DNA of 54,729 nucleotides from a virus (IMGVR_UViG_3300032093_000178:1-54729); one strand, 5' to 3'. Shown: positions 1 to 54,729, counted from the first letter of the stretch. Notes: generated by a model not told the origin, from the letters alone. A program made the numbers and translations.

Positions 1-29
1 TCTTTCGGTGGTTCGGGCCATCTTCCCAT
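1..29 (-). CDS. 5' end of a gene running off the left edge (MGRWPEPPK...)
   Basis: ATG at 29-27 just downstream of a Bacteroidota-type promoter; only 9 codons visible. Confidence 0.4.
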
Positions 30-45
30 AAAAAAACAATTTGTA

Positions 46-77
46 CAAATATACGAAAAAATCCCCAAATTACCAAA
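46..77 (-). promoter_or_regulatory. Bacteroidota primary-sigma-type promoter (-33 TTTG, 20-nt spacer, -7 TATATTTG)
   Basis: Minus strand TTTG-gtaatttggggattttttcg-TATATTTG matches the TTTG-N19-21-TAnnTTTG consensus. Confidence 0.75.
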
Positions 78-94
78 TGTAAATTGAGGATTTT
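56..94 (-). terminator. Possible intrinsic terminator after the tmRNA, overlapping the next promoter
   Basis: Minus strand AAAATCCTCAA...TTGGGGATTTT imperfect stem ending in a T run, just downstream of the tmRNA CCA. Confidence 0.4.
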
Positions 95-101
95 AAAAAA
101 A

Positions 102-488
102 TGGTGGAGATGAGGGGAATCGAACCCCTGTCTTACGAAGTAATCATAATACCAGTATATCACACGTTTAGGATAAAGTTTAATCTTATTCACTTTCCAA
201 AATAATTGGGGCCGTATGGTTAGTACAGCTTTCCACCAACCTATCAGTTTTTAAGAGCCGATAGGTAGAGCTCCTTTTTGTTCACTTCTTTTTTAAACCC
301 CATGAGTGATACGGGAGGTGATTAGGCTGCTACAGCTAAATCAGCACCCATGAATGACATTACATCATCAAAGGTCCAAGTAGATAATTCTACGTCAGTT
401 ATTGTTTTGTACAGATTTAAAGACATCTAGCACTTCTGTCTACGTGTGGTACTACCATTCTCATCGCAATCAAATCCATGGCATCCCC
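102..488 (-). ncRNA. ssrA: tmRNA (387 nt)
   Basis: 5' GGGGATG pairs with 3' CATCTCC-ACCA with the G3.U Ala identity pair; T-arm GGGGTTCGATTCCCC; tag frame 396..322 after ATAACT encodes DVELSTWTFDDVMSFMGADLAVAA*. Confidence 0.95.
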
Positions 489-499
489 ATATAATTATG

Positions 500-531
500 T
501 AAATATACGAATAATAATTTAGATTACCAAA
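500..531 (-). promoter_or_regulatory. Promoter for the tmRNA (TTTG-N20-TATATTTA)
   Basis: Minus strand TTTGGTAAT...TTCGTATATTTA is a near copy of the promoter at 46-77 and lies 11 nt upstream of the tmRNA 5' end. Confidence 0.65.
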
Positions 532-897
532 TTATTTTACTTTTGCGAACTGCAAAAGATTTGGAAGATATAATGAAAGTTTTGGCATGTTTTCCAAAAC
601 TAAAGAAATTGATTTTTTATTAGAATCCATAATGTCTTGAGGAGTTCCTGTAATTCTCCATTTAATAGATTGAACTTTATACAAACCATTTGATTCTATT
701 ACTTCCAAAAAATAACTATTTATTTCATATATAGTAGCATCCGAATCGTTTATTTTTTGTAAAAAAAATCGAGTAATATATCCAACCTCATAATCGTTTT
801 CTTCCGGAGTTGGAACATATGTTTGTATATCCAATTGTGAAATCTCATCGGTGGCCGTTGTTTTGGCTCTTACATATGTAATAATATCTATTGCCAT
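532..897 (-). CDS. Hypothetical protein (121 aa, MAIDIITY...), last gene of the baseplate cluster
   Basis: The ORF track starts at 948, but the ATG at 897 overlaps the upstream stop (TAATG), as at several other junctions here. Confidence 0.7.
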   Translation of the reverse strand: MAIDIITYVRAKTTATDEISQLDIQTYVPTPEENDYEVGYITRFFLQKINDSDATIYEINSYFLEVIESNGLYKVQSIKWRITGTPQDIMDSNKKSISLVLENMPKLSLYLPNLLQFAKVK

Positions 898-3608
898 TAT
901 GTTGATTTTATTTGTTGAAAGTATTGACCAGTAACGGTTGTGTACCAACTATTACCCTCAACGGTTTGTTCCATTTGAGTTATTTGAAAAAATCCAAAAT
1001 CTCTATATTTTTTAGGAATACCAATAATATTAAAAGTATCACCCCTTCTTAAACCACTTTTTCCTAAAATCTTAAATGTATATTTTATTGGAAGTGGATG
1101 TGATGTTTTTTCCGTACCACTATATGATTCAAAAGCGTTATTTTTTAAAACATCAAATAGTTGAGTATCATCACAACAATAAATTTTAAAGTTTTTATTG
1201 AATTCAGTAAATCCTGCGGTTGGTTTCAACGTCATTGGTACAATTATATTTGTATCTGGATTTGGTATAACATCAATTTTATTTAAATTGGTACTTAATG
1301 CAGTTTCCGCTATACTCTTAGCTTCAGCACTAACTTTGGCAAGTTCTTTTTTCAAATCTAATAATTTATCAGCTTCCGATATACCATTATTATATTTGTT
1401 TGATGTAATCGTACCACCCATTCTCGTTTCAGTATAAACAAGATTACCCGTAGCATCTTTATATGTATCGGTTGTATATGTTATTCCAGTACGGGCACCT
1501 CTTGTAGATGTAGTTTTAACTAAACTTGCCAATAATACATCAATTTCAGCTTGCACATCCGCGGGTTTACGCGATGGTGTTGCGGCAGTTTTTTTAGCGG
1601 TGCCGGTTACCGAGGTCTTTCTGTAATCAACCTCATCAAAAAATCTGTCTTTTGATTTACCAAATAGGCCTCCCATATCCAAACCATGTGAATCAGGGTT
1701 ACTTGAATAGTTTTCTCTTTTTAAAACAATTTGATTCGTCATTTCTTGTGGAATATCTATATCCAACGTTGCTTCCAAAAATACGGATTGCTCTCCAGAA
1801 TGAAAAAATTCTTTTACAATTCCTTTTTTATTGTTAAGATATCCTCTCCAGTTTTCATCGACTATTTGTAACTTAACACCATCTTCCATTGGTATTTCAA
1901 TAATTTGTAAATTCCAAAACGAATTTACTGCTGATGACATTTCATTACACAACTCAATTAACACATCTCTCATTGATTTGTTTGATGAGTTTTTTAATGC
2001 GTTTGCAAATACATTAAAATTTATATATAAGTTTTCCAATTTACCATAATACCCTGCTCTTTCATAAAATCCATTATAATATGCTCCAGGAGCTACAGTA
2101 CCTGGTATATCTACATCCTGTACGAAGGATATCAAGCTCGCCACATATTTACCGGTACTTCGATTAAACGCATATCCGTTTATACGATTATCAATAAAGT
2201 TTTTTGTTAAAACATCGTCAATACTTACGGGTGATGGATTACAATAATACTCATAAAAGTTTGGCATTTTTCCGGGTATTATCAATTTATTAGGCTTTGT
2301 AGAAAACATATTTGGAAATGCACCAATAAGCCCATAGTTGTTTACCCTACATGTAACAGATTTAGTTCCCATTTTATACGCCCATAACCCATTGTTTGCA
2401 TTAAGTATATCAAGTGCAACTCCAAAACGTATGTATCTATTTTCAGAAACTAATTTATCTTTTGGAACGGTCAATCCACCAACACTAAATTCTTTTTGTC
2501 CAAACAATTCTTTTATAGAAGTAATAAATGTATCTGCCAATGCATTAGCAACATCTTGTTGAACTTTATAATCAAAATTTAATAAATCAAACCAACCGTA
2601 TTCATCGGTACTATATACCTTTTCAATTATACCTTTAACTTCCGGTGTTTGTCTATTACCCGGTAATTTATTAAACATCCATTTATACCTTCTACCACCC
2701 ATAGTTTTAGCACGACCTGCACCAGTAGCTATCTCATCAATATCGTTTATCGAATACGTTTGTGTAGTAGGTACATTTGTAACCTGTTTAGTACCACTAT
2801 CCAATTCCATAATCGTATGCTGTCCTTGAAGAAATACCGGCAATCCAGGTGCACCTCTTAAATTAATGGTCAAATTAAATATATCATTTTCAGAAGTCAA
2901 AGAACCCCCTACTATAAATCCGTAAAACGCATCATAATCACCGTATGCAGTTATACGTTTGGTTTGTAATAAGGAGTAATCCAGTCCTACATCGGTTGCT
3001 TCAGATATAATTGTTCCAGGAGTAGAAGTATCTATTAATTCTGCGGTAGCTGCATCCGTGTTCCAACCATATTCAACAAATAGAGTATGCCCTGGTTCCA
3101 TCAAATATTCTTGCAACATTTCAGCTTGAGCAAGTGAAAAACATTTAACAGTCAATGTACAATGCCTTGATATTTGGTCTTTTCCTTCTTTTATTTCCAT
3201 AGCAGTTACCAATGGACCTGGTCTTAATACAAGGTCTCCCGTCCATGGTGTTAAGTAAGGATAAACGGCATTACCCATAAAATCCCTACCAAGCATACCA
3301 CTACTATATCTTCCCCCATATAAACTCGGAGTTTGATTTACCGCCGTAATTTGATTATTTGCATCTTTTGTAAATGAAAGATAATCTGAAAACATTGGTA
3401 CATCTGGATTTGAATAAAGTATCAATCCAAAATCGTTTTTATTTTTCGGAGTTCGTAATCTATCCGTTGCAGATATAATACGAACCCATGACACCAATTC
3501 CGATGAAGCCTGTGTTATATCTACAGCTCCGCCACTAGGTGCTTTACCCGATGTTTGTATGTTGTTATAGATACTGGTATCAATACTACCAAATACTGGA
3601 TATGACAT
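897..3608 (-). CDS. Putative baseplate hub protein (gp27/P2 gpD-like), 903 aa
   Basis: C-terminal 'GKSGLRRGDTFNIIGIP...FQITQMEQTVEGNSWYTTVTG' resembles hub-protein C-termini; follows the LysM gene. Confidence 0.55.
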   Translation of the reverse strand: MSYPVFGSIDTSIYNNIQTSGKAPSGGAVDITQASSELVSWVRIISATDRLRTPKNKNDFGLILYSNPDVPMFSDYLSFTKDANNQITAVNQTPSLYGGRYSSGMLGRDFMGNAVYPYLTPWTGDLVLRPGPLVTAMEIKEGKDQISRHCTLTVKCFSLAQAEMLQEYLMEPGHTLFVEYGWNTDAATAELIDTSTPGTIISEATDVGLDYSLLQTKRITAYGDYDAFYGFIVGGSLTSENDIFNLTINLRGAPGLPVFLQGQHTIMELDSGTKQVTNVPTTQTYSINDIDEIATGAGRAKTMGGRRYKWMFNKLPGNRQTPEVKGIIEKVYSTDEYGWFDLLNFDYKVQQDVANALADTFITSIKELFGQKEFSVGGLTVPKDKLVSENRYIRFGVALDILNANNGLWAYKMGTKSVTCRVNNYGLIGAFPNMFSTKPNKLIIPGKMPNFYEYYCNPSPVSIDDVLTKNFIDNRINGYAFNRSTGKYVASLISFVQDVDIPGTVAPGAYYNGFYERAGYYGKLENLYINFNVFANALKNSSNKSMRDVLIELCNEMSSAVNSFWNLQIIEIPMEDGVKLQIVDENWRGYLNNKKGIVKEFFHSGEQSVFLEATLDIDIPQEMTNQIVLKRENYSSNPDSHGLDMGGLFGKSKDRFFDEVDYRKTSVTGTAKKTAATPSRKPADVQAEIDVLLASLVKTTSTRGARTGITYTTDTYKDATGNLVYTETRMGGTITSNKYNNGISEADKLLDLKKELAKVSAEAKSIAETALSTNLNKIDVIPNPDTNIIVPMTLKPTAGFTEFNKNFKIYCCDDTQLFDVLKNNAFESYSGTEKTSHPLPIKYTFKILGKSGLRRGDTFNIIGIPKKYRDFGFFQITQMEQTVEGNSWYTTVTGQYFQQIKST

Positions 3609-3627
3609 ATTTTATATATTTTATTTT

Positions 3628-3912
3628 TTAGTAACCCAATTGAGAAAGTATGGCCTTATACGCTAATGGTATTCGTAATATTGTCCCATCAGGAAACCCA
3701 ATTGGAGCATTATGAATTTTGTTTGCAGCAGCTATAATCCACCATAAGTTTGAATCTTTGTAAAAAGTGTATGCCAATGAATCTAATCTATCACCAGTTT
3801 CCGTAGCAACATATATATCACTCGGTGATTCTGGAATATCTGGTAAGATTCTTGGCAAATAAACTTCTTTCCCGTCTATTGTTTGTTTTATTGAATTAGT
3901 TCTATATCTCAT
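3628..3912 (-). CDS. LysM-like baseplate protein (P2 gpX / T4 gp53-like), 94 aa
   Basis: 'YVATETGDRLDSLAYTFYKDSNLWWIIAAAN...GTILRIP' is a typical LysM/gpX pattern. Confidence 0.8.
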   Translation of the reverse strand: MRYRTNSIKQTIDGKEVYLPRILPDIPESPSDIYVATETGDRLDSLAYTFYKDSNLWWIIAAANKIHNAPIGFPDGTILRIPLAYKAILSQLGY

Positions 3913-3923
3913 ATAATTAATTA

Positions 3924-5627
3924 TTATCTTTCTTTTGCGCTTGGATTTGCATAAATTTTGGCACGTGCTGCATCACCGGAACGTATCCCCCTTTGACGAT
4001 TGAATTCTGCTGGTGCAAATTTTGGATTCGCGTCATAAAAGAAAGGAAGAATATCTTTATTCCATTTTCCTTTTACCAGAGTTGGATTATTTTTCTTAAA
4101 GTTTGCGTAAGCTTCGGTGGCGGCAGACTTATTTGAATCGTTTATAAGCTTCCATATAGCAGGTTCGTTACCCTTTATTTGTTTTAAACGAGCTTGTACA
4201 TTACCCATAACCACTTGACTTGTTCCAGATTTTCCGCTTAGTCCTGCATTACTGTTAGTAGTAATGGATAAAGTTGTTACCGGGGGTTCGGATGGTGTTA
4301 TAGGTTGTGGGGGTGTTTTAATACTAAAAGTTCCGTTTGGTTGAATTGTAAATGTTCCACCCGCAGCTTCCAAATCGGTTTTGTATGCTGCCAACAGATT
4401 AACAAATGTAGAATTATAATCGATTCCAGCATCTAATTTACTTGCACCAGAATACCCTTTACCTATCTTTTCTAATGATTTTGCAATATCTCCAATTGTA
4501 ACATCTACAAAAAACGCCAATACGGCCGAAATTTTTTGAGCACCATCTTTTGGTACTTTGCTTAAGGCCTTTAATTCTTTTTTTGCTTTGTCATAATTTG
4601 CGTACACTTCTGGTTGAAATATTCTATCCAATCGTTCAATCCATATATTTTTTGATTTTTTATCTTCAAACCCCGATATAAAGCTTTCTAATTTTTGCTT
4701 AGTGGTTCGAGAATCGCCTAACATACGTGGTACATATCTGGTGTTATCTATTTTTTGTTTTTCTTCAATTGCCAGGCCGTACGCATCGACCATTATTCCT
4801 TGTTTTTGTACGTTATTAAATGTAAAATCTCTTTTAAGATTTAAGTTTAAAGAATTTTCCGGATCAGTTGAGCTATACTTATTGTTTTCAAGAAAAGTTT
4901 TATTAACAACATCCGTACTCTTATTATACCCATCATACTGCTTTTTATAAGGTACTATATTTTTTGCAATATAAGTTTTTGAAATCGCTGCTTCGGTTAG
5001 TGGTGTTATATTTGCAAGTGCAAGTGAAAATGGGTAGTGTGTTTTACCATTATGAACATGTGGCTTTCCTAGATGCAACGCAGGTCCTGTGTGGTAAAAG
5101 TCATGAAGCTTCTGACCAACAGTTTGCCATGCACCTACCGCGTTTCCAGCTATTTTAGATGTAATATCACCTTGTGCTATCAACTTATCTTTAGCGTTCT
5201 TAAATATTGGTTTAGTAGCATCGTATGTTGCAAAAGACGGTTTACCAATCAATGTGGTCAGACTTAACGCAAACGCATTTACAACTTTCACATCATCCGC
5301 AGCTAAACTGACGGTTGATGCTACTACTCTTCCCCCATTTAATGTAATTTGTGCAACCTTTCCTTCAACCGTTATTAATAATAATGTGTTATATACTAAT
5401 CCCGCTGTACCCGATAGTATTTTTTTATAAAAATCGCCTGCGGTTAAACGTTTTCCGGTATCTGGATCAATTAGTGTACCTCTATTTTGATAATAAAAAT
5501 CCGATGTAACTGAATATGAAACCGTTTTAGTTTCAATTACAGCCTTATCACCATTAGTAGTTGTTGGTGATTTGGTGGGTTTATCTCCTTTATTATTTTT
5601 TACGGGCTCCGTACTATATACACTCAT
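3924..5627 (-). CDS. Hypothetical protein, 567 aa, in the baseplate cluster
   Basis: Long ORF tightly packed between baseplate genes; no motif recognised. Confidence 0.75.
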   Translation of the reverse strand: MSVYSTEPVKNNKGDKPTKSPTTTNGDKAVIETKTVSYSVTSDFYYQNRGTLIDPDTGKRLTAGDFYKKILSGTAGLVYNTLLLITVEGKVAQITLNGGRVVASTVSLAADDVKVVNAFALSLTTLIGKPSFATYDATKPIFKNAKDKLIAQGDITSKIAGNAVGAWQTVGQKLHDFYHTGPALHLGKPHVHNGKTHYPFSLALANITPLTEAAISKTYIAKNIVPYKKQYDGYNKSTDVVNKTFLENNKYSSTDPENSLNLNLKRDFTFNNVQKQGIMVDAYGLAIEEKQKIDNTRYVPRMLGDSRTTKQKLESFISGFEDKKSKNIWIERLDRIFQPEVYANYDKAKKELKALSKVPKDGAQKISAVLAFFVDVTIGDIAKSLEKIGKGYSGASKLDAGIDYNSTFVNLLAAYKTDLEAAGGTFTIQPNGTFSIKTPPQPITPSEPPVTTLSITTNSNAGLSGKSGTSQVVMGNVQARLKQIKGNEPAIWKLINDSNKSAATEAYANFKKNNPTLVKGKWNKDILPFFYDANPKFAPAEFNRQRGIRSGDAARAKIYANPSAKER

Positions 5628-5630
5628 CTA

Positions 5631-7586
5631 TTAAACTTTTGTATAGTTAGGTGGAACTGGTTTGCCGTTTTTATCTACACTATTAAATGTTGCAGGTAAT
5701 TCATATCCATATAGATTTGAACCTTCAATTGATTGTCTAGATTCCAGAAATTTAAGCGATACATCAATATCCATTATCATTGGAAGTTTATGATTTTTTG
5801 AAGTCAATCCAGTATCAATAAAAGCAGCAAATCCCCCAACATTTGGAATAGGTAACATTTGTGTACCATTTGCTATTTTTTCATTTAGTCCAATTTCCCA
5901 AGGACTATCCTGATTGATTGCAAACGAAAGCGTTTCAACAATCGCCGGTTTTGCAACATACAAATCACCTAATGTAAATTTAATAATAGGTGGTACAACC
6001 GCACCCGCTGCTCCTTTAAATCCTTGCGGCATCGTTAGTTTTCCTAAAAAATCAAGTTTTTTCCAAACGTTCATATGTTCAACTAGATTCAAAGAAAAAA
6101 CTTTAAAACTAAAAGTACATGTTCTTTCAACACTGTCATATGTGTAGAATGGAAATGGGTTTCCTATAAATTTATGCGATTCCCATGATGGTGTAAATGT
6201 TTCGGTAAAATCGGTTACGGTGCATCTAAATTGTACCGTTTGGTCTAATCCGATTGAATAAAATTTTAAAGCAATAAAATCAAAATTATCAAAAGACTTG
6301 TTTGTACCTACATCAATAACTTCAACACCAGAATAAATCGCATCATCTGAAAGATTTATTACATCACCTTTTGTTGATAACCCTCTACTGGTATCTCTGG
6401 AATTATCGACAACCGCTGTTTTGGTACTGTATGATTTCGGCTCTTTATTTAAAAAATTCAGTAGGTCTTCATCCGCTTGTTTTTGAGGTGTGGCGGGTGA
6501 AGATGCAGGTAATTTTATATTTGGGTCTGATTTTAGTTCTTCCGCTACTCTTTGTAAAAAAATTGCTTTAAGTGTAGTTTGTTCACTTAATGGTCTAATA
6601 GTTTCATAATCCGCGGATTTTCCATATGGATTATAACTTGACCAAGGAGTATCTTCTTTTCCTAATGGTGTTTTACCAGGAACTCCACCGGCAGCTTGTA
6701 ATTTATTTGCAGCGATTTTCTTTTTTGTTACAGCATTTACTCCCAAATTTATTAATGACCTTACGCCAGATTTTACAAGTCCGGATGCAATCCCAGCGAC
6801 AGTAGATTGAATAACCCCTCCCGTTTGAGATAATAAATTTTTATTTTCTTTTAAAAGATTTGCAAAGAATCCAGGAACTTTTGATGAATTTGCCAATGTT
6901 ATTATGGCCTTATCTCTATTATATTCTCTATTGAAATCGGTTGCCTTATTAGCACTGCCCGCCTTTCCTCTTTTTTGTAATTCGTCTGCAACTTTTGAAG
7001 GGACCATTGGCATTGGTAAAACCGAACCCAATACTCCACCGGCCACATTTACTGCCAATTGTGTTCCGAGTGCAGTTAAATCTGGTGCAGGTGGTCTTGC
7101 ATCTTTTCCTTTTTTACCGGCAAATAAATTATTAATATAATCATTTGCCATATTACCGGCCGCATTCGCAATAGTATCGGTAATACCAGAAAGACCATTG
7201 CTTAAATTCGCTTTTTGTTTAATATAACTTAAACTTGTTGTTCTTTTATTTAGAATTCTGAAAATATCACCACCATAAATCAAAGGTCTTGCAGTAATTG
7301 CAAATTGTTGTAACCCTACCTGTTCCTGTTCTACAAATGATTCACCTTCTCTAATACTAAACTTTTTTCTTCTTTCGTTTATTTTACCAATGAAATCAAA
7401 ACTTTTAATAACACCACCCAAAAGACTAGGGTTTGTGTTTTTATTAATTGCTCTTAATAAAAAATTCGAAGATTGTATAGGCAAATCTTTACTGTTCCTA
7501 ATAGAATATGCATCTTCAGCAGTTTTTCCAGTATTTGGACCTTCGGTTATTACTTTATTTTTAAATAATTCTTCTAAAGTTGGCAT
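5631..7586 (-). CDS. Tail tube initiator/baseplate protein (tube-fold C-terminal domain) with a long N-terminal extension, 651 aa
   Basis: C-terminal 'FRCTVTDFTETFTPSW...YTYDSVERTCTFSFKV...PPIIKFTLGDLY...WEI...PMIMDIDVSLKF' resembles contractile-system tube initiators; directly follows the tape measure. Confidence 0.65.
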   Translation of the reverse strand: MPTLEELFKNKVITEGPNTGKTAEDAYSIRNSKDLPIQSSNFLLRAINKNTNPSLLGGVIKSFDFIGKINERRKKFSIREGESFVEQEQVGLQQFAITARPLIYGGDIFRILNKRTTSLSYIKQKANLSNGLSGITDTIANAAGNMANDYINNLFAGKKGKDARPPAPDLTALGTQLAVNVAGGVLGSVLPMPMVPSKVADELQKRGKAGSANKATDFNREYNRDKAIITLANSSKVPGFFANLLKENKNLLSQTGGVIQSTVAGIASGLVKSGVRSLINLGVNAVTKKKIAANKLQAAGGVPGKTPLGKEDTPWSSYNPYGKSADYETIRPLSEQTTLKAIFLQRVAEELKSDPNIKLPASSPATPQKQADEDLLNFLNKEPKSYSTKTAVVDNSRDTSRGLSTKGDVINLSDDAIYSGVEVIDVGTNKSFDNFDFIALKFYSIGLDQTVQFRCTVTDFTETFTPSWESHKFIGNPFPFYTYDSVERTCTFSFKVFSLNLVEHMNVWKKLDFLGKLTMPQGFKGAAGAVVPPIIKFTLGDLYVAKPAIVETLSFAINQDSPWEIGLNEKIANGTQMLPIPNVGGFAAFIDTGLTSKNHKLPMIMDIDVSLKFLESRQSIEGSNLYGYELPATFNSVDKNGKPVPPNYTKV

Positions 7587-7605
7587 TATTTCTATTTATT
7601 TTTTC

Positions 7606-10020
7606 TTATCTTTGTCCGTAACTAAAATTGTTTCTTGTAGAATTTTCGGATACATTCGATATACCTGATGTAATCTTTATGCCATCCAAGAATGCACTTG
7701 CCTTAATTTTACCCGAACCCATATCTTCTCTTAACTTCTTCACTTCGTTTATTAAGATACTTACACCACTATTTGCATTCAATCCTCCGCCTTGCATTCC
7801 ATTTCCCACATTTGACATATTTGCCATTCTTGATGCTTCATTTAATTTTGAAATCGCATTTGGAGCAGCCACCAAATCATCGTTTGGAGATATTTGTACT
7901 AAACCACCTTCTTTTGTTGATATTTGAGTTCTACCATTTGCAGGAGATAATACATCCCCAGCATCGCTAACTTTTGCACTACCCATATATGCCATCAAAG
8001 AAGCTATACCAGCACCCGCTGCTATCAATCCCAATGGTCCTAATTTTGAATTACCAGCAAAAATGGATGCAATTGCTTCTTTCATTTTTAACAATGCTGT
8101 TTTTTTACTTAAAATATACATTGTTGTCAATCCACCAATAAGTGCAGGGAATAGACCTGGTATTGAATTTAATGCCCCAAATATCCCACCAAATACATTT
8201 CCTAAAGTAGTTACTATCGGTGCTAAAGCCTCCATTAATGGTAACAATCCTTCACCAACAGCTGCGACGATACCCTTAAATGAATTTTCCATTTGAGTTA
8301 TCTTATCAGCTATTTCTTCTTGTTTTGCTAATTCTTTTGTTTTTGCATTTAATTGGTCTTCACTCATATTGGTAATATCCAATCCAGCATCCATAGCTTT
8401 AGAAACTCTTTTTTGTTCCTCTTCGCTAAGATGTCCAAGCTTTTCTTGCATAAGAATTTGCTTAGTTAATTCCTCAACCGTTTTACCAGTAGCATCTGCT
8501 AACGCCTTTTTGGTAAACATATCTTGGTCAGCAAACTTACCACTTCTCTCAACTTGTCTTAATAATTCTTTTTGTGCATCAACATGTCTTCCGGCATATG
8601 CTAAAGCTCTGGCTTGTGATAAATTAAATTGTCCACCAACAAAAGTTGCTGCAACTAATTCCTTTTCAATACCAGTTTCAAAATCTAATAAACTTTCAGT
8701 TGTTTCTAATACATCTTTCAATGTAATACCCAATCTTCTAGCTTCAATGGCTTGTTTAGCAATAAGATTTACATCACCTTTAAAATATGTATATGTATCT
8801 GCTGCCGAGTCTGCTATATCTTTAAACACTTGCGATGGAGCAACACCAGCTAACTTAGCCATATCAGCTACTTGCTGTGAAACTCCTTGTGCAGTTTCGG
8901 CAGATAAGCCAGCCATACTTTGAAAAATCATATTAACGGCTGCCGCATCTTTTTGTGCAACTCCAAAGTTTTTGTTTAATACAGATACGTTGGCCGCTAC
9001 TGCTTTTGATACTGGAACTGTATCACCAAATTCACTTTTAAATGCCGCAATACTATCATATGCAACTCCAGCATCCACACCTAATTTAGCAAAATCAACT
9101 CCAATACTATGTGCATCTTTTTGAATTTGCTTTGTTTGAGAATTTGTTAAACCAGTTTCTTCTCTAAACTTCTTACTTGCTTCTTGTATTTCAGTAAACG
9201 ATGATAATGCGGCTGCAAATAATGCACCCATTATTACAATTGGACCCAATCCCGCTGCAATCCCTTTTATCATATCCTTTACAACAGTTAAAGCGGATTG
9301 TAATCCTTCCGGTAATTGCTGTACTAATCCATCCTGTTGCTTTTGTAATTCAACTAATCGTTCCGATTGTTTTATTAAATTTTCGTTTGATTGGAATATT
9401 TGTTCTGATAACTTTCTATCTTCCTCATTCATTCCTATAATAGATGCTTGAAATTCTTGTCTTCTTCTTTGTGCATCAGTTATACCAAACACATTTTCTC
9501 TTTCGGTTGCTAACCCTTCAGCCGCATCTACCTGTGTACTTCTTATACCTTCTAATGCTTTTCTTCTTTCCTGCAGCGATTCTAATTCGTCTCCGGATGC
9601 ATTTATTTCCTGCTTTTTAAGACTTAATATTCTAGCCGTTATTGCTGCAAATTGATTACCACCATTATTAGAATCTGTTAAAAGCTCTTTTACTTTTGGT
9701 GTCATTTTTGCAAATGATGATGCAAAATCATTTGAGGTTTCCCAAAAATCTTCTTGCTTTTCTGCCGCATCTGCCCAAAACTTTACATAATCGCTTGCTT
9801 TATCTTCAACCTCTTTTAAACTTTTTAATTGTTCGTCTAAATTTTTACCATGAGTTTTGTCTTCTTCATTTCTTTTTTTGAGACGCTTGATTTCTTCATG
9901 ACCAGCAACAGCCATTCTTTTATTTCGCTCTTCTATTCGCTGTTCAATCTGCTCTCGCTCTTTGAGTAATTGATTTTGTCTTTCTAGCTCTTGAGCGGAT
10001 AAACTTCTTACATCTGCCAT
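7606..10020 (-). CDS. Tail tape measure protein, 804 aa
   Basis: Long Ala/Gln/Glu/Lys-rich coiled-coil sequence with Gly/Ala hydrophobic segments; canonical position after tube and chaperone. Confidence 0.8.
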   Translation of the reverse strand: MADVRSLSAQELERQNQLLKEREQIEQRIEERNKRMAVAGHEEIKRLKKRNEEDKTHGKNLDEQLKSLKEVEDKASDYVKFWADAAEKQEDFWETSNDFASSFAKMTPKVKELLTDSNNGGNQFAAITARILSLKKQEINASGDELESLQERRKALEGIRSTQVDAAEGLATERENVFGITDAQRRRQEFQASIIGMNEEDRKLSEQIFQSNENLIKQSERLVELQKQQDGLVQQLPEGLQSALTVVKDMIKGIAAGLGPIVIMGALFAAALSSFTEIQEASKKFREETGLTNSQTKQIQKDAHSIGVDFAKLGVDAGVAYDSIAAFKSEFGDTVPVSKAVAANVSVLNKNFGVAQKDAAAVNMIFQSMAGLSAETAQGVSQQVADMAKLAGVAPSQVFKDIADSAADTYTYFKGDVNLIAKQAIEARRLGITLKDVLETTESLLDFETGIEKELVAATFVGGQFNLSQARALAYAGRHVDAQKELLRQVERSGKFADQDMFTKKALADATGKTVEELTKQILMQEKLGHLSEEEQKRVSKAMDAGLDITNMSEDQLNAKTKELAKQEEIADKITQMENSFKGIVAAVGEGLLPLMEALAPIVTTLGNVFGGIFGALNSIPGLFPALIGGLTTMYILSKKTALLKMKEAIASIFAGNSKLGPLGLIAAGAGIASLMAYMGSAKVSDAGDVLSPANGRTQISTKEGGLVQISPNDDLVAAPNAISKLNEASRMANMSNVGNGMQGGGLNANSGVSILINEVKKLREDMGSGKIKASAFLDGIKITSGISNVSENSTRNNFSYGQR

Positions 10021-10031
10021 TTACAAAAATT

Positions 10032-10265
10032 TTATTTTACGAACCCATGTTTTTGCAAATACTGATAAATATCCGGCTCATCTTTCTTTACTTTATCCAA
10101 ATAATCAGCGGCTTTATCGTGTATCTTTCTTAAATCAGATTGTAACTTTTGTAACACCGGGTCATTGTTTACAATGGTTTGAAGTTTTTCAGGTGTTTTG
10201 TTACTACGAAACAACCCCCAAAATTCCGATAGGTTGTTTTCTGATATTTTATATTTTTTTGCCAT
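10032..10265 (-). CDS. Hypothetical protein, 77 aa
   Basis: ORF with an upstream ATATTTATA motif, ending 11 nt before the tape measure start. Confidence 0.7.
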   Translation of the reverse strand: MAKKYKISENNLSEFWGLFRSNKTPEKLQTIVNNDPVLQKLQSDLRKIHDKAADYLDKVKKDEPDIYQYLQKHGFVK

Positions 10266-10292
10266 TTTATGTTTATTTACACTTATTCAAAC

Positions 10293-10301
10293 TATAAATA
10301 T
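10293..10301 (-). promoter_or_regulatory. Putative late promoter motif ATATTTATA
   Basis: Same motif recurs about 15-60 nt upstream of eight structural genes. Confidence 0.55.
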
Positions 10302-10311
10302 CTATTAAAAG

Positions 10312-10345
10312 AAAAAGTTAGGACTATCTTTTAATCCTAACTTTT
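10312..10345 (-). terminator. Intrinsic terminator-like hairpin
   Basis: AAAAGTTAGGA...TCCTAACTTTT inverted repeat followed by TCTTTT on the minus strand, at the end of the chaperone-extension ORF. Confidence 0.55.
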
Positions 10346-10545
10346 GAAGATGTATTACCTTTTTGAGCCTGTTTAACATCTTCTGCTTCTTTCTTTTTAG
10401 ATTCAACTAATTTTTCATAGTAAAACATCCTTAAATACGTTGGCATTTTGTATAGTTCCATGATTGTAAATCCGTTACTATATTCAACCATTTCAAATAT
10501 TTGAGTATGTAGATGAACACTATGATTCCTCGGAAGGCCAAAAAA
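10324..10545 (-). CDS. Unannotated chaperone extension ORF (GT/gp51-like), probably reached by frameshift; 55 aa if started at ATG 10491
   Basis: +1 frame from the T7 run reads FFGLPRNHSVHLHTQIFEMVEYSNGFTIMELYKMPTYLRMFYYEKLVESKKKEAEDVKQAQKGNTSSKVRIKR*; below the ORF-track cutoff. Confidence 0.7.
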   Translation of the reverse strand, partial: FFGLPRNHSVHLHTQIFEMVEYSNGFTIMELYKMPTYLRMFYYEKLVESKKKEAEDVKQAQKGNTSSKVRIKR

Positions 10546-11284
10546 ACCCTACTCCAATTGGAATAGGCGCCTCCTCCACCTCACCATCTTCATGTGTATA
10601 TTTAAATACCATGTTCATATCAGGTGAAACTTTCTTAACATAATCTCTGAATGCTTTACTATCTCTAGCTAAAAATTCATTGTTGATAAATTTATTAATT
10701 CTACCAAGATCTGTATTACCATCAACCGATTTAATCATATATCTCAATCGTGTTGTAATTTCAAATGAAGTATCCTTATTTATTTTTTCTAATGCTTGGA
10801 TATCTTTATCAATTGCTCTTTCATCACCATGTGTAAGTAACTTAAATGTTAATTTATTTTTACCAACCGGTGTTTCAAATTGAAATTCATTAATATTTGC
10901 AATATCTGATACATCAATATCTTTTGTTCTAATTTCAGATAAATCTACAGTTGCTTCAATAGTTTTACCGAGTTTGTTAGAATAAAACGATATTTTGTAA
11001 TTTGGTCCATATCCCAAAAGTCTTGTTGCAAGAACAATTGCGTTTTTATCACCGATTAAGATATCATCAATATTAACATCATCTACTATAATTGATTCAA
11101 AAAGTTTATCTAAAACAATACCTTTTTTAATTAAGTTTGCAGATGAAAGAATATCCTCTTCCTTTGCCGTCATATACTTTATTGTAATATTACCAGAGGA
11201 TAATGGATTGTTTTTTGGGTAAAGTTTTCCTTTAGATGGAAGCTCAAGTACCTGTGTTGGAAAATCAAATTGCTTTTCACTCAT
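10520..11284 (-). CDS. Tail assembly chaperone / T4 gp26-like hub assembly protein, 254 aa
   Basis: 'ELPSKGKLYP...YMTAKEEDIL...GDKNAIVLATRLLGYG' and terminal 'FFWP'; between tube and tape measure. Confidence 0.7.
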   Translation of the reverse strand: MSEKQFDFPTQVLELPSKGKLYPKNNPLSSGNITIKYMTAKEEDILSSANLIKKGIVLDKLFESIIVDDVNIDDILIGDKNAIVLATRLLGYGPNYKISFYSNKLGKTIEATVDLSEIRTKDIDVSDIANINEFQFETPVGKNKLTFKLLTHGDERAIDKDIQALEKINKDTSFEITTRLRYMIKSVDGNTDLGRINKFINNEFLARDSKAFRDYVKKVSPDMNMVFKYTHEDGEVEEAPIPIGVGFFWPSEES

Positions 11285-11311
11285 AACTTTGTGTTTTATT
11301 TTGTTTGTATA

Positions 11312-11320
11312 TATAAATAC
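11312..11320 (-). promoter_or_regulatory. Putative late promoter motif GTATTTATA
   Basis: About 28 nt upstream of the chaperone ATG and downstream of a terminator. Confidence 0.55.
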
Positions 11321-11342
11321 ATAAATTTAAAAAATTTGAAAT

Positions 11343-11374
11343 AAAAAAAGGGATACCTTTTGAGTATCCCTTTT
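11343..11374 (-). terminator. Intrinsic terminator after the tail tube gene
   Basis: AAAAGGGATAC-loop-GTATCCCTTTT stem ending in a T7 run on the minus strand. Confidence 0.85.
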
Positions 11375-11393
11375 GTTATATCTAAATGTATTA

Positions 11394-11897
11394 TTAGTAC
11401 TCTAATATAGCGTAATCGTATGTAAGAGTTAATTCTATCGTTGCAGGTTCGTTTTCGCTTGAGAAATCAAGTTCACCAAACGCAGCTCTTGAAATGAATG
11501 CACCCATAATAGTCCATTTTTCAATCTTATCACCAACAGGTCCTAACATATAAAAGTTAAGATTTTTCTTATAGAATTCAGCGTATCCATCTCTACCGGT
11601 AATAGATTCATGAGATAAACGTACCCACTCCATTACATATTGTGCCGCTGATGGAACAATTGGGTCATAAAGTGTAATAGTTAAATCTTGCCACTCACCT
11701 TTACCTTTTAGTTTTCTATAAACGTTAATGTGGTCAATCTTTACAGTTTGAAACTGAATTTCTGGTCTATTTGCCGCCTTTACCATATATGCTGGAATGC
11801 CAGTATCTGCCATTTCCATATAGTAACGATTCTTCATCTTTGGCTCAAACTGAGCGAAAGTCATTTTATCATACGATAATATTAAATCATCTGCCAT
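11394..11897 (-). CDS. Tail tube protein (T4 gp19-like), 167 aa
   Basis: 'FEPKMKNRY...KLKGKGEWQDLTITLYDP...W...GAFIS...FGELD...IELTLTYDYA'; directly after the sheath. Confidence 0.9.
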   Translation of the reverse strand: MADDLILSYDKMTFAQFEPKMKNRYYMEMADTGIPAYMVKAANRPEIQFQTVKIDHINVYRKLKGKGEWQDLTITLYDPIVPSAAQYVMEWVRLSHESITGRDGYAEFYKKNLNFYMLGPVGDKIEKWTIMGAFISRAAFGELDFSSENEPATIELTLTYDYAILEY

Positions 11898-11951
11898 TTT
11901 TCTTTCCTTTTAATTTATATTAATAAATATTCAATTTATTTCTTTCCCATA

Positions 11952-14288
11952 TTATGCTGAGAAACTTGCTCCAGTTGGTAAGATGTTGAAATCTATTACA
12001 ATAAATTCCGCTGTCTTTGTTGGTTGGAGGAAGATAGCTCCCGCTAATATGTTTCTATCAATTACATCTGGTGTATTATTTGTGTCATCCATTACAACGT
12101 TGAAAGCGTATAAGCCTTGTCTTTGTTGAATTGATTCCAAATAAGGAGTTACAGTATTGATAAATCTGCTTCTCGTTTCAGAAGTATTTTGTTCAAATAC
12201 TAAATATCTAGATGTAGATGCAATAAATTTCTTCACAGCAATCAATAATCTTCTTACGTTGATTCTATCTAATGCCGATGCTTTATCTTGCAATGTTTTT
12301 TGTCCGAATGCTACAATACCTTGACCAGGGAAAGAAGCGATTGGGTTTACTTTGTTCTCATATAGAGTATCTCTTTCAGCGTGTGTAAGTCTATTTAATA
12401 CACTCACAGCACCGATGATACCACCTCTATTTAAACCAGCAGGTGCAAACCATTCTGCCGATAATCTATCACTACTTGCAAATACTGCAGGTAATAATAC
12501 TGATGGTGGAACAGTTGTCATCTTATTGGTATTAACATCAATTGTTTTTAACCAAGGATAGTAACAAGCTGCGTAGTTTGAATCAACTGCGTTTGCTTGT
12601 TCAGTTGCAGTTGTAATGTCAGAATCGTAATCAGTAAAGTCAGCGATATAGAAACAATCTTGTCTATCTTCACACATATCGATAATTCTTTGTGTGATTG
12701 CTGGATGTAATTCTCTATTAATACCAGGTGCTGCCACTAAATTGATATCATATTCATCAGGGTTTGATAAAGCGTTGATTGCTTTAGTATATCCTACCGA
12801 ACCAGATGCGGTGGATGTTCCACAGTTAAATCCTTGATTGTTAGCCGCTCCCCATATATCAACATTATTTAAATCTTTATCACCAGCTTTAGCGATAGGA
12901 ATTGTTGGATTAACACCATCAAACCCTCCTTGGAATGCTACCAAGAATTGTCTTTTAACCATATCAACAGCGGCTGAACCGGTCATTTTATAAGTCAATT
13001 GAGAATCGAATGCAAATAGTGTGTTTGCACCAGTTGTTGCTCCGTCAGGAATTGGTTTTAAATATTGTTGGTTATCAATAACAACTCCAGTTGTTTCATA
13101 ATCAAATCCAGCAAAATAAAGTGGAGATGAAGATGTGTTATTAGCAGAACCGGTTTGGAAAACAACTGCTGGGATTAAACTATCACTTGCAGTAGTTTTA
13201 ATTGGTAATTCATATGCTTTGTGTCCAAATGGTGCTGCTGAAATTGGGAATGAACCTTCTTTAGCAACTTCAACTCTTATATGAAGTGATTTGTTTGAAT
13301 AATCACCGAATTCAGTAATTTTACCATTTGCATCAGTTTCAAAATATCTGTCACCGATTACTCTAGCAATATATCTAGGAGATGATGGGTCAAGGTTTAC
13401 ATTATTCCATGTTTCCATTACACTCTTTCTCTTATCGGTATCGCCATATGTTCTAAGCGTTACAGAGAATACAGCATAATCAGTTGAACCATCTTCACCA
13501 GCTGCTCTTACATTTGAAATTCCAATTTTATATTTTCTATTATAAAGATTACCATGTCCAATCGTATGGAAACGGAAAAGTTCATATCTTAAATCGTTGT
13601 TATCTTTTTGTGATAATATCCAAGGAGTAGTTGCTGTTGTTGCATCGTATGCAAAATCTTGTGTTGGTAATTGTACCACACTAATCACAACTCCTTGTGC
13701 ACCACCACCATCGGTATCGTACTCACTTGCTACATTTTCAAAATAAGTGTATGAATATGCATGTTTAGAACCAAATGGAGATTCACCAAATACATCTCTA
13801 ATATCATTTTGAGATGATGGTAATACAGATGCAGAAACCAAACCTATACCAGAACCAGAAAGTAAGAAAGAACCAGAGAATGCCGCTCTACCATCGCTAG
13901 TTAAAACCGATGATGGGAATCCTACTCCTTCATCACCAACTCTTGTTGAATGTAGAGTTGCAACGATTTTTTCTCCAAACGAACCAGATGCTTTAATTGC
14001 AATTGGTGCGGTTTGTAAATATCCACCGATTCCACCAACTCTTACGATTGTTGCTGAACCTGCTTCTCTTAAATAATTTTGTACTGCGTATTCAGTATAA
14101 TAGGTCCCATCAGGTGTTCCAAAAATAGTTTCAAACTCTGATTGAGTTCTTACTACAGTTGGTACATATACAGGTCCTTGTTTGAAAGGTCCTATAAATG
14201 CGCCACCAATTTCACCTACTCCCTGTGCTAAGAAGGACAGGTCATTTTCTCTTGTGAATACACCAGGTGATACAATTCTTTCTGCCAT
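11952..14288 (-). CDS. Contractile tail sheath protein (T4 gp18-like), 778 aa
   Basis: N-terminal 'SPGVFTREND', 'WFAPAGLNRG', 'LYENKVNPI', 'GQKTLQ...SALDRINVRRL', C-terminal 'PTKTAEFIVIDF'. Confidence 0.95.
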   Translation of the reverse strand: MAERIVSPGVFTRENDLSFLAQGVGEIGGAFIGPFKQGPVYVPTVVRTQSEFETIFGTPDGTYYTEYAVQNYLREAGSATIVRVGGIGGYLQTAPIAIKASGSFGEKIVATLHSTRVGDEGVGFPSSVLTSDGRAAFSGSFLLSGSGIGLVSASVLPSSQNDIRDVFGESPFGSKHAYSYTYFENVASEYDTDGGGAQGVVISVVQLPTQDFAYDATTATTPWILSQKDNNDLRYELFRFHTIGHGNLYNRKYKIGISNVRAAGEDGSTDYAVFSVTLRTYGDTDKRKSVMETWNNVNLDPSSPRYIARVIGDRYFETDANGKITEFGDYSNKSLHIRVEVAKEGSFPISAAPFGHKAYELPIKTTASDSLIPAVVFQTGSANNTSSSPLYFAGFDYETTGVVIDNQQYLKPIPDGATTGANTLFAFDSQLTYKMTGSAAVDMVKRQFLVAFQGGFDGVNPTIPIAKAGDKDLNNVDIWGAANNQGFNCGTSTASGSVGYTKAINALSNPDEYDINLVAAPGINRELHPAITQRIIDMCEDRQDCFYIADFTDYDSDITTATEQANAVDSNYAACYYPWLKTIDVNTNKMTTVPPSVLLPAVFASSDRLSAEWFAPAGLNRGGIIGAVSVLNRLTHAERDTLYENKVNPIASFPGQGIVAFGQKTLQDKASALDRINVRRLLIAVKKFIASTSRYLVFEQNTSETRSRFINTVTPYLESIQQRQGLYAFNVVMDDTNNTPDVIDRNILAGAIFLQPTKTAEFIVIDFNILPTGASFSA

Positions 14289-14345
14289 TTTATTTCTCCG
14301 ATTTGATTTTGATTGTTGGTATTATTTTTTGTATAACAATACACA

Positions 14346-14354
14346 TATAAATAT
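14346..14354 (-). promoter_or_regulatory. Putative late promoter motif ATATTTATA upstream of the sheath
   Basis: Recurrent motif, just downstream of a hairpin. Confidence 0.55.
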
Positions 14355-14361
14355 AATGAAA

Positions 14362-14403
14362 ATACCCAAAACACAATTTTATTAGTTAAAGTGTTTTGGG
14401 TAT
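14362..14403 (-). terminator. 13-bp perfect inverted repeat, terminator-like, closing the appendage block
   Basis: ATACCCAAAACAC-N16-GTGTTTTGGGTAT followed by TTTC on the minus strand. Confidence 0.6.
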
Positions 14404-14422
14404 ATACTATTTTTAAATTAAC

Positions 14423-14851
14423 CTATTGAGCTGCTTGAGATGCATATAATGCCTGACCGGATAATGGGTCTGGCGTTACTGAACCAGATAATGACCCGGT
14501 ATACCAAGGTAATTCGGTTTCTCCAACGATTTGTACAACATTTCGCTGACCATCTATATCTTTTTGGATTCTACCAATTATATGGTCCCAATAGTTTGTT
14601 GCAGTATTTGAACCACTAACGTGATTTTTTATCCATCCTAATACTTGCTCTTCTGTTAGTTCATTATATGATGTAAAAGTACTTACATTAACGTCAGATG
14701 CTTTAAATGGAGTTGCACCAGTAAATTTTCCACTATATCCATCATCATCAGTAACTACTACTTCCCAGTTAGTTCCAATGATAACTCCCTCTAGACCTTC
14801 ATGATTTTGTTTTCTTAGTCCTTTTAATGACCAACTTTGTGTATATGCCAT
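14423..14851 (-). CDS. Fibre-associated small protein, 142 aa
   Basis: 'WSLKGL...FTSYNELTEEQVLGWIK' pattern is common in small genes after phage fibre genes. Confidence 0.6.
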   Translation of the reverse strand: MAYTQSWSLKGLRKQNHEGLEGVIIGTNWEVVVTDDDGYSGKFTGATPFKASDVNVSTFTSYNELTEEQVLGWIKNHVSGSNTATNYWDHIIGRIQKDIDGQRNVVQIVGETELPWYTGSLSGSVTPDPLSGQALYASQAAQ

Positions 14852-14902
14852 AGCTTACTATTTTATCTATAAATATATGTGTTTTTAAAAAAAGTAACCA
14901 AT

Positions 14903-17900
14903 TTAGTTTTTATTTAAAATTTTATGAACTATTGTTTTTAGTTCTTCAATTTCTTTGTTTTGTTTTTCTATAATTTCTTGCTGCTCTTTAACTGATTGTA
15001 TCAATACAGGTACAATCTTTTCAAGTTGTACAGTTTTATAGTTTTGTCCGGATATTGATTTACCATCGGATAATGCATCAAACGGAGCAGGTTTAATAGC
15101 TTGTGGTATTACTTTCTCAACTTCTTGTGCAATTACCCCAATATCATGCCTATCAACCGGATTAAATCCTAAATCATCAACAATATCTTTCCAATCAAAG
15201 TAAACACCTCTCAATCTTTTCAACATTCCTAATGCATCTGAAATTGTAGTGATATTTTCTTTTAATCTTTCATCCGATGAATATGCAATAATGTTACCTG
15301 CTGCATACATATCACCACCCGGTGTCAATTGCCATCTATTTGCACCCATTGACCATCCACCGATACGAATTACGTTATCAACATCAAGTCCCATATTAGT
15401 TGCAAATACACCGTATTTATGCCAAGAGAAGAATGCGGTTAAGTTACTATTTGCACAGGCTTGTAAGTTTGCAGTATTGGTATCGTTTACATAATATGCT
15501 CTATTTGTTACAAATTGGAATTCATAGTTTGGTTGAGAGAAACCACCATTTGTGTTGGTGTATCTAAATCTACCATCACCAGAACTACTACCAAAATAGT
15601 ATCCAGTATCGTCAAGATCGTAATAAATTCTAGCCTGTACATCGCTGTTTATAAGAACGGTATTACCGGTATGCCAGTTAAGATACATTGGATATCCCGG
15701 TCTAGCATCAATGTGTAAGTTACCATTTGATGTAAACATTTGTGCCCAATCACCTATATGGTTATTAGCACCAACTCTTAAATAAGCTCCCCACCACCAG
15801 TTAGGTCCGTGAAGTGTACCACCTCTAATTCTTAAACCTTGGTTATCAGTATTGTGTTGGTCTAAATAATATCCAGTATCTTGGTTATCATAGAAAATTG
15901 GCGCTCTTAATGAACCACCTGCTTCTAAATATTGGTCTACATAAACACCCCATCCAGTAGTAACCATTCTTCTAGAACCAGCATAGTACATATTCAACTC
16001 AGCTCCACTCATGTACCAAATCCAACCTCTAGCACTATCGTGAAGACCAACGTTATCACCCATAGTACTCATAAAGGTATATCTACTACCAATACCATAC
16101 CCATACCATCCATTTCTACCACCACCATAAGTTGCTATATGGCCATATGGATTGCCCTCACACTCTGGAGACCAAATACCTCTACCATAAGATTCCCAAT
16201 AAACACCGGTACATCCTTGTGGTCTGAACCAGTTGTTTGCTAATACATAGTGTAATTGAGATGTACCATTCGGGTCTAATCTATAACCAGAATCGTTTCT
16301 ATCATAAAAAATATTAGAATATATTTCACCAACACCATAAATACCATTTCCATAATATTCAGATGGTCCAAAGTATCTCATCCATTGATTGGTATAATAG
16401 TTCATATAGATTGAATATCCGCAATACGAATCTATATGTAAGTTACCAGGAAGATAAATTCTACCACAACCGTTTCTAGAAATAATTTCACTGTCTACGG
16501 TAATACGGCTTAATGCAGATGTACCATTAGGGTCTGAATAGAATCCGGTATTATTTGAATCATAAACGATAGTTGCATAAAAATCACTAGAATATTCATT
16601 CAGACCATACATTGCAATCTTTCTCCAACCAGACGGTGAAGACCAAACATTTCTAAACCACAATCCACTAATAGGTCCACCAACCATTTGCCAACCGTAT
16701 CCACAACCATATCCACAAGTATAGTGAGCGGTTTGAATACCGGTCCAGTGAGATGTACCCGCTGGTTGGTTACCAGGATTACCCCAGCTATCAAAGAATC
16801 CACTACCCCAGTTCCAAACGGAGTTAAGGTCAGTTGTACCCCAACCCATTGAACCAACCCAATAGTTACTATCACCGGTGAAATCCCAACGAGGTGAATT
16901 ATATTTTGCGGTATTACCCATAGAAGCTTTTGTTCTATCGGTAAATCTATTCATATTCGATGTACCATTACCATCAAAATAATATCCAGTATCGTGGTCA
17001 TAATATATGGCTGCTCTAACATCGGAATGTGCATAAATACCATGTGACCTCATCGATGCTCTATCCGAACCGGCATAATATAAGTTTAGTTCGCCACCAC
17101 TCATATACCACACCCATCCTCTAGCACTGTCATGCATACCAACGTTGTCACCACCGGTACTCATCAGGGTATAACGGCTGAATATACCATATCCACCCCA
17201 TCCGTTTCTACCACCTCCGTTTGTTGCAACGTGCCCATAAGGATTACCCTCACATTCAGGTGACCATAGTCCTCTACTATATGATTGGAAATAGAATCCA
17301 GCACAACCTTGTGCTCTGAACCAGTCATTTGCATATACCGCACTCATTTGAGAAGAACCATTCGGGTCTATATAATATCCGGTGTTATTACCATCATACC
17401 AATATCCGGCATAGAATGTACCACCACCTATGTTTCTATCGTACAACATCACCTCATACCAAGGATATGTTGTACCACCCCATTTACCTCTTAACCACCA
17501 ACGGCTTCCTGCGTCATGCGCACCTACCATTTGCCAACCATACGCAGAACCACCATCAGATGATGCGTAGTGTTGACCCGAAACTATACCTTGTGCGTGA
17601 ACATAACCACCGCCTTGAGGGTGACCAGTTCCACCACCCCAAATATCCCATCCCCCAAAACCAGATTTCCAAGCGTTATCCCAGTTTCCAGCAGATGTAC
17701 CCCATCCAAAAGTACCCGTCCAATAGTTTACATCACTTGTATAATCGAATCTAGGAGTAATCCAATGATAACCCCTATTCATTGCGGCATGTGTTCTTTG
17801 AGTAAATCTATTTAAGTTAGATGTACCATCCATATTAAGATACCAGCCATTATCATTATAATCGTAAATTATTTGAGGTCTAATACCACCACTACCAGGT

Positions 17901-20900
17901 ACTTGAATAGTATTACTACCCTCACCCATATACATTGTCATAGATGAGTTGTTACCATACCAATGTTGTGCCTCAACTACATATGCTGAGAAATCCCAAC
18001 GAGGTTCGTTGTTTACGTTATTAACAAGTTTAATTCTATTACCAACAATATAGTTTGTACGAGATGTTGATGCAAAATCACCATAATAACCACCATCATT
18101 TGAATCGTAATAAATTGGAGCGTACATTGCACCACCAACGGATACAGTACCACCAATAAATGCACCACCTGCAAAACCTAAACGAGAATAAGTTGTACCA
18201 TTATCTTTTAATGCCAAATGATGTCCATATCCACTTCCATACTCATAACCCAATCCGTACATATTACCAAGTGGCCAAGATTCACCAATCGTCCAAATTA
18301 CTTTTGCCGATGTACCTGCGTTATTATAATCACCCATCAAACCACCACTATTTCTACTTACCAAATAGTTACTATACCACATTCTACCATTTTGCTCCGT
18401 TTGATTGAAGTTATTAGTAGAAGCAGGGTCTGAATAATATCCTGTGTTATTTTGGTCATAGAATATCGGAGAACGCATTGAACCATACGCCCATAGATTA
18501 CCAGATGTATCACCTTCTACAACATTACTACCACCAGAATTTCTAAAAATAAAGTAGCTAGCATATTGGAAATACCAGTTACTACTATGATATTGAATTT
18601 TTCCAGCATATTCACCATCCCATCCAGAAGAGTCTGCTCTCCAACTACCATGAGTTCTTATCGCAGTTGTACTATCACCATTAAAATAATAAGTTGAGTT
18701 TGTATCGTAGAATATTGGAGCTTGTACATAGTTTACACCATAAATGTCTCTACTTCTTAATACCTGAAGGTCACCAGAAATCCAGCTATATGAATCAGAT
18801 TCGATTGCCGCCGAATATCCTTCAGCAACATCCATTACACCATCGTAATATGTACCATTTTGTATTTTACGAAGAACAACTTGTCCATAAGACCAAGAAG
18901 AACCACCAGTACCAATTACGATACAATATCTACCATCTTTAACACCAACTCTAACTTGCTTATCAGTATATCCTACTACGTTTGCGTTATAGTTATACCA
19001 CGCACCATTCCAGTTATGTCCACCAACAATTACAGTTGCTGCCGCATTTCCATTATATTCATAAATGTCAATTACGGCGTGAATCATACCATAGTTACCG
19101 GTTCCACCAGGGAATTTAATAATTACGGCACCGGTTGCACCAGTTGCACCCCAAACTGCGTATGGTCTACCAACAATATTTCTTTGTTTAATACCACCTT
19201 GAATTCTTAAAGATGTTGCGGTTGAAGCTGGATTTAAGAAATATCCAGTATCATCATAATCATAAAATATACTTGCTCTTACATCACTAAAGTTTGTAGC
19301 AGAATTACCACCACCATTTATACCACCATACAACCAGTTATATCCGGCTGAATAGATACCATTTGGATGCCAAGAAGCATTACCCGTTCCACCAACGTTA
19401 CCATTACCTCTATAAGAATAAGCGTAAACTTCATTCAGATTAGATGTAGATGCCGGGTCTAAATAATATGCAGTAGATGTGTAATCATAATAAATTGGAG
19501 AACGAACCGAACCGAAAGAATATAGGTTAGATGAACTATCCATATATCCTTTTTGTGAGTTTCCAATTCTAAATTCAACATAGTTTTCAGAACCCAACAT
19601 TAAATACGTTGATGAATATACACCAGGTGCTCCCCAAGCTGCTCCTAACCTTACATCACTTACACCATTACCTTCTGGATTTTGAACTCTAAACCCACTA
19701 TCGTTTGTGTAGAATTTAACTCGATTTGATGACCCACCTTGTAGTACAAATCCGCCATTTGCAGGATTTGTATAATATGTTGAATCATCTAAATCATAAT
19801 AAATTGGTGCGTACATTGAATTATACGAAATAGTCGCATCTGGTTGTAATCTAAAATCTTCGGAGTTGTTATACGCAAATCTTAAATAATCGGATGCACC
19901 ATTATCAACTAATAAGTTCCATCTATTACTTTCATCAGAAGAATATAAATTCAATCCATCATCCCAACTCGTACCACTTGCTACTAAATTAGTTTTTCTA
20001 ATTCTTGAAGTACTATTTGGGTCAATATAATAGTTTCTATCATCATAATCATACATAATACTATGCATTGCATATGTTGATGTAGTTTGATTATAAGTTG
20101 TATTGTTACCAATTACACCAGAACCTAGTGGAACTCTTGGTACACCACCCGGATCAGCTACACTATATTCAATTGAACCAATGTTATCATTATTGAAATT
20201 CATGTCCGCAGATACAGACATTCTATAACGAACTCCATCTAATAATAACATATAGAACCAATATCCACTACCGGCTAAATCTCTTGGACCAGCTTGGTAG
20301 ATATAATATCCATATGGATTTTGGTTAGCGTTGTAAGAACCATGTTCAGTATAGAAATACCACATATTTTCTTGCCCACTATGCCATTCTCTAGAATTTA
20401 TTACAAATTCCGCAGTACAACCACCATACGGGTTACTACCATTATCACTAATTGCACGAGATATAGAAAGTCTAACTGGTGAACCACCACTATTGAATCT
20501 ACTAATACTAAATCTTACCCATCTTCTATTACCATTAAATGTACCAGGAACATCAATATATTGTTCGTTCTGATAAGTTTTATTTACTTGTAATGCGTTT
20601 AATCTAGATGTTGATAATGGATTGGTATAATATGATGTATTATCGGAATCATAAAATATTGGTGCTCTAAAATCAGAAGATGCATATGCGACACCACTTT
20701 CATTTACAGAGAATAATTCATTCGTTGATTTAATTGCATTATTACCAACTATAAATCTTACACCGGTATCATTATTATTAGAATCAATACTTACACGAAC
20801 ATCACCGGCACTTGCTAAGTTTAATATATTACCAGATGAATTATTTTGTATAACGGTTACATCATAGGTATTATCTCTATAAATACCAGCCGCTGTATCC

Positions 20901-23900
20901 GATAAATAAAATGCCCCACCATTTCCGGCTGCATTTGAATATACTGAACTCTTTGCCCAAACAATACCATCATTTCTAACTTCTAATGCAGCTCCACCAG
21001 TACCAACTCCACTTACGGCAAATCCTTCATTAGTACCACCACCTGTCCAAATAATATTTTTAAGTTGTGCTCCTAAATTTGTAGTAGAAGTAGTTGTTCT
21101 AAATCTTGCTCCCCAAGTGTTTGGTTCATTATTTACAGATAATAATCCGTCATTTGGTATATTAATTGAACCACCAACATTTAATCTATATGAATTATTT
21201 GGTGCAGTACCTATACCAGTATTACCTGCTATGTAAGCCTGTTTTGTACCTAAACTTTGGTCAGTTCCAGAGAATAAATAAAAATCAACTATATTATTTT
21301 CATCTTCAATATAAACTGGATAAACACTATCGCCTGCATCATTTGAATATCCTTCAATATACAACATTACCGAATTACCACTATTCCATGTACTATTGTA
21401 ACTTCCGCCACCTAATGAGAAGTTTTTGATATGACCCGCCACAGTACTACCAGCAGTACCACCCGTTATACTTCTATGCGTTAAAAGGCCTGTGTTTGAT
21501 ATTGTAAATCTATTTGCATTATTTGTTACGTCATAAACAACAAACGAACCATCCGCATTTATAATAGAATAATCGGAATCATTATTAGTATCCGTTAAAT
21601 TAATTCTTGGATATGTGTAAGATAAAGTTAAATCACCATTAAGTGTAAGTCCAGCAAAAGTTGGAGAATCAGTTGTTCTTATATTCTGATTCATTAAGTA
21701 AACTTCGGTTGCACCTTGTCCTGTATCAATCGTACCACTCAAAACTACATTTCCACTTACTGATAAAGTGTTATCTGCTGTCCATCTATCATTTGATTCA
21801 TCCCAATAGAATGAAACAGTTGATAATGAACCTCTTCTAACTTCAATACCCGCATTTTCAGTTGGTGTGCCAGTTGTGAAGTTTGAATTAAGAGTTATAA
21901 TATTATCCGCTAATAGGATTGTTTCAGTATTAATTGTAGTTGTTGTACCACTAACTGTCAAGTCACCGGTAATAACCGCATTACCAGTAACTGTCAATAA
22001 AGTTCCATTAAAAGTTAAATTACTTTCAACCGTTCCATTTGGTGCAGTTCCGTTTAATGTAATTACACCATTATCAGTTGTACCAGTTAATGCTAATAAT
22101 CCAGATGAACCAGATGTACCTTGTGTACCAGATGTTCCAGATGACCCGGATGAACCACTACTTCCAGATGTTCCAGATGAACCACTACTGCCTGATGAGC
22201 CACTGCTTCCAGATGAACCAGAAGTACCGCTACTTCCGGATGAACCGGATACTCCAGATGAACCTGATGTGCCTGAACTACCACCGGTGCCTCTTGTTCC
22301 AGATGACCCGGATGTACCAGAACTACCACTCGTGCCATCTGCTCCAGTTTTTCCACTTGTACCAGAACTTCCACTACTACCAGATGTGCCACTACTACCA
22401 GATACTCCAGAAGAACCAGATGAACCTGAACTTCCCGATGTACCTACTGCACCATCTTTACCAGATGTACCACTACTTCCATTACTTCCACTTTGTCCAG
22501 AAGTACCAGATGAACCAGAAGTACCTGAACTACCAGAAGACCCTGCAGAACCTCCCGTACCACCCGTTGAACTTGTACCAGATGAACCAGATGTACCAGA
22601 ACTTCCAGATGAACCAGAAGTACCCGAACTACCCGATGAACCTGAACTGCCACTCGCTCCACCTACTCCACTACTACCAGAAGAACCAGATGAACCAGAT
22701 GTGCCACTACTTCCAGAAGAACCAGAACTACCAGATGAGCCACTCGTTCCCCCACTACCAGCAGTACCAGAACCACCACCTGCTCCAGTTAGACCAGATG
22801 AACCTCCGCTACCAGAAGTACCAGATGAACCAGATGTTCCGTTACTTCCATCTTTACCAGAAGTACCAGATGACCCGGATGTACCAGATGAACCAGAAGT
22901 ACCAGGTGTACCCGTTCCTCCCGATATACCAGAACTTCCCGATGAGCCAGAAGAACCTCCACTACCAGATGTTCCAGATGAACCGGAAGTACCTGAACTA
23001 CCAGATGAGCCACTTATACCAGATGTACCATCTTTACCAGAAGAACCAGAAGAACCGTCTTTACCGGATACTCCACTAGTTCCTGATGAACCAGAACTTC
23101 CAGATGAACCAGAAGAACCTGATGTTCCCGATGAACCAGATGAACCCGATGAACCACCGCTTCCCGATGTACCAGAAGAACCTGAACTACCTGAACTACC
23201 AGAAGAACCTGAACTACCTGAACTACCAGATGTACCACTACTTCCAGATGAACCAGAGGTACCAGATGACCCGGATGTTCCAGAAGAACCAGAACTACCA
23301 GAAGAACCTGATGTTCCAGAAGAACCAGATGAACCTGAGCTACCTGAAGTTCCTGAAGAACCCGCAGAACCAGTTGTACCAGAGCTGCCACTTGTTCCAG
23401 ATGTACCAGAAGTACCAGAAGTTGCTGCTGCAAATCTTCTACTAACTCTACCAGTAGTTGTATTTAATACCAACACTTCATTTGTTGTGTTATCGGTTGG
23501 TATCGTATCAGGAGTTCCAACGAATATAGAACCACTTATGTTTAAACTACCTGTGATTTCTTGTCTATCGGATGTAGCATCCCCAAATTTATTTGAACCA
23601 GATGAATAAATTACGGATGATGAAATAAATGTTGTACTTATTTCAGTTGATGTAATCTTACCACTAACATTAATATTACCAATTATATTTGCATTACCGG
23701 TTACATTTGCATTTCCAGTTAGAGTTAATCCACCACTTATATTTGTTGGTACATTTACTACCAATCCGTTATTAGGTGAAATTTGTGCAACTGCAGAACC
23801 TGATTTTATTCTATTGATATCACCAATCGAATCCGCTTGTATATTAAATAGTCCACTACCATCTCCTCTAAATATTGATGCCGATACCGACCCAGTTATT

Positions 23901-24109
23901 AATGTATTTGCATTAATTGTAAGTGTTTCTGATGCTGGAGTATCGATTATTGATGTTTCAATTTTAGAAGCAGAAAAAGGTATCGCGTTTACAATACTAA
24001 TTGAATTTGGGGAAGCACTTATAACAGGGCTTCCACTAACATAAAGTGATATTACGCTAGAACTTACTTGATTTAATCCATTTGGGTCAATACCTATAAA
24101 ACTACTCAT
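14903..24109 (-). CDS. Giant trimeric fibre/adhesin with a Gly-X-Ser tract, ~15 modules and a C-terminal S74 intramolecular chaperone, 3068 aa
   Basis: C-terminal 'SSDERLKENI...LRGVYFDWK...IGVIAQEVEKVIP...VLIQSVKEQ' is the S74 signature; repeated 'RAPIFYDxxNTGYYxDP' linkers. Confidence 0.85.
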   Translation of the reverse strand: MSSFIGIDPNGLNQVSSSVISLYVSGSPVISASPNSISIVNAIPFSASKIETSIIDTPASETLTINANTLITGSVSASIFRGDGSGLFNIQADSIGDINRIKSGSAVAQISPNNGLVVNVPTNISGGLTLTGNANVTGNANIIGNINVSGKITSTEISTTFISSSVIYSSGSNKFGDATSDRQEITGSLNISGSIFVGTPDTIPTDNTTNEVLVLNTTTGRVSRRFAAATSGTSGTSGTSGSSGTTGSAGSSGTSGSSGSSGSSGTSGSSGSSGSSGTSGSSGTSGSSGSSGTSGSSGSSGSSGSSGSSGSSGTSGSGGSSGSSGSSGTSGSSGSSGSSGSSGTSGVSGKDGSSGSSGKDGTSGISGSSGSSGTSGSSGTSGSGGSSGSSGSSGISGGTGTPGTSGSSGTSGSSGTSGKDGSNGTSGSSGTSGSGGSSGLTGAGGGSGTAGSGGTSGSSGSSGSSGSSGTSGSSGSSGSSGVGGASGSSGSSGSSGTSGSSGSSGTSGSSGTSSTGGTGGSAGSSGSSGTSGSSGTSGQSGSNGSSGTSGKDGAVGTSGSSGSSGSSGVSGSSGTSGSSGSSGTSGKTGADGTSGSSGTSGSSGTRGTGGSSGTSGSSGVSGSSGSSGTSGSSGSSGSSGSSGSSGTSGSSGSSGSSGTSGTQGTSGSSGLLALTGTTDNGVITLNGTAPNGTVESNLTFNGTLLTVTGNAVITGDLTVSGTTTTINTETILLADNIITLNSNFTTGTPTENAGIEVRRGSLSTVSFYWDESNDRWTADNTLSVSGNVVLSGTIDTGQGATEVYLMNQNIRTTDSPTFAGLTLNGDLTLSYTYPRINLTDTNNDSDYSIINADGSFVVYDVTNNANRFTISNTGLLTHRSITGGTAGSTVAGHIKNFSLGGGSYNSTWNSGNSVMLYIEGYSNDAGDSVYPVYIEDENNIVDFYLFSGTDQSLGTKQAYIAGNTGIGTAPNNSYRLNVGGSINIPNDGLLSVNNEPNTWGARFRTTTSTTNLGAQLKNIIWTGGGTNEGFAVSGVGTGGAALEVRNDGIVWAKSSVYSNAAGNGGAFYLSDTAAGIYRDNTYDVTVIQNNSSGNILNLASAGDVRVSIDSNNNDTGVRFIVGNNAIKSTNELFSVNESGVAYASSDFRAPIFYDSDNTSYYTNPLSTSRLNALQVNKTYQNEQYIDVPGTFNGNRRWVRFSISRFNSGGSPVRLSISRAISDNGSNPYGGCTAEFVINSREWHSGQENMWYFYTEHGSYNANQNPYGYYIYQAGPRDLAGSGYWFYMLLLDGVRYRMSVSADMNFNNDNIGSIEYSVADPGGVPRVPLGSGVIGNNTTYNQTTSTYAMHSIMYDYDDRNYYIDPNSTSRIRKTNLVASGTSWDDGLNLYSSDESNRWNLLVDNGASDYLRFAYNNSEDFRLQPDATISYNSMYAPIYYDLDDSTYYTNPANGGFVLQGGSSNRVKFYTNDSGFRVQNPEGNGVSDVRLGAAWGAPGVYSSTYLMLGSENYVEFRIGNSQKGYMDSSSNLYSFGSVRSPIYYDYTSTAYYLDPASTSNLNEVYAYSYRGNGNVGGTGNASWHPNGIYSAGYNWLYGGINGGGNSATNFSDVRASIFYDYDDTGYFLNPASTATSLRIQGGIKQRNIVGRPYAVWGATGATGAVIIKFPGGTGNYGMIHAVIDIYEYNGNAAATVIVGGHNWNGAWYNYNANVVGYTDKQVRVGVKDGRYCIVIGTGGSSWSYGQVVLRKIQNGTYYDGVMDVAEGYSAAIESDSYSWISGDLQVLRSRDIYGVNYVQAPIFYDTNSTYYFNGDSTTAIRTHGSWRADSSGWDGEYAGKIQYHSSNWYFQYASYFIFRNSGGSNVVEGDTSGNLWAYGSMRSPIFYDQNNTGYYSDPASTNNFNQTEQNGRMWYSNYLVSRNSGGLMGDYNNAGTSAKVIWTIGESWPLGNMYGLGYEYGSGYGHHLALKDNGTTYSRLGFAGGAFIGGTVSVGGAMYAPIYYDSNDGGYYGDFASTSRTNYIVGNRIKLVNNVNNEPRWDFSAYVVEAQHWYGNNSSMTMYMGEGSNTIQVPGSGGIRPQIIYDYNDNGWYLNMDGTSNLNRFTQRTHAAMNRGYHWITPRFDYTSDVNYWTGTFGWGTSAGNWDNAWKSGFGGWDIWGGGTGHPQGGGYVHAQGIVSGQHYASSDGGSAYGWQMVGAHDAGSRWWLRGKWGGTTYPWYEVMLYDRNIGGGTFYAGYWYDGNNTGYYIDPNGSSQMSAVYANDWFRAQGCAGFYFQSYSRGLWSPECEGNPYGHVATNGGGRNGWGGYGIFSRYTLMSTGGDNVGMHDSARGWVWYMSGGELNLYYAGSDRASMRSHGIYAHSDVRAAIYYDHDTGYYFDGNGTSNMNRFTDRTKASMGNTAKYNSPRWDFTGDSNYWVGSMGWGTTDLNSVWNWGSGFFDSWGNPGNQPAGTSHWTGIQTAHYTCGYGCGYGWQMVGGPISGLWFRNVWSSPSGWRKIAMYGLNEYSSDFYATIVYDSNNTGFYSDPNGTSALSRITVDSEIISRNGCGRIYLPGNLHIDSYCGYSIYMNYYTNQWMRYFGPSEYYGNGIYGVGEIYSNIFYDRNDSGYRLDPNGTSQLHYVLANNWFRPQGCTGVYWESYGRGIWSPECEGNPYGHIATYGGGRNGWYGYGIGSRYTFMSTMGDNVGLHDSARGWIWYMSGAELNMYYAGSRRMVTTGWGVYVDQYLEAGGSLRAPIFYDNQDTGYYLDQHNTDNQGLRIRGGTLHGPNWWWGAYLRVGANNHIGDWAQMFTSNGNLHIDARPGYPMYLNWHTGNTVLINSDVQARIYYDLDDTGYYFGSSSGDGRFRYTNTNGGFSQPNYEFQFVTNRAYYVNDTNTANLQACANSNLTAFFSWHKYGVFATNMGLDVDNVIRIGGWSMGANRWQLTPGGDMYAAGNIIAYSSDERLKENITTISDALGMLKRLRGVYFDWKDIVDDLGFNPVDRHDIGVIAQEVEKVIPQAIKPAPFDALSDGKSISGQNYKTVQLEKIVPVLIQSVKEQQEIIEKQNKEIEELKTIVHKILNKN
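22100..23422 (-). repeat. Gly-X-Ser (GSS/GTS) tripeptide tract, ~440 aa
   Basis: Near-continuous 9-nt periodic repeat (ccagatgaa/ccagaagta variants on the plus strand). Confidence 0.95.
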
Positions 24110-24127
24110 CTACCTAATTTACTTTTT

Positions 24128-24460
24128 TTATGATAACTCTAACGCTGAAATGATTACATCTGCAGACGATGCCACAGATGATACTACTGCTAAAGTATCT
24201 GTTGCTTCCATAACTATTTTTTGTTCGCCACCTACAAGAACTACTGATGACCCTTGGGTAATAAGTACATCTTTTACTAAATATACGGTTTTAGTTGCCG
24301 AAGTATCCGTCAATCTAACACTTACCGATATATTTTGTGTTGCTACATTTGCAACATTAACTCCAATAATAGTAGTAGTGGTTGCAGATGGAACTGAATA
24401 CACTATTGTATTCGATGTTCCGATTGAACCTGTAATACTATTTTTAAATACGTTTGCCAT
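24128..24460 (-). CDS. Small beta-rich virion protein, 110 aa
   Basis: 'MANVFKN...VYSVPSATTTTIIGVNVAN...KIVMEATDTL...DVIISALE'; similar to the termini of the 305-aa protein. Confidence 0.75.
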   Translation of the reverse strand: MANVFKNSITGSIGTSNTIVYSVPSATTTTIIGVNVANVATQNISVSVRLTDTSATKTVYLVKDVLITQGSSVVLVGGEQKIVMEATDTLAVVSSVASSADVIISALELS

Positions 24461-24473
24461 CTATATTTTTATT

Positions 24474-24755
24474 TTATCCTAAAGCAATAGCATATGCTAA
24501 AGAGGTATCTAGTACATCTACTCCATCTACTAAATATCCACCCGCAGTTAGGTTCATAGAACCCGTCAAAATTACCGAGCCAGTTATGGATAATCGGTTA
24601 TTTACATTTAGGTTATCAAATGATGCCTGCTGTACATCGATAGTTCCTTTAAAAGAACCCGTCAATGAACCTGTAAACGAACCGCTTAAATCCGCAAAAG
24701 CGAAATTTCTATCCTGTGAAATTGAACCCGAAAATATGGGATTGTGTATTACCAT
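24474..24755 (-). CDS. Small fibre-associated protein, 93 aa
   Basis: SGSFTGS repeats and a terminal 'LAYAIALG'; has an upstream ATATTTATA motif (24781-24789). Confidence 0.7.
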   Translation of the reverse strand: MVIHNPIFSGSISQDRNFAFADLSGSFTGSLTGSFKGTIDVQQASFDNLNVNNRLSITGSVILTGSMNLTAGGYLVDGVDVLDTSLAYAIALG

Positions 24756-24804
24756 TTTACCTGCTTACTTTTGTTATAGGTATAAATATAAACGAATCCT
24801 TCTT

Positions 24805-25248
24805 TTAAGGTTTTATTGGCCATTCAATATTAAACGGGTCTATTTGGTTTGTTATATCTCTTAAATTTTGTCTATATTCTGTCCAAACTGATTTAATTTC
24901 AGTTGGTATGTCCGATAATTGAGTCCAATCACACTCCGATAATAGCTCGTTTCTAATATCTCTAATATTAGCCCATTTTTCTTCTACTCGTGTATTGATT
25001 AGTTCCTGTGTTGCATCGGTTATTACCCAATTTTGATAATAAACTCCTTCAATTAGTATAGGAGTTTCTTCGGACACTATTTTTGTGTAGTTATTTGGTT
25101 TAGGAGTCTGTCTTACTTCATACATATCCCACGATAATAAATCGTTTTCAGTAAGTTCCAAAGGGAACGTTACATTTTTATTATCCGTTTTTAAATTTTC
25201 AATAGAATACGGATATTGAATTTCGTTATTTATAATTCTTAAATACAT
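24805..25248 (-). CDS. Tail fibre assembly chaperone-like protein, 147 aa
   Basis: 'WANIRDIRNELLSECDWTQLSD...WTEYRQNLRDIT...IEWPIKP' is a typical phage tail assembly chaperone motif. Confidence 0.8.
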   Translation of the reverse strand: MYLRIINNEIQYPYSIENLKTDNKNVTFPLELTENDLLSWDMYEVRQTPKPNNYTKIVSEETPILIEGVYYQNWVITDATQELINTRVEEKWANIRDIRNELLSECDWTQLSDIPTEIKSVWTEYRQNLRDITNQIDPFNIEWPIKP

Positions 25249-25249
25249 A

Positions 25250-26149
25250 TTATTTCCAAATTGTAGGTATTGAAGCGTAATTTGATAAATTTATACAATT
25301 TCTAAAAGCATCCGTTCCAAATGGAGTAGGAACTCTATTCCATAAATCGGGTGCCGTTCCAGTCATTGCATTAGCAGTTGTTGCCATATTATATACGTTT
25401 ACAAAAGTACTCACCGAAGTATTATATGTAAATTGTAAAGGTTGAGTTACAGCATAGCAGTTTCTAAAAGTTGAAGCAAAACTAATTGCGTTTATATTCA
25501 AATCAAAAAGAGTTGATGGTACAGTACTCAATGAAGTACAAGTACTAAAACATGCTGCAAAGTTTGTAGCTGATACGTTTTCATCAAATAATCCCGTAGG
25601 TATTGATGTAATTGGTGTATTTGTAAAAGTATCGGTAAAAGTAGTTGCGTTTGGAGAATATGCAAACAAATCCGCAGGGATTGATGTTAATCCGGTATTT
25701 CTCATAAAACTAGCAAAGGTAATAACTTCTGCTAATCCAGTATATCCACCAACTCCACTTAAAGAAGCACTACCAGGAATAGTTGTTAAATTAGAACAAC
25801 CATAAAAATCAATTGCTCTCAATCCAACAGTACCCCATTGTATTAATGCAACAATAAGAGGACGAATCGCCGCATTATTATTAACCTTAAAATACGGCAT
25901 AAACCCGCTTATACTAATATCATATGTACCAGCACTAACGTATGTATGCGTTTTATCCAAATCAGTTGATGAGGTAATTGTAGAAGAACTACTATCTCCC
26001 CAATTAACCGTAAAGGTAGGAGTAAACCCAGCATAATCAGCAATAGGTAAAGTAAAAATAGTATTAGCAGATGTTGTAGTAATTCTGATAATAAATGGGA
26101 ACTCTTGTCCCCCTTCTGCTGATGTTATTAATCTTCTAAAAATTCCCAT
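25250..26149 (-). CDS. PKD-like domain plus BspA-like leucine-rich repeats, 299 aa; possible fibre-tip adhesin
   Basis: 'VNWGD...THTYVSAGTYDISISG' (PKD) and repeats such as 'LTSIPADLF...ATTFTDTF' and 'ITSIPTGLFDENVSATNFAACF'. Confidence 0.75.
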   Translation of the reverse strand: MGIFRRLITSAEGGQEFPFIIRITTTSANTIFTLPIADYAGFTPTFTVNWGDSSSSTITSSTDLDKTHTYVSAGTYDISISGFMPYFKVNNNAAIRPLIVALIQWGTVGLRAIDFYGCSNLTTIPGSASLSGVGGYTGLAEVITFASFMRNTGLTSIPADLFAYSPNATTFTDTFTNTPITSIPTGLFDENVSATNFAACFSTCTSLSTVPSTLFDLNINAISFASTFRNCYAVTQPLQFTYNTSVSTFVNVYNMATTANAMTGTAPDLWNRVPTPFGTDAFRNCINLSNYASIPTIWK

Positions 26150-26154
26150 AACTA

Positions 26155-29100
26155 TTAACTAAAGTTTTTACCACTAACAAATCCATAATATGTAGTACCG
26201 CCATCATAAGTATAGAATACCAAAATATCAGTTCCAACGGATGTTAATGTTGGTTGGCTACCACCAGCCCAATCTACATTACCAGGCCAAGTTATCGTAT
26301 ATGCTCCAGCATTCACAGTAACTAATGTAAATCCAAATGCGTTTGAACCCGGTGCGTTTGTGAATGTAACGGTTGAATTGGTATTAAATTGTCTTCTGAA
26401 GTTATTTCCGGTTGAAAGGTCTATTGTTACACTTCCACCTGTCCCTTGGTCTGCATAAGTTTCTCTAAATGTAGTTGCCGAAACGAATGTAGTTGCCGCT
26501 AATGATGTTGTTACCGTTACATTACCAGTTACACTTAACGTACTACCATTGAATGTTAAATTCGATTCAACGTTTGCACCAAATGAAACGGCATTATAAG
26601 TTAAGATACCATCTTCGGTATTACCCGCTAATGGGAACCCAGATGTACCTGATGTACCTGATGTAAATCCAGGTGCAGATGTACCGGATGTACCACTTTG
26701 TCCAGAAGTACCAGATGTAAAACCAGGAGGAGTTGTACCAGATGTACCAGCCGTGCCACTTATTCCAGAAGTACCAGATGTACCAGATGTGAAACCAGGA
26801 GGAGTTGTACCAGATGTACCAGCAGTACCACTTTCTCCAGAACTACCCGATGTACCGGATGTGAAGCCCGGAGGCGTTGTACCCGATGTACCAGATGTTC
26901 CAGTTTCACCAGATGTTCCCGATGTAAAGCCTGGAGGTGTTGTACCCGATGTACCAGATGTTCCTGCTTCACCGGTTGCATTTGTACCATCTTTACCAGA
27001 TGTACCACTACTACCAAAATATGTTCCATCAAATCCAGAAGTTCCAGATGTACCATTTGTACCTAATCCAGAAGTTCCAGATGTACCACTTACGCCCGAT
27101 GTACCAGATTCACCAGATGTACCACTACTTCCAAATAAAGTTCCATCTTTACCAGATGAACCAGATGTACCAGTAGTTCCACTCACACCAGATGTGCCAC
27201 TTTGTCCAGAAGAACCCGAAGTTCCACTTACACCCGATGTACCAGATGAACCAAAATAAGTACCATCTAACCCAGAACTACCCGATGTACCAGAAGAACC
27301 AGAAGTTCCTGATGTGCCACTTTCTCCACTGGTTCCAGATGTACCACTTTCTCCACTAGTTCCAGATGAACCAAATAATGTACCATCTTTACCAGAAGTT
27401 CCAGAAGAACCCGATGAACCACCACTACCATCAGTTCCACTTTGTCCAGAACTACCCGATGTACCGGCTGTACCACTTTCTCCAGAAGTTCCTGAAGAAC
27501 CAAAGAATGTTCCATCTTTACCAGAACTACCTGATGTGCCACTTACTCCCGAAGTACCACCCGTTCCAGCACTACCAGATGAACCAGTTGTACCAGATGA
27601 GCCACTACTTCCAGATGTACCAGAAGTCCCTGAAGAACCAAAGAATGTCCCATCTTTACCAGAACTACCTGATGTACCCGCTGAACCAGATGTGCCATCA
27701 GAACCAGAAGTTCCTGATGTGCCACTTTCTCCAGAAGAACCAGAAGTACCGGATGAACCTTCCGCGGAAGTACCAGATGAACCAGATGAACCAGATGTGC
27801 CACTTTCTCCAGATGTACCCGAAGTGCCACTTTCTCCAGAAGTTCCTGCAGAACCAGTTGAACCACTACTACCAGATGTACCATGTGAACCAAAGAATGT
27901 TCCGTCTAAACCAGATGTACCAGATGTGCCATCTTTACCAGATGAACCAGAAGAACCTGATGTACCCGAAGTGCCACTTTCTCCAGATGTTCCCGAAGTA
28001 CCATGTGAACCAAAGAATGTTCCATCTTTACCGGAACTACCCGAAGTACCATCGGTACCAGATAAACCAGATGAACCGGATGTGCCACTACTACCAGAAG
28101 AACCAGATGTACCAGCACTACCGAAGAATGTTCCATCGATACCACTACTACCAGATGTTCCAAATGAACCATCAACACCAGTTGTACCAGAAGTTCCTGT
28201 TAATCCTGATGAACCCGATGTACCAGATTCACCGGATGTACCACTACTTCCAAAGAATGTTCCATCAACACCGCTTGTTCCAGAAGAACCCGATGTACCA
28301 GATGTGCCACTGCTTCCAGATGAGCCAGAAGTACCCGAAGTTCCTGAAGAACCAAAATAAGTTCCGTCTAATCCAGAAGTTCCAGATGACCCGGATGAAC
28401 CACTACTTCCAGATGTTCCAGATGAACCCGATGTTCCATCTTTACCAGATGTGCCGCTACTACCAGATGAGCCACTACTTCCAGATGTACCATATGAACC
28501 AGTTGTACCAGAACTACCAGATGTACCAGATGAACCTGAAGTTCCTGATGTTCCATCTACCCCTGAACTTCCACTGCTTCCGCTACTTCCAGAAGAACCA
28601 GATGAACCGGTTGTACCAGATGAGCCACTACTTCCACTCGTGCCACTACTGCCAGATGTACCATCGGTACCAGATGTGCCAGATGTGCCACTGCTTCCAG
28701 ATGAACCAGAAGTTCCTGCAGAACCAGTTGAACCACTACTACCAGATGAACCAGATGAGCCACTACTTCCACTACTTCCTGCGGTTCCAGATGAACCAGA
28801 ACTACCAGAAGAACCTGCTGAACCGTTTGTACCAGAAGTTCCTGCAGAGCCAGATGAACCCGAACTTCCTGATGTTCCAGATGACCCATCTTCTCCGGAT
28901 GAACCAGATGTACCAGAAGAACCGGAAGAACCCGCTGACCCGGTTGTACCAGAGCTACCAGATGTACCGGTTGTACCAGATGAACCACCACTACCATCGG
29001 AACCAGATGACCCGGATGTACCAGAAGAACCAGATGAACCAGATGTACCAGATGTGCCGCTTTGTCCAGAAGTTCCAGAGGTACCAGATGTACCTGCTGA

Positions 29101-32100
29101 ACCACCGGTACCAGAAGATGCCGATGTTCCAGATGTAGCAGATGTTCCGCCACTACCAGAAGAACCAGATGTACCAGATGTGCCACTCGTACCTGATGTA
29201 CCAGAGGTGCCAGATGTCCCGGCAGTACCACCACTACCAGAAGATGCAGATGTTCCGGAACTACCACTAGTACCCGATGTTGCAGATGAACCAGAAGAAC
29301 CCGATGTACCAGAAGTTCCTGAACTACCTGAACTACCTGAACTACCAGATGAACCTCCACTTCCAGATGAACCAGAAGTTCCTGCAGAACCAGTTGAACC
29401 ACTACTACCAGATGAACCTCCACTTCCAGAAGAACCAGAAGAACCTGATGTGCCAGATGTTCCTGATGAACCAGATGACCCGGATGTACCAGATGTTCCT
29501 GAACTACCTGAACTTCCTGATGTTCCCGATGACCCGGATGTACCAGATGTTCCAGAACTTCCGTCCGAACCGGATGTACCAGATGTGCCACTAGTGCCAC
29601 TAGTACCGGAACTTCCAGATGAACCAGAAGAACCAGATGTACCAGAGCTTCCAGATGAGCCAGAAGAACCAGATGAACCACTACTACCACTACTTCCAGA
29701 TGAACCAGAAGTTCCAGTTGAACCTGAACTTCCCGAACTACCGGATGAACCAGATGTACCATCTACTCCCGAACTTCCACTGCTTCCAGATGTACCAGAA
29801 GAACCAGAACTACCAGATGAACCAGATGTACCGGTAAATCCAGATGTACCAGAAGAACCAGAAGAACCACCGGTTCCAGATGAACCTACAGCAGCTGCTA
29901 CGTTTCTATATCCTAATTTTTTAGTTATTGGGTCCCACGTTACAACCTCATCATATGATGCCGATACGATTCCCCCAAGCATTATACTACCACTAACACC
30001 TAAACTTCCACTAATTGTAAGTGATGCGTTTATTGTTTGGTCTGTGTTAATTTGTAAGAATGAAGATGTATCAGATGATGGAGTACTTAATGCAAATAAT
30101 GCGTATGATGCGGTTCTTGAAAAAGTTATACTATCCATTCCCAACGGTCCATCTACTCCAGTTGATAAAATATAAGATGCCGTTTGAGATGATTGAGCTG
30201 CTCCACCATTTATTGTTACCAATACTCCATCCGAACCAGATGAAATCACATCTACCCCAGAACCACTAAAGTTTATTTTTGCGGTTTGAGATTTTACTAA
30301 CGAACCAGTATGATAAATAAATAATTCAGTTCCACCACCACCGCCATTTAAAGCGAAAGATGCGGTTAATGCGTAAGAAGAACTTACTGCACTAAACACA
30401 CTCATTGATGCGGTTTGATTGTTTCTTACATATTGAGATGAATCCCCTAATGAAGCGGATAACGATGCTAAAGATGCAGAATCAAATCCTTGAACAGATA
30501 CAGCAACTTCAGCTCTACGAGCATATGATGCTGATAATACTTCACCAAATACTCTATCTCCATTTATAGTACCATTAATCAAAGAACCACCACTACCAAT
30601 TACAACATGTCCAGAAGTTAATCCAGCAAATTTAATTTGAATTGTATCTTCATCGATTGATTTAATTGTACCAGGGATAATTTGGTCTTCCGAACCAGTT
30701 GCGTAAACCTGTACCATTGGGTAAAGGATTCCTAAATTGTGTACAATTGTTAAATCACTTATATTACTAAATGATACGGTTTCAGTTAATGATGTCTCAG
30801 GTTGAGGAACAAAATATCCTCTATTTTCATCAAACCTTAACATATCGTATTCAGCAGATGCAGTTGGTCCTACTCCTTGGAAATTGTATGTACCAATTAA
30901 ACCACCACTTACGATTGGTGCGAATACTGCGTGTGAACCAGTTATATCTACCGCCGATATATTATGTGTTACGGTTAAGTTACCATCAATTGAAGATGAA
31001 GTACTTACTCTAAATCCTAAATCAGGAGATATTTCTGCAAATTGAGAACCCGATTTTAATATTGATGTTTCAAATGCTAAATTCGCAATGTTAATATTTC
31101 TTAACCCACTACCATCTCCCACATATCTACTTCCAGATTGAAGTACAACATCTGAACCAGTTACAAATATACCACCACTCACTGCCAACGAACCAGAGAA
31201 TATTCTTACTGATGTGTTTATTTCTAATCCTTTATTTGGAGAAATAACTGCCTCAACAGATCCAGATATAATTCTATCTAATTGTAAATCTTCCAATGCT
31301 TCCGCAGGGATATTAAATAATCCACTACCATCTCCATCGTATCTTGCAGCAGTTATTGGTACGTTTACATCCAATTTAGATGGGTCAATAATTGCTCTTG
31401 CAGAACCAGAATTAATTTTATCTAATTCAAGATTCTCAATCGCTTCAGGTGGGATGTTAAATAATCCACCACCATCTCCAATGAATAAAGATGCAGTTAA
31501 TGAACCGGTAATTGAAACCGAACCGGTAATTTGTGTTCCTATATCAGAACCAGTAACTCCGGTTACCACTTGGAAGAACTTACCACTTGCTACCGATGCA
31601 GTTGCCGAACCACTAGCAATTAACGGAGCTGCTGCCGCTTGTACATTTGTGATATATCTACCATCACCAAATAAGAATCCTCTTGCAGTTAAATCATCGG
31701 CAGTTAATGAACCACTAACTGAAACACTACCAGTAAATTCAGAACCAATTTCAGAACCAGTTGCCGAAGTTATTACTCTAAAATCAAATCCATTAGCTAC
31801 CGATGCAGTTGCCGAACCACTGGCGATAAAAGGTGCTGCGGCTGCAACTACGTTTGTGATGTATCTACCATCACCAAATATAAATTCAGATGCGTAAAGT
31901 GAACCACTAATTCCTACACTACCAGTAAATTCAGAACCAATTTGAGAACCAGTCTTTGCTGTTATTACTATAAAAGATTCACCACTTGCTACCGAAGCAG
32001 TTGCACTTCCACTTGCTATCAATGGTGCTGCTGCCGCTTGTACGTTTGTGATGTATCTACCATCACCGAATAAGAATTCAGTTGCTCTTATACTTCCACT

Positions 32101-35100
32101 AACTTCAATTGAACCGGTAAATTGAGAACCAACATCCGAACCAGTAAATGGAGTAATTACTTTGAATCCAAAATCAGGTGATACTGATGCGGTTACCGAA
32201 CCAGATTTAATTTCAGTACTAATAAGTGCATCTTCGGTTAATGCTGATTTAGGAATATTTCTTAAAAATGTACCTTCCGCATAAATGAATGAAGAAGAAT
32301 CTATGAATAAACCACCACTTGGGTCATTAACATAGATACTTCCGCTTACTGAAATTGAACCAGTAAATTGTGATGCTATTTGCGTACTAAATGAACCGGA
32401 TTCATCAATAGATGATGTAAATGGTGTTAAAACCCTAAACCCATCAACTGGACTTACTGATGCTGTTACTGAACCAGATTTGATTTCCGCTGATATTAAT
32501 GCGTCTTCGGTTAATGCCGAACGAGGTATATCAAAGAATAATCTACCAGATGAACTAATAAATGAACCACTAGCCATTGTAATACTTCCACTAAACGTAG
32601 AACCACTTTCCAATGATTCAACCAAAAATCCTCTTTCTGGAGTTACAGATGCGGTAATACTACCGGTTGCAATTCTAAATACTTCTTCTGATAATGCCGA
32701 ACGAGGAATATCAAATAATCCTCTACCACTACCACTAAACATAGAAGCCGAAATTGGACCAGATACATCTAAACTTCCGGTAATTTGTGTATCACCTATT
32801 AATGTTATTTCTGATGGTATTTCTAAAAAATCAACAATATTCAATTGTCCCGCCATTGACGAATGCAATTGGCAGTTATAATATAATGTGTTAGGTGAAC
32901 CAGAATACGGAGTAAATACAATATTTCCACTATCATCTCCGTTATTTGTAATACTTTGACTAACGGCATTAGAAGTACCAAATGAATTAACAAACTTAAT
33001 CCACAATGGATGACCTACTGCGTTTACATTAAAAGTATATTGAACACCCCTTACTAATGTTAATGTTGCGTTTGAACCAGATACATTTCCATTACTCACT
33101 ACATACGCACTACTTCCATCGTTAGTTACATATATGATATTATCTATTAATTCGTTAGGCAATGGTCTTGCAGATGATGATACGATAAAACTACCATCAA
33201 ATCTAGAATGAACATTTACTTCAAATCCTTCGTTTGGTGAAATAGATGCCGTTGCCGAACCACTAAATATTTTTGTAGAATCAATTGCTAAATTAGCTAA
33301 TGTAATATTTGATAAGTATCTACCATCACCGATGAAATAAGAACCACTAGTTGAAGTTACATCACCTCTTACTAAAAGACTTCCGGTTATATCAACACTA
33401 CCAGTAAATTCAGAACCACTATCAAATGATTGTACTTTAAATCCAAATAGAGGCGAAACGGATGCAGTTACACTACCACTTGCAATTTTATTTGGTGCAA
33501 ACGATAAAGCAGATTCTGGAATATCAAATAAATTTCTACCACTACCACTAAATGCCGAACCACTTTGTAATTCTATATTTCCAAATGCAAATAAACTACC
33601 ACTAATAGAAACACTACCAGTTAATTGAGAACCAAGTAAACCAGATTCAACAATAAATCCTCTATTTGGCAATGCTGAAGCCGTTACGGATCCAGATGCA
33701 ATTCTAAATAATTCTTGAGATAATGCCGAAAATGGTATATCCGTCAATCCTCTACCACTACCACTAAATACCGATGATGAAATACCAGATTTAAATAAAG
33801 CAGATTGGTTTACTACTAAAGAACCCGTTACAACTAAATTAGATTTTAAATCAGTTGAACCTGTTACAATTAGGTAATCTCTAACGGTTACACCGGTATT
33901 TACTAAAAATCCTTTATCAGGTGAAATAGATGCCGTTGCCGAACCACTAAATATTTTTGATGTATCTAAATCAGATAATGCCGCTACTGGTATATCAAAT
34001 AATTTTCTACCACTACCAGAGAATGATGAACCTGTTATTACTCTAACTTCTCCATAGAATGTAGAACCGGTTTCAATTGAAGTTACAACAAATCCAAAAT
34101 TAGGAGATACTGATGCGGTAACACTACCACTTACAATTTTTTCACTAAATAATGCGTCAGGAGCTAATGCTGTTCTTGGAATATTAAATAATCTTGCACC
34201 ACTACCGGAATACGATGAACCGGATGCAAGTTCTATACCTAAACTACCACTTACAAATATAGAAGATGAAAATTCCGCTCTTTCACCGCCTTCTAATCTA
34301 AATCCATAAATTGGAGAAACGGATGCAGTTACAGAACCAGAAACAATTCTAGTTCCTTCTATCGATGGTACATTTCTTAATCTACTACCATCACCTTCAA
34401 ATGAACCTGTAAAATCCGCTGAAAATATTCTTTCCGCAGTAATTGAGCCAGATACAATAATACTACCCGTAAATTCACTACCTCTTTCTAAAGATTCTAC
34501 TTTAAACCCATAAACAGGCGAAACAGAAGCCGTGACAGAACCACTTGCAATTCTAAATGCATCACCGGTAAATGCCGATTGTGGGATATCAAATAACCCT
34601 CTACCACTACCACTAAAGAATGAACCACTTCCTAAAAATATACTTCCACTTACTCCTAAACTTCCTGTTATATTAGTTTTTCCTATGAATGTAATTTCTG
34701 CAGGTATTTCAATTGAATTAACAATTGTAATATCGCCATTCATAGTACTATGATTCTGACAAATATAATATAGGTTATCCGGTGTTAGTTCATCTGGACT
34801 AAATATAATAGTTCCATTATCAGTACCATTGTTTGTAACATTTGTATTATATGCATCATTCGTTCCGCTAACTTTACTACTTCCTGATTTTATCCAAAAA
34901 GGATGTCCAAGTGCGTTTACGTTAAAAGTATAAGTAACTCCTCTTACTAAAGTCAATGTTGGATTTGAAGCACTTATTGCGTTTGTAAACAAATATGCAC
35001 TAAATCCATTATTTGTTACATCATATACTGTATTTAATGATTGACTTGGTATTGCATAGTTTGAAGATGAAACAATCATACTTCCACTAAACTTACTATA

Positions 35101-36984
35101 AATGTTTACATTAAATCCTTTTACCGGGTCTATTGATGCAGTTGCCGAACCGGAAAATATTAAATTTGTATCTAAATTCGAAATAGCCGAACGAGGTATA
35201 TTAAATAATTTTTCACCACTACCACTAAAAAATGAACCAGATGATAGAAAAATACTACCACTAAATGTAGAACCACTTGCAGTTGATTTTACAACAAATC
35301 CTTCCGAATCGGAAACTGATGCGGTTACACTACCACTCGCTATTAAGTTTGAAATAAGTGCGTCTGGTGATAAAGCCGTTCTTGGAATATTAAATAATCG
35401 TTCACCACTACCACTAAACGAAGAACCAGAAGATAATTCAACACCACCACTTACAAATAATGAACCAGTGAATTGAGAACCACTTTCTAATGATTCTACT
35501 TTAAATCCTTCGGTTGGTGAAACGGATGCAGTTACACTGCCACTCGCAATACGGAATACTTCTTCCGATAATGCAGAACGCGGGATATCAAATAACCCTC
35601 TACCACTACCACTATATTGTGATGCAGAAACCGAACCGGTTACTACTAAATATCCATTTATCGCTGCTGATGTGTTAATTTCTAATCCTCTATCCGGTGA
35701 TATCGATGCAGTTGCAGAACCACTTGCAATTCTCGGTGCTACTAACGATGGTACATTTATTAACTTACTACCATCTCCCACAAAGAAAGATGCAGTTACC
35801 GCACCATCAACATTTACCGAACCGGAAATATCCACACTACCAGTAAATTCAGAACCACTTGCCGCAGATTCTACTCTAAACCCATAAACAGGAGAAACGG
35901 AAGCAGTTACCGAACCACTTGCAATTCTAAAAGGTGCAAATGATAAAGCGGATTCTGGAATATCAAAAAGAAATCTACCAGAACCACTAAAGAATGAACC
36001 AGACGATAGTTTAATACTACCAGTAAATTCAGAACCACTATCAGGTGATTCAACTCTAAATCCATAAACTGGAGAAACAGATGCGGTTACACTACCACTT
36101 GAAATTCTAAAAGGTGCAAATGATAAAGCGGATTCAGGTATATCAAAAAGGTCTCTACCACTACCACTAAATACAGAACCGCTACTTAATTTTACACTAC
36201 CACTAAATATCGAACCGCTTTCTAATGAAATAACTAAAAATCCATTTTCAGGACTAACTGATGCGGTTACGCTACCACTTGCCAATTTTGTAGCCTGTGG
36301 GAGATTGATTAAATTTGCACCATCTCCAAAAAAAGAACCAGTAAATGATGCCGAAATAGAAGAACCCGTAGCTTCTCCAAATATAATTTGATTTTCTACT
36401 GCTAAAGAACCTGTTATAGTTACGCTACCAGTAAATTCTTGCTTATCACTTAATTCATCACCAAATTTGTTTGAACCAGATGAATAAATTACCGATGATG
36501 AAATTATACTAACAACTAATTGTTCGGCGTATATTGATTTTGATACATATAAGTTTTCTGCAATCGTTGTATCAACATTTATTTGTAATCCAAAATTAGG
36601 TGAAATAGAAGCAGTTGCAGAACCACTTGCTAATCTAATTGTATCTGGTAAATTAAATAAACCAGCACCATCACCAAAATATGAACCAGAAAACGAACCA
36701 GTATAAGAACCAGTAAAACTACCGCTCAAAGATTCGGCACTACCGGTAAAAGACCCCGTAAATTGTCCACTTACTCTATCTAAATCAAGGCTTCTTACAA
36801 ATCCTCTATTACCCTGGTCATCCGAAACTACGATAGCCGGTGAACCAGAAAGTGAAGCAGAAAAGTTTGGAACACCCAAATTAGGTTCAACTTGAGATAA
36901 ATCAACGAATTGATACCTATCTTGTGTTACGTTTTTTGGGGATACTACCCTTACCCTACCTGATAATAGATTACTAATTGCCAT
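26155..36984 (-). CDS. Giant fibre protein, 3609 aa: ~24 SGS-rich beta repeats, two cupredoxin-like inserts, ~1080-aa Gly-X-Ser tract, C-terminal beta-sandwich
   Basis: Uninterrupted ORF; repeat 'RIASGSxTASxSPxxGF'; C-terminus 'IDLSTGNNF...TITWPGNVDWAGG...FYTYDGGTTYYG' typical of phage fibre ends. Confidence 0.85.
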   Translation of the reverse strand: MAISNLLSGRVRVVSPKNVTQDRYQFVDLSQVEPNLGVPNFSASLSGSPAIVVSDDQGNRGFVRSLDLDRVSGQFTGSFTGSAESLSGSFTGSYTGSFSGSYFGDGAGLFNLPDTIRLASGSATASISPNFGLQINVDTTIAENLYVSKSIYAEQLVVSIISSSVIYSSGSNKFGDELSDKQEFTGSVTITGSLAVENQIIFGEATGSSISASFTGSFFGDGANLINLPQATKLASGSVTASVSPENGFLVISLESGSIFSGSVKLSSGSVFSGSGRDLFDIPESALSFAPFRISSGSVTASVSPVYGFRVESPDSGSEFTGSIKLSSGSFFSGSGRFLFDIPESALSFAPFRIASGSVTASVSPVYGFRVESAASGSEFTGSVDISGSVNVDGAVTASFFVGDGSKLINVPSLVAPRIASGSATASISPDRGLEINTSAAINGYLVVTGSVSASQYSGSGRGLFDIPRSALSEEVFRIASGSVTASVSPTEGFKVESLESGSQFTGSLFVSGGVELSSGSSFSGSGERLFNIPRTALSPDALISNLIASGSVTASVSDSEGFVVKSTASGSTFSGSIFLSSGSFFSGSGEKLFNIPRSAISNLDTNLIFSGSATASIDPVKGFNVNIYSKFSGSMIVSSSNYAIPSQSLNTVYDVTNNGFSAYLFTNAISASNPTLTLVRGVTYTFNVNALGHPFWIKSGSSKVSGTNDAYNTNVTNNGTDNGTIIFSPDELTPDNLYYICQNHSTMNGDITIVNSIEIPAEITFIGKTNITGSLGVSGSIFLGSGSFFSGSGRGLFDIPQSAFTGDAFRIASGSVTASVSPVYGFKVESLERGSEFTGSIIVSGSITAERIFSADFTGSFEGDGSRLRNVPSIEGTRIVSGSVTASVSPIYGFRLEGGERAEFSSSIFVSGSLGIELASGSSYSGSGARLFNIPRTALAPDALFSEKIVSGSVTASVSPNFGFVVTSIETGSTFYGEVRVITGSSFSGSGRKLFDIPVAALSDLDTSKIFSGSATASISPDKGFLVNTGVTVRDYLIVTGSTDLKSNLVVTGSLVVNQSALFKSGISSSVFSGSGRGLTDIPFSALSQELFRIASGSVTASALPNRGFIVESGLLGSQLTGSVSISGSLFAFGNIELQSGSAFSGSGRNLFDIPESALSFAPNKIASGSVTASVSPLFGFKVQSFDSGSEFTGSVDITGSLLVRGDVTSTSGSYFIGDGRYLSNITLANLAIDSTKIFSGSATASISPNEGFEVNVHSRFDGSFIVSSSARPLPNELIDNIIYVTNDGSSAYVVSNGNVSGSNATLTLVRGVQYTFNVNAVGHPLWIKFVNSFGTSNAVSQSITNNGDDSGNIVFTPYSGSPNTLYYNCQLHSSMAGQLNIVDFLEIPSEITLIGDTQITGSLDVSGPISASMFSGSGRGLFDIPRSALSEEVFRIATGSITASVTPERGFLVESLESGSTFSGSITMASGSFISSSGRLFFDIPRSALTEDALISAEIKSGSVTASVSPVDGFRVLTPFTSSIDESGSFSTQIASQFTGSISVSGSIYVNDPSGGLFIDSSSFIYAEGTFLRNIPKSALTEDALISTEIKSGSVTASVSPDFGFKVITPFTGSDVGSQFTGSIEVSGSIRATEFLFGDGRYITNVQAAAAPLIASGSATASVASGESFIVITAKTGSQIGSEFTGSVGISGSLYASEFIFGDGRYITNVVAAAAPFIASGSATASVANGFDFRVITSATGSEIGSEFTGSVSVSGSLTADDLTARGFLFGDGRYITNVQAAAAPLIASGSATASVASGKFFQVVTGVTGSDIGTQITGSVSITGSLTASLFIGDGGGLFNIPPEAIENLELDKINSGSARAIIDPSKLDVNVPITAARYDGDGSGLFNIPAEALEDLQLDRIISGSVEAVISPNKGLEINTSVRIFSGSLAVSGGIFVTGSDVVLQSGSRYVGDGSGLRNINIANLAFETSILKSGSQFAEISPDLGFRVSTSSSIDGNLTVTHNISAVDITGSHAVFAPIVSGGLIGTYNFQGVGPTASAEYDMLRFDENRGYFVPQPETSLTETVSFSNISDLTIVHNLGILYPMVQVYATGSEDQIIPGTIKSIDEDTIQIKFAGLTSGHVVIGSGGSLINGTINGDRVFGEVLSASYARRAEVAVSVQGFDSASLASLSASLGDSSQYVRNNQTASMSVFSAVSSSYALTASFALNGGGGGTELFIYHTGSLVKSQTAKINFSGSGVDVISSGSDGVLVTINGGAAQSSQTASYILSTGVDGPLGMDSITFSRTASYALFALSTPSSDTSSFLQINTDQTINASLTISGSLGVSGSIMLGGIVSASYDEVVTWDPITKKLGYRNVAAAVGSSGTGGSSGSSGTSGFTGTSGSSGSSGSSGTSGSSGSSGVDGTSGSSGSSGSSGSTGTSGSSGSSGSSGSSGSSGSSGSSGTSGSSGSSGSSGTSGTSGTSGTSGSDGSSGTSGTSGSSGTSGSSGSSGTSGTSGSSGSSGTSGTSGSSGSSGSGGSSGSSGSTGSAGTSGSSGSGGSSGSSGSSGSSGTSGTSGSSGSSATSGTSGSSGTSASSGSGGTAGTSGTSGTSGTSGTSGTSGSSGSGGTSATSGTSASSGTGGSAGTSGTSGTSGQSGTSGTSGSSGSSGTSGSSGSDGSGGSSGTTGTSGSSGTTGSAGSSGSSGTSGSSGEDGSSGTSGSSGSSGSAGTSGTNGSAGSSGSSGSSGTAGSSGSSGSSGSSGSSGSTGSAGTSGSSGSSGTSGTSGTDGTSGSSGTSGSSGSSGTTGSSGSSGSSGSSGSSGVDGTSGTSGSSGTSGSSGTTGSYGTSGSSGSSGSSGTSGKDGTSGSSGTSGSSGSSGSSGTSGLDGTYFGSSGTSGTSGSSGSSGTSGTSGSSGTSGVDGTFFGSSGTSGESGTSGSSGLTGTSGTTGVDGSFGTSGSSGIDGTFFGSAGTSGSSGSSGTSGSSGLSGTDGTSGSSGKDGTFFGSHGTSGTSGESGTSGTSGSSGSSGKDGTSGTSGLDGTFFGSHGTSGSSGSTGSAGTSGESGTSGTSGESGTSGSSGSSGTSAEGSSGTSGSSGESGTSGTSGSDGTSGSAGTSGSSGKDGTFFGSSGTSGTSGSSGSSGTTGSSGSAGTGGTSGVSGTSGSSGKDGTFFGSSGTSGESGTAGTSGSSGQSGTDGSGGSSGSSGTSGKDGTLFGSSGTSGESGTSGTSGESGTSGTSGSSGTSGSSGLDGTYFGSSGTSGVSGTSGSSGQSGTSGVSGTTGTSGSSGKDGTLFGSSGTSGESGTSGVSGTSGTSGLGTNGTSGTSGFDGTYFGSSGTSGKDGTNATGEAGTSGTSGTTPPGFTSGTSGETGTSGTSGTTPPGFTSGTSGSSGESGTAGTSGTTPPGFTSGTSGTSGISGTAGTSGTTPPGFTSGTSGQSGTSGTSAPGFTSGTSGTSGFPLAGNTEDGILTYNAVSFGANVESNLTFNGSTLSVTGNVTVTTSLAATTFVSATTFRETYADQGTGGSVTIDLSTGNNFRRQFNTNSTVTFTNAPGSNAFGFTLVTVNAGAYTITWPGNVDWAGGSQPTLTSVGTDILVFYTYDGGTTYYGFVSGKNFS
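26638..29886 (-). repeat. Gly-X-Ser tract (~1080 aa) with higher-order DGT(F/Y/L)FG and TTPPGFTS units
   Basis: Read directly from the translation; 9-nt periodicity. Confidence 0.95.
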
Positions 36985-37003
36985 TCGTACTTTCCAGCTT
37001 TAT

Positions 37004-37034
37004 TATAAATATGAAAAAAATCACCTATAAATAT
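37004..37034 (-). promoter_or_regulatory. Two tandem ATATTTATA motifs upstream of the 3609-aa gene
   Basis: Plus-strand TATAAATAT at 37004 and 37026. Confidence 0.55.
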
Positions 37035-37052
37035 TAATAGATAATATTATCG

Positions 37053-37970
37053 TTATTCATTAGCAGATTCAAGTAGAGATAGGACTACCGATAATTTGGT
37101 TGAGCCCGAAACTATAAAGCCGTAACCTTCTTCTAATACTAATTTACCAGAAACTACCGGTGAAAGAGAATCGGCTACCGGAATTGTTACATTTGTCACC
37201 AACTCAACAGGTGGTTGTTCGGTAAATACTGGATTTTCAATGGTTGCCTTAATAACATCCACTAAACTATTAACCAAATATATAGATGCCGAAATTCCCG
37301 CTACACTTCCGTTTGTAAATCCAGTTAGTACAGATTGAGTAACTACATTTTGAAATAAAAGTGGAGAATCGACTGAACCCGTTGTTGATTCGTTTTTTAT
37401 AATTTGAGTAGACAGTGTTTTTAAATAATCTAATGCAAATATTGATGCGGAATATTCAGTTGTTGCAATTGCAGATACACCATTTTTATCAAAGTAAGCT
37501 TTTGCTGCTTTATTTGTTCTAATAGTTGTATTATTTACAATATCATATTTTATTGCATCCACATCATCTAAAGTATTTTGTTCAAAGTATGATGATATAA
37601 AAGTAAATGGAGTTTCAGATAAACTATTTTGATTATTAGTATATGCTGCTATTTCTTTTCTTAAAAATTGTCTATTTGCATTTAATAATAAAGATGCACT
37701 CGCAAAACTACCACTAAAATCTAATAAAGACACAGAAGAACTAATAAATGAACTACCATTATATATGTCAACAAATTGTGGTACAGGCAATTCTCTATTA
37801 GATGTAACTAATATAGTAACCGGCTGTGTCACTAAACTATTATTTGTAATTTGACAAGATAGTACAATAGATGAAACTCCTAATGGAGTTGCATATATTT
37901 CATCTTGTTCTCCAGTCAATCCTGTTACTACTGACTGGAACCGATTTAAGGGTACAAAAACTTCTGCCAT
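37053..37970 (-). CDS. Virion protein, 305 aa: small beta-sandwich with one inserted helical repeat
   Basis: Termini resemble the 110-aa protein; the middle ('LLLNANRQFLRKEIAAY...VDAIKYDI') resembles the repeat of the 4184-aa protein. Confidence 0.75.
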   Translation of the reverse strand: MAEVFVPLNRFQSVVTGLTGEQDEIYATPLGVSSIVLSCQITNNSLVTQPVTILVTSNRELPVPQFVDIYNGSSFISSSVSLLDFSGSFASASLLLNANRQFLRKEIAAYTNNQNSLSETPFTFISSYFEQNTLDDVDAIKYDIVNNTTIRTNKAAKAYFDKNGVSAIATTEYSASIFALDYLKTLSTQIIKNESTTGSVDSPLLFQNVVTQSVLTGFTNGSVAGISASIYLVNSLVDVIKATIENPVFTEQPPVELVTNVTIPVADSLSPVVSGKLVLEEGYGFIVSGSTKLSVVLSLLESANE

Positions 37971-37995
37971 TTCTTTTTATTTTTTATTTTCTTTT

Positions 37996-40900
37996 TTATA
38001 TTTGTAGTGCCAATGAGAACGGAGTTACTAATGAGAATAGAGATTTACTAAATGTTCTACCCACAAGAGTACCAGTTGCCTGATTAATACTCAATCCCGT
38101 ACCAATTCTAAAGTCACCATCTTGGTTTCCAGAGGTAAAGAATATTCTACCACCACCCAATTCGGTAATTTCAAACGCCGGATTAGCTACACCACTACCA
38201 CCTTGATTTGGTGGAAGTGCTTTAAATGTCACACCACTACCATTATAAGAGTAGTCAATACCAGTTGCCACAATTAAAGAACCAAATGCTTCCAATGGAG
38301 CTCCCGCTGCTATAAACTCTGCTCTAGTTCTTAGATAACGATTTGTTTCCAATGTTTCTAATAATTGGTCTCTAGTCACAGCGATTGCACTTCCATACTG
38401 ACCATCGTAGTATGAAGATGCTGCTCTAATTCCTCTTTCATTTCCACCATATAATAAGTCTGTCACACACGCATCTACAATAAATCCAGTATCACGTGAA
38501 CAACTCGCCTCATTATATACTAAATATGGGAAAGCTCCATTTGTATATCCAATTGCTCTTTGTTTTAATTCTTCTTTACCAAGTTTTAATCTTTCAGCCG
38601 CTTGTCTTCTTTTAGTTGATGGAGCTAAATAATTTAATAGAGTATTTGCAACTATCTTTTCAGAAAGTCCTCTTGCGAAGTTAATACCATCTACGGTTTG
38701 TTTTTTCTGTCCATTATTATCACCATAACTCTCCACAATCGCTACCGATGGGAATTTATAGTAGTATGAACCCGCTTCAATACTTCTTTCGTTACCACCA
38801 TAAACTAAGTCAGTTCTGATTGCATCTATGATAAATCCTAAGTCACGCGAACAACTTACTTCATTGTACTTTAATCCACTCCAAGATGAAGATAAGAATG
38901 TTATAGTTTCTTTTTGTATCAATTCTTTATTATCTGTCAACAATTTTGCAGTTGTTAATAACGATGCAGATGGTACTAAATAGGTTGGATTAGTTATTAC
39001 CTTTTTAGATAATTTTCCAGCGTATCTGATACCAGTAAGTGTTGGGTCTAATTGGTTTTGAGTTGATGGAACACCCGAATTAATTGCGTTAGAAGGATAT
39101 AAATAATAATACTGTCCTGCTATTACACTTCTTTCTTGTCCACCATATAATACATCAGTTGCTGCTGCATCTATTAAGTATCCAACATCTCTCTTACACG
39201 TTGCCTCATTATAATATACACCACTCCAAGATGAAGATACATATTTAATTGTTTCTTCTGCTACGAATGTTTTATTTTTTCTTAACAGGTCAAATGATGC
39301 AGATGCCTCTAATGATGCGGTTACAAATACTATGTTTTTTACAACTTTTTGTGCCAATCTACTTGCGTAGTTTATACCATCAATTGTTTGTCCTAATTGA
39401 CCAAGTCCATCACCATCTCCTTCAACAATTGCCAAAGATGGATATTTGTAATAGAACTCGCCATTTAATACACTTCTCTCATTACCACCATATAATAAAT
39501 CGGTAGTAACACCATCTAATATATAACCAACATCTCTCTTACACTTATCTTTATCATACTCAAATGTACTCCAGCTAGCAGTTAAGTAAGCTAAAGTTTC
39601 ATTTTGTATAAACTCTCTATTCTTTCTCAACAAATTAACCGATGCTGATACTATTTGTGATGCAGTTACATAAGTTAATGATGCTGCAACATTCTTAGAA
39701 GTTTGTCCTGCGTAATTAACACCCGTTAATGTTGGTTGTAATTGTGAGCCTTGCGCTTGAGATGGATATAAGTAATAGAATACCCCAGCGTTTGTACTTC
39801 TTTCATTACCACCATATAATAAATCGGTAGAAACTGCATCTATGATATGACCAACATCTCTCTTACAAGTTACCTCATCATACGATGCCGTGCTCCAAGA
39901 AGAAGATATGTACGCGATAGTTTCATTTTGAATAAACTCTCTATTGTTTCGTATCAATTCGTATGATGCCGATACATTTGCTGATGCGGTTACATAAGTT
40001 ACATTTTGTACTATATTTTGTGCCAAACGGCTTGCATAGTTAATACCATCCAATGTTTGATTTAGTTGTGCACCTTGTGCTTGAGATGGATATAAGTAAT
40101 AGAACACACCATTGAATATTGATGCGGAATTTGCATTAAATAATAAGTCTTCGGCAGAACCACTTAATATAAACCCTAAATCACGTCTACACTTACTTTC
40201 ATCGTAAGATGCAGTTGACCAAGATGAACTCAAATATGCAATACTTTCCGATACTATGAATCCAATATTTGCTTTTAATAAATTATATGCGTATATTACA
40301 TTAGTATCAACGGATGCAGTTGTATATGGAATTAAAGTTGGTAATGAACCAGTACCATTTCTTACTATATCTGTTACAATAGAAATAGATGCGGATATTG
40401 TGTTAGCTTCGGTAATAGTTCCAAATAACGATGATGTTATAAATTGTTGAGCGTTAGTTACTTTAATATTTGCTAACGTATTAGGTATAACAGAAGGTGT
40501 CCCTATCAATATACTACTAATAGATGCCGTTGTTATTCTAGCTGCGTACTTAATTGCTTCCACTGTCTCCACAACTTGCGAACCAGACCCATTAGCTTGA
40601 GATGGGAACTGATAATAGTAATCCGCATTCTTTCTACTTCTTTCGTTACCACCATAAAGTAAATCAGTTGCTACACCATCGATGATATATCCTAAATCTC
40701 TATAACATTTACTTTCACTATAATCTAAATTAGGGTATTTAACATTTACAAATGCGATACTTTCACTTTGTATGAATCGTTTGTTAGCCTTTATTAAATC
40801 ATAGGTATATTGAACTTCTAATGATGATGTAAATATCTCTTTATTAACAACTACATTCATAGCTGTTCCTTTTGCGTATCTTACACCAGTTAATGTTGGT

Positions 40901-43900
40901 TCTAATTGTGAATCGGTAGCTTGTGATGGGAAATCATAATAGTATCTTCCAGCCACAACACTTCTTTCGTTTCCGCCATATAAAAGGTCAGTTGCTACAG
41001 CATCTATAATATATCCGATATCTCTTTTACAAGTTATTTCATTATAATCAAAATCACTCCAAGAAGAAGATAGATACGCAATTGATTCACTTTGTATAAA
41101 TTCTTTATTAGCTCTTAATGAATTCCAAGATGCCGATGTTTGTTGATTAATCGATGCTGATATATGTGTAAACGGAATGTTCAACACCACCTTCTCTGCC
41201 AATCCACTTGCGTATTTAATTGCAGTGATTGTTTGGTCTAATTGTGAACCAGTAGCTTGTGATGGGAAATCAAAATAGAACTTACCATTAAACAAAGATG
41301 CTGAGTTACCACCGTATAAAAGGTCAAATGCAGAACCACTAAGGATTCCAGTCAAATCTCTTTCACATTTACTTTGTGTATATTCAAATCCACTCCAAGA
41401 TGAACTCATATATGCAATAGTTTCATCAACTATAAATTTAGAGTTACTTACTAATAAGTTATATGCCGAATTTATCTTTGTATTTGTATTTGCTATTGGA
41501 TATGTTGATGGTCTATATGCGATTGAACTTGTACCATTATTTAATAACACATCAATTACCAACGATAATGATGCTGATATTAATTTGCCTTGCAATCTTC
41601 CTGCTGCACTTCCACTTATTAATTGTGGAGTATCAGTTACTTTAATACTTGCAGATGTATTTGATACGATTGTTGGTAGAACCGATGTTCCATTTTCAAT
41701 TACATTTAGTATCAAATCAAATCCACTTGCAATCTTATTAGTATCAAATGATGATGCCGATATTACTTGTCTTATAGGATTTGCATTTGTTACTTTTAAT
41801 GATGAAGATGTACTAGCTACTAATGTAGGTAATACACTTAATCCATTTTTAAGAACGTTTACAACAGTACCATAAGAAGAACTTATATTTGTAATTTGAG
41901 TTGATAAGTTATATGAACCAGTTCCAATTACTTGTTCTTGTGAACTTATATGTAATAAAGTTGGTGTAGATAATTCAAACCCATAATTATAGTTTCTTGC
42001 CAATGAATCCGGTACAAATGCAACACCATTTTCAATAATATCAGCCACATGCTTAAATGATGATGTGATAATATCTAATTCAACTCCACTTGCTGATATT
42101 GATGATGTGTATTGAATGGTATTACTTACTTTAATTAAACCATTTCCATTTTCAATAATAGTTGGTATTGTAGATAATCCATTTTCAATAATATTAGTAA
42201 CTAACGCAAATGATGAACTAATTTGATTTACTTCGTTTATACTTGCACTCAACGATGTTGTATATTGTGTTGTATCGGTTACTTTAATATTTCCATCGGT
42301 ATTTGTTGTTAATGCCGGTGAATTTAATTTAATGTTTTGAGCAATTGCTTTAGAAAGTGCTTTTGCGTATTCAACACCCTCTACAGTTTCTCTAACTTGC
42401 GTACTCTTTGTTGCTAATGATGGATATAAGTAATAATACTGTCCTGCTATAACACTTCTTTGATTTCCACCATAGAAAGTATCAGTTATAACCGCATCTA
42501 AAATATAGCCAACATCACGTCTACATTTTTCTCTTAAATAAACTAAATTAGGGAAGAATGCATCTATATATTGTACCGTTTCGTTTTGTATAAATCGTTT
42601 ATTCTGTCTCAACAAATTAACCGATGATGTTACAAATCCAGTTGGTGCTATCAGTTCTTTATTTGATATCACATTTTGAGCAGTACCAGCTACATATTGT
42701 ATTCCATCAAGAGTAGGTCCTTTTTGAGTTGCTGTAGTTGGTGAAATAGAACCGGTTAGAATTGCCGCTGATGGATATAAATAATAATACTCTCCAGCTT
42801 TAGAACTTCTTTCGTTTCCACCATATAAAAGGTCAGTTCTTACCGCATCTATAATATAGCCAATATCTCTCTTACAAGTTGTTTCATTATAACTAAATCC
42901 ATCATCACCACTCCAAGAAGAAGATAGATAAGCAATTGATTCGCTTTGTATAAACTTCTTATTATCCGTTAATAAATTAAATCCAGTTAATTCAGATGTT
43001 GTTGGTGATTGTAATAATATGTTTGCTACAATTTTTTCAGTAATTCCTTTAGCGTATTTTATACCATCTAAAGTTTGATTTAATTGTCCACCAGTATCAC
43101 CGTCATTACCTATGATTGCTAATGAAGGATATAAGTAATAATACTCACCAGCTTCAGCTACTCTTTCATTACCACCATAAAGAATATCAGTTGCTACTGC
43201 ATCTAAAATATATCCAACATCTCTCTTACAAGTTGTTTCATTATAAGGGAATGAACTCCAAGAAGAAGATATATATGCAATAGTTTCATTTTGTATAAAT
43301 GCCTTATTATTGAATATTAATTCGTATGCTAAAATGCTAGAATTTGATGCCGATACAAATGTTGAATTCTTTAATACTTTATCAGTTAAATCTTTTGCAT
43401 ATTTGATTCCACTTAATGTTGCTCCTAATTGAGATGTTGTAGCTTGTGATGGATATTCATAATAGAATACTCCAGCATTAATACTTCTTTCATTACCACC
43501 ATAAACTATATCAGTTGTTACCGCATCTAAAATATGTCCTACATCTCTCTTACAAGTTGTTTCATTATAAGATGTTGTACTCCAACTTGCCGATACATAA
43601 CTTATAACTTCGTTTTGTATAAATTCTCTATTGTTATAAATTAATTCTTTTGCTTGTAATTTATTTTGTGATACTTTAATAAATGTATTTCCTTTAAGAA
43701 TTTTGAATGCGATATCTCTAGCATATTGGATACCGGTAACAGTCTCCTGTATTTGTGAACCCGTTGCTTCTGATGGATATAAGTAATAGAATACCCCAGC
43801 ATTTATTGTTCTTTCGTTTCCACCATATAATAAATCCGTAGAAACTGCATCTATAATATGTACTATATCTCTTTTACACGTTGATTCAACGTACTGATGC

Positions 43901-46900
43901 GTGCTCCAAGATGAACTTATATAAGGTATTACTTCATTTTTAATAAAATCTTTGTTATTAACTAAAAGGGCATATGCATCTTTAACTTGTGCCGATTGAG
44001 TTACAAATGTAGTATTTAATACTATTTTTTGTGCCAAACGTGATGCGTAATTAATACCATCTAAAGTTTGATTTAATTGTGCTCCTTGTGCTTGTGATGG
44101 GAACTGATAGTAATATGCCCCATTAAATACGGATGCAGAATTTGCATTCCATAACAAATCTTCTGCTGAACCGCTCAATATAAATCTTAAATCACGTCTA
44201 CACTTACTTTCATCGTAAGATGCAGTTGACCAAGAAGAACTTAGGTATGCAATTGATTCAGAGACTATAAAATCTAAGTTATTTTTTAAGATAGTATAAG
44301 CTGCTATTACATTTGAAGATGATATTGATGATGTATATAAAGTCACAGTTGGCAAAGAACCCGTACCATTTGCTATTATATTTGTTACAATAGAAATAGA
44401 TGCAGATATTGCATTAGCTTGTGTTTGTGTTGCTGGCGTTCCTCCAAAATATTGAGTAGCATTAGTTACTTTAATATTATTTACATTTGAAATAATAGTA
44501 GGTAATGAACCAGTACCATTTTCTAATATGTTTATAATTTTATCAAAACTTCCAGATATATTTCTTGCCAATGAAGATGATATAATTACAGAAGATGTAT
44601 ATTGATTTGTATTTGTTATTTTTACTAACCCATCAACATTTTTAATTGATACAGGCAATGAACCAGTACCATTTTCAACAATATCTAAAACAATATCAAA
44701 ATTATTATTTGAAGATGTAAGATATGTAGATGATATTGATGCGGTTGTTATATATCTATTTGTAGGAGTTCTTCTAATTAAAGAATTTACATTTGTTACA
44801 ATAGTTGGAATTGAACCTGTGCCATTTTCTACAATATCAAGTACGATATCAAATCCGGTAGTTACTTTTACGTTTTCAGTATTAGATGGAGTTATTGATG
44901 ATGTTATTTGTGCACCACCCAAAACATTTACCCCTTTATTTGTATTTTTAACAATAGTTGTTGGTATTGAACCAGTTCCGTTTGATAGGATATTAAGTAT
45001 GTTACCAAAAGAAGATGATACAATAGATTTATCATTTGTACCTACTGATATAGATGATGTAATTTGTTGAGCGGTAGTTGCTTTAATTCCAGCTGAAGTA
45101 TTTAATACCACATTAGGTGCTGAATTACTTCCGCTTTCAATTACGTTTGCTACAATATCAAAACCATCTTCTATTGATTTTCCACCAATTGCTACTAACT
45201 TTGCTAAACCTTTTGTAAAGTTTAATGAATCAATTGTTTCTTCAGATTGAACTCCGGTAGCTTGAGATGGATATAGGTAATAGAATCTTCCAGCAGTTAT
45301 ACTTCTTTCATTACCACCATAAACTAAGTCAGTAATTACAGCATCTACAATAAATCCAGTATCTCTATAACACTTACTTTGGATATAATCTAAATTAGGA
45401 TATGTTTCATTTGCATAATCAACGGTATTTTGTTGTAAAAATGCTCTATTAGTTTTTAATAAACTTGCTGCGTTTAATACTGATGTAGATGGTGCTGATA
45501 ATACAACATTAGTAATTATATTTTGTACTAATTGATTTGCATAATTTACACCAGTTATAGTTGGGTCTAATTGTTGTGTTGCCGAAGGTACTCCACCTAC
45601 AATTGCCGCCGATGGATATCTATAATAGTATTCTCCTGCAAATCTAGTTCTTTCGTTACCGCCATATACCAAGTCAGTTCTTACTGCATCTAAAATATAT
45701 TTTGTATCTCTTAAACACTTAGCCTGATTGTATTCTGCTGTACTCCAAGATGAAGATACATATGCAACTACTTCATTTGCAATTAAGTTTTTATTTCTTG
45801 ATATTAAATTACTTGCATTTAATTTGTTTTCATCAGCCGAAAGGAATACCGAACCAGTAACAATCTTTTGTATCATTCTACCTGCATAGTTGATACCATC
45901 TAAAGTTGGAAGTAATTGTGAACCAGTTGCTTGAGATGGATATAAGTAATAGAATATACCAGCATTTCTACTTCTTTCGTTACCACCATAAACTAAGTCA
46001 GTTCTGATTGCATCTATTATATGTCCTACATCTCTCTTACAAGTTAATTCAATATATGGATGCTCACCCCAAGAAGAACTCAAATAAGCGATTGTTTCAT
46101 CTTGTATGAATACTTTGTTGTTTACTAATAAGGATGCCGCATTTAGGATATTAGCCGATGCTGTTATGAATTCTACATTTTGAATTACTTTTTGTGCCAA
46201 ACGCGATGCGTAGTTAATACCATCTAATGTTTGTTGAAGCTGAGCACCTTGCGCTTGTGATGGGAATTCCCAATAGAACAATCCGTTAAATACAGATGCA
46301 GAATTTGCGTTCCATATTAAATCTTCAGCTGAACCACTCAATATAAATCCTAAATCACGTCTACACTTACTTTCATCATATTCAAATCCAGCCCAAGAAG
46401 AACTTAGATATGCAATTGATTCAGATACTATAAATGGAATATTGTTTTTAAGAATTTCATAAGCCGCTACTGAATTAGATGATGTTATTCTATTTGTATA
46501 TGTTTGGAAAGCCGGTGCTGAAAACTCACCACCTTCAATTATCTTTGTTACAATTGATATTGATGACGATATAAAGTTTACATCACTTGCACTTGCCGAA
46601 TAAGATGCCGAAATATATTGTGATGCGTTTGTTACTTTAATACTTGCACTTACATTTGATGTAAGAGTAGGTACAACAGATAATCCACCTTCTAATATAT
46701 CGGTGATTATTTTTATTGAAGAACTTAATTGTGTACTTTCAGTATTTGTTCCATAGTAACTAGAACCAGTTATGTATTGTGGTGTTTGAGTTACCTTTAC
46801 ATTTGAATTTAAGTTTGAAACTAATGTACCCAATGAACCAGTACCATTTGTTATTATAGTTGCTACATACGCAATTGATGCTGATATATCATTTCCAACC

Positions 46901-49900
46901 GAACCACTAACTACAAGTGAAGCTGTTATTTGTGGTGTTCCAGTTACAGCAATTGCTGCTGCTTGAGATGCGGTGAATAAAGGTTCTGCTATTAACCCAC
47001 CACCAATAATAGTATTTACAATATCAAAATTTCTAGCAATTGTATTTACTTCATTTGGCGTTGTAAAAGATGATGTTATTTGAGAACCAGTAGTTACATT
47101 TATTGGATTATATTTGTTCCAATTTAGTCCAGTATTTTGTGCCAACAAAGATTTAATTGAACCTAACCCCCTTTCCACAATTCCTTCTATAATTGAAAAC
47201 GAATTACCAACCGAAGTTTGTTCGTTAGTACCACCACCAAAAGATGATGTTATATTTGTTACACCAGATAATCTAAAGTTTTTCTCATCATTATAAACAA
47301 TACGAGGTGTATCTAATATTTGATTTTGAACAATCGTGTCTCCAATAATTTTTGCATAACGAATACCGGCAATAGTTGATGATTTTTGTGTTCTTGTAGC
47401 CTGTGATGGGAAATCATAATAATATCTACCCGCAATCACACCTCTTTCAAGACCACCATAAAGTAAATCAGTTGCTACATTATCAACGATATAACCAACA
47501 TCTCTCCTACAAGTTGCTTGATTATATTTTAAGTTTGGAAATGCAACGTTAATAAATTGAATTGTTTCGTTTTGAATTAATTCCTTATTATTTATTAAAT
47601 TATTATACGCAGATAAAGTTGATGCATCAGGTGATGTAAATGTTTTTCCTTTTAATAGATTATCAACTAACCCACTAGCATATCTTATGCCATCTACTGT
47701 TTGTCCTAATTGCCCAACACCGTCACCATCTCCTTGTACAATTGCTAATGATGGATATAAATAATAATATTCACCAGCAGTTATACTTCTTTCATTTCCA
47801 CCATATTTTATATCAGTTGCTACCGCATCTAAAATATACCCAGTATCACGTCTACACTTTACTTCATTGTAATAAAAATTAGACCAAGATGATGATAGAT
47901 AGGTTATAACTTCATTTTGTATAAATGTTTTATTATCTCTAATCGTATCCCAAACATCAACCACCTCATTCGTTGGTTCTACATATATCTTACCTCTAAT
48001 TAAATTCAATGCAACACCGGCCGCATGTTTAACTGCCGTTAGTGTTGGTCCTAATTGAGTAGTAGTTGCCTCCGATGGATACTGATAATAAAACAAACCA
48101 TTTCTAATACTTTCTTCGTTTCCACCAAATAAAAGGTCTTTTGCTACACCATCTATGATATACCCAACATCTCTCTTACAAGTTTCTTCTGGATATGAAA
48201 AATCACTCCAAGACGATGAAACAAATTGAATAACCTCATCTTTAATAAATTCTTTGTTGTTTATTAATATTTCGTATGCAGTTATAATATCAATACCCGT
48301 TTTAGCTACCGAACCACTTTGTATTGTAGCAGGATATGTTAATGTATTTTTAATTAAATCAAATGGAGTTGTAGATGAATTTACTATATTAATTTCACCA
48401 CCCATAGAACTCCTATTCTGAGATACATAATATAATTTATTTGGTGCATTGTATGGTACCGTAAAGGTTATTGTGCCTCTACTATCACCATTATTAACCA
48501 TGCCAATATTATAATCAAATCTTTCTCCAATACCTTCTATTTGCTGTGTTCTAATCCAAAACGGATATTCAAGTCCACCAAATGTTTCTATCGCATCTAC
48601 ATTAAATTTGTAAGTTTCTCCTCTAAATAAAGTTAATGTAGGATTACTACCAATTCCTTCGAAATCAAATGAAGAACTATTTGTGTTTGTTATTACAAAT
48701 GATTTTTGATGATTTCCAGGTATTGGTAAAATATTACTACCAGTACCATTTGCTAAAATATTATAAACAATACTAAAACTTGCACTTACTGAATTTATTG
48801 TTGCTAAAGATGATGTTACACCAAGCATTATTTGTTCAGTATTTCCCGCTTTAATACTACCACTTGTATTTGCTACATATGTTGGTTTAACAGAAAGTCC
48901 TGATTTAATAATATTAATTATATTATTAAAAGATGAACTTACTGATGATGTATAGTTTGTTGCTACACTACCTATTGGTTGAATTATATCGTTACCTATT
49001 TGTTTACTAGCACTGGTATTTGGTCTAAAATTAAATGAACCTGTACCATTTGCTAATATACTCAAAATAGCCGCATAAGATGCACTTATTTGAGTTAAAT
49101 CTGCATTTGTTGCAGATATAGATGATGTTATTTGCTCTGCTCCTAAAATATTGTAAGGAGAATCAAACCCATATCCTTTTATAGAACTTTTTGCTAATAA
49201 CGTTGGGAAGTTTGATGCACCACTATCAACGATAGCACTAATCAATTTATAATCGGCTGATATTTCTTCGGCTGCTGCGGTTGATAATGCAGTTCCAGCA
49301 GATACTCTACTTTGTGTATATAAAGCCGGTGATGTTAAACGAATACCTTCATCAGTATTTAATTTTGTTATTGTAGGTAATCCGTTTTCTAAACCTTTAT
49401 TTAATACATCAACAACACAACTCCAAGTTCCTCTAACAGAATCTCTAGCTGCTATATTACCACCACTACCAGATATAAAACGAGAACCAGATGCATACAT
49501 ACCATATAAACCAAACGAAATGTTTGAGTTGTTTAGGGTAGCATGTCCACCATTGTTTACTCTAATAGAATAGTATGAGAAGTTATTAAAGAAAGATACC
49601 AACTGAATGAAACCTCTACCGTTTACCAAACAACCTACGCCATTTGGAGAAATTTGAGTGTACGCATCCAATACCATTGAAGCCAACGGAGAATCTGGAT
49701 CTATCACATCACCATTTACATAAAGACCTCCGCCGCCTGGTGGAATATCTTCGTAGAGTTCGGTGAATGAATTTTCTTGATTAGAAATCTGCGAACAGTT
49801 CTGAACGTATGGGGAAGTTGTAATAAATGCACCCGGTTGGAAAGCAACCGCAAATCCCTTTTCAGGATTTATTTGGTCTGGAAATAATCTCAAACCACCC

Positions 49901-50550
49901 ATCGTAACTTCCGCAATATAACATCCAGAGTTTACATAGAAAAGGTCTTCTGTAGGGTTTTTAGCGTTAATCTTGGTGATACGCAATCCCGCACCCCAAA
50001 TGGTTGTGTTTTTAGGAAGAATCACAGGATTATCCTCTAAATACGTTCCAGCCTGTACCTTAATTACATATCCGTTGAATATTGAACCAGTATCAAACCC
50101 ATATCTACCATCGTATCCTGGAGATGCCAATGAAGCTGCTCTTTTAATTGTACGAAGTGGGTATTGAATACTTCTACCATCGTTATTATCATCACCATCA
50201 GTTGAAGATACATAAAGTGTAGGAACGTTAGCACCAAAATCTTTTGCAAGAATTCCTGCGTATCGTTGAGTGTTTAATGATTCAGATGAAAATGATGCCG
50301 TAAATGAAAGAATTGTATCCGGAGCACTTACTCTTAAATCTCCATCAATTGTTAATGAGCCGGTTAAAAAAACCGAACCAGTTATTTCACTTTTATCATT
50401 TTCATTGTTGCCTAAAAAGAAACTTTTAGATACGAATAATGAGCCAGATATAATAGCGTCATTACCAACATTAACATCTTGTCTAATGTTGAGTGAACTA
50501 CTTATATCCTGTTGTTCTTCAATTTGTTTACGTGGTATCAGTCTTGCCAT
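37996..50550 (-). CDS. Giant virion protein, 4184 aa: beta-helix-like N-terminal domain, degenerate cupredoxin insert, 22 CxRD helical repeats and 22 single-helix repeats
   Basis: 'LYVSSTDGDDNNDG...RTIKRA...VQAGTYLE' beta-helix start; repeat 'NKxFIQxExIAYxSSSW...CKRDVGYIxDAVxTDLLYGGNERS'. Confidence 0.85.
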   Translation of the reverse strand: MARLIPRKQIEEQQDISSSLNIRQDVNVGNDAIISGSLFVSKSFFLGNNENDKSEITGSVFLTGSLTIDGDLRVSAPDTILSFTASFSSESLNTQRYAGILAKDFGANVPTLYVSSTDGDDNNDGRSIQYPLRTIKRAASLASPGYDGRYGFDTGSIFNGYVIKVQAGTYLEDNPVILPKNTTIWGAGLRITKINAKNPTEDLFYVNSGCYIAEVTMGGLRLFPDQINPEKGFAVAFQPGAFITTSPYVQNCSQISNQENSFTELYEDIPPGGGGLYVNGDVIDPDSPLASMVLDAYTQISPNGVGCLVNGRGFIQLVSFFNNFSYYSIRVNNGGHATLNNSNISFGLYGMYASGSRFISGSGGNIAARDSVRGTWSCVVDVLNKGLENGLPTITKLNTDEGIRLTSPALYTQSRVSAGTALSTAAAEEISADYKLISAIVDSGASNFPTLLAKSSIKGYGFDSPYNILGAEQITSSISATNADLTQISASYAAILSILANGTGSFNFRPNTSASKQIGNDIIQPIGSVATNYTSSVSSSFNNIINIIKSGLSVKPTYVANTSGSIKAGNTEQIMLGVTSSLATINSVSASFSIVYNILANGTGSNILPIPGNHQKSFVITNTNSSSFDFEGIGSNPTLTLFRGETYKFNVDAIETFGGLEYPFWIRTQQIEGIGERFDYNIGMVNNGDSRGTITFTVPYNAPNKLYYVSQNRSSMGGEINIVNSSTTPFDLIKNTLTYPATIQSGSVAKTGIDIITAYEILINNKEFIKDEVIQFVSSSWSDFSYPEETCKRDVGYIIDGVAKDLLFGGNEESIRNGLFYYQYPSEATTTQLGPTLTAVKHAAGVALNLIRGKIYVEPTNEVVDVWDTIRDNKTFIQNEVITYLSSSWSNFYYNEVKCRRDTGYILDAVATDIKYGGNERSITAGEYYYLYPSLAIVQGDGDGVGQLGQTVDGIRYASGLVDNLLKGKTFTSPDASTLSAYNNLINNKELIQNETIQFINVAFPNLKYNQATCRRDVGYIVDNVATDLLYGGLERGVIAGRYYYDFPSQATRTQKSSTIAGIRYAKIIGDTIVQNQILDTPRIVYNDEKNFRLSGVTNITSSFGGGTNEQTSVGNSFSIIEGIVERGLGSIKSLLAQNTGLNWNKYNPINVTTGSQITSSFTTPNEVNTIARNFDIVNTIIGGGLIAEPLFTASQAAAIAVTGTPQITASLVVSGSVGNDISASIAYVATIITNGTGSLGTLVSNLNSNVKVTQTPQYITGSSYYGTNTESTQLSSSIKIITDILEGGLSVVPTLTSNVSASIKVTNASQYISASYSASASDVNFISSSISIVTKIIEGGEFSAPAFQTYTNRITSSNSVAAYEILKNNIPFIVSESIAYLSSSWAGFEYDESKCRRDLGFILSGSAEDLIWNANSASVFNGLFYWEFPSQAQGAQLQQTLDGINYASRLAQKVIQNVEFITASANILNAASLLVNNKVFIQDETIAYLSSSWGEHPYIELTCKRDVGHIIDAIRTDLVYGGNERSRNAGIFYYLYPSQATGSQLLPTLDGINYAGRMIQKIVTGSVFLSADENKLNASNLISRNKNLIANEVVAYVSSSWSTAEYNQAKCLRDTKYILDAVRTDLVYGGNERTRFAGEYYYRYPSAAIVGGVPSATQQLDPTITGVNYANQLVQNIITNVVLSAPSTSVLNAASLLKTNRAFLQQNTVDYANETYPNLDYIQSKCYRDTGFIVDAVITDLVYGGNERSITAGRFYYLYPSQATGVQSEETIDSLNFTKGLAKLVAIGGKSIEDGFDIVANVIESGSNSAPNVVLNTSAGIKATTAQQITSSISVGTNDKSIVSSSFGNILNILSNGTGSIPTTIVKNTNKGVNVLGGAQITSSITPSNTENVKVTTGFDIVLDIVENGTGSIPTIVTNVNSLIRRTPTNRYITTASISSTYLTSSNNNFDIVLDIVENGTGSLPVSIKNVDGLVKITNTNQYTSSVIISSSLARNISGSFDKIINILENGTGSLPTIISNVNNIKVTNATQYFGGTPATQTQANAISASISIVTNIIANGTGSLPTVTLYTSSISSSNVIAAYTILKNNLDFIVSESIAYLSSSWSTASYDESKCRRDLRFILSGSAEDLLWNANSASVFNGAYYYQFPSQAQGAQLNQTLDGINYASRLAQKIVLNTTFVTQSAQVKDAYALLVNNKDFIKNEVIPYISSSWSTHQYVESTCKRDIVHIIDAVSTDLLYGGNERTINAGVFYYLYPSEATGSQIQETVTGIQYARDIAFKILKGNTFIKVSQNKLQAKELIYNNREFIQNEVISYVSASWSTTSYNETTCKRDVGHILDAVTTDIVYGGNERSINAGVFYYEYPSQATTSQLGATLSGIKYAKDLTDKVLKNSTFVSASNSSILAYELIFNNKAFIQNETIAYISSSWSSFPYNETTCKRDVGYILDAVATDILYGGNERVAEAGEYYYLYPSLAIIGNDGDTGGQLNQTLDGIKYAKGITEKIVANILLQSPTTSELTGFNLLTDNKKFIQSESIAYLSSSWSGDDGFSYNETTCKRDIGYIIDAVRTDLLYGGNERSSKAGEYYYLYPSAAILTGSISPTTATQKGPTLDGIQYVAGTAQNVISNKELIAPTGFVTSSVNLLRQNKRFIQNETVQYIDAFFPNLVYLREKCRRDVGYILDAVITDTFYGGNQRSVIAGQYYYLYPSLATKSTQVRETVEGVEYAKALSKAIAQNIKLNSPALTTNTDGNIKVTDTTQYTTSLSASINEVNQISSSFALVTNIIENGLSTIPTIIENGNGLIKVSNTIQYTSSISASGVELDIITSSFKHVADIIENGVAFVPDSLARNYNYGFELSTPTLLHISSQEQVIGTGSYNLSTQITNISSSYGTVVNVLKNGLSVLPTLVASTSSSLKVTNANPIRQVISASSFDTNKIASGFDLILNVIENGTSVLPTIVSNTSASIKVTDTPQLISGSAAGRLQGKLISASLSLVIDVLLNNGTSSIAYRPSTYPIANTNTKINSAYNLLVSNSKFIVDETIAYMSSSWSGFEYTQSKCERDLTGILSGSAFDLLYGGNSASLFNGKFYFDFPSQATGSQLDQTITAIKYASGLAEKVVLNIPFTHISASINQQTSASWNSLRANKEFIQSESIAYLSSSWSDFDYNEITCKRDIGYIIDAVATDLLYGGNERSVVAGRYYYDFPSQATDSQLEPTLTGVRYAKGTAMNVVVNKEIFTSSLEVQYTYDLIKANKRFIQSESIAFVNVKYPNLDYSESKCYRDLGYIIDGVATDLLYGGNERSRKNADYYYQFPSQANGSGSQVVETVEAIKYAARITTASISSILIGTPSVIPNTLANIKVTNAQQFITSSLFGTITEANTISASISIVTDIVRNGTGSLPTLIPYTTASVDTNVIYAYNLLKANIGFIVSESIAYLSSSWSTASYDESKCRRDLGFILSGSAEDLLFNANSASIFNGVFYYLYPSQAQGAQLNQTLDGINYASRLAQNIVQNVTYVTASANVSASYELIRNNREFIQNETIAYISSSWSTASYDEVTCKRDVGHIIDAVSTDLLYGGNERSTNAGVFYYLYPSQAQGSQLQPTLTGVNYAGQTSKNVAASLTYVTASQIVSASVNLLRKNREFIQNETLAYLTASWSTFEYDKDKCKRDVGYILDGVTTDLLYGGNERSVLNGEFYYKYPSLAIVEGDGDGLGQLGQTIDGINYASRLAQKVVKNIVFVTASLEASASFDLLRKNKTFVAEETIKYVSSSWSGVYYNEATCKRDVGYLIDAAATDVLYGGQERSVIAGQYYYLYPSNAINSGVPSTQNQLDPTLTGIRYAGKLSKKVITNPTYLVPSASLLTTAKLLTDNKELIQKETITFLSSSWSGLKYNEVSCSRDLGFIIDAIRTDLVYGGNERSIEAGSYYYKFPSVAIVESYGDNNGQKKQTVDGINFARGLSEKIVANTLLNYLAPSTKRRQAAERLKLGKEELKQRAIGYTNGAFPYLVYNEASCSRDTGFIVDACVTDLLYGGNERGIRAASSYYDGQYGSAIAVTRDQLLETLETNRYLRTRAEFIAAGAPLEAFGSLIVATGIDYSYNGSGVTFKALPPNQGGSGVANPAFEITELGGGRIFFTSGNQDGDFRIGTGLSINQATGTLVGRTFSKSLFSLVTPFSLALQI

Positions 50551-50936
50551 TATAGTATTTCAGATATTTTACCTTTTATTTCAAAATCAGTTGCCACAAC
50601 GGAAGCAGGAGCTAATGTTATAGGAACAAGAAATATAACCTCTATATTATTTTCATCCACACCGATATCATATCTATCTTGAGGTTGCTTTACTCCAAAT
50701 AAATATACATCAATATAATCTTTCACACTATCTATTTCCAAAATATCTATATTAAACTTTTTATTCAAAAGATACAATGTAAATAACTGTCCACTTTCAT
50801 CTAAATTTATGTAATTTGGACTAAATGAATATATAAAAGTATCGATATTCACATCTAAAACAAATTGTTTAAATGCCAATCTATCTCTTTTTTGAAGAAT
50901 ATTAGTTCTATTTATAGTTGGTACTTTTCTTGCCAT
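50550..50936 (-). CDS. Small neck-associated protein, 128 aa
   Basis: TAATG overlaps on both sides; C-terminal domain resembles those of the two upstream genes. Confidence 0.75.
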   Translation of the reverse strand: MARKVPTINRTNILQKRDRLAFKQFVLDVNIDTFIYSFSPNYINLDESGQLFTLYLLNKKFNIDILEIDSVKDYIDVYLFGVKQPQDRYDIGVDENNIEVIFLVPITLAPASVVATDFEIKGKISEIL

Positions 50937-51292
50937 TATTTAATATTTTCTACATCTCCGGTTATTTTTACCTCATCGGAATCAATTAAAGCGTATGGAT
51001 TACCAAAACGGTCAAATTCTGGAAATTGACTTCTAATAAACTTTATGATTAACCCATTTCCTTCCGTTTCTAAAATATAATCTTGCTCTCTTATAAATAA
51101 ACCATTTATAAAAACATCAAATCTTGCTGTTGTTTTTCTGAATTTAGTAAGTGGTTCGTATAACGTTTTAACTCTAACATTATCAAGTTTATAAATCCAA
51201 TAATAAGGATGATTCAAATCATATGAAAAAAATTCATATTCATTTGGCTCATTTACCTCTTTCATTATATTTTTTAATAATTTTATATTCAT
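50936..51292 (-). CDS. Small neck-associated protein, 118 aa
   Basis: 'FDVFINGLFI...DEVKITGD' domain; ATGA overlap with the gp15-like gene. Confidence 0.75.
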   Translation of the reverse strand: MNIKLLKNIMKEVNEPNEYEFFSYDLNHPYYWIYKLDNVRVKTLYEPLTKFRKTTARFDVFINGLFIREQDYILETEGNGLIIKFIRSQFPEFDRFGNPYALIDSDEVKITGDVENIK

Positions 51293-52347
51293 AGCTCTTG
51301 GAATTTACCGGTTATCAAAACTTCATCAGTAATTTCTATTGGATATGGTAAACTAAATGTAAATGTAATTTCTTTAGTATTTCCATCGTAAGAATATGTG
51401 TAATATGTTGGAGATATAAAATCACCATTAAGATAAACTCTAAACCAATTGACAACATCAAATACACCAAGCAATTCATTTGGTAAAGTTGGTTGTTTTA
51501 CGTTTGTTAGTTTAACCGTTGTTGAATTAACAAATGTAGCTTGTTGATGACCTCTAATTGCAATAAAGTTTACAACATCTGCATATTCTTGATATACGTT
51601 TAATCCTGTAAAATTTCCTCCAGAAAGGTCTGTCTCAACTCCCCAAACAACTCTTTTTGGGGTGAATGATTTATTCATAGTTGGTTTGTTATCAACAATT
51701 TCAGGTAAAAGATATGCGTTTACGGTTGTAGTGAATGAAGTTCTAATAACTCTTTCAGTCCCTTGTGCAACTTCTTGTGAAGTTTCAAATGAATTGATTG
51801 AACTTTTAAATTTAAATCCATCTTCCATTCCCCAATATCTTTCACTTTGATTTTGAAAAGCTTCAACTAATACATTCATATGTTCGGTAAAAGATGTCCA
51901 AATTACCATCTCATATTGTATAGTTACATATGAAGGAATCGATACACTATAAATTTCATAAACAGGTTGAGCACCAGTCATTATTGAAAATCTATCATAT
52001 CTATTTTTTGCAGAATATTTTTTAGCATATTGAATTGTCCCAGCTTCTTTAAAAACTGGCATGGATTCATTTTTTTGAATACTACTTCTTCTGAACATTA
52101 CCATTGGTATTTGAATTCTACCTCTAGCATCTCTTAAATATCCTTGAACTCTAGCACCTTCCCATCTTTCCGCATTTCCGTAAATCAATGGAACTTTTAA
52201 TAAATTTCCATTTTCTTCTAAATTAGGAATAATAACTTTAGACATGTAATCAGCTATCGCAGAATCTACATCTATTATCTTAACTCCTTTTTGGAATTGT
52301 TTATCTATCGATAATTGTTTGGCTCTATTTGTTTCTCTTTTTTCCAT
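51289..52347 (-). CDS. Tail terminator / sheath stabiliser (T4 gp15-like) with an extra C-terminal domain, 352 aa
   Basis: 'KVPLIYGNAERW...IPMVMF...PSYVTIQYEMVIWT...HMNVLVE'; follows the gp13/gp14-like genes. Confidence 0.7.
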   Translation of the reverse strand: MEKRETNRAKQLSIDKQFQKGVKIIDVDSAIADYMSKVIIPNLEENGNLLKVPLIYGNAERWEGARVQGYLRDARGRIQIPMVMFRRSSIQKNESMPVFKEAGTIQYAKKYSAKNRYDRFSIMTGAQPVYEIYSVSIPSYVTIQYEMVIWTSFTEHMNVLVEAFQNQSERYWGMEDGFKFKSSINSFETSQEVAQGTERVIRTSFTTTVNAYLLPEIVDNKPTMNKSFTPKRVVWGVETDLSGGNFTGLNVYQEYADVVNFIAIRGHQQATFVNSTTVKLTNVKQPTLPNELLGVFDVVNWFRVYLNGDFISPTYYTYSYDGNTKEITFTFSLPYPIEITDEVLITGKFQEL

Positions 52348-52802
52348 TATACAATTCTCATTTCAGTTTGTATCGTGCTTCTTCTAGTCATAAATGTAGA
52401 ACAAATAATTGAAAATTTATTATCCACTTGACCACCAATTAATTGGTCTTCTCTTATATTATCGATTTCAAAATATCCATTATTATGAAAAATAATATCA
52501 CCCACTTCTGGATAAAATCCTTTTTCTTCCAATGTGAATCTATTAAAACGGAATTCAACTAATTGATTTTTATCTGCACCAAATCCTTCATAATCGGTTG
52601 TAGAACTCTCTCTTTCAATCATAGCAGTACACTCTAATCCCTGATAATATGTTTTATTTAAGGATTCTCCATATAGATTGGTCTTGCTATCCTCAATAAT
52701 TAATTTATAAAGAACAACACTCGTTTCTACAACAACATCAACCAGTTCTCTGGCTATGCTTTCAAAGAATTTTATATCTCTTGATAATGCAAATCTAGCC
52801 AT
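52347..52802 (-). CDS. Neck / head-closure protein (T4 gp14-like), 151 aa
   Basis: 'NLYGES...YPEVGDIIFHNNGYFEIDNIRE'; synteny. Confidence 0.7.
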   Translation of the reverse strand: MARFALSRDIKFFESIARELVDVVVETSVVLYKLIIEDSKTNLYGESLNKTYYQGLECTAMIERESSTTDYEGFGADKNQLVEFRFNRFTLEEKGFYPEVGDIIFHNNGYFEIDNIREDQLIGGQVDNKFSIICSTFMTRRSTIQTEMRIV

Positions 52803-52806
52803 AATA

Positions 52807-53973
52807 TTAACCTATATAAATTGCTAGTGGAACTTTTCGTAACATTTCCTGGTGAGCAGTAGCTTCCGTGTTTCGGTTTTCAAACTGTTTAGTTCTACTC
52901 AATTCTTCTAAAGTTTCTCTTAATTGTGTCATAAGAGATTCCTTTTCGGTTTGTGCTTCACTTCTTAATGCGGCTCCATCTAAACTGATTTCCGCACCAG
53001 GTATTGGAATTTGTGAGTATTTCTCTCTTACAGCTCCTAACATTTCTTTTACTAATGCAAGAGTATATTTTCTAATCCATTGTTTACCCACATCATTAAT
53101 TCCACCATACTCCATAAAATCATATGGAATATCAGAATAATCCGAAATGACATCAGGAGTAATATTAGTTGAATTACTTACAAATTCATCTCTTACAAAA
53201 TAATCAAAGTATAATTTTCCATAAAGATTAATATGTTGAGAAGTTGGTCTTGGGAATACTCTAATCTTACCATTTACAATATTGAAAGTAAATGCCGATT
53301 TTCTGAATTGGTCATTAAATTCAATAGCTTGGATTCTTAACATATCCTCAAATATTGGCATCAATATAAATTGTGCCGCTGGTGAGAATGAACCAAATCC
53401 AAATTCATCAATTAAGTTTAATGTACCTTGTCCACTTACCGAATAAGGGTCAAAGAATCTATTAATTGCAGGTACTGGTTCGTGAAATATTTTTACAATT
53501 TCAATACGTTTTCCACTTTCGGAAACAGCTCCCCATAGTGTATCTAAATCATATTCCTGTTGTCCGGCTTGTAATTCTACATATCCCTTTTTGATATCAG
53601 TATTACCACCCACACCGGCTAAAGTTCCATATGCATCCGAAATACCAATTAATGTTGGAAGATTTGAACCTTGAACTAATTTACTTGAAAGATTTGTAGT
53701 TTTAGATTTTCCTCTTAAAGTATCTAAATTATTACGAATATTGAATTGATTAACCTGCGCACCATATTCCGATACGGCTTCTTCTAAACAAGCGTAAAAA
53801 TTTTCATCTAAAAGTTCAATGTTTTGAATAGGATATCCCAATCTCCTAGCACACCAAAGTGCTACTTTTGGAGCTTCTTCTTGGAACTCATAATCGTTAT
53901 CATATATTCCAAAAGGAGTTTGTCCCGGAAAGAACGAAGATGAACCAGGATATATTAAAGTTTCTAATGCCAT
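52807..53973 (-). CDS. Neck / head-tail adaptor (T4 gp13-like), 388 aa
   Basis: 'RRLGYPIQNIEL...CLEEAVSEY' and 'WIRKYTLALVKEMLGAVREKY...PGAEISLDGAALRSEA'. Confidence 0.8.
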   Translation of the reverse strand: MALETLIYPGSSSFFPGQTPFGIYDNDYEFQEEAPKVALWCARRLGYPIQNIELLDENFYACLEEAVSEYGAQVNQFNIRNNLDTLRGKSKTTNLSSKLVQGSNLPTLIGISDAYGTLAGVGGNTDIKKGYVELQAGQQEYDLDTLWGAVSESGKRIEIVKIFHEPVPAINRFFDPYSVSGQGTLNLIDEFGFGSFSPAAQFILMPIFEDMLRIQAIEFNDQFRKSAFTFNIVNGKIRVFPRPTSQHINLYGKLYFDYFVRDEFVSNSTNITPDVISDYSDIPYDFMEYGGINDVGKQWIRKYTLALVKEMLGAVREKYSQIPIPGAEISLDGAALRSEAQTEKESLMTQLRETLEELSRTKQFENRNTEATAHQEMLRKVPLAIYIG

Positions 53974-53998
53974 TATAAGTACTTATTTTAACGTTACC

Positions 53999-54007
53999 TA
54001 TAAATAT
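53999..54007 (-). promoter_or_regulatory. Putative late promoter motif ATATTTATA upstream of the gp13-like gene
   Basis: About 26 nt upstream of the ATG; recurrent motif. Confidence 0.55.
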
Positions 54008-54049
54008 TAGAAACCAAAAGAATAGTGTTTAGAAAGGGATTATGTAAAA

Positions 54050-54388
54050 TTATGCGATTGAACCTGTCACTAACCATTTCCAATCAGAACCATCGTAGAT
54101 ATATAAATTTGTTTTACCATACGATGCTGATGCTACTAACATTCCAGCTTGTCCATTTGGGAAAGTTTCTACCGGTGTTAATTTAATAACATTATCTATA
54201 TTAACCGAACCGGTTACATTAAAAGAACCAGTTATAGTTTGATTGCCATTGAATTGATTTGAACCTGTTGTTGCGAATGAACCACTATTTATTGAAAATC
54301 CAGATGTACCAGATGTACCACTTCCACCAGCCACACCGGCCGATGATATAGTTACTTGTGTAAGATTTTTAGTTATTTCTATTGCCAT
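54050..54388 (-). CDS. Small virion protein with a mini Gly-X-Ser tract, 112 aa
   Basis: 'GGSGTSGTSG' and 'TTGSNQFNGNQTITGS' resemble motifs of the giant fibres. Confidence 0.7.
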   Translation of the reverse strand: MAIEITKNLTQVTISSAGVAGGSGTSGTSGFSINSGSFATTGSNQFNGNQTITGSFNVTGSVNIDNVIKLTPVETFPNGQAGMLVASASYGKTNLYIYDGSDWKWLVTGSIA

Positions 54389-54392
54389 TTTA

Positions 54393-54728
54393 TTATCGTG
54401 TTACATTTTTTGAAAGTTTCACTTTACCCTCTAATAATCGTGTAACCTCATTTCCTTTTACCAATTCTAAATCGTAAAATGCTTCACCAAAATTTAATGC
54501 CGATGAAGATGCCGCAGAAATATATATCCCAATAGAACCACTTTGGACAGGAGTTATAAAATTAGAACCACTTAAATTGATTCCTGTGTTATCGGACTTT
54601 AAAGATGATGAAAGTGAAAGAAAGACTTCAGATGATTCAACACCTGGTCTAATTTGCATTCTAGCGTGGTAACCACTCAAATCAATCGCTGAACCGCTCT
54701 CATCGTTCCAATTGATTTGAAAATTTGT
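54393..54728 (-). CDS. Virion structural protein, 5'-truncated by the window edge
   Basis: Frame stays open past the tracked TTG start to the edge (TNFQINWNDESGSAIDLSGYHARMQIR...YDLEL...RLLEGKV). Confidence 0.7.
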   Translation of the reverse strand, partial: TNFQINWNDESGSAIDLSGYHARMQIRPGVESSEVFLSLSSSLKSDNTGINLSGSNFITPVQSGSIGIYISAASSSALNFGEAFYDLELVKGNEVTRLLEGKVKLSKNVTR

Positions 54729-54729
54729 T

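Follow-up and report, generated by a model that had tools for sequence, protein, structure and literature searches.

A giant phage tail-region protein with matching numbers of helix units and C-x-R-D cores, proposed to be a nested fibre of split globin-type domains

The phycobilisome core-membrane linker ApcE is a very large cellular scaffold that holds one phycobiliprotein-like, bilin-binding domain together with linker repeats, and that organises separate phycobiliprotein discs. Other large proteins fold back on themselves, as in the coiled-coil rods that form the arms of SMC and Rad50, or carry a side branch, as in talin (R7-R8), where a single insertion places one bundle within another. 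Bilins are attached covalently at a CXRD motif in the phycobiliproteins and in the lyase-independent BBAG-1 and BBAG-3, according to PMC10151467. The giant phage protein analysed here is predicted to have the globin-type helical fold of phycobiliproteins and BBAGs, but would differ from them in that its single chain carries 22 such domains, each divided between a core and a helix-bearing unit (H unit) far away in sequence, and in being a phage structural protein; the sequence similarity of its cores to phycobiliproteins is local only. It has its size as a scaffold in common with ApcE, which, however, is not nested. As in SMC and Rad50, its chain is predicted to run out and back so that its N- and C-terminal parts meet, while globin-like rungs completed in trans, five nested levels and a conserved count rule would set it apart from both SMC/Rad50 and talin.

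The gene is a single open reading frame (Table 1) in a 54,729-nucleotide stretch of viral DNA (IMGVR_UViG_3300032093_000178, hereafter the window). Profiles PHROG 4527 ('short tail fiber', E 2.1e-185) and PHROG 5342 ('tail fiber', E 7.7e-177) match it in 19 and 21 stretches, respectively. PHROG assignments place it in a tail/neck morphogenesis module (sheath, tube, baseplate hub, Ad2 adaptor), where it is flanked by neck genes and collagen-like fibre genes; a neighbouring gp15-like sheath stabiliser scored 23.3 bits, under the 25-bit cut-off. We infer that it belongs to the virion and serves there as a fibre for adhesion or sensing. By position the gene does not resemble a T4 gp7-type baseplate wedge initiator, which lies between gp6 and gp8 homologues; that position does hold for the distant S-WAM2 homologue. 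Megablast with a 3-kb piece of the gene found no match among cultured phages. Fold matches in BFVD were T4-like cyanophage giant structural or 'tail fiber' proteins, and the T4-like cyanophage giant proteins (PHROG 4527, 5342 and 701; S-PM2 p091; S-WAM2 gp167) have the CXRD core in common with the window gene, all being giant genes of virion modules; S-PM2 p091 lies directly upstream of the gp13 region, as does the window gene. The cyanophage proteins, in contrast, possess few cores with an H-like helix adjoining each (by eye), and separate runs of H units and cores with balanced nesting are found only in the window's family. The short relatives resemble S-PM2 p091 in that an H-like helix lies immediately beside every core (by eye). 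Neither S-PM2 p091 nor S-WAM2 gp167 yielded an H unit to the H models, so the count rule is inapplicable there.

The pattern C.RD has exactly 22 matches in the 4184-residue protein, in runs of 3, 4, 6, 3 and 6 with a within-run spacing of 108-118 aa, and H units likewise number 22, in runs of 5, 5, 6, 5 and 1 spaced 49-61 aa apart. The original prediction, made from the DNA sequence alone, had described H as a lone helix; this is corrected here, since H is a strand-plus-helix unit of about 51 aa in which a short strand motif (IKVTNAxQY-like) precedes the helix ISxSFxIVxxIIxNGTGSLPT. The remainder of its description was borne out on the translated gene, namely equal totals in separate runs (from the pattern count and the H models), the order H5-C3-H5-C4-H6-C6-H5-C3-H1-C6, and, with H read as an opening and C as a closing bracket, a depth of 5,2,7,3,9,3,8,5,6,0 that never falls below zero. 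As it had also stated, [FY]P[NY]LxY replaces SSSW in the final core of each run (5/5), and an ILSGSA variant marks the opening core of runs 2-5 (4/4). The equality of 22 and 22 holds only if two degenerate H units are counted, at residues 372-395 (13.3 bits) and 1793-1815 (helix only, 10.1 bits), both scored with a model rebuilt from homologues; the former was not found by the iterated helix-only model, which recovers 21 of the 22, and the iterated 51-aa model drifted in length. The repeats are old at the DNA level, and the sole array reported by Tandem Repeats Finder is one of 324 bp with two copies at 75% identity. A pairing of H subtypes (Q-I versus Q-Y strand) with core subtypes (long-loop, end-type) was suggestive, and was set aside as confounded by within-run position.

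We consider it probable that the protein is a giant fibre of split globin-type domains, whose H units and cores pair one to one and nest into a single-chain tree; what is established in this explanation is the two counts, the extent to which they are conserved, and the pattern of insertions and deletions, while contacts, branching and fold are predicted only. The building block would be a globin-fold domain of phycobiliprotein or bilin-binding-globin type, split into a core of about 105 aa with the invariant C-x-R-D helix and a separate H unit that would supply one further helix and a short bridging strand. Pairing would proceed one to one in reverse order, the last H with the first core; since H units come first and cores later, the chain would lead outward through the H units and return through the cores, forming two-stranded rods, and such nesting would make the protein a tree, comparable to the stem-loops of a folded RNA. 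Its six-core trunk would be the last core run, its base the joined N- and C-terminal domains, and four side hairpins with 3, 4, 6 and 3 rungs would branch off the trunk at H-H joints.

Table 1. Features of the giant gene and its product (window coordinates).
Feature	Position	Strand	Residues and remarks	Evidence
Whole gene	37996..50550	-	4184 aa; giant fibre or structural protein of the tail region	ORF list and translation, PHROG matches
N-terminal domain, beta-rich	49441..50550	-	aa 1-370	Conservation across all full-length homologues
H run 1, 5 H units	48721..49530	-	aa 341-610; first (helix aa 372-395) degenerate	H models
Inserted domain, ~130 aa	48316..48708	-	aa 615-745, between last H of run 1 and first core; at predicted tip of hairpin 1	Sequence, inserts in homologues
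C run 1, 3 CXRD cores	47305..48285	-	aa 756-1082	Pattern count
H run 2, 5 H units	46504..47295	-	aa 1086-1349	H models
C run 2, 4 cores	45175..46470	-	aa 1361-1792	Pattern count
H run 3, 6 H units	44341..45174	-	aa 1793-2070; first is helix only; pLDDT ~90 in the model of aa 1786-2750	H models
C run 3, 6 cores	42316..44307	-	aa 2082-2745; with H run 3, predicted self-contained balanced hairpin	Pattern count, AF2
H run 4, 5 H units	41521..42306	-	aa 2749-3010	H models, AF2
C run 4, 3 cores	40498..41472	-	aa 3027-3351	Pattern count, AF2, fold matches
H run 5, 1 H unit	40330..40482	-	aa 3357-3407	H models
C run 5, 6 cores	38293..40296	-	aa 3419-4086; predicted trunk taking up all left-over H units	Pattern count, co-fold, fold matches
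C-terminal domain	37999..38292	-	aa 4087-4184	PHROG 3442 C-terminal match

The original prediction had called for the two counts to be compared in homologues of other lengths. From 121 homologues retrieved, all of them close relatives (49-97% identity in the alignments), 109 were full length and represented 23 architectures with 17-28 units of each kind. The counts were equal in 100/109 and H = C-1 in the other 9, as obtained with an H model derived from the 4184-aa protein and with thresholds set after an initial view of the counts; a degenerate helix was present at the orthologous spot (by eye) in all five that were examined of the nine. The helix-only model alone gave equality in just 2/109 proteins and thus undercounts, so the union of the 51-aa and helix-only models was used. 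Across detection thresholds of 0-8 bits, 96-105 of the 109 were equal and H exceeded C in at most 3; no balanced homologue falls under depth zero, and the totals correlate over architectures with r = 0.993. On a terminal-domain tree (108 rows) core number changed at least 43 times, H number 46 times and the H-C difference only 6 times, state-change counts that recombination may inflate in what is a FastTree of short terminal domains. H units were absent from 10 of 11 N-truncated proteins, and in the only C-truncated protein the counts are 23 H to 20 C. Further complete relatives were balanced: H4-C4 at 1092 aa (4/4, the fourth H by eye), 11/11 at 2112 aa, H5-C3-H6-C8 or 11/11 at 2234 aa (4 of the 11 H by eye), and H5-C3-H5-C4-H5-C8 in two proteins of about 3067 aa, both of which lack the H6-C6 module (H run 3 and C run 3) entirely and for both of which 15/15 was predicted before counting. 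Short complete relatives (550-1100 aa) carry the C-terminal domain of Table 1 at their end.

The anatomy of gains and losses follows the same rule. H run 5 grows to 2 or 3 units in homologues, jointly with the following cores, and in this series (H1-C6, H2-C7, H3-C8) new H units appear immediately ahead of the last H and new cores immediately behind the first core. In one homologue a complete H4-C4 hairpin has been inserted within an H run, and another is missing only H5.1 and C5.1. For the H7-C7, H5-C5 and H4-C3 variants, the gained or lost H and C do not fall at mirror positions in unit-level alignments, which are not firm because the H units are too alike. Inserts of at least 80 aa occur 98 times at H-to-C tips and 37 times at H-H joints, and not once at the 2088 C-C joints or the 475 C-to-H joints of the homologues. 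A 90-150 aa insert at the H-to-C joint, matching the inserted domain of the window protein, is present in 95 homologues; a Pfam search of that domain gave no match. We propose that selection keeps the brackets balanced, with rungs, hairpins and domains changing only in ways that leave H = C. It is very improbable that the H and core runs instead fold independently, like beads on a string, with equal counts as a by-product of repeat duplication: a tandem duplication over an H-to-C joint does add both kinds (for example, H6-C6 to H6-C4-H4-C6), but would yield equal numbers only by luck, and the H1-C6/H2-C7/H3-C8 and H6-C6/H7-C7/H5-C5 series require separate H and core events while the H-C difference stays constant over the 23 architectures.

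Structure prediction was applied to two balanced fragments, as the original prediction had suggested for overlapping pieces. The AF2 model of residues 1786-2750 (H6-C6) reached pLDDT 85.3 and pTM 0.71, that of residues 2740-3752 pLDDT 87.0 and pTM 0.75, each with five bridge strands on the H side and five on the core side; the latter fragment can balance only through the pairing of two of its H units across an entire hairpin. Such pTM values at about 1000 residues would be unexpected for loose beads. For these models the pairings were deduced from the number of strands, from pTM and from where the fold matches begin and end, with a one-unit register error possible. VIA fold matches to the first model align about 105 residues while spanning model residues 29..955 (14 of 50 rows), the phycobiliprotein-type matches covering the opening unit of H run 3 and the final core of C run 3. 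In the second model matches of similar length (~105 aligned residues) span 60..1000, 61..885 and 171..612, linking core 5.3 to the region of H4.1 and core 5.2 to that of H4.2. Each span connects the region of an H unit with the core that is its nested partner, or with a neighbour of that core, 400 to 940 residues apart. Bundling of H repeats with each other, which was named beforehand as evidence against the scheme, is not predicted, given the bridge strands on both sides and the H-to-core matches.

Co-folding of residues 1-462 with residues 3862-4184 scored 0.80, 0.81 and 0.77, against 0.00 for the best of three controls, a contrast that likewise disfavours independent beads; the benchmark mark is passed by 58/80 solved complexes and 2/110 mismatched pairs. 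The runs had at least 76% of contacts in common and a partner pLDDT of at least 65. The least-error pairs connect residues 372-380 with 4024-4032 and 4070-4081 (last core) and residue 434 (second H) with residue 3960 (second-last core), in agreement with the nested order originally put forward. Residues 331-369 of the N-terminal domain contact the C-terminal piece, and residues 4081-4100 contact the N-terminal domain. The co-fold model supports, without showing, binding of the two pieces, and the terminal domains are predicted to form the base jointly. The N-terminal domain, which gave no match in a Pfam search, is labelled a beta-helix by inference; PF07602 is present in two distant relatives. 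The claim that each domain is completed by a sequence-distant helix, the chain running out and back, is supported by AF2 and co-folding as a prediction only.

Phage fibres are mostly oligomers, and one-to-one pairing might take place between chains, with the surplus H units of one completing the surplus cores of its neighbour by domain swapping. This we regard as rather unlikely. Equal counts would fit it equally well, it would give the oligomeric state usual for phage fibres, and a co-fold of two separate chains does not distinguish pairing within a chain from pairing between chains; however, the local hairpins have to form in-chain, given a linker of only about 15 residues between the last H and the first core, the single-chain AF2 model that includes a predicted junction reached the higher of the two pTM values, and balanced hairpins are gained and lost whole. 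Less likely still is that pairing is one to one with different long-range partners, the H units remaining from runs 1, 2 and 4 sitting on the last core run in a different order or shifted in register by one. The order is not fixable from counts alone, the fold-match ranges begin just past rather than at the predicted partner helix, and the mirror test is ambiguous for some indels. Against this, the last core is contacted by H1.1 and the second-last by H1.2 in the co-fold, parallel pairing within a hairpin is forbidden by chain geometry, and the fold matches join H4.1 and H4.2 to the nested cores given above.

In the predicted models, a core taken together with its H unit resembles a phycobiliprotein globin, an assignment that is new in this analysis. 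Phycobilisome proteins made up 8 of the top 10 VIA rows for each of the two AF2 models (Z 8.3-10.8, rmsd 2.1-3.8 A, ~100-113 aligned residues), the best being 8imk_G (Z 10.8, rmsd 2.6 A, 106 aligned) with a predicted model as query, where, by the tool's own note, a Z under ~13 may reflect a common helical arrangement; ApcE chains 4xxi_A, 7eyd_19, 9wg7_N2 and 7sc7_BD were among the best matches. The fold link comes solely from this wide search: Foldseek of the 1786-2750 model against PDB gave no match at E <= 0.001, PDB sequence searches with residues 1780-2740, 1-462 and 3862-4184 found nothing significant, and an ESM Atlas search with three cores gave no usable match. The C, R and D are invariant in all 22 cores and align with Cys84-Arg86-Asp87 (K-C84-A-R-D) of phycocyanin alpha, in which Cys84 is the bilin attachment site; hhalign of the core against CpcA 80-104 covered 25 columns (E 1.7e-5, probability 78.6%), and phycocyanin alpha was the top PDB sequence for the core profile (E 0.51). 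PF00502 scored 19.5 bits on the whole protein, under its 22.2 cut-off, and 13.3 bits in a further search, and it matched 2 of the 22 single cores (best E 0.036). Pfam matches to Wza_C (29 bits, above cut-off, over a 20-residue stretch) and DUF3850 were taken as repeat-motif artefacts.

Where cyanophage adsorption is light-dependent without host photosynthesis, PMC6628666, citing Jia et al. 2010, ascribes this to light-sensitive receptors and/or tail fibres. [quoted passage not shown] In 3/4 larger related phage records, including both of those rated complete (2/2), a haem oxygenase gene adjoins a bilin reductase gene, the pair lying about 115 kb from the giant gene. The window, a 24%-complete fragment, contains neither gene, and the reductase was found in 0/14 smaller related fragments, a result that is uninformative because of that distance. 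Neither psbA nor the lyases CpeT and CpeS were found in the four larger records (0/4 each); without these lyases, bilin attachment, if any, would be autocatalytic or via host lyases. Cultured phages with the core (66) and those with the reductase (27) did not overlap among the matches listed (40 of 66 and 15 of 27). Bilin binding by the cores is a hypothesis, and we hold it possible, if doubtful, that the 22 cores are functional, self-attaching bilin-binding globins; the fibre would then be a pigmented appendage of the virion with as many as 22 bilins, produced with the haem oxygenase and PcyA/PcyX-like reductase of the phage lineage itself. The nested H:core tree would then serve as the scaffold that holds the chromophores, and the giant protein may be the missing pigment-carrying partner of the bilin genes in related phages.

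We know of no protein described as bracket-matched split repeats. Literature searches on nested domain insertion in phage helical bundles found no such protein description, nor did those on CXRD, phage and bilin, which returned only PMC10151467. The architecture proposed here would represent a new way of building a large protein, in which the two kinds of piece of a split repeat domain lie in separate runs and are matched like brackets, the outcome being a branched single-chain scaffold whose grammar selection would have preserved over dozens of gain and loss events. Where databases store giant proteins as pieces of about 1100 aa, as BFVD does, nested domains of this kind will be broken. If the pigmented reading is true, the 'enigmatic' bilin genes of marine phages without photosynthesis genes would gain a phage-encoded acceptor, and the CXRD cores of cyanophage fibre proteins such as S-PM2 p091 would become a candidate light sensor for light-dependent cyanophage adsorption.

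The bracket pattern lies entirely within one open reading frame, as determined from the ORF list and its translation, encoding a protein of 4184 aa with the order H5-C3-H5-C4-H6-C6-H5-C3-H1-C6 (H, helix-bearing unit; C, core domain). The counts on which the original prediction was built were reproduced, with 22 C.RD cores in runs of 3, 4, 6, 3 and 6 (period of 108–118 aa) and 22 H elements in runs of 5, 5, 6, 5 and 1, two of these 22 being degenerate (aa 372–395 and aa 1793–1815). The core variants assigned to the end and to the start of runs were likewise present as described, in five of five and four of four runs, respectively. The H element, previously taken for a lone helix, is instead a unit of ~51 aa in which a short strand is followed by a helix of ~20 residues. 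Additionally, Pfam Wza_C scored 29 bits against a curated cut-off of 25.8 on a 20-residue core stretch (aa 1544–1563; window 45862–45921, minus strand), a match that is precomputed in many homologues too; the match is apparently spurious, the model being a very short one.

The equality of H and C was assessed in the best 120 of 686 homologues (2666–5154 aa) using profile models made from the window protein's own units, the count set being the 109 of 121 proteins in which both termini are present. These full-length proteins show 23 different architectures, in which each kind of unit numbers 17 to 28, and H equals C in 100 of them, the remaining nine having one H fewer; a degenerate helix was seen by eye at the orthologous place in the five of these nine that were inspected. 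At looser thresholds the H count levels off at the core number, such that at 0 bits 103 of the 109 are equal and just three carry one surplus H, while truncated proteins are imbalanced in the expected direction. The terminal domains gave a tree, a rough one that does not provide exact event counts, on which the core number underwent at least 43 changes and the H number at least 46, against only six for the H-C difference. The two numbers also match in complete relatives outside the count set, namely proteins of 1092 aa (H4-C4), 2234 aa (H5-C3-H6-C8) and 2112 aa (11 of each); some H units of these, and part of the H counts in divergent relatives generally, were assigned by eye. Furthermore, 15 H units were forecast from the 15 cores of two ~3067-aa proteins and then counted (H5-C3-H5-C4-H5-C8).

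The H-C difference is also kept within individual modules, as in the series H1-C6, H2-C7 and H3-C8, the series H6-C4, H7-C5 and H4-C2, and the series H5-C4, H7-C6 and H8-C7. Unit-level alignment revealed two types of gain, namely new H units directly ahead of the last H accompanied by new cores directly behind the first core, and an entire H4-C4 hairpin set into an H run; losses involved H5.1 together with C5.1 (the first units of run 5) or, elsewhere, a complete H6-C6 module. In the H7-C7, H5-C5 and H4-C3 variants the changed H and core are not at mirror positions in the alignment, the H units being too alike to be aligned firmly. Foreign inserts of at least 80 aa occur at H-to-C tips (98) and H-H joints (37), and none was found at 2088 core-core or 475 core-to-H joints; the core runs may thus be regarded as unbroken spines, with all else hanging off the H strand. 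Extra domains of ~160, 318 or 415 aa were observed at H-H joints in P0015, P0017, P0021, P0029, P0053, P0084, P0114–P0117, P0121 and other homologues, and some homologues have precomputed matches to PF00754 (F5/8 type C) and PF22633. These H-H-joint domains may serve as binding modules that the scaffold displays.

All structural results are predictions from alignments of close relatives. The AF2 model of aa 1786–2750 (H6-C6; 46-row alignment) reached a pLDDT of 85.3 (~90 in the H units) and a pTM of 0.71, with isolated bridge strands, of which the H linkers and the core linkers have five each. The region aa 2740–3752 represents a harder test, as balance there requires the first two H units to reach over a whole hairpin and pair with cores 5.3 and 5.2; its model reached a pLDDT of 87.0 and a pTM of 0.75, once more with five strands of either type. 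Domain pairings were read from the match spans of VIA, a wide fold search, in which matches of ~105 aligned residues extend from model residue ~29 to ~955 in 14 of 50 rows for the first model, and over 60–1000, 61–885, 171–612 and 194–499 for the second. In both models one globin-sized domain is put together from an H-unit region early in the chain and a core much further on, in nested order or at most one unit off; that the units are independent beads is considered extremely improbable, and some other long-range pairing order very improbable.

Co-folding of aa 1–462 with aa 3862–4184 yielded scores of 0.80, 0.81 and 0.77 against 0.00 for the best of three controls, the mark being one that 58 of the 80 solved complexes attained, as did 2 of the 110 mismatched pairs, a calibration that is only rough since custom alignments were used. 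The runs have at least 76% of contacts in common, with a partner pLDDT of at least 65. The least-error contacts place helix aa 372–380 on aa 4024–4032 and 4070–4081 (last core) and aa 434 on aa 3960 (second-last core), and these predicted contacts are exactly the placement of the first and second H that the bracket reading had foreseen; C-terminal residues 4081–4100 additionally rest on the N-terminal domain. The co-fold model supports binding, while falling short of showing it. The protein is modelled, with good likelihood, as a single-chain tree of globin-like rungs formed by nested antiparallel H-core pairing; pairing of H and core between separate chains rather than within one appears unlikely. 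Every core would be completed by one H unit, the N- and C-termini would meet at the tree base, six cores would constitute the trunk from which four hairpins branch off, and extra domains would be located at tips and H-H joints.

The top fold matches of both models were phycobilisome proteins (allophycocyanin, phycoerythrin and ApcE), followed by globin sensors; the former had Z scores of 8.3–10.8 at 12–18% identity, values which, by the search's own warning, can be common to helical proteins in general. When a profile of the 22 cores was run against 177,635 PDB sequences, phycocyanin alpha came top, with an E of 0.51 that is not significant and with Cys84 at the alignment position of the core cysteine. 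Comparison by hhalign with 25 CpcA sequences gave a probability of 78.6% (E 1.7e-5) over just 25 columns (CpcA 80–104), and PF00502 scored slightly below threshold; the sequence comparison agrees with a phycobiliprotein likeness, albeit locally only. PMC10151467 describes CXRD as the covalent bilin site in phycobiliproteins and lyase-independent BBAG globins, and the combined fold and sequence likeness would equate the originally noted 'CxRD' with this motif. That the cores bind bilin is a separate and bolder reading than the tree, and is offered tentatively. In S-PM2 p091 (6922–16938), ~122-aa repeats at aa 1100–1400 carry an H-like helix (…IV..I.NG..SLP) directly ahead of the CXRD helix, and may represent an unsplit form of the H-plus-core domain.

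Four larger related records encode a giant protein 79–95% identical over the N-terminal 462 aa. A haem oxygenase gene adjoins that of a ferredoxin-dependent bilin reductase in three of the four, both above Pfam cut-offs and including both larger records rated 100% complete; the reductase is nearest PcyA, yet at 97 bits it falls far under the equivalog cut-off of 206. Neither psbA, CpeT nor CpeS was found in any of the four. The reductase gene lies ~115 kb from the giant gene and is absent from 14 smaller related fragments, and among 50,697 cultured phage records just 27 contain relatives of it. In a related phage genome of 274 kb (L165, G001:C1:93000-99500) the haem oxygenase (L165:3373-3936) and reductase (L165:2811-3440) genes have as neighbours matches to S-adenosylmethionine decarboxylase, to an NAD-dependent sugar epimerase/dehydratase and to a protein of an S-AdoMet lyase family.

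The window, a viral contig of 54.7 kb, is rated 24% complete, and its large genes, all of them minus-strand, make up a tail and neck module of myovirus type (table below); its sheath is closest to that of Microcystis phage Mel-JY01 (47% identity). The giant protein matches PHROG families labelled tail fibre or virion structural protein (E 2e-185). Its core region matches 66 of the 50,697 cultured phage records, each below 60% identity, 65 of which are named as Synechococcus phages, cyanophages or Prochlorococcus phages and one as an uncultured marine virus. The Gly-X-Y repeats of the two collagen-type giants bring the GC up to 0.44–0.49 and also yield long spurious antisense ORFs, e.g. 27366–29138 (plus strand). 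The core-like domain of the 305-aa ORF (aa 92–196; 23 bits, E 1.4e-8) lacks the CXRD cysteine, and an H-like helix was noted by eye in cis behind it (~aa 225–248); in two related genomes a ~300-aa ORF adjoining the giant gene gives the same weak core match.

Table. Giant genes and associated features of the tail and neck module
Feature	Position (nt)	Strand	Remarks
Ad2 adaptor, gp15-like protein, sheath, tube, baseplate hub	within the window	-	module members
Collagen-repeat giant gene, 3068 aa	14903-24109	-	ends in Peptidase_S74 intramolecular chaperone domain
Collagen-repeat giant gene, 3609 aa	26155-36984	-	long collagen triple-helix repeats
305-aa ORF just downstream of giant gene	37053-37970	-	one degenerate core-like domain
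Giant gene, 4184 aa	37996-50550	-	holds whole bracket pattern

A distant cyanophage homologue of 3446 aa with two detectable cores occurs in Synechococcus phage S-WAM2 (2935–13275), flanked by the baseplate wedge genes gp6 and gp8, the place of gp7 in T4; some proteins of the wider family may accordingly belong to the baseplate rather than being fibres. Short complete relatives (P0178, P0180 and P0194–P0203; 640–770 aa) have N- and C-terminal domains in common with the giant. Cores between these domains number just one or two; they are divergent, have T-K-R-D or lack the cysteine, and an H-like helix comes after each. The giant tree has the look of a small two-part domain into which an expansion was inserted.
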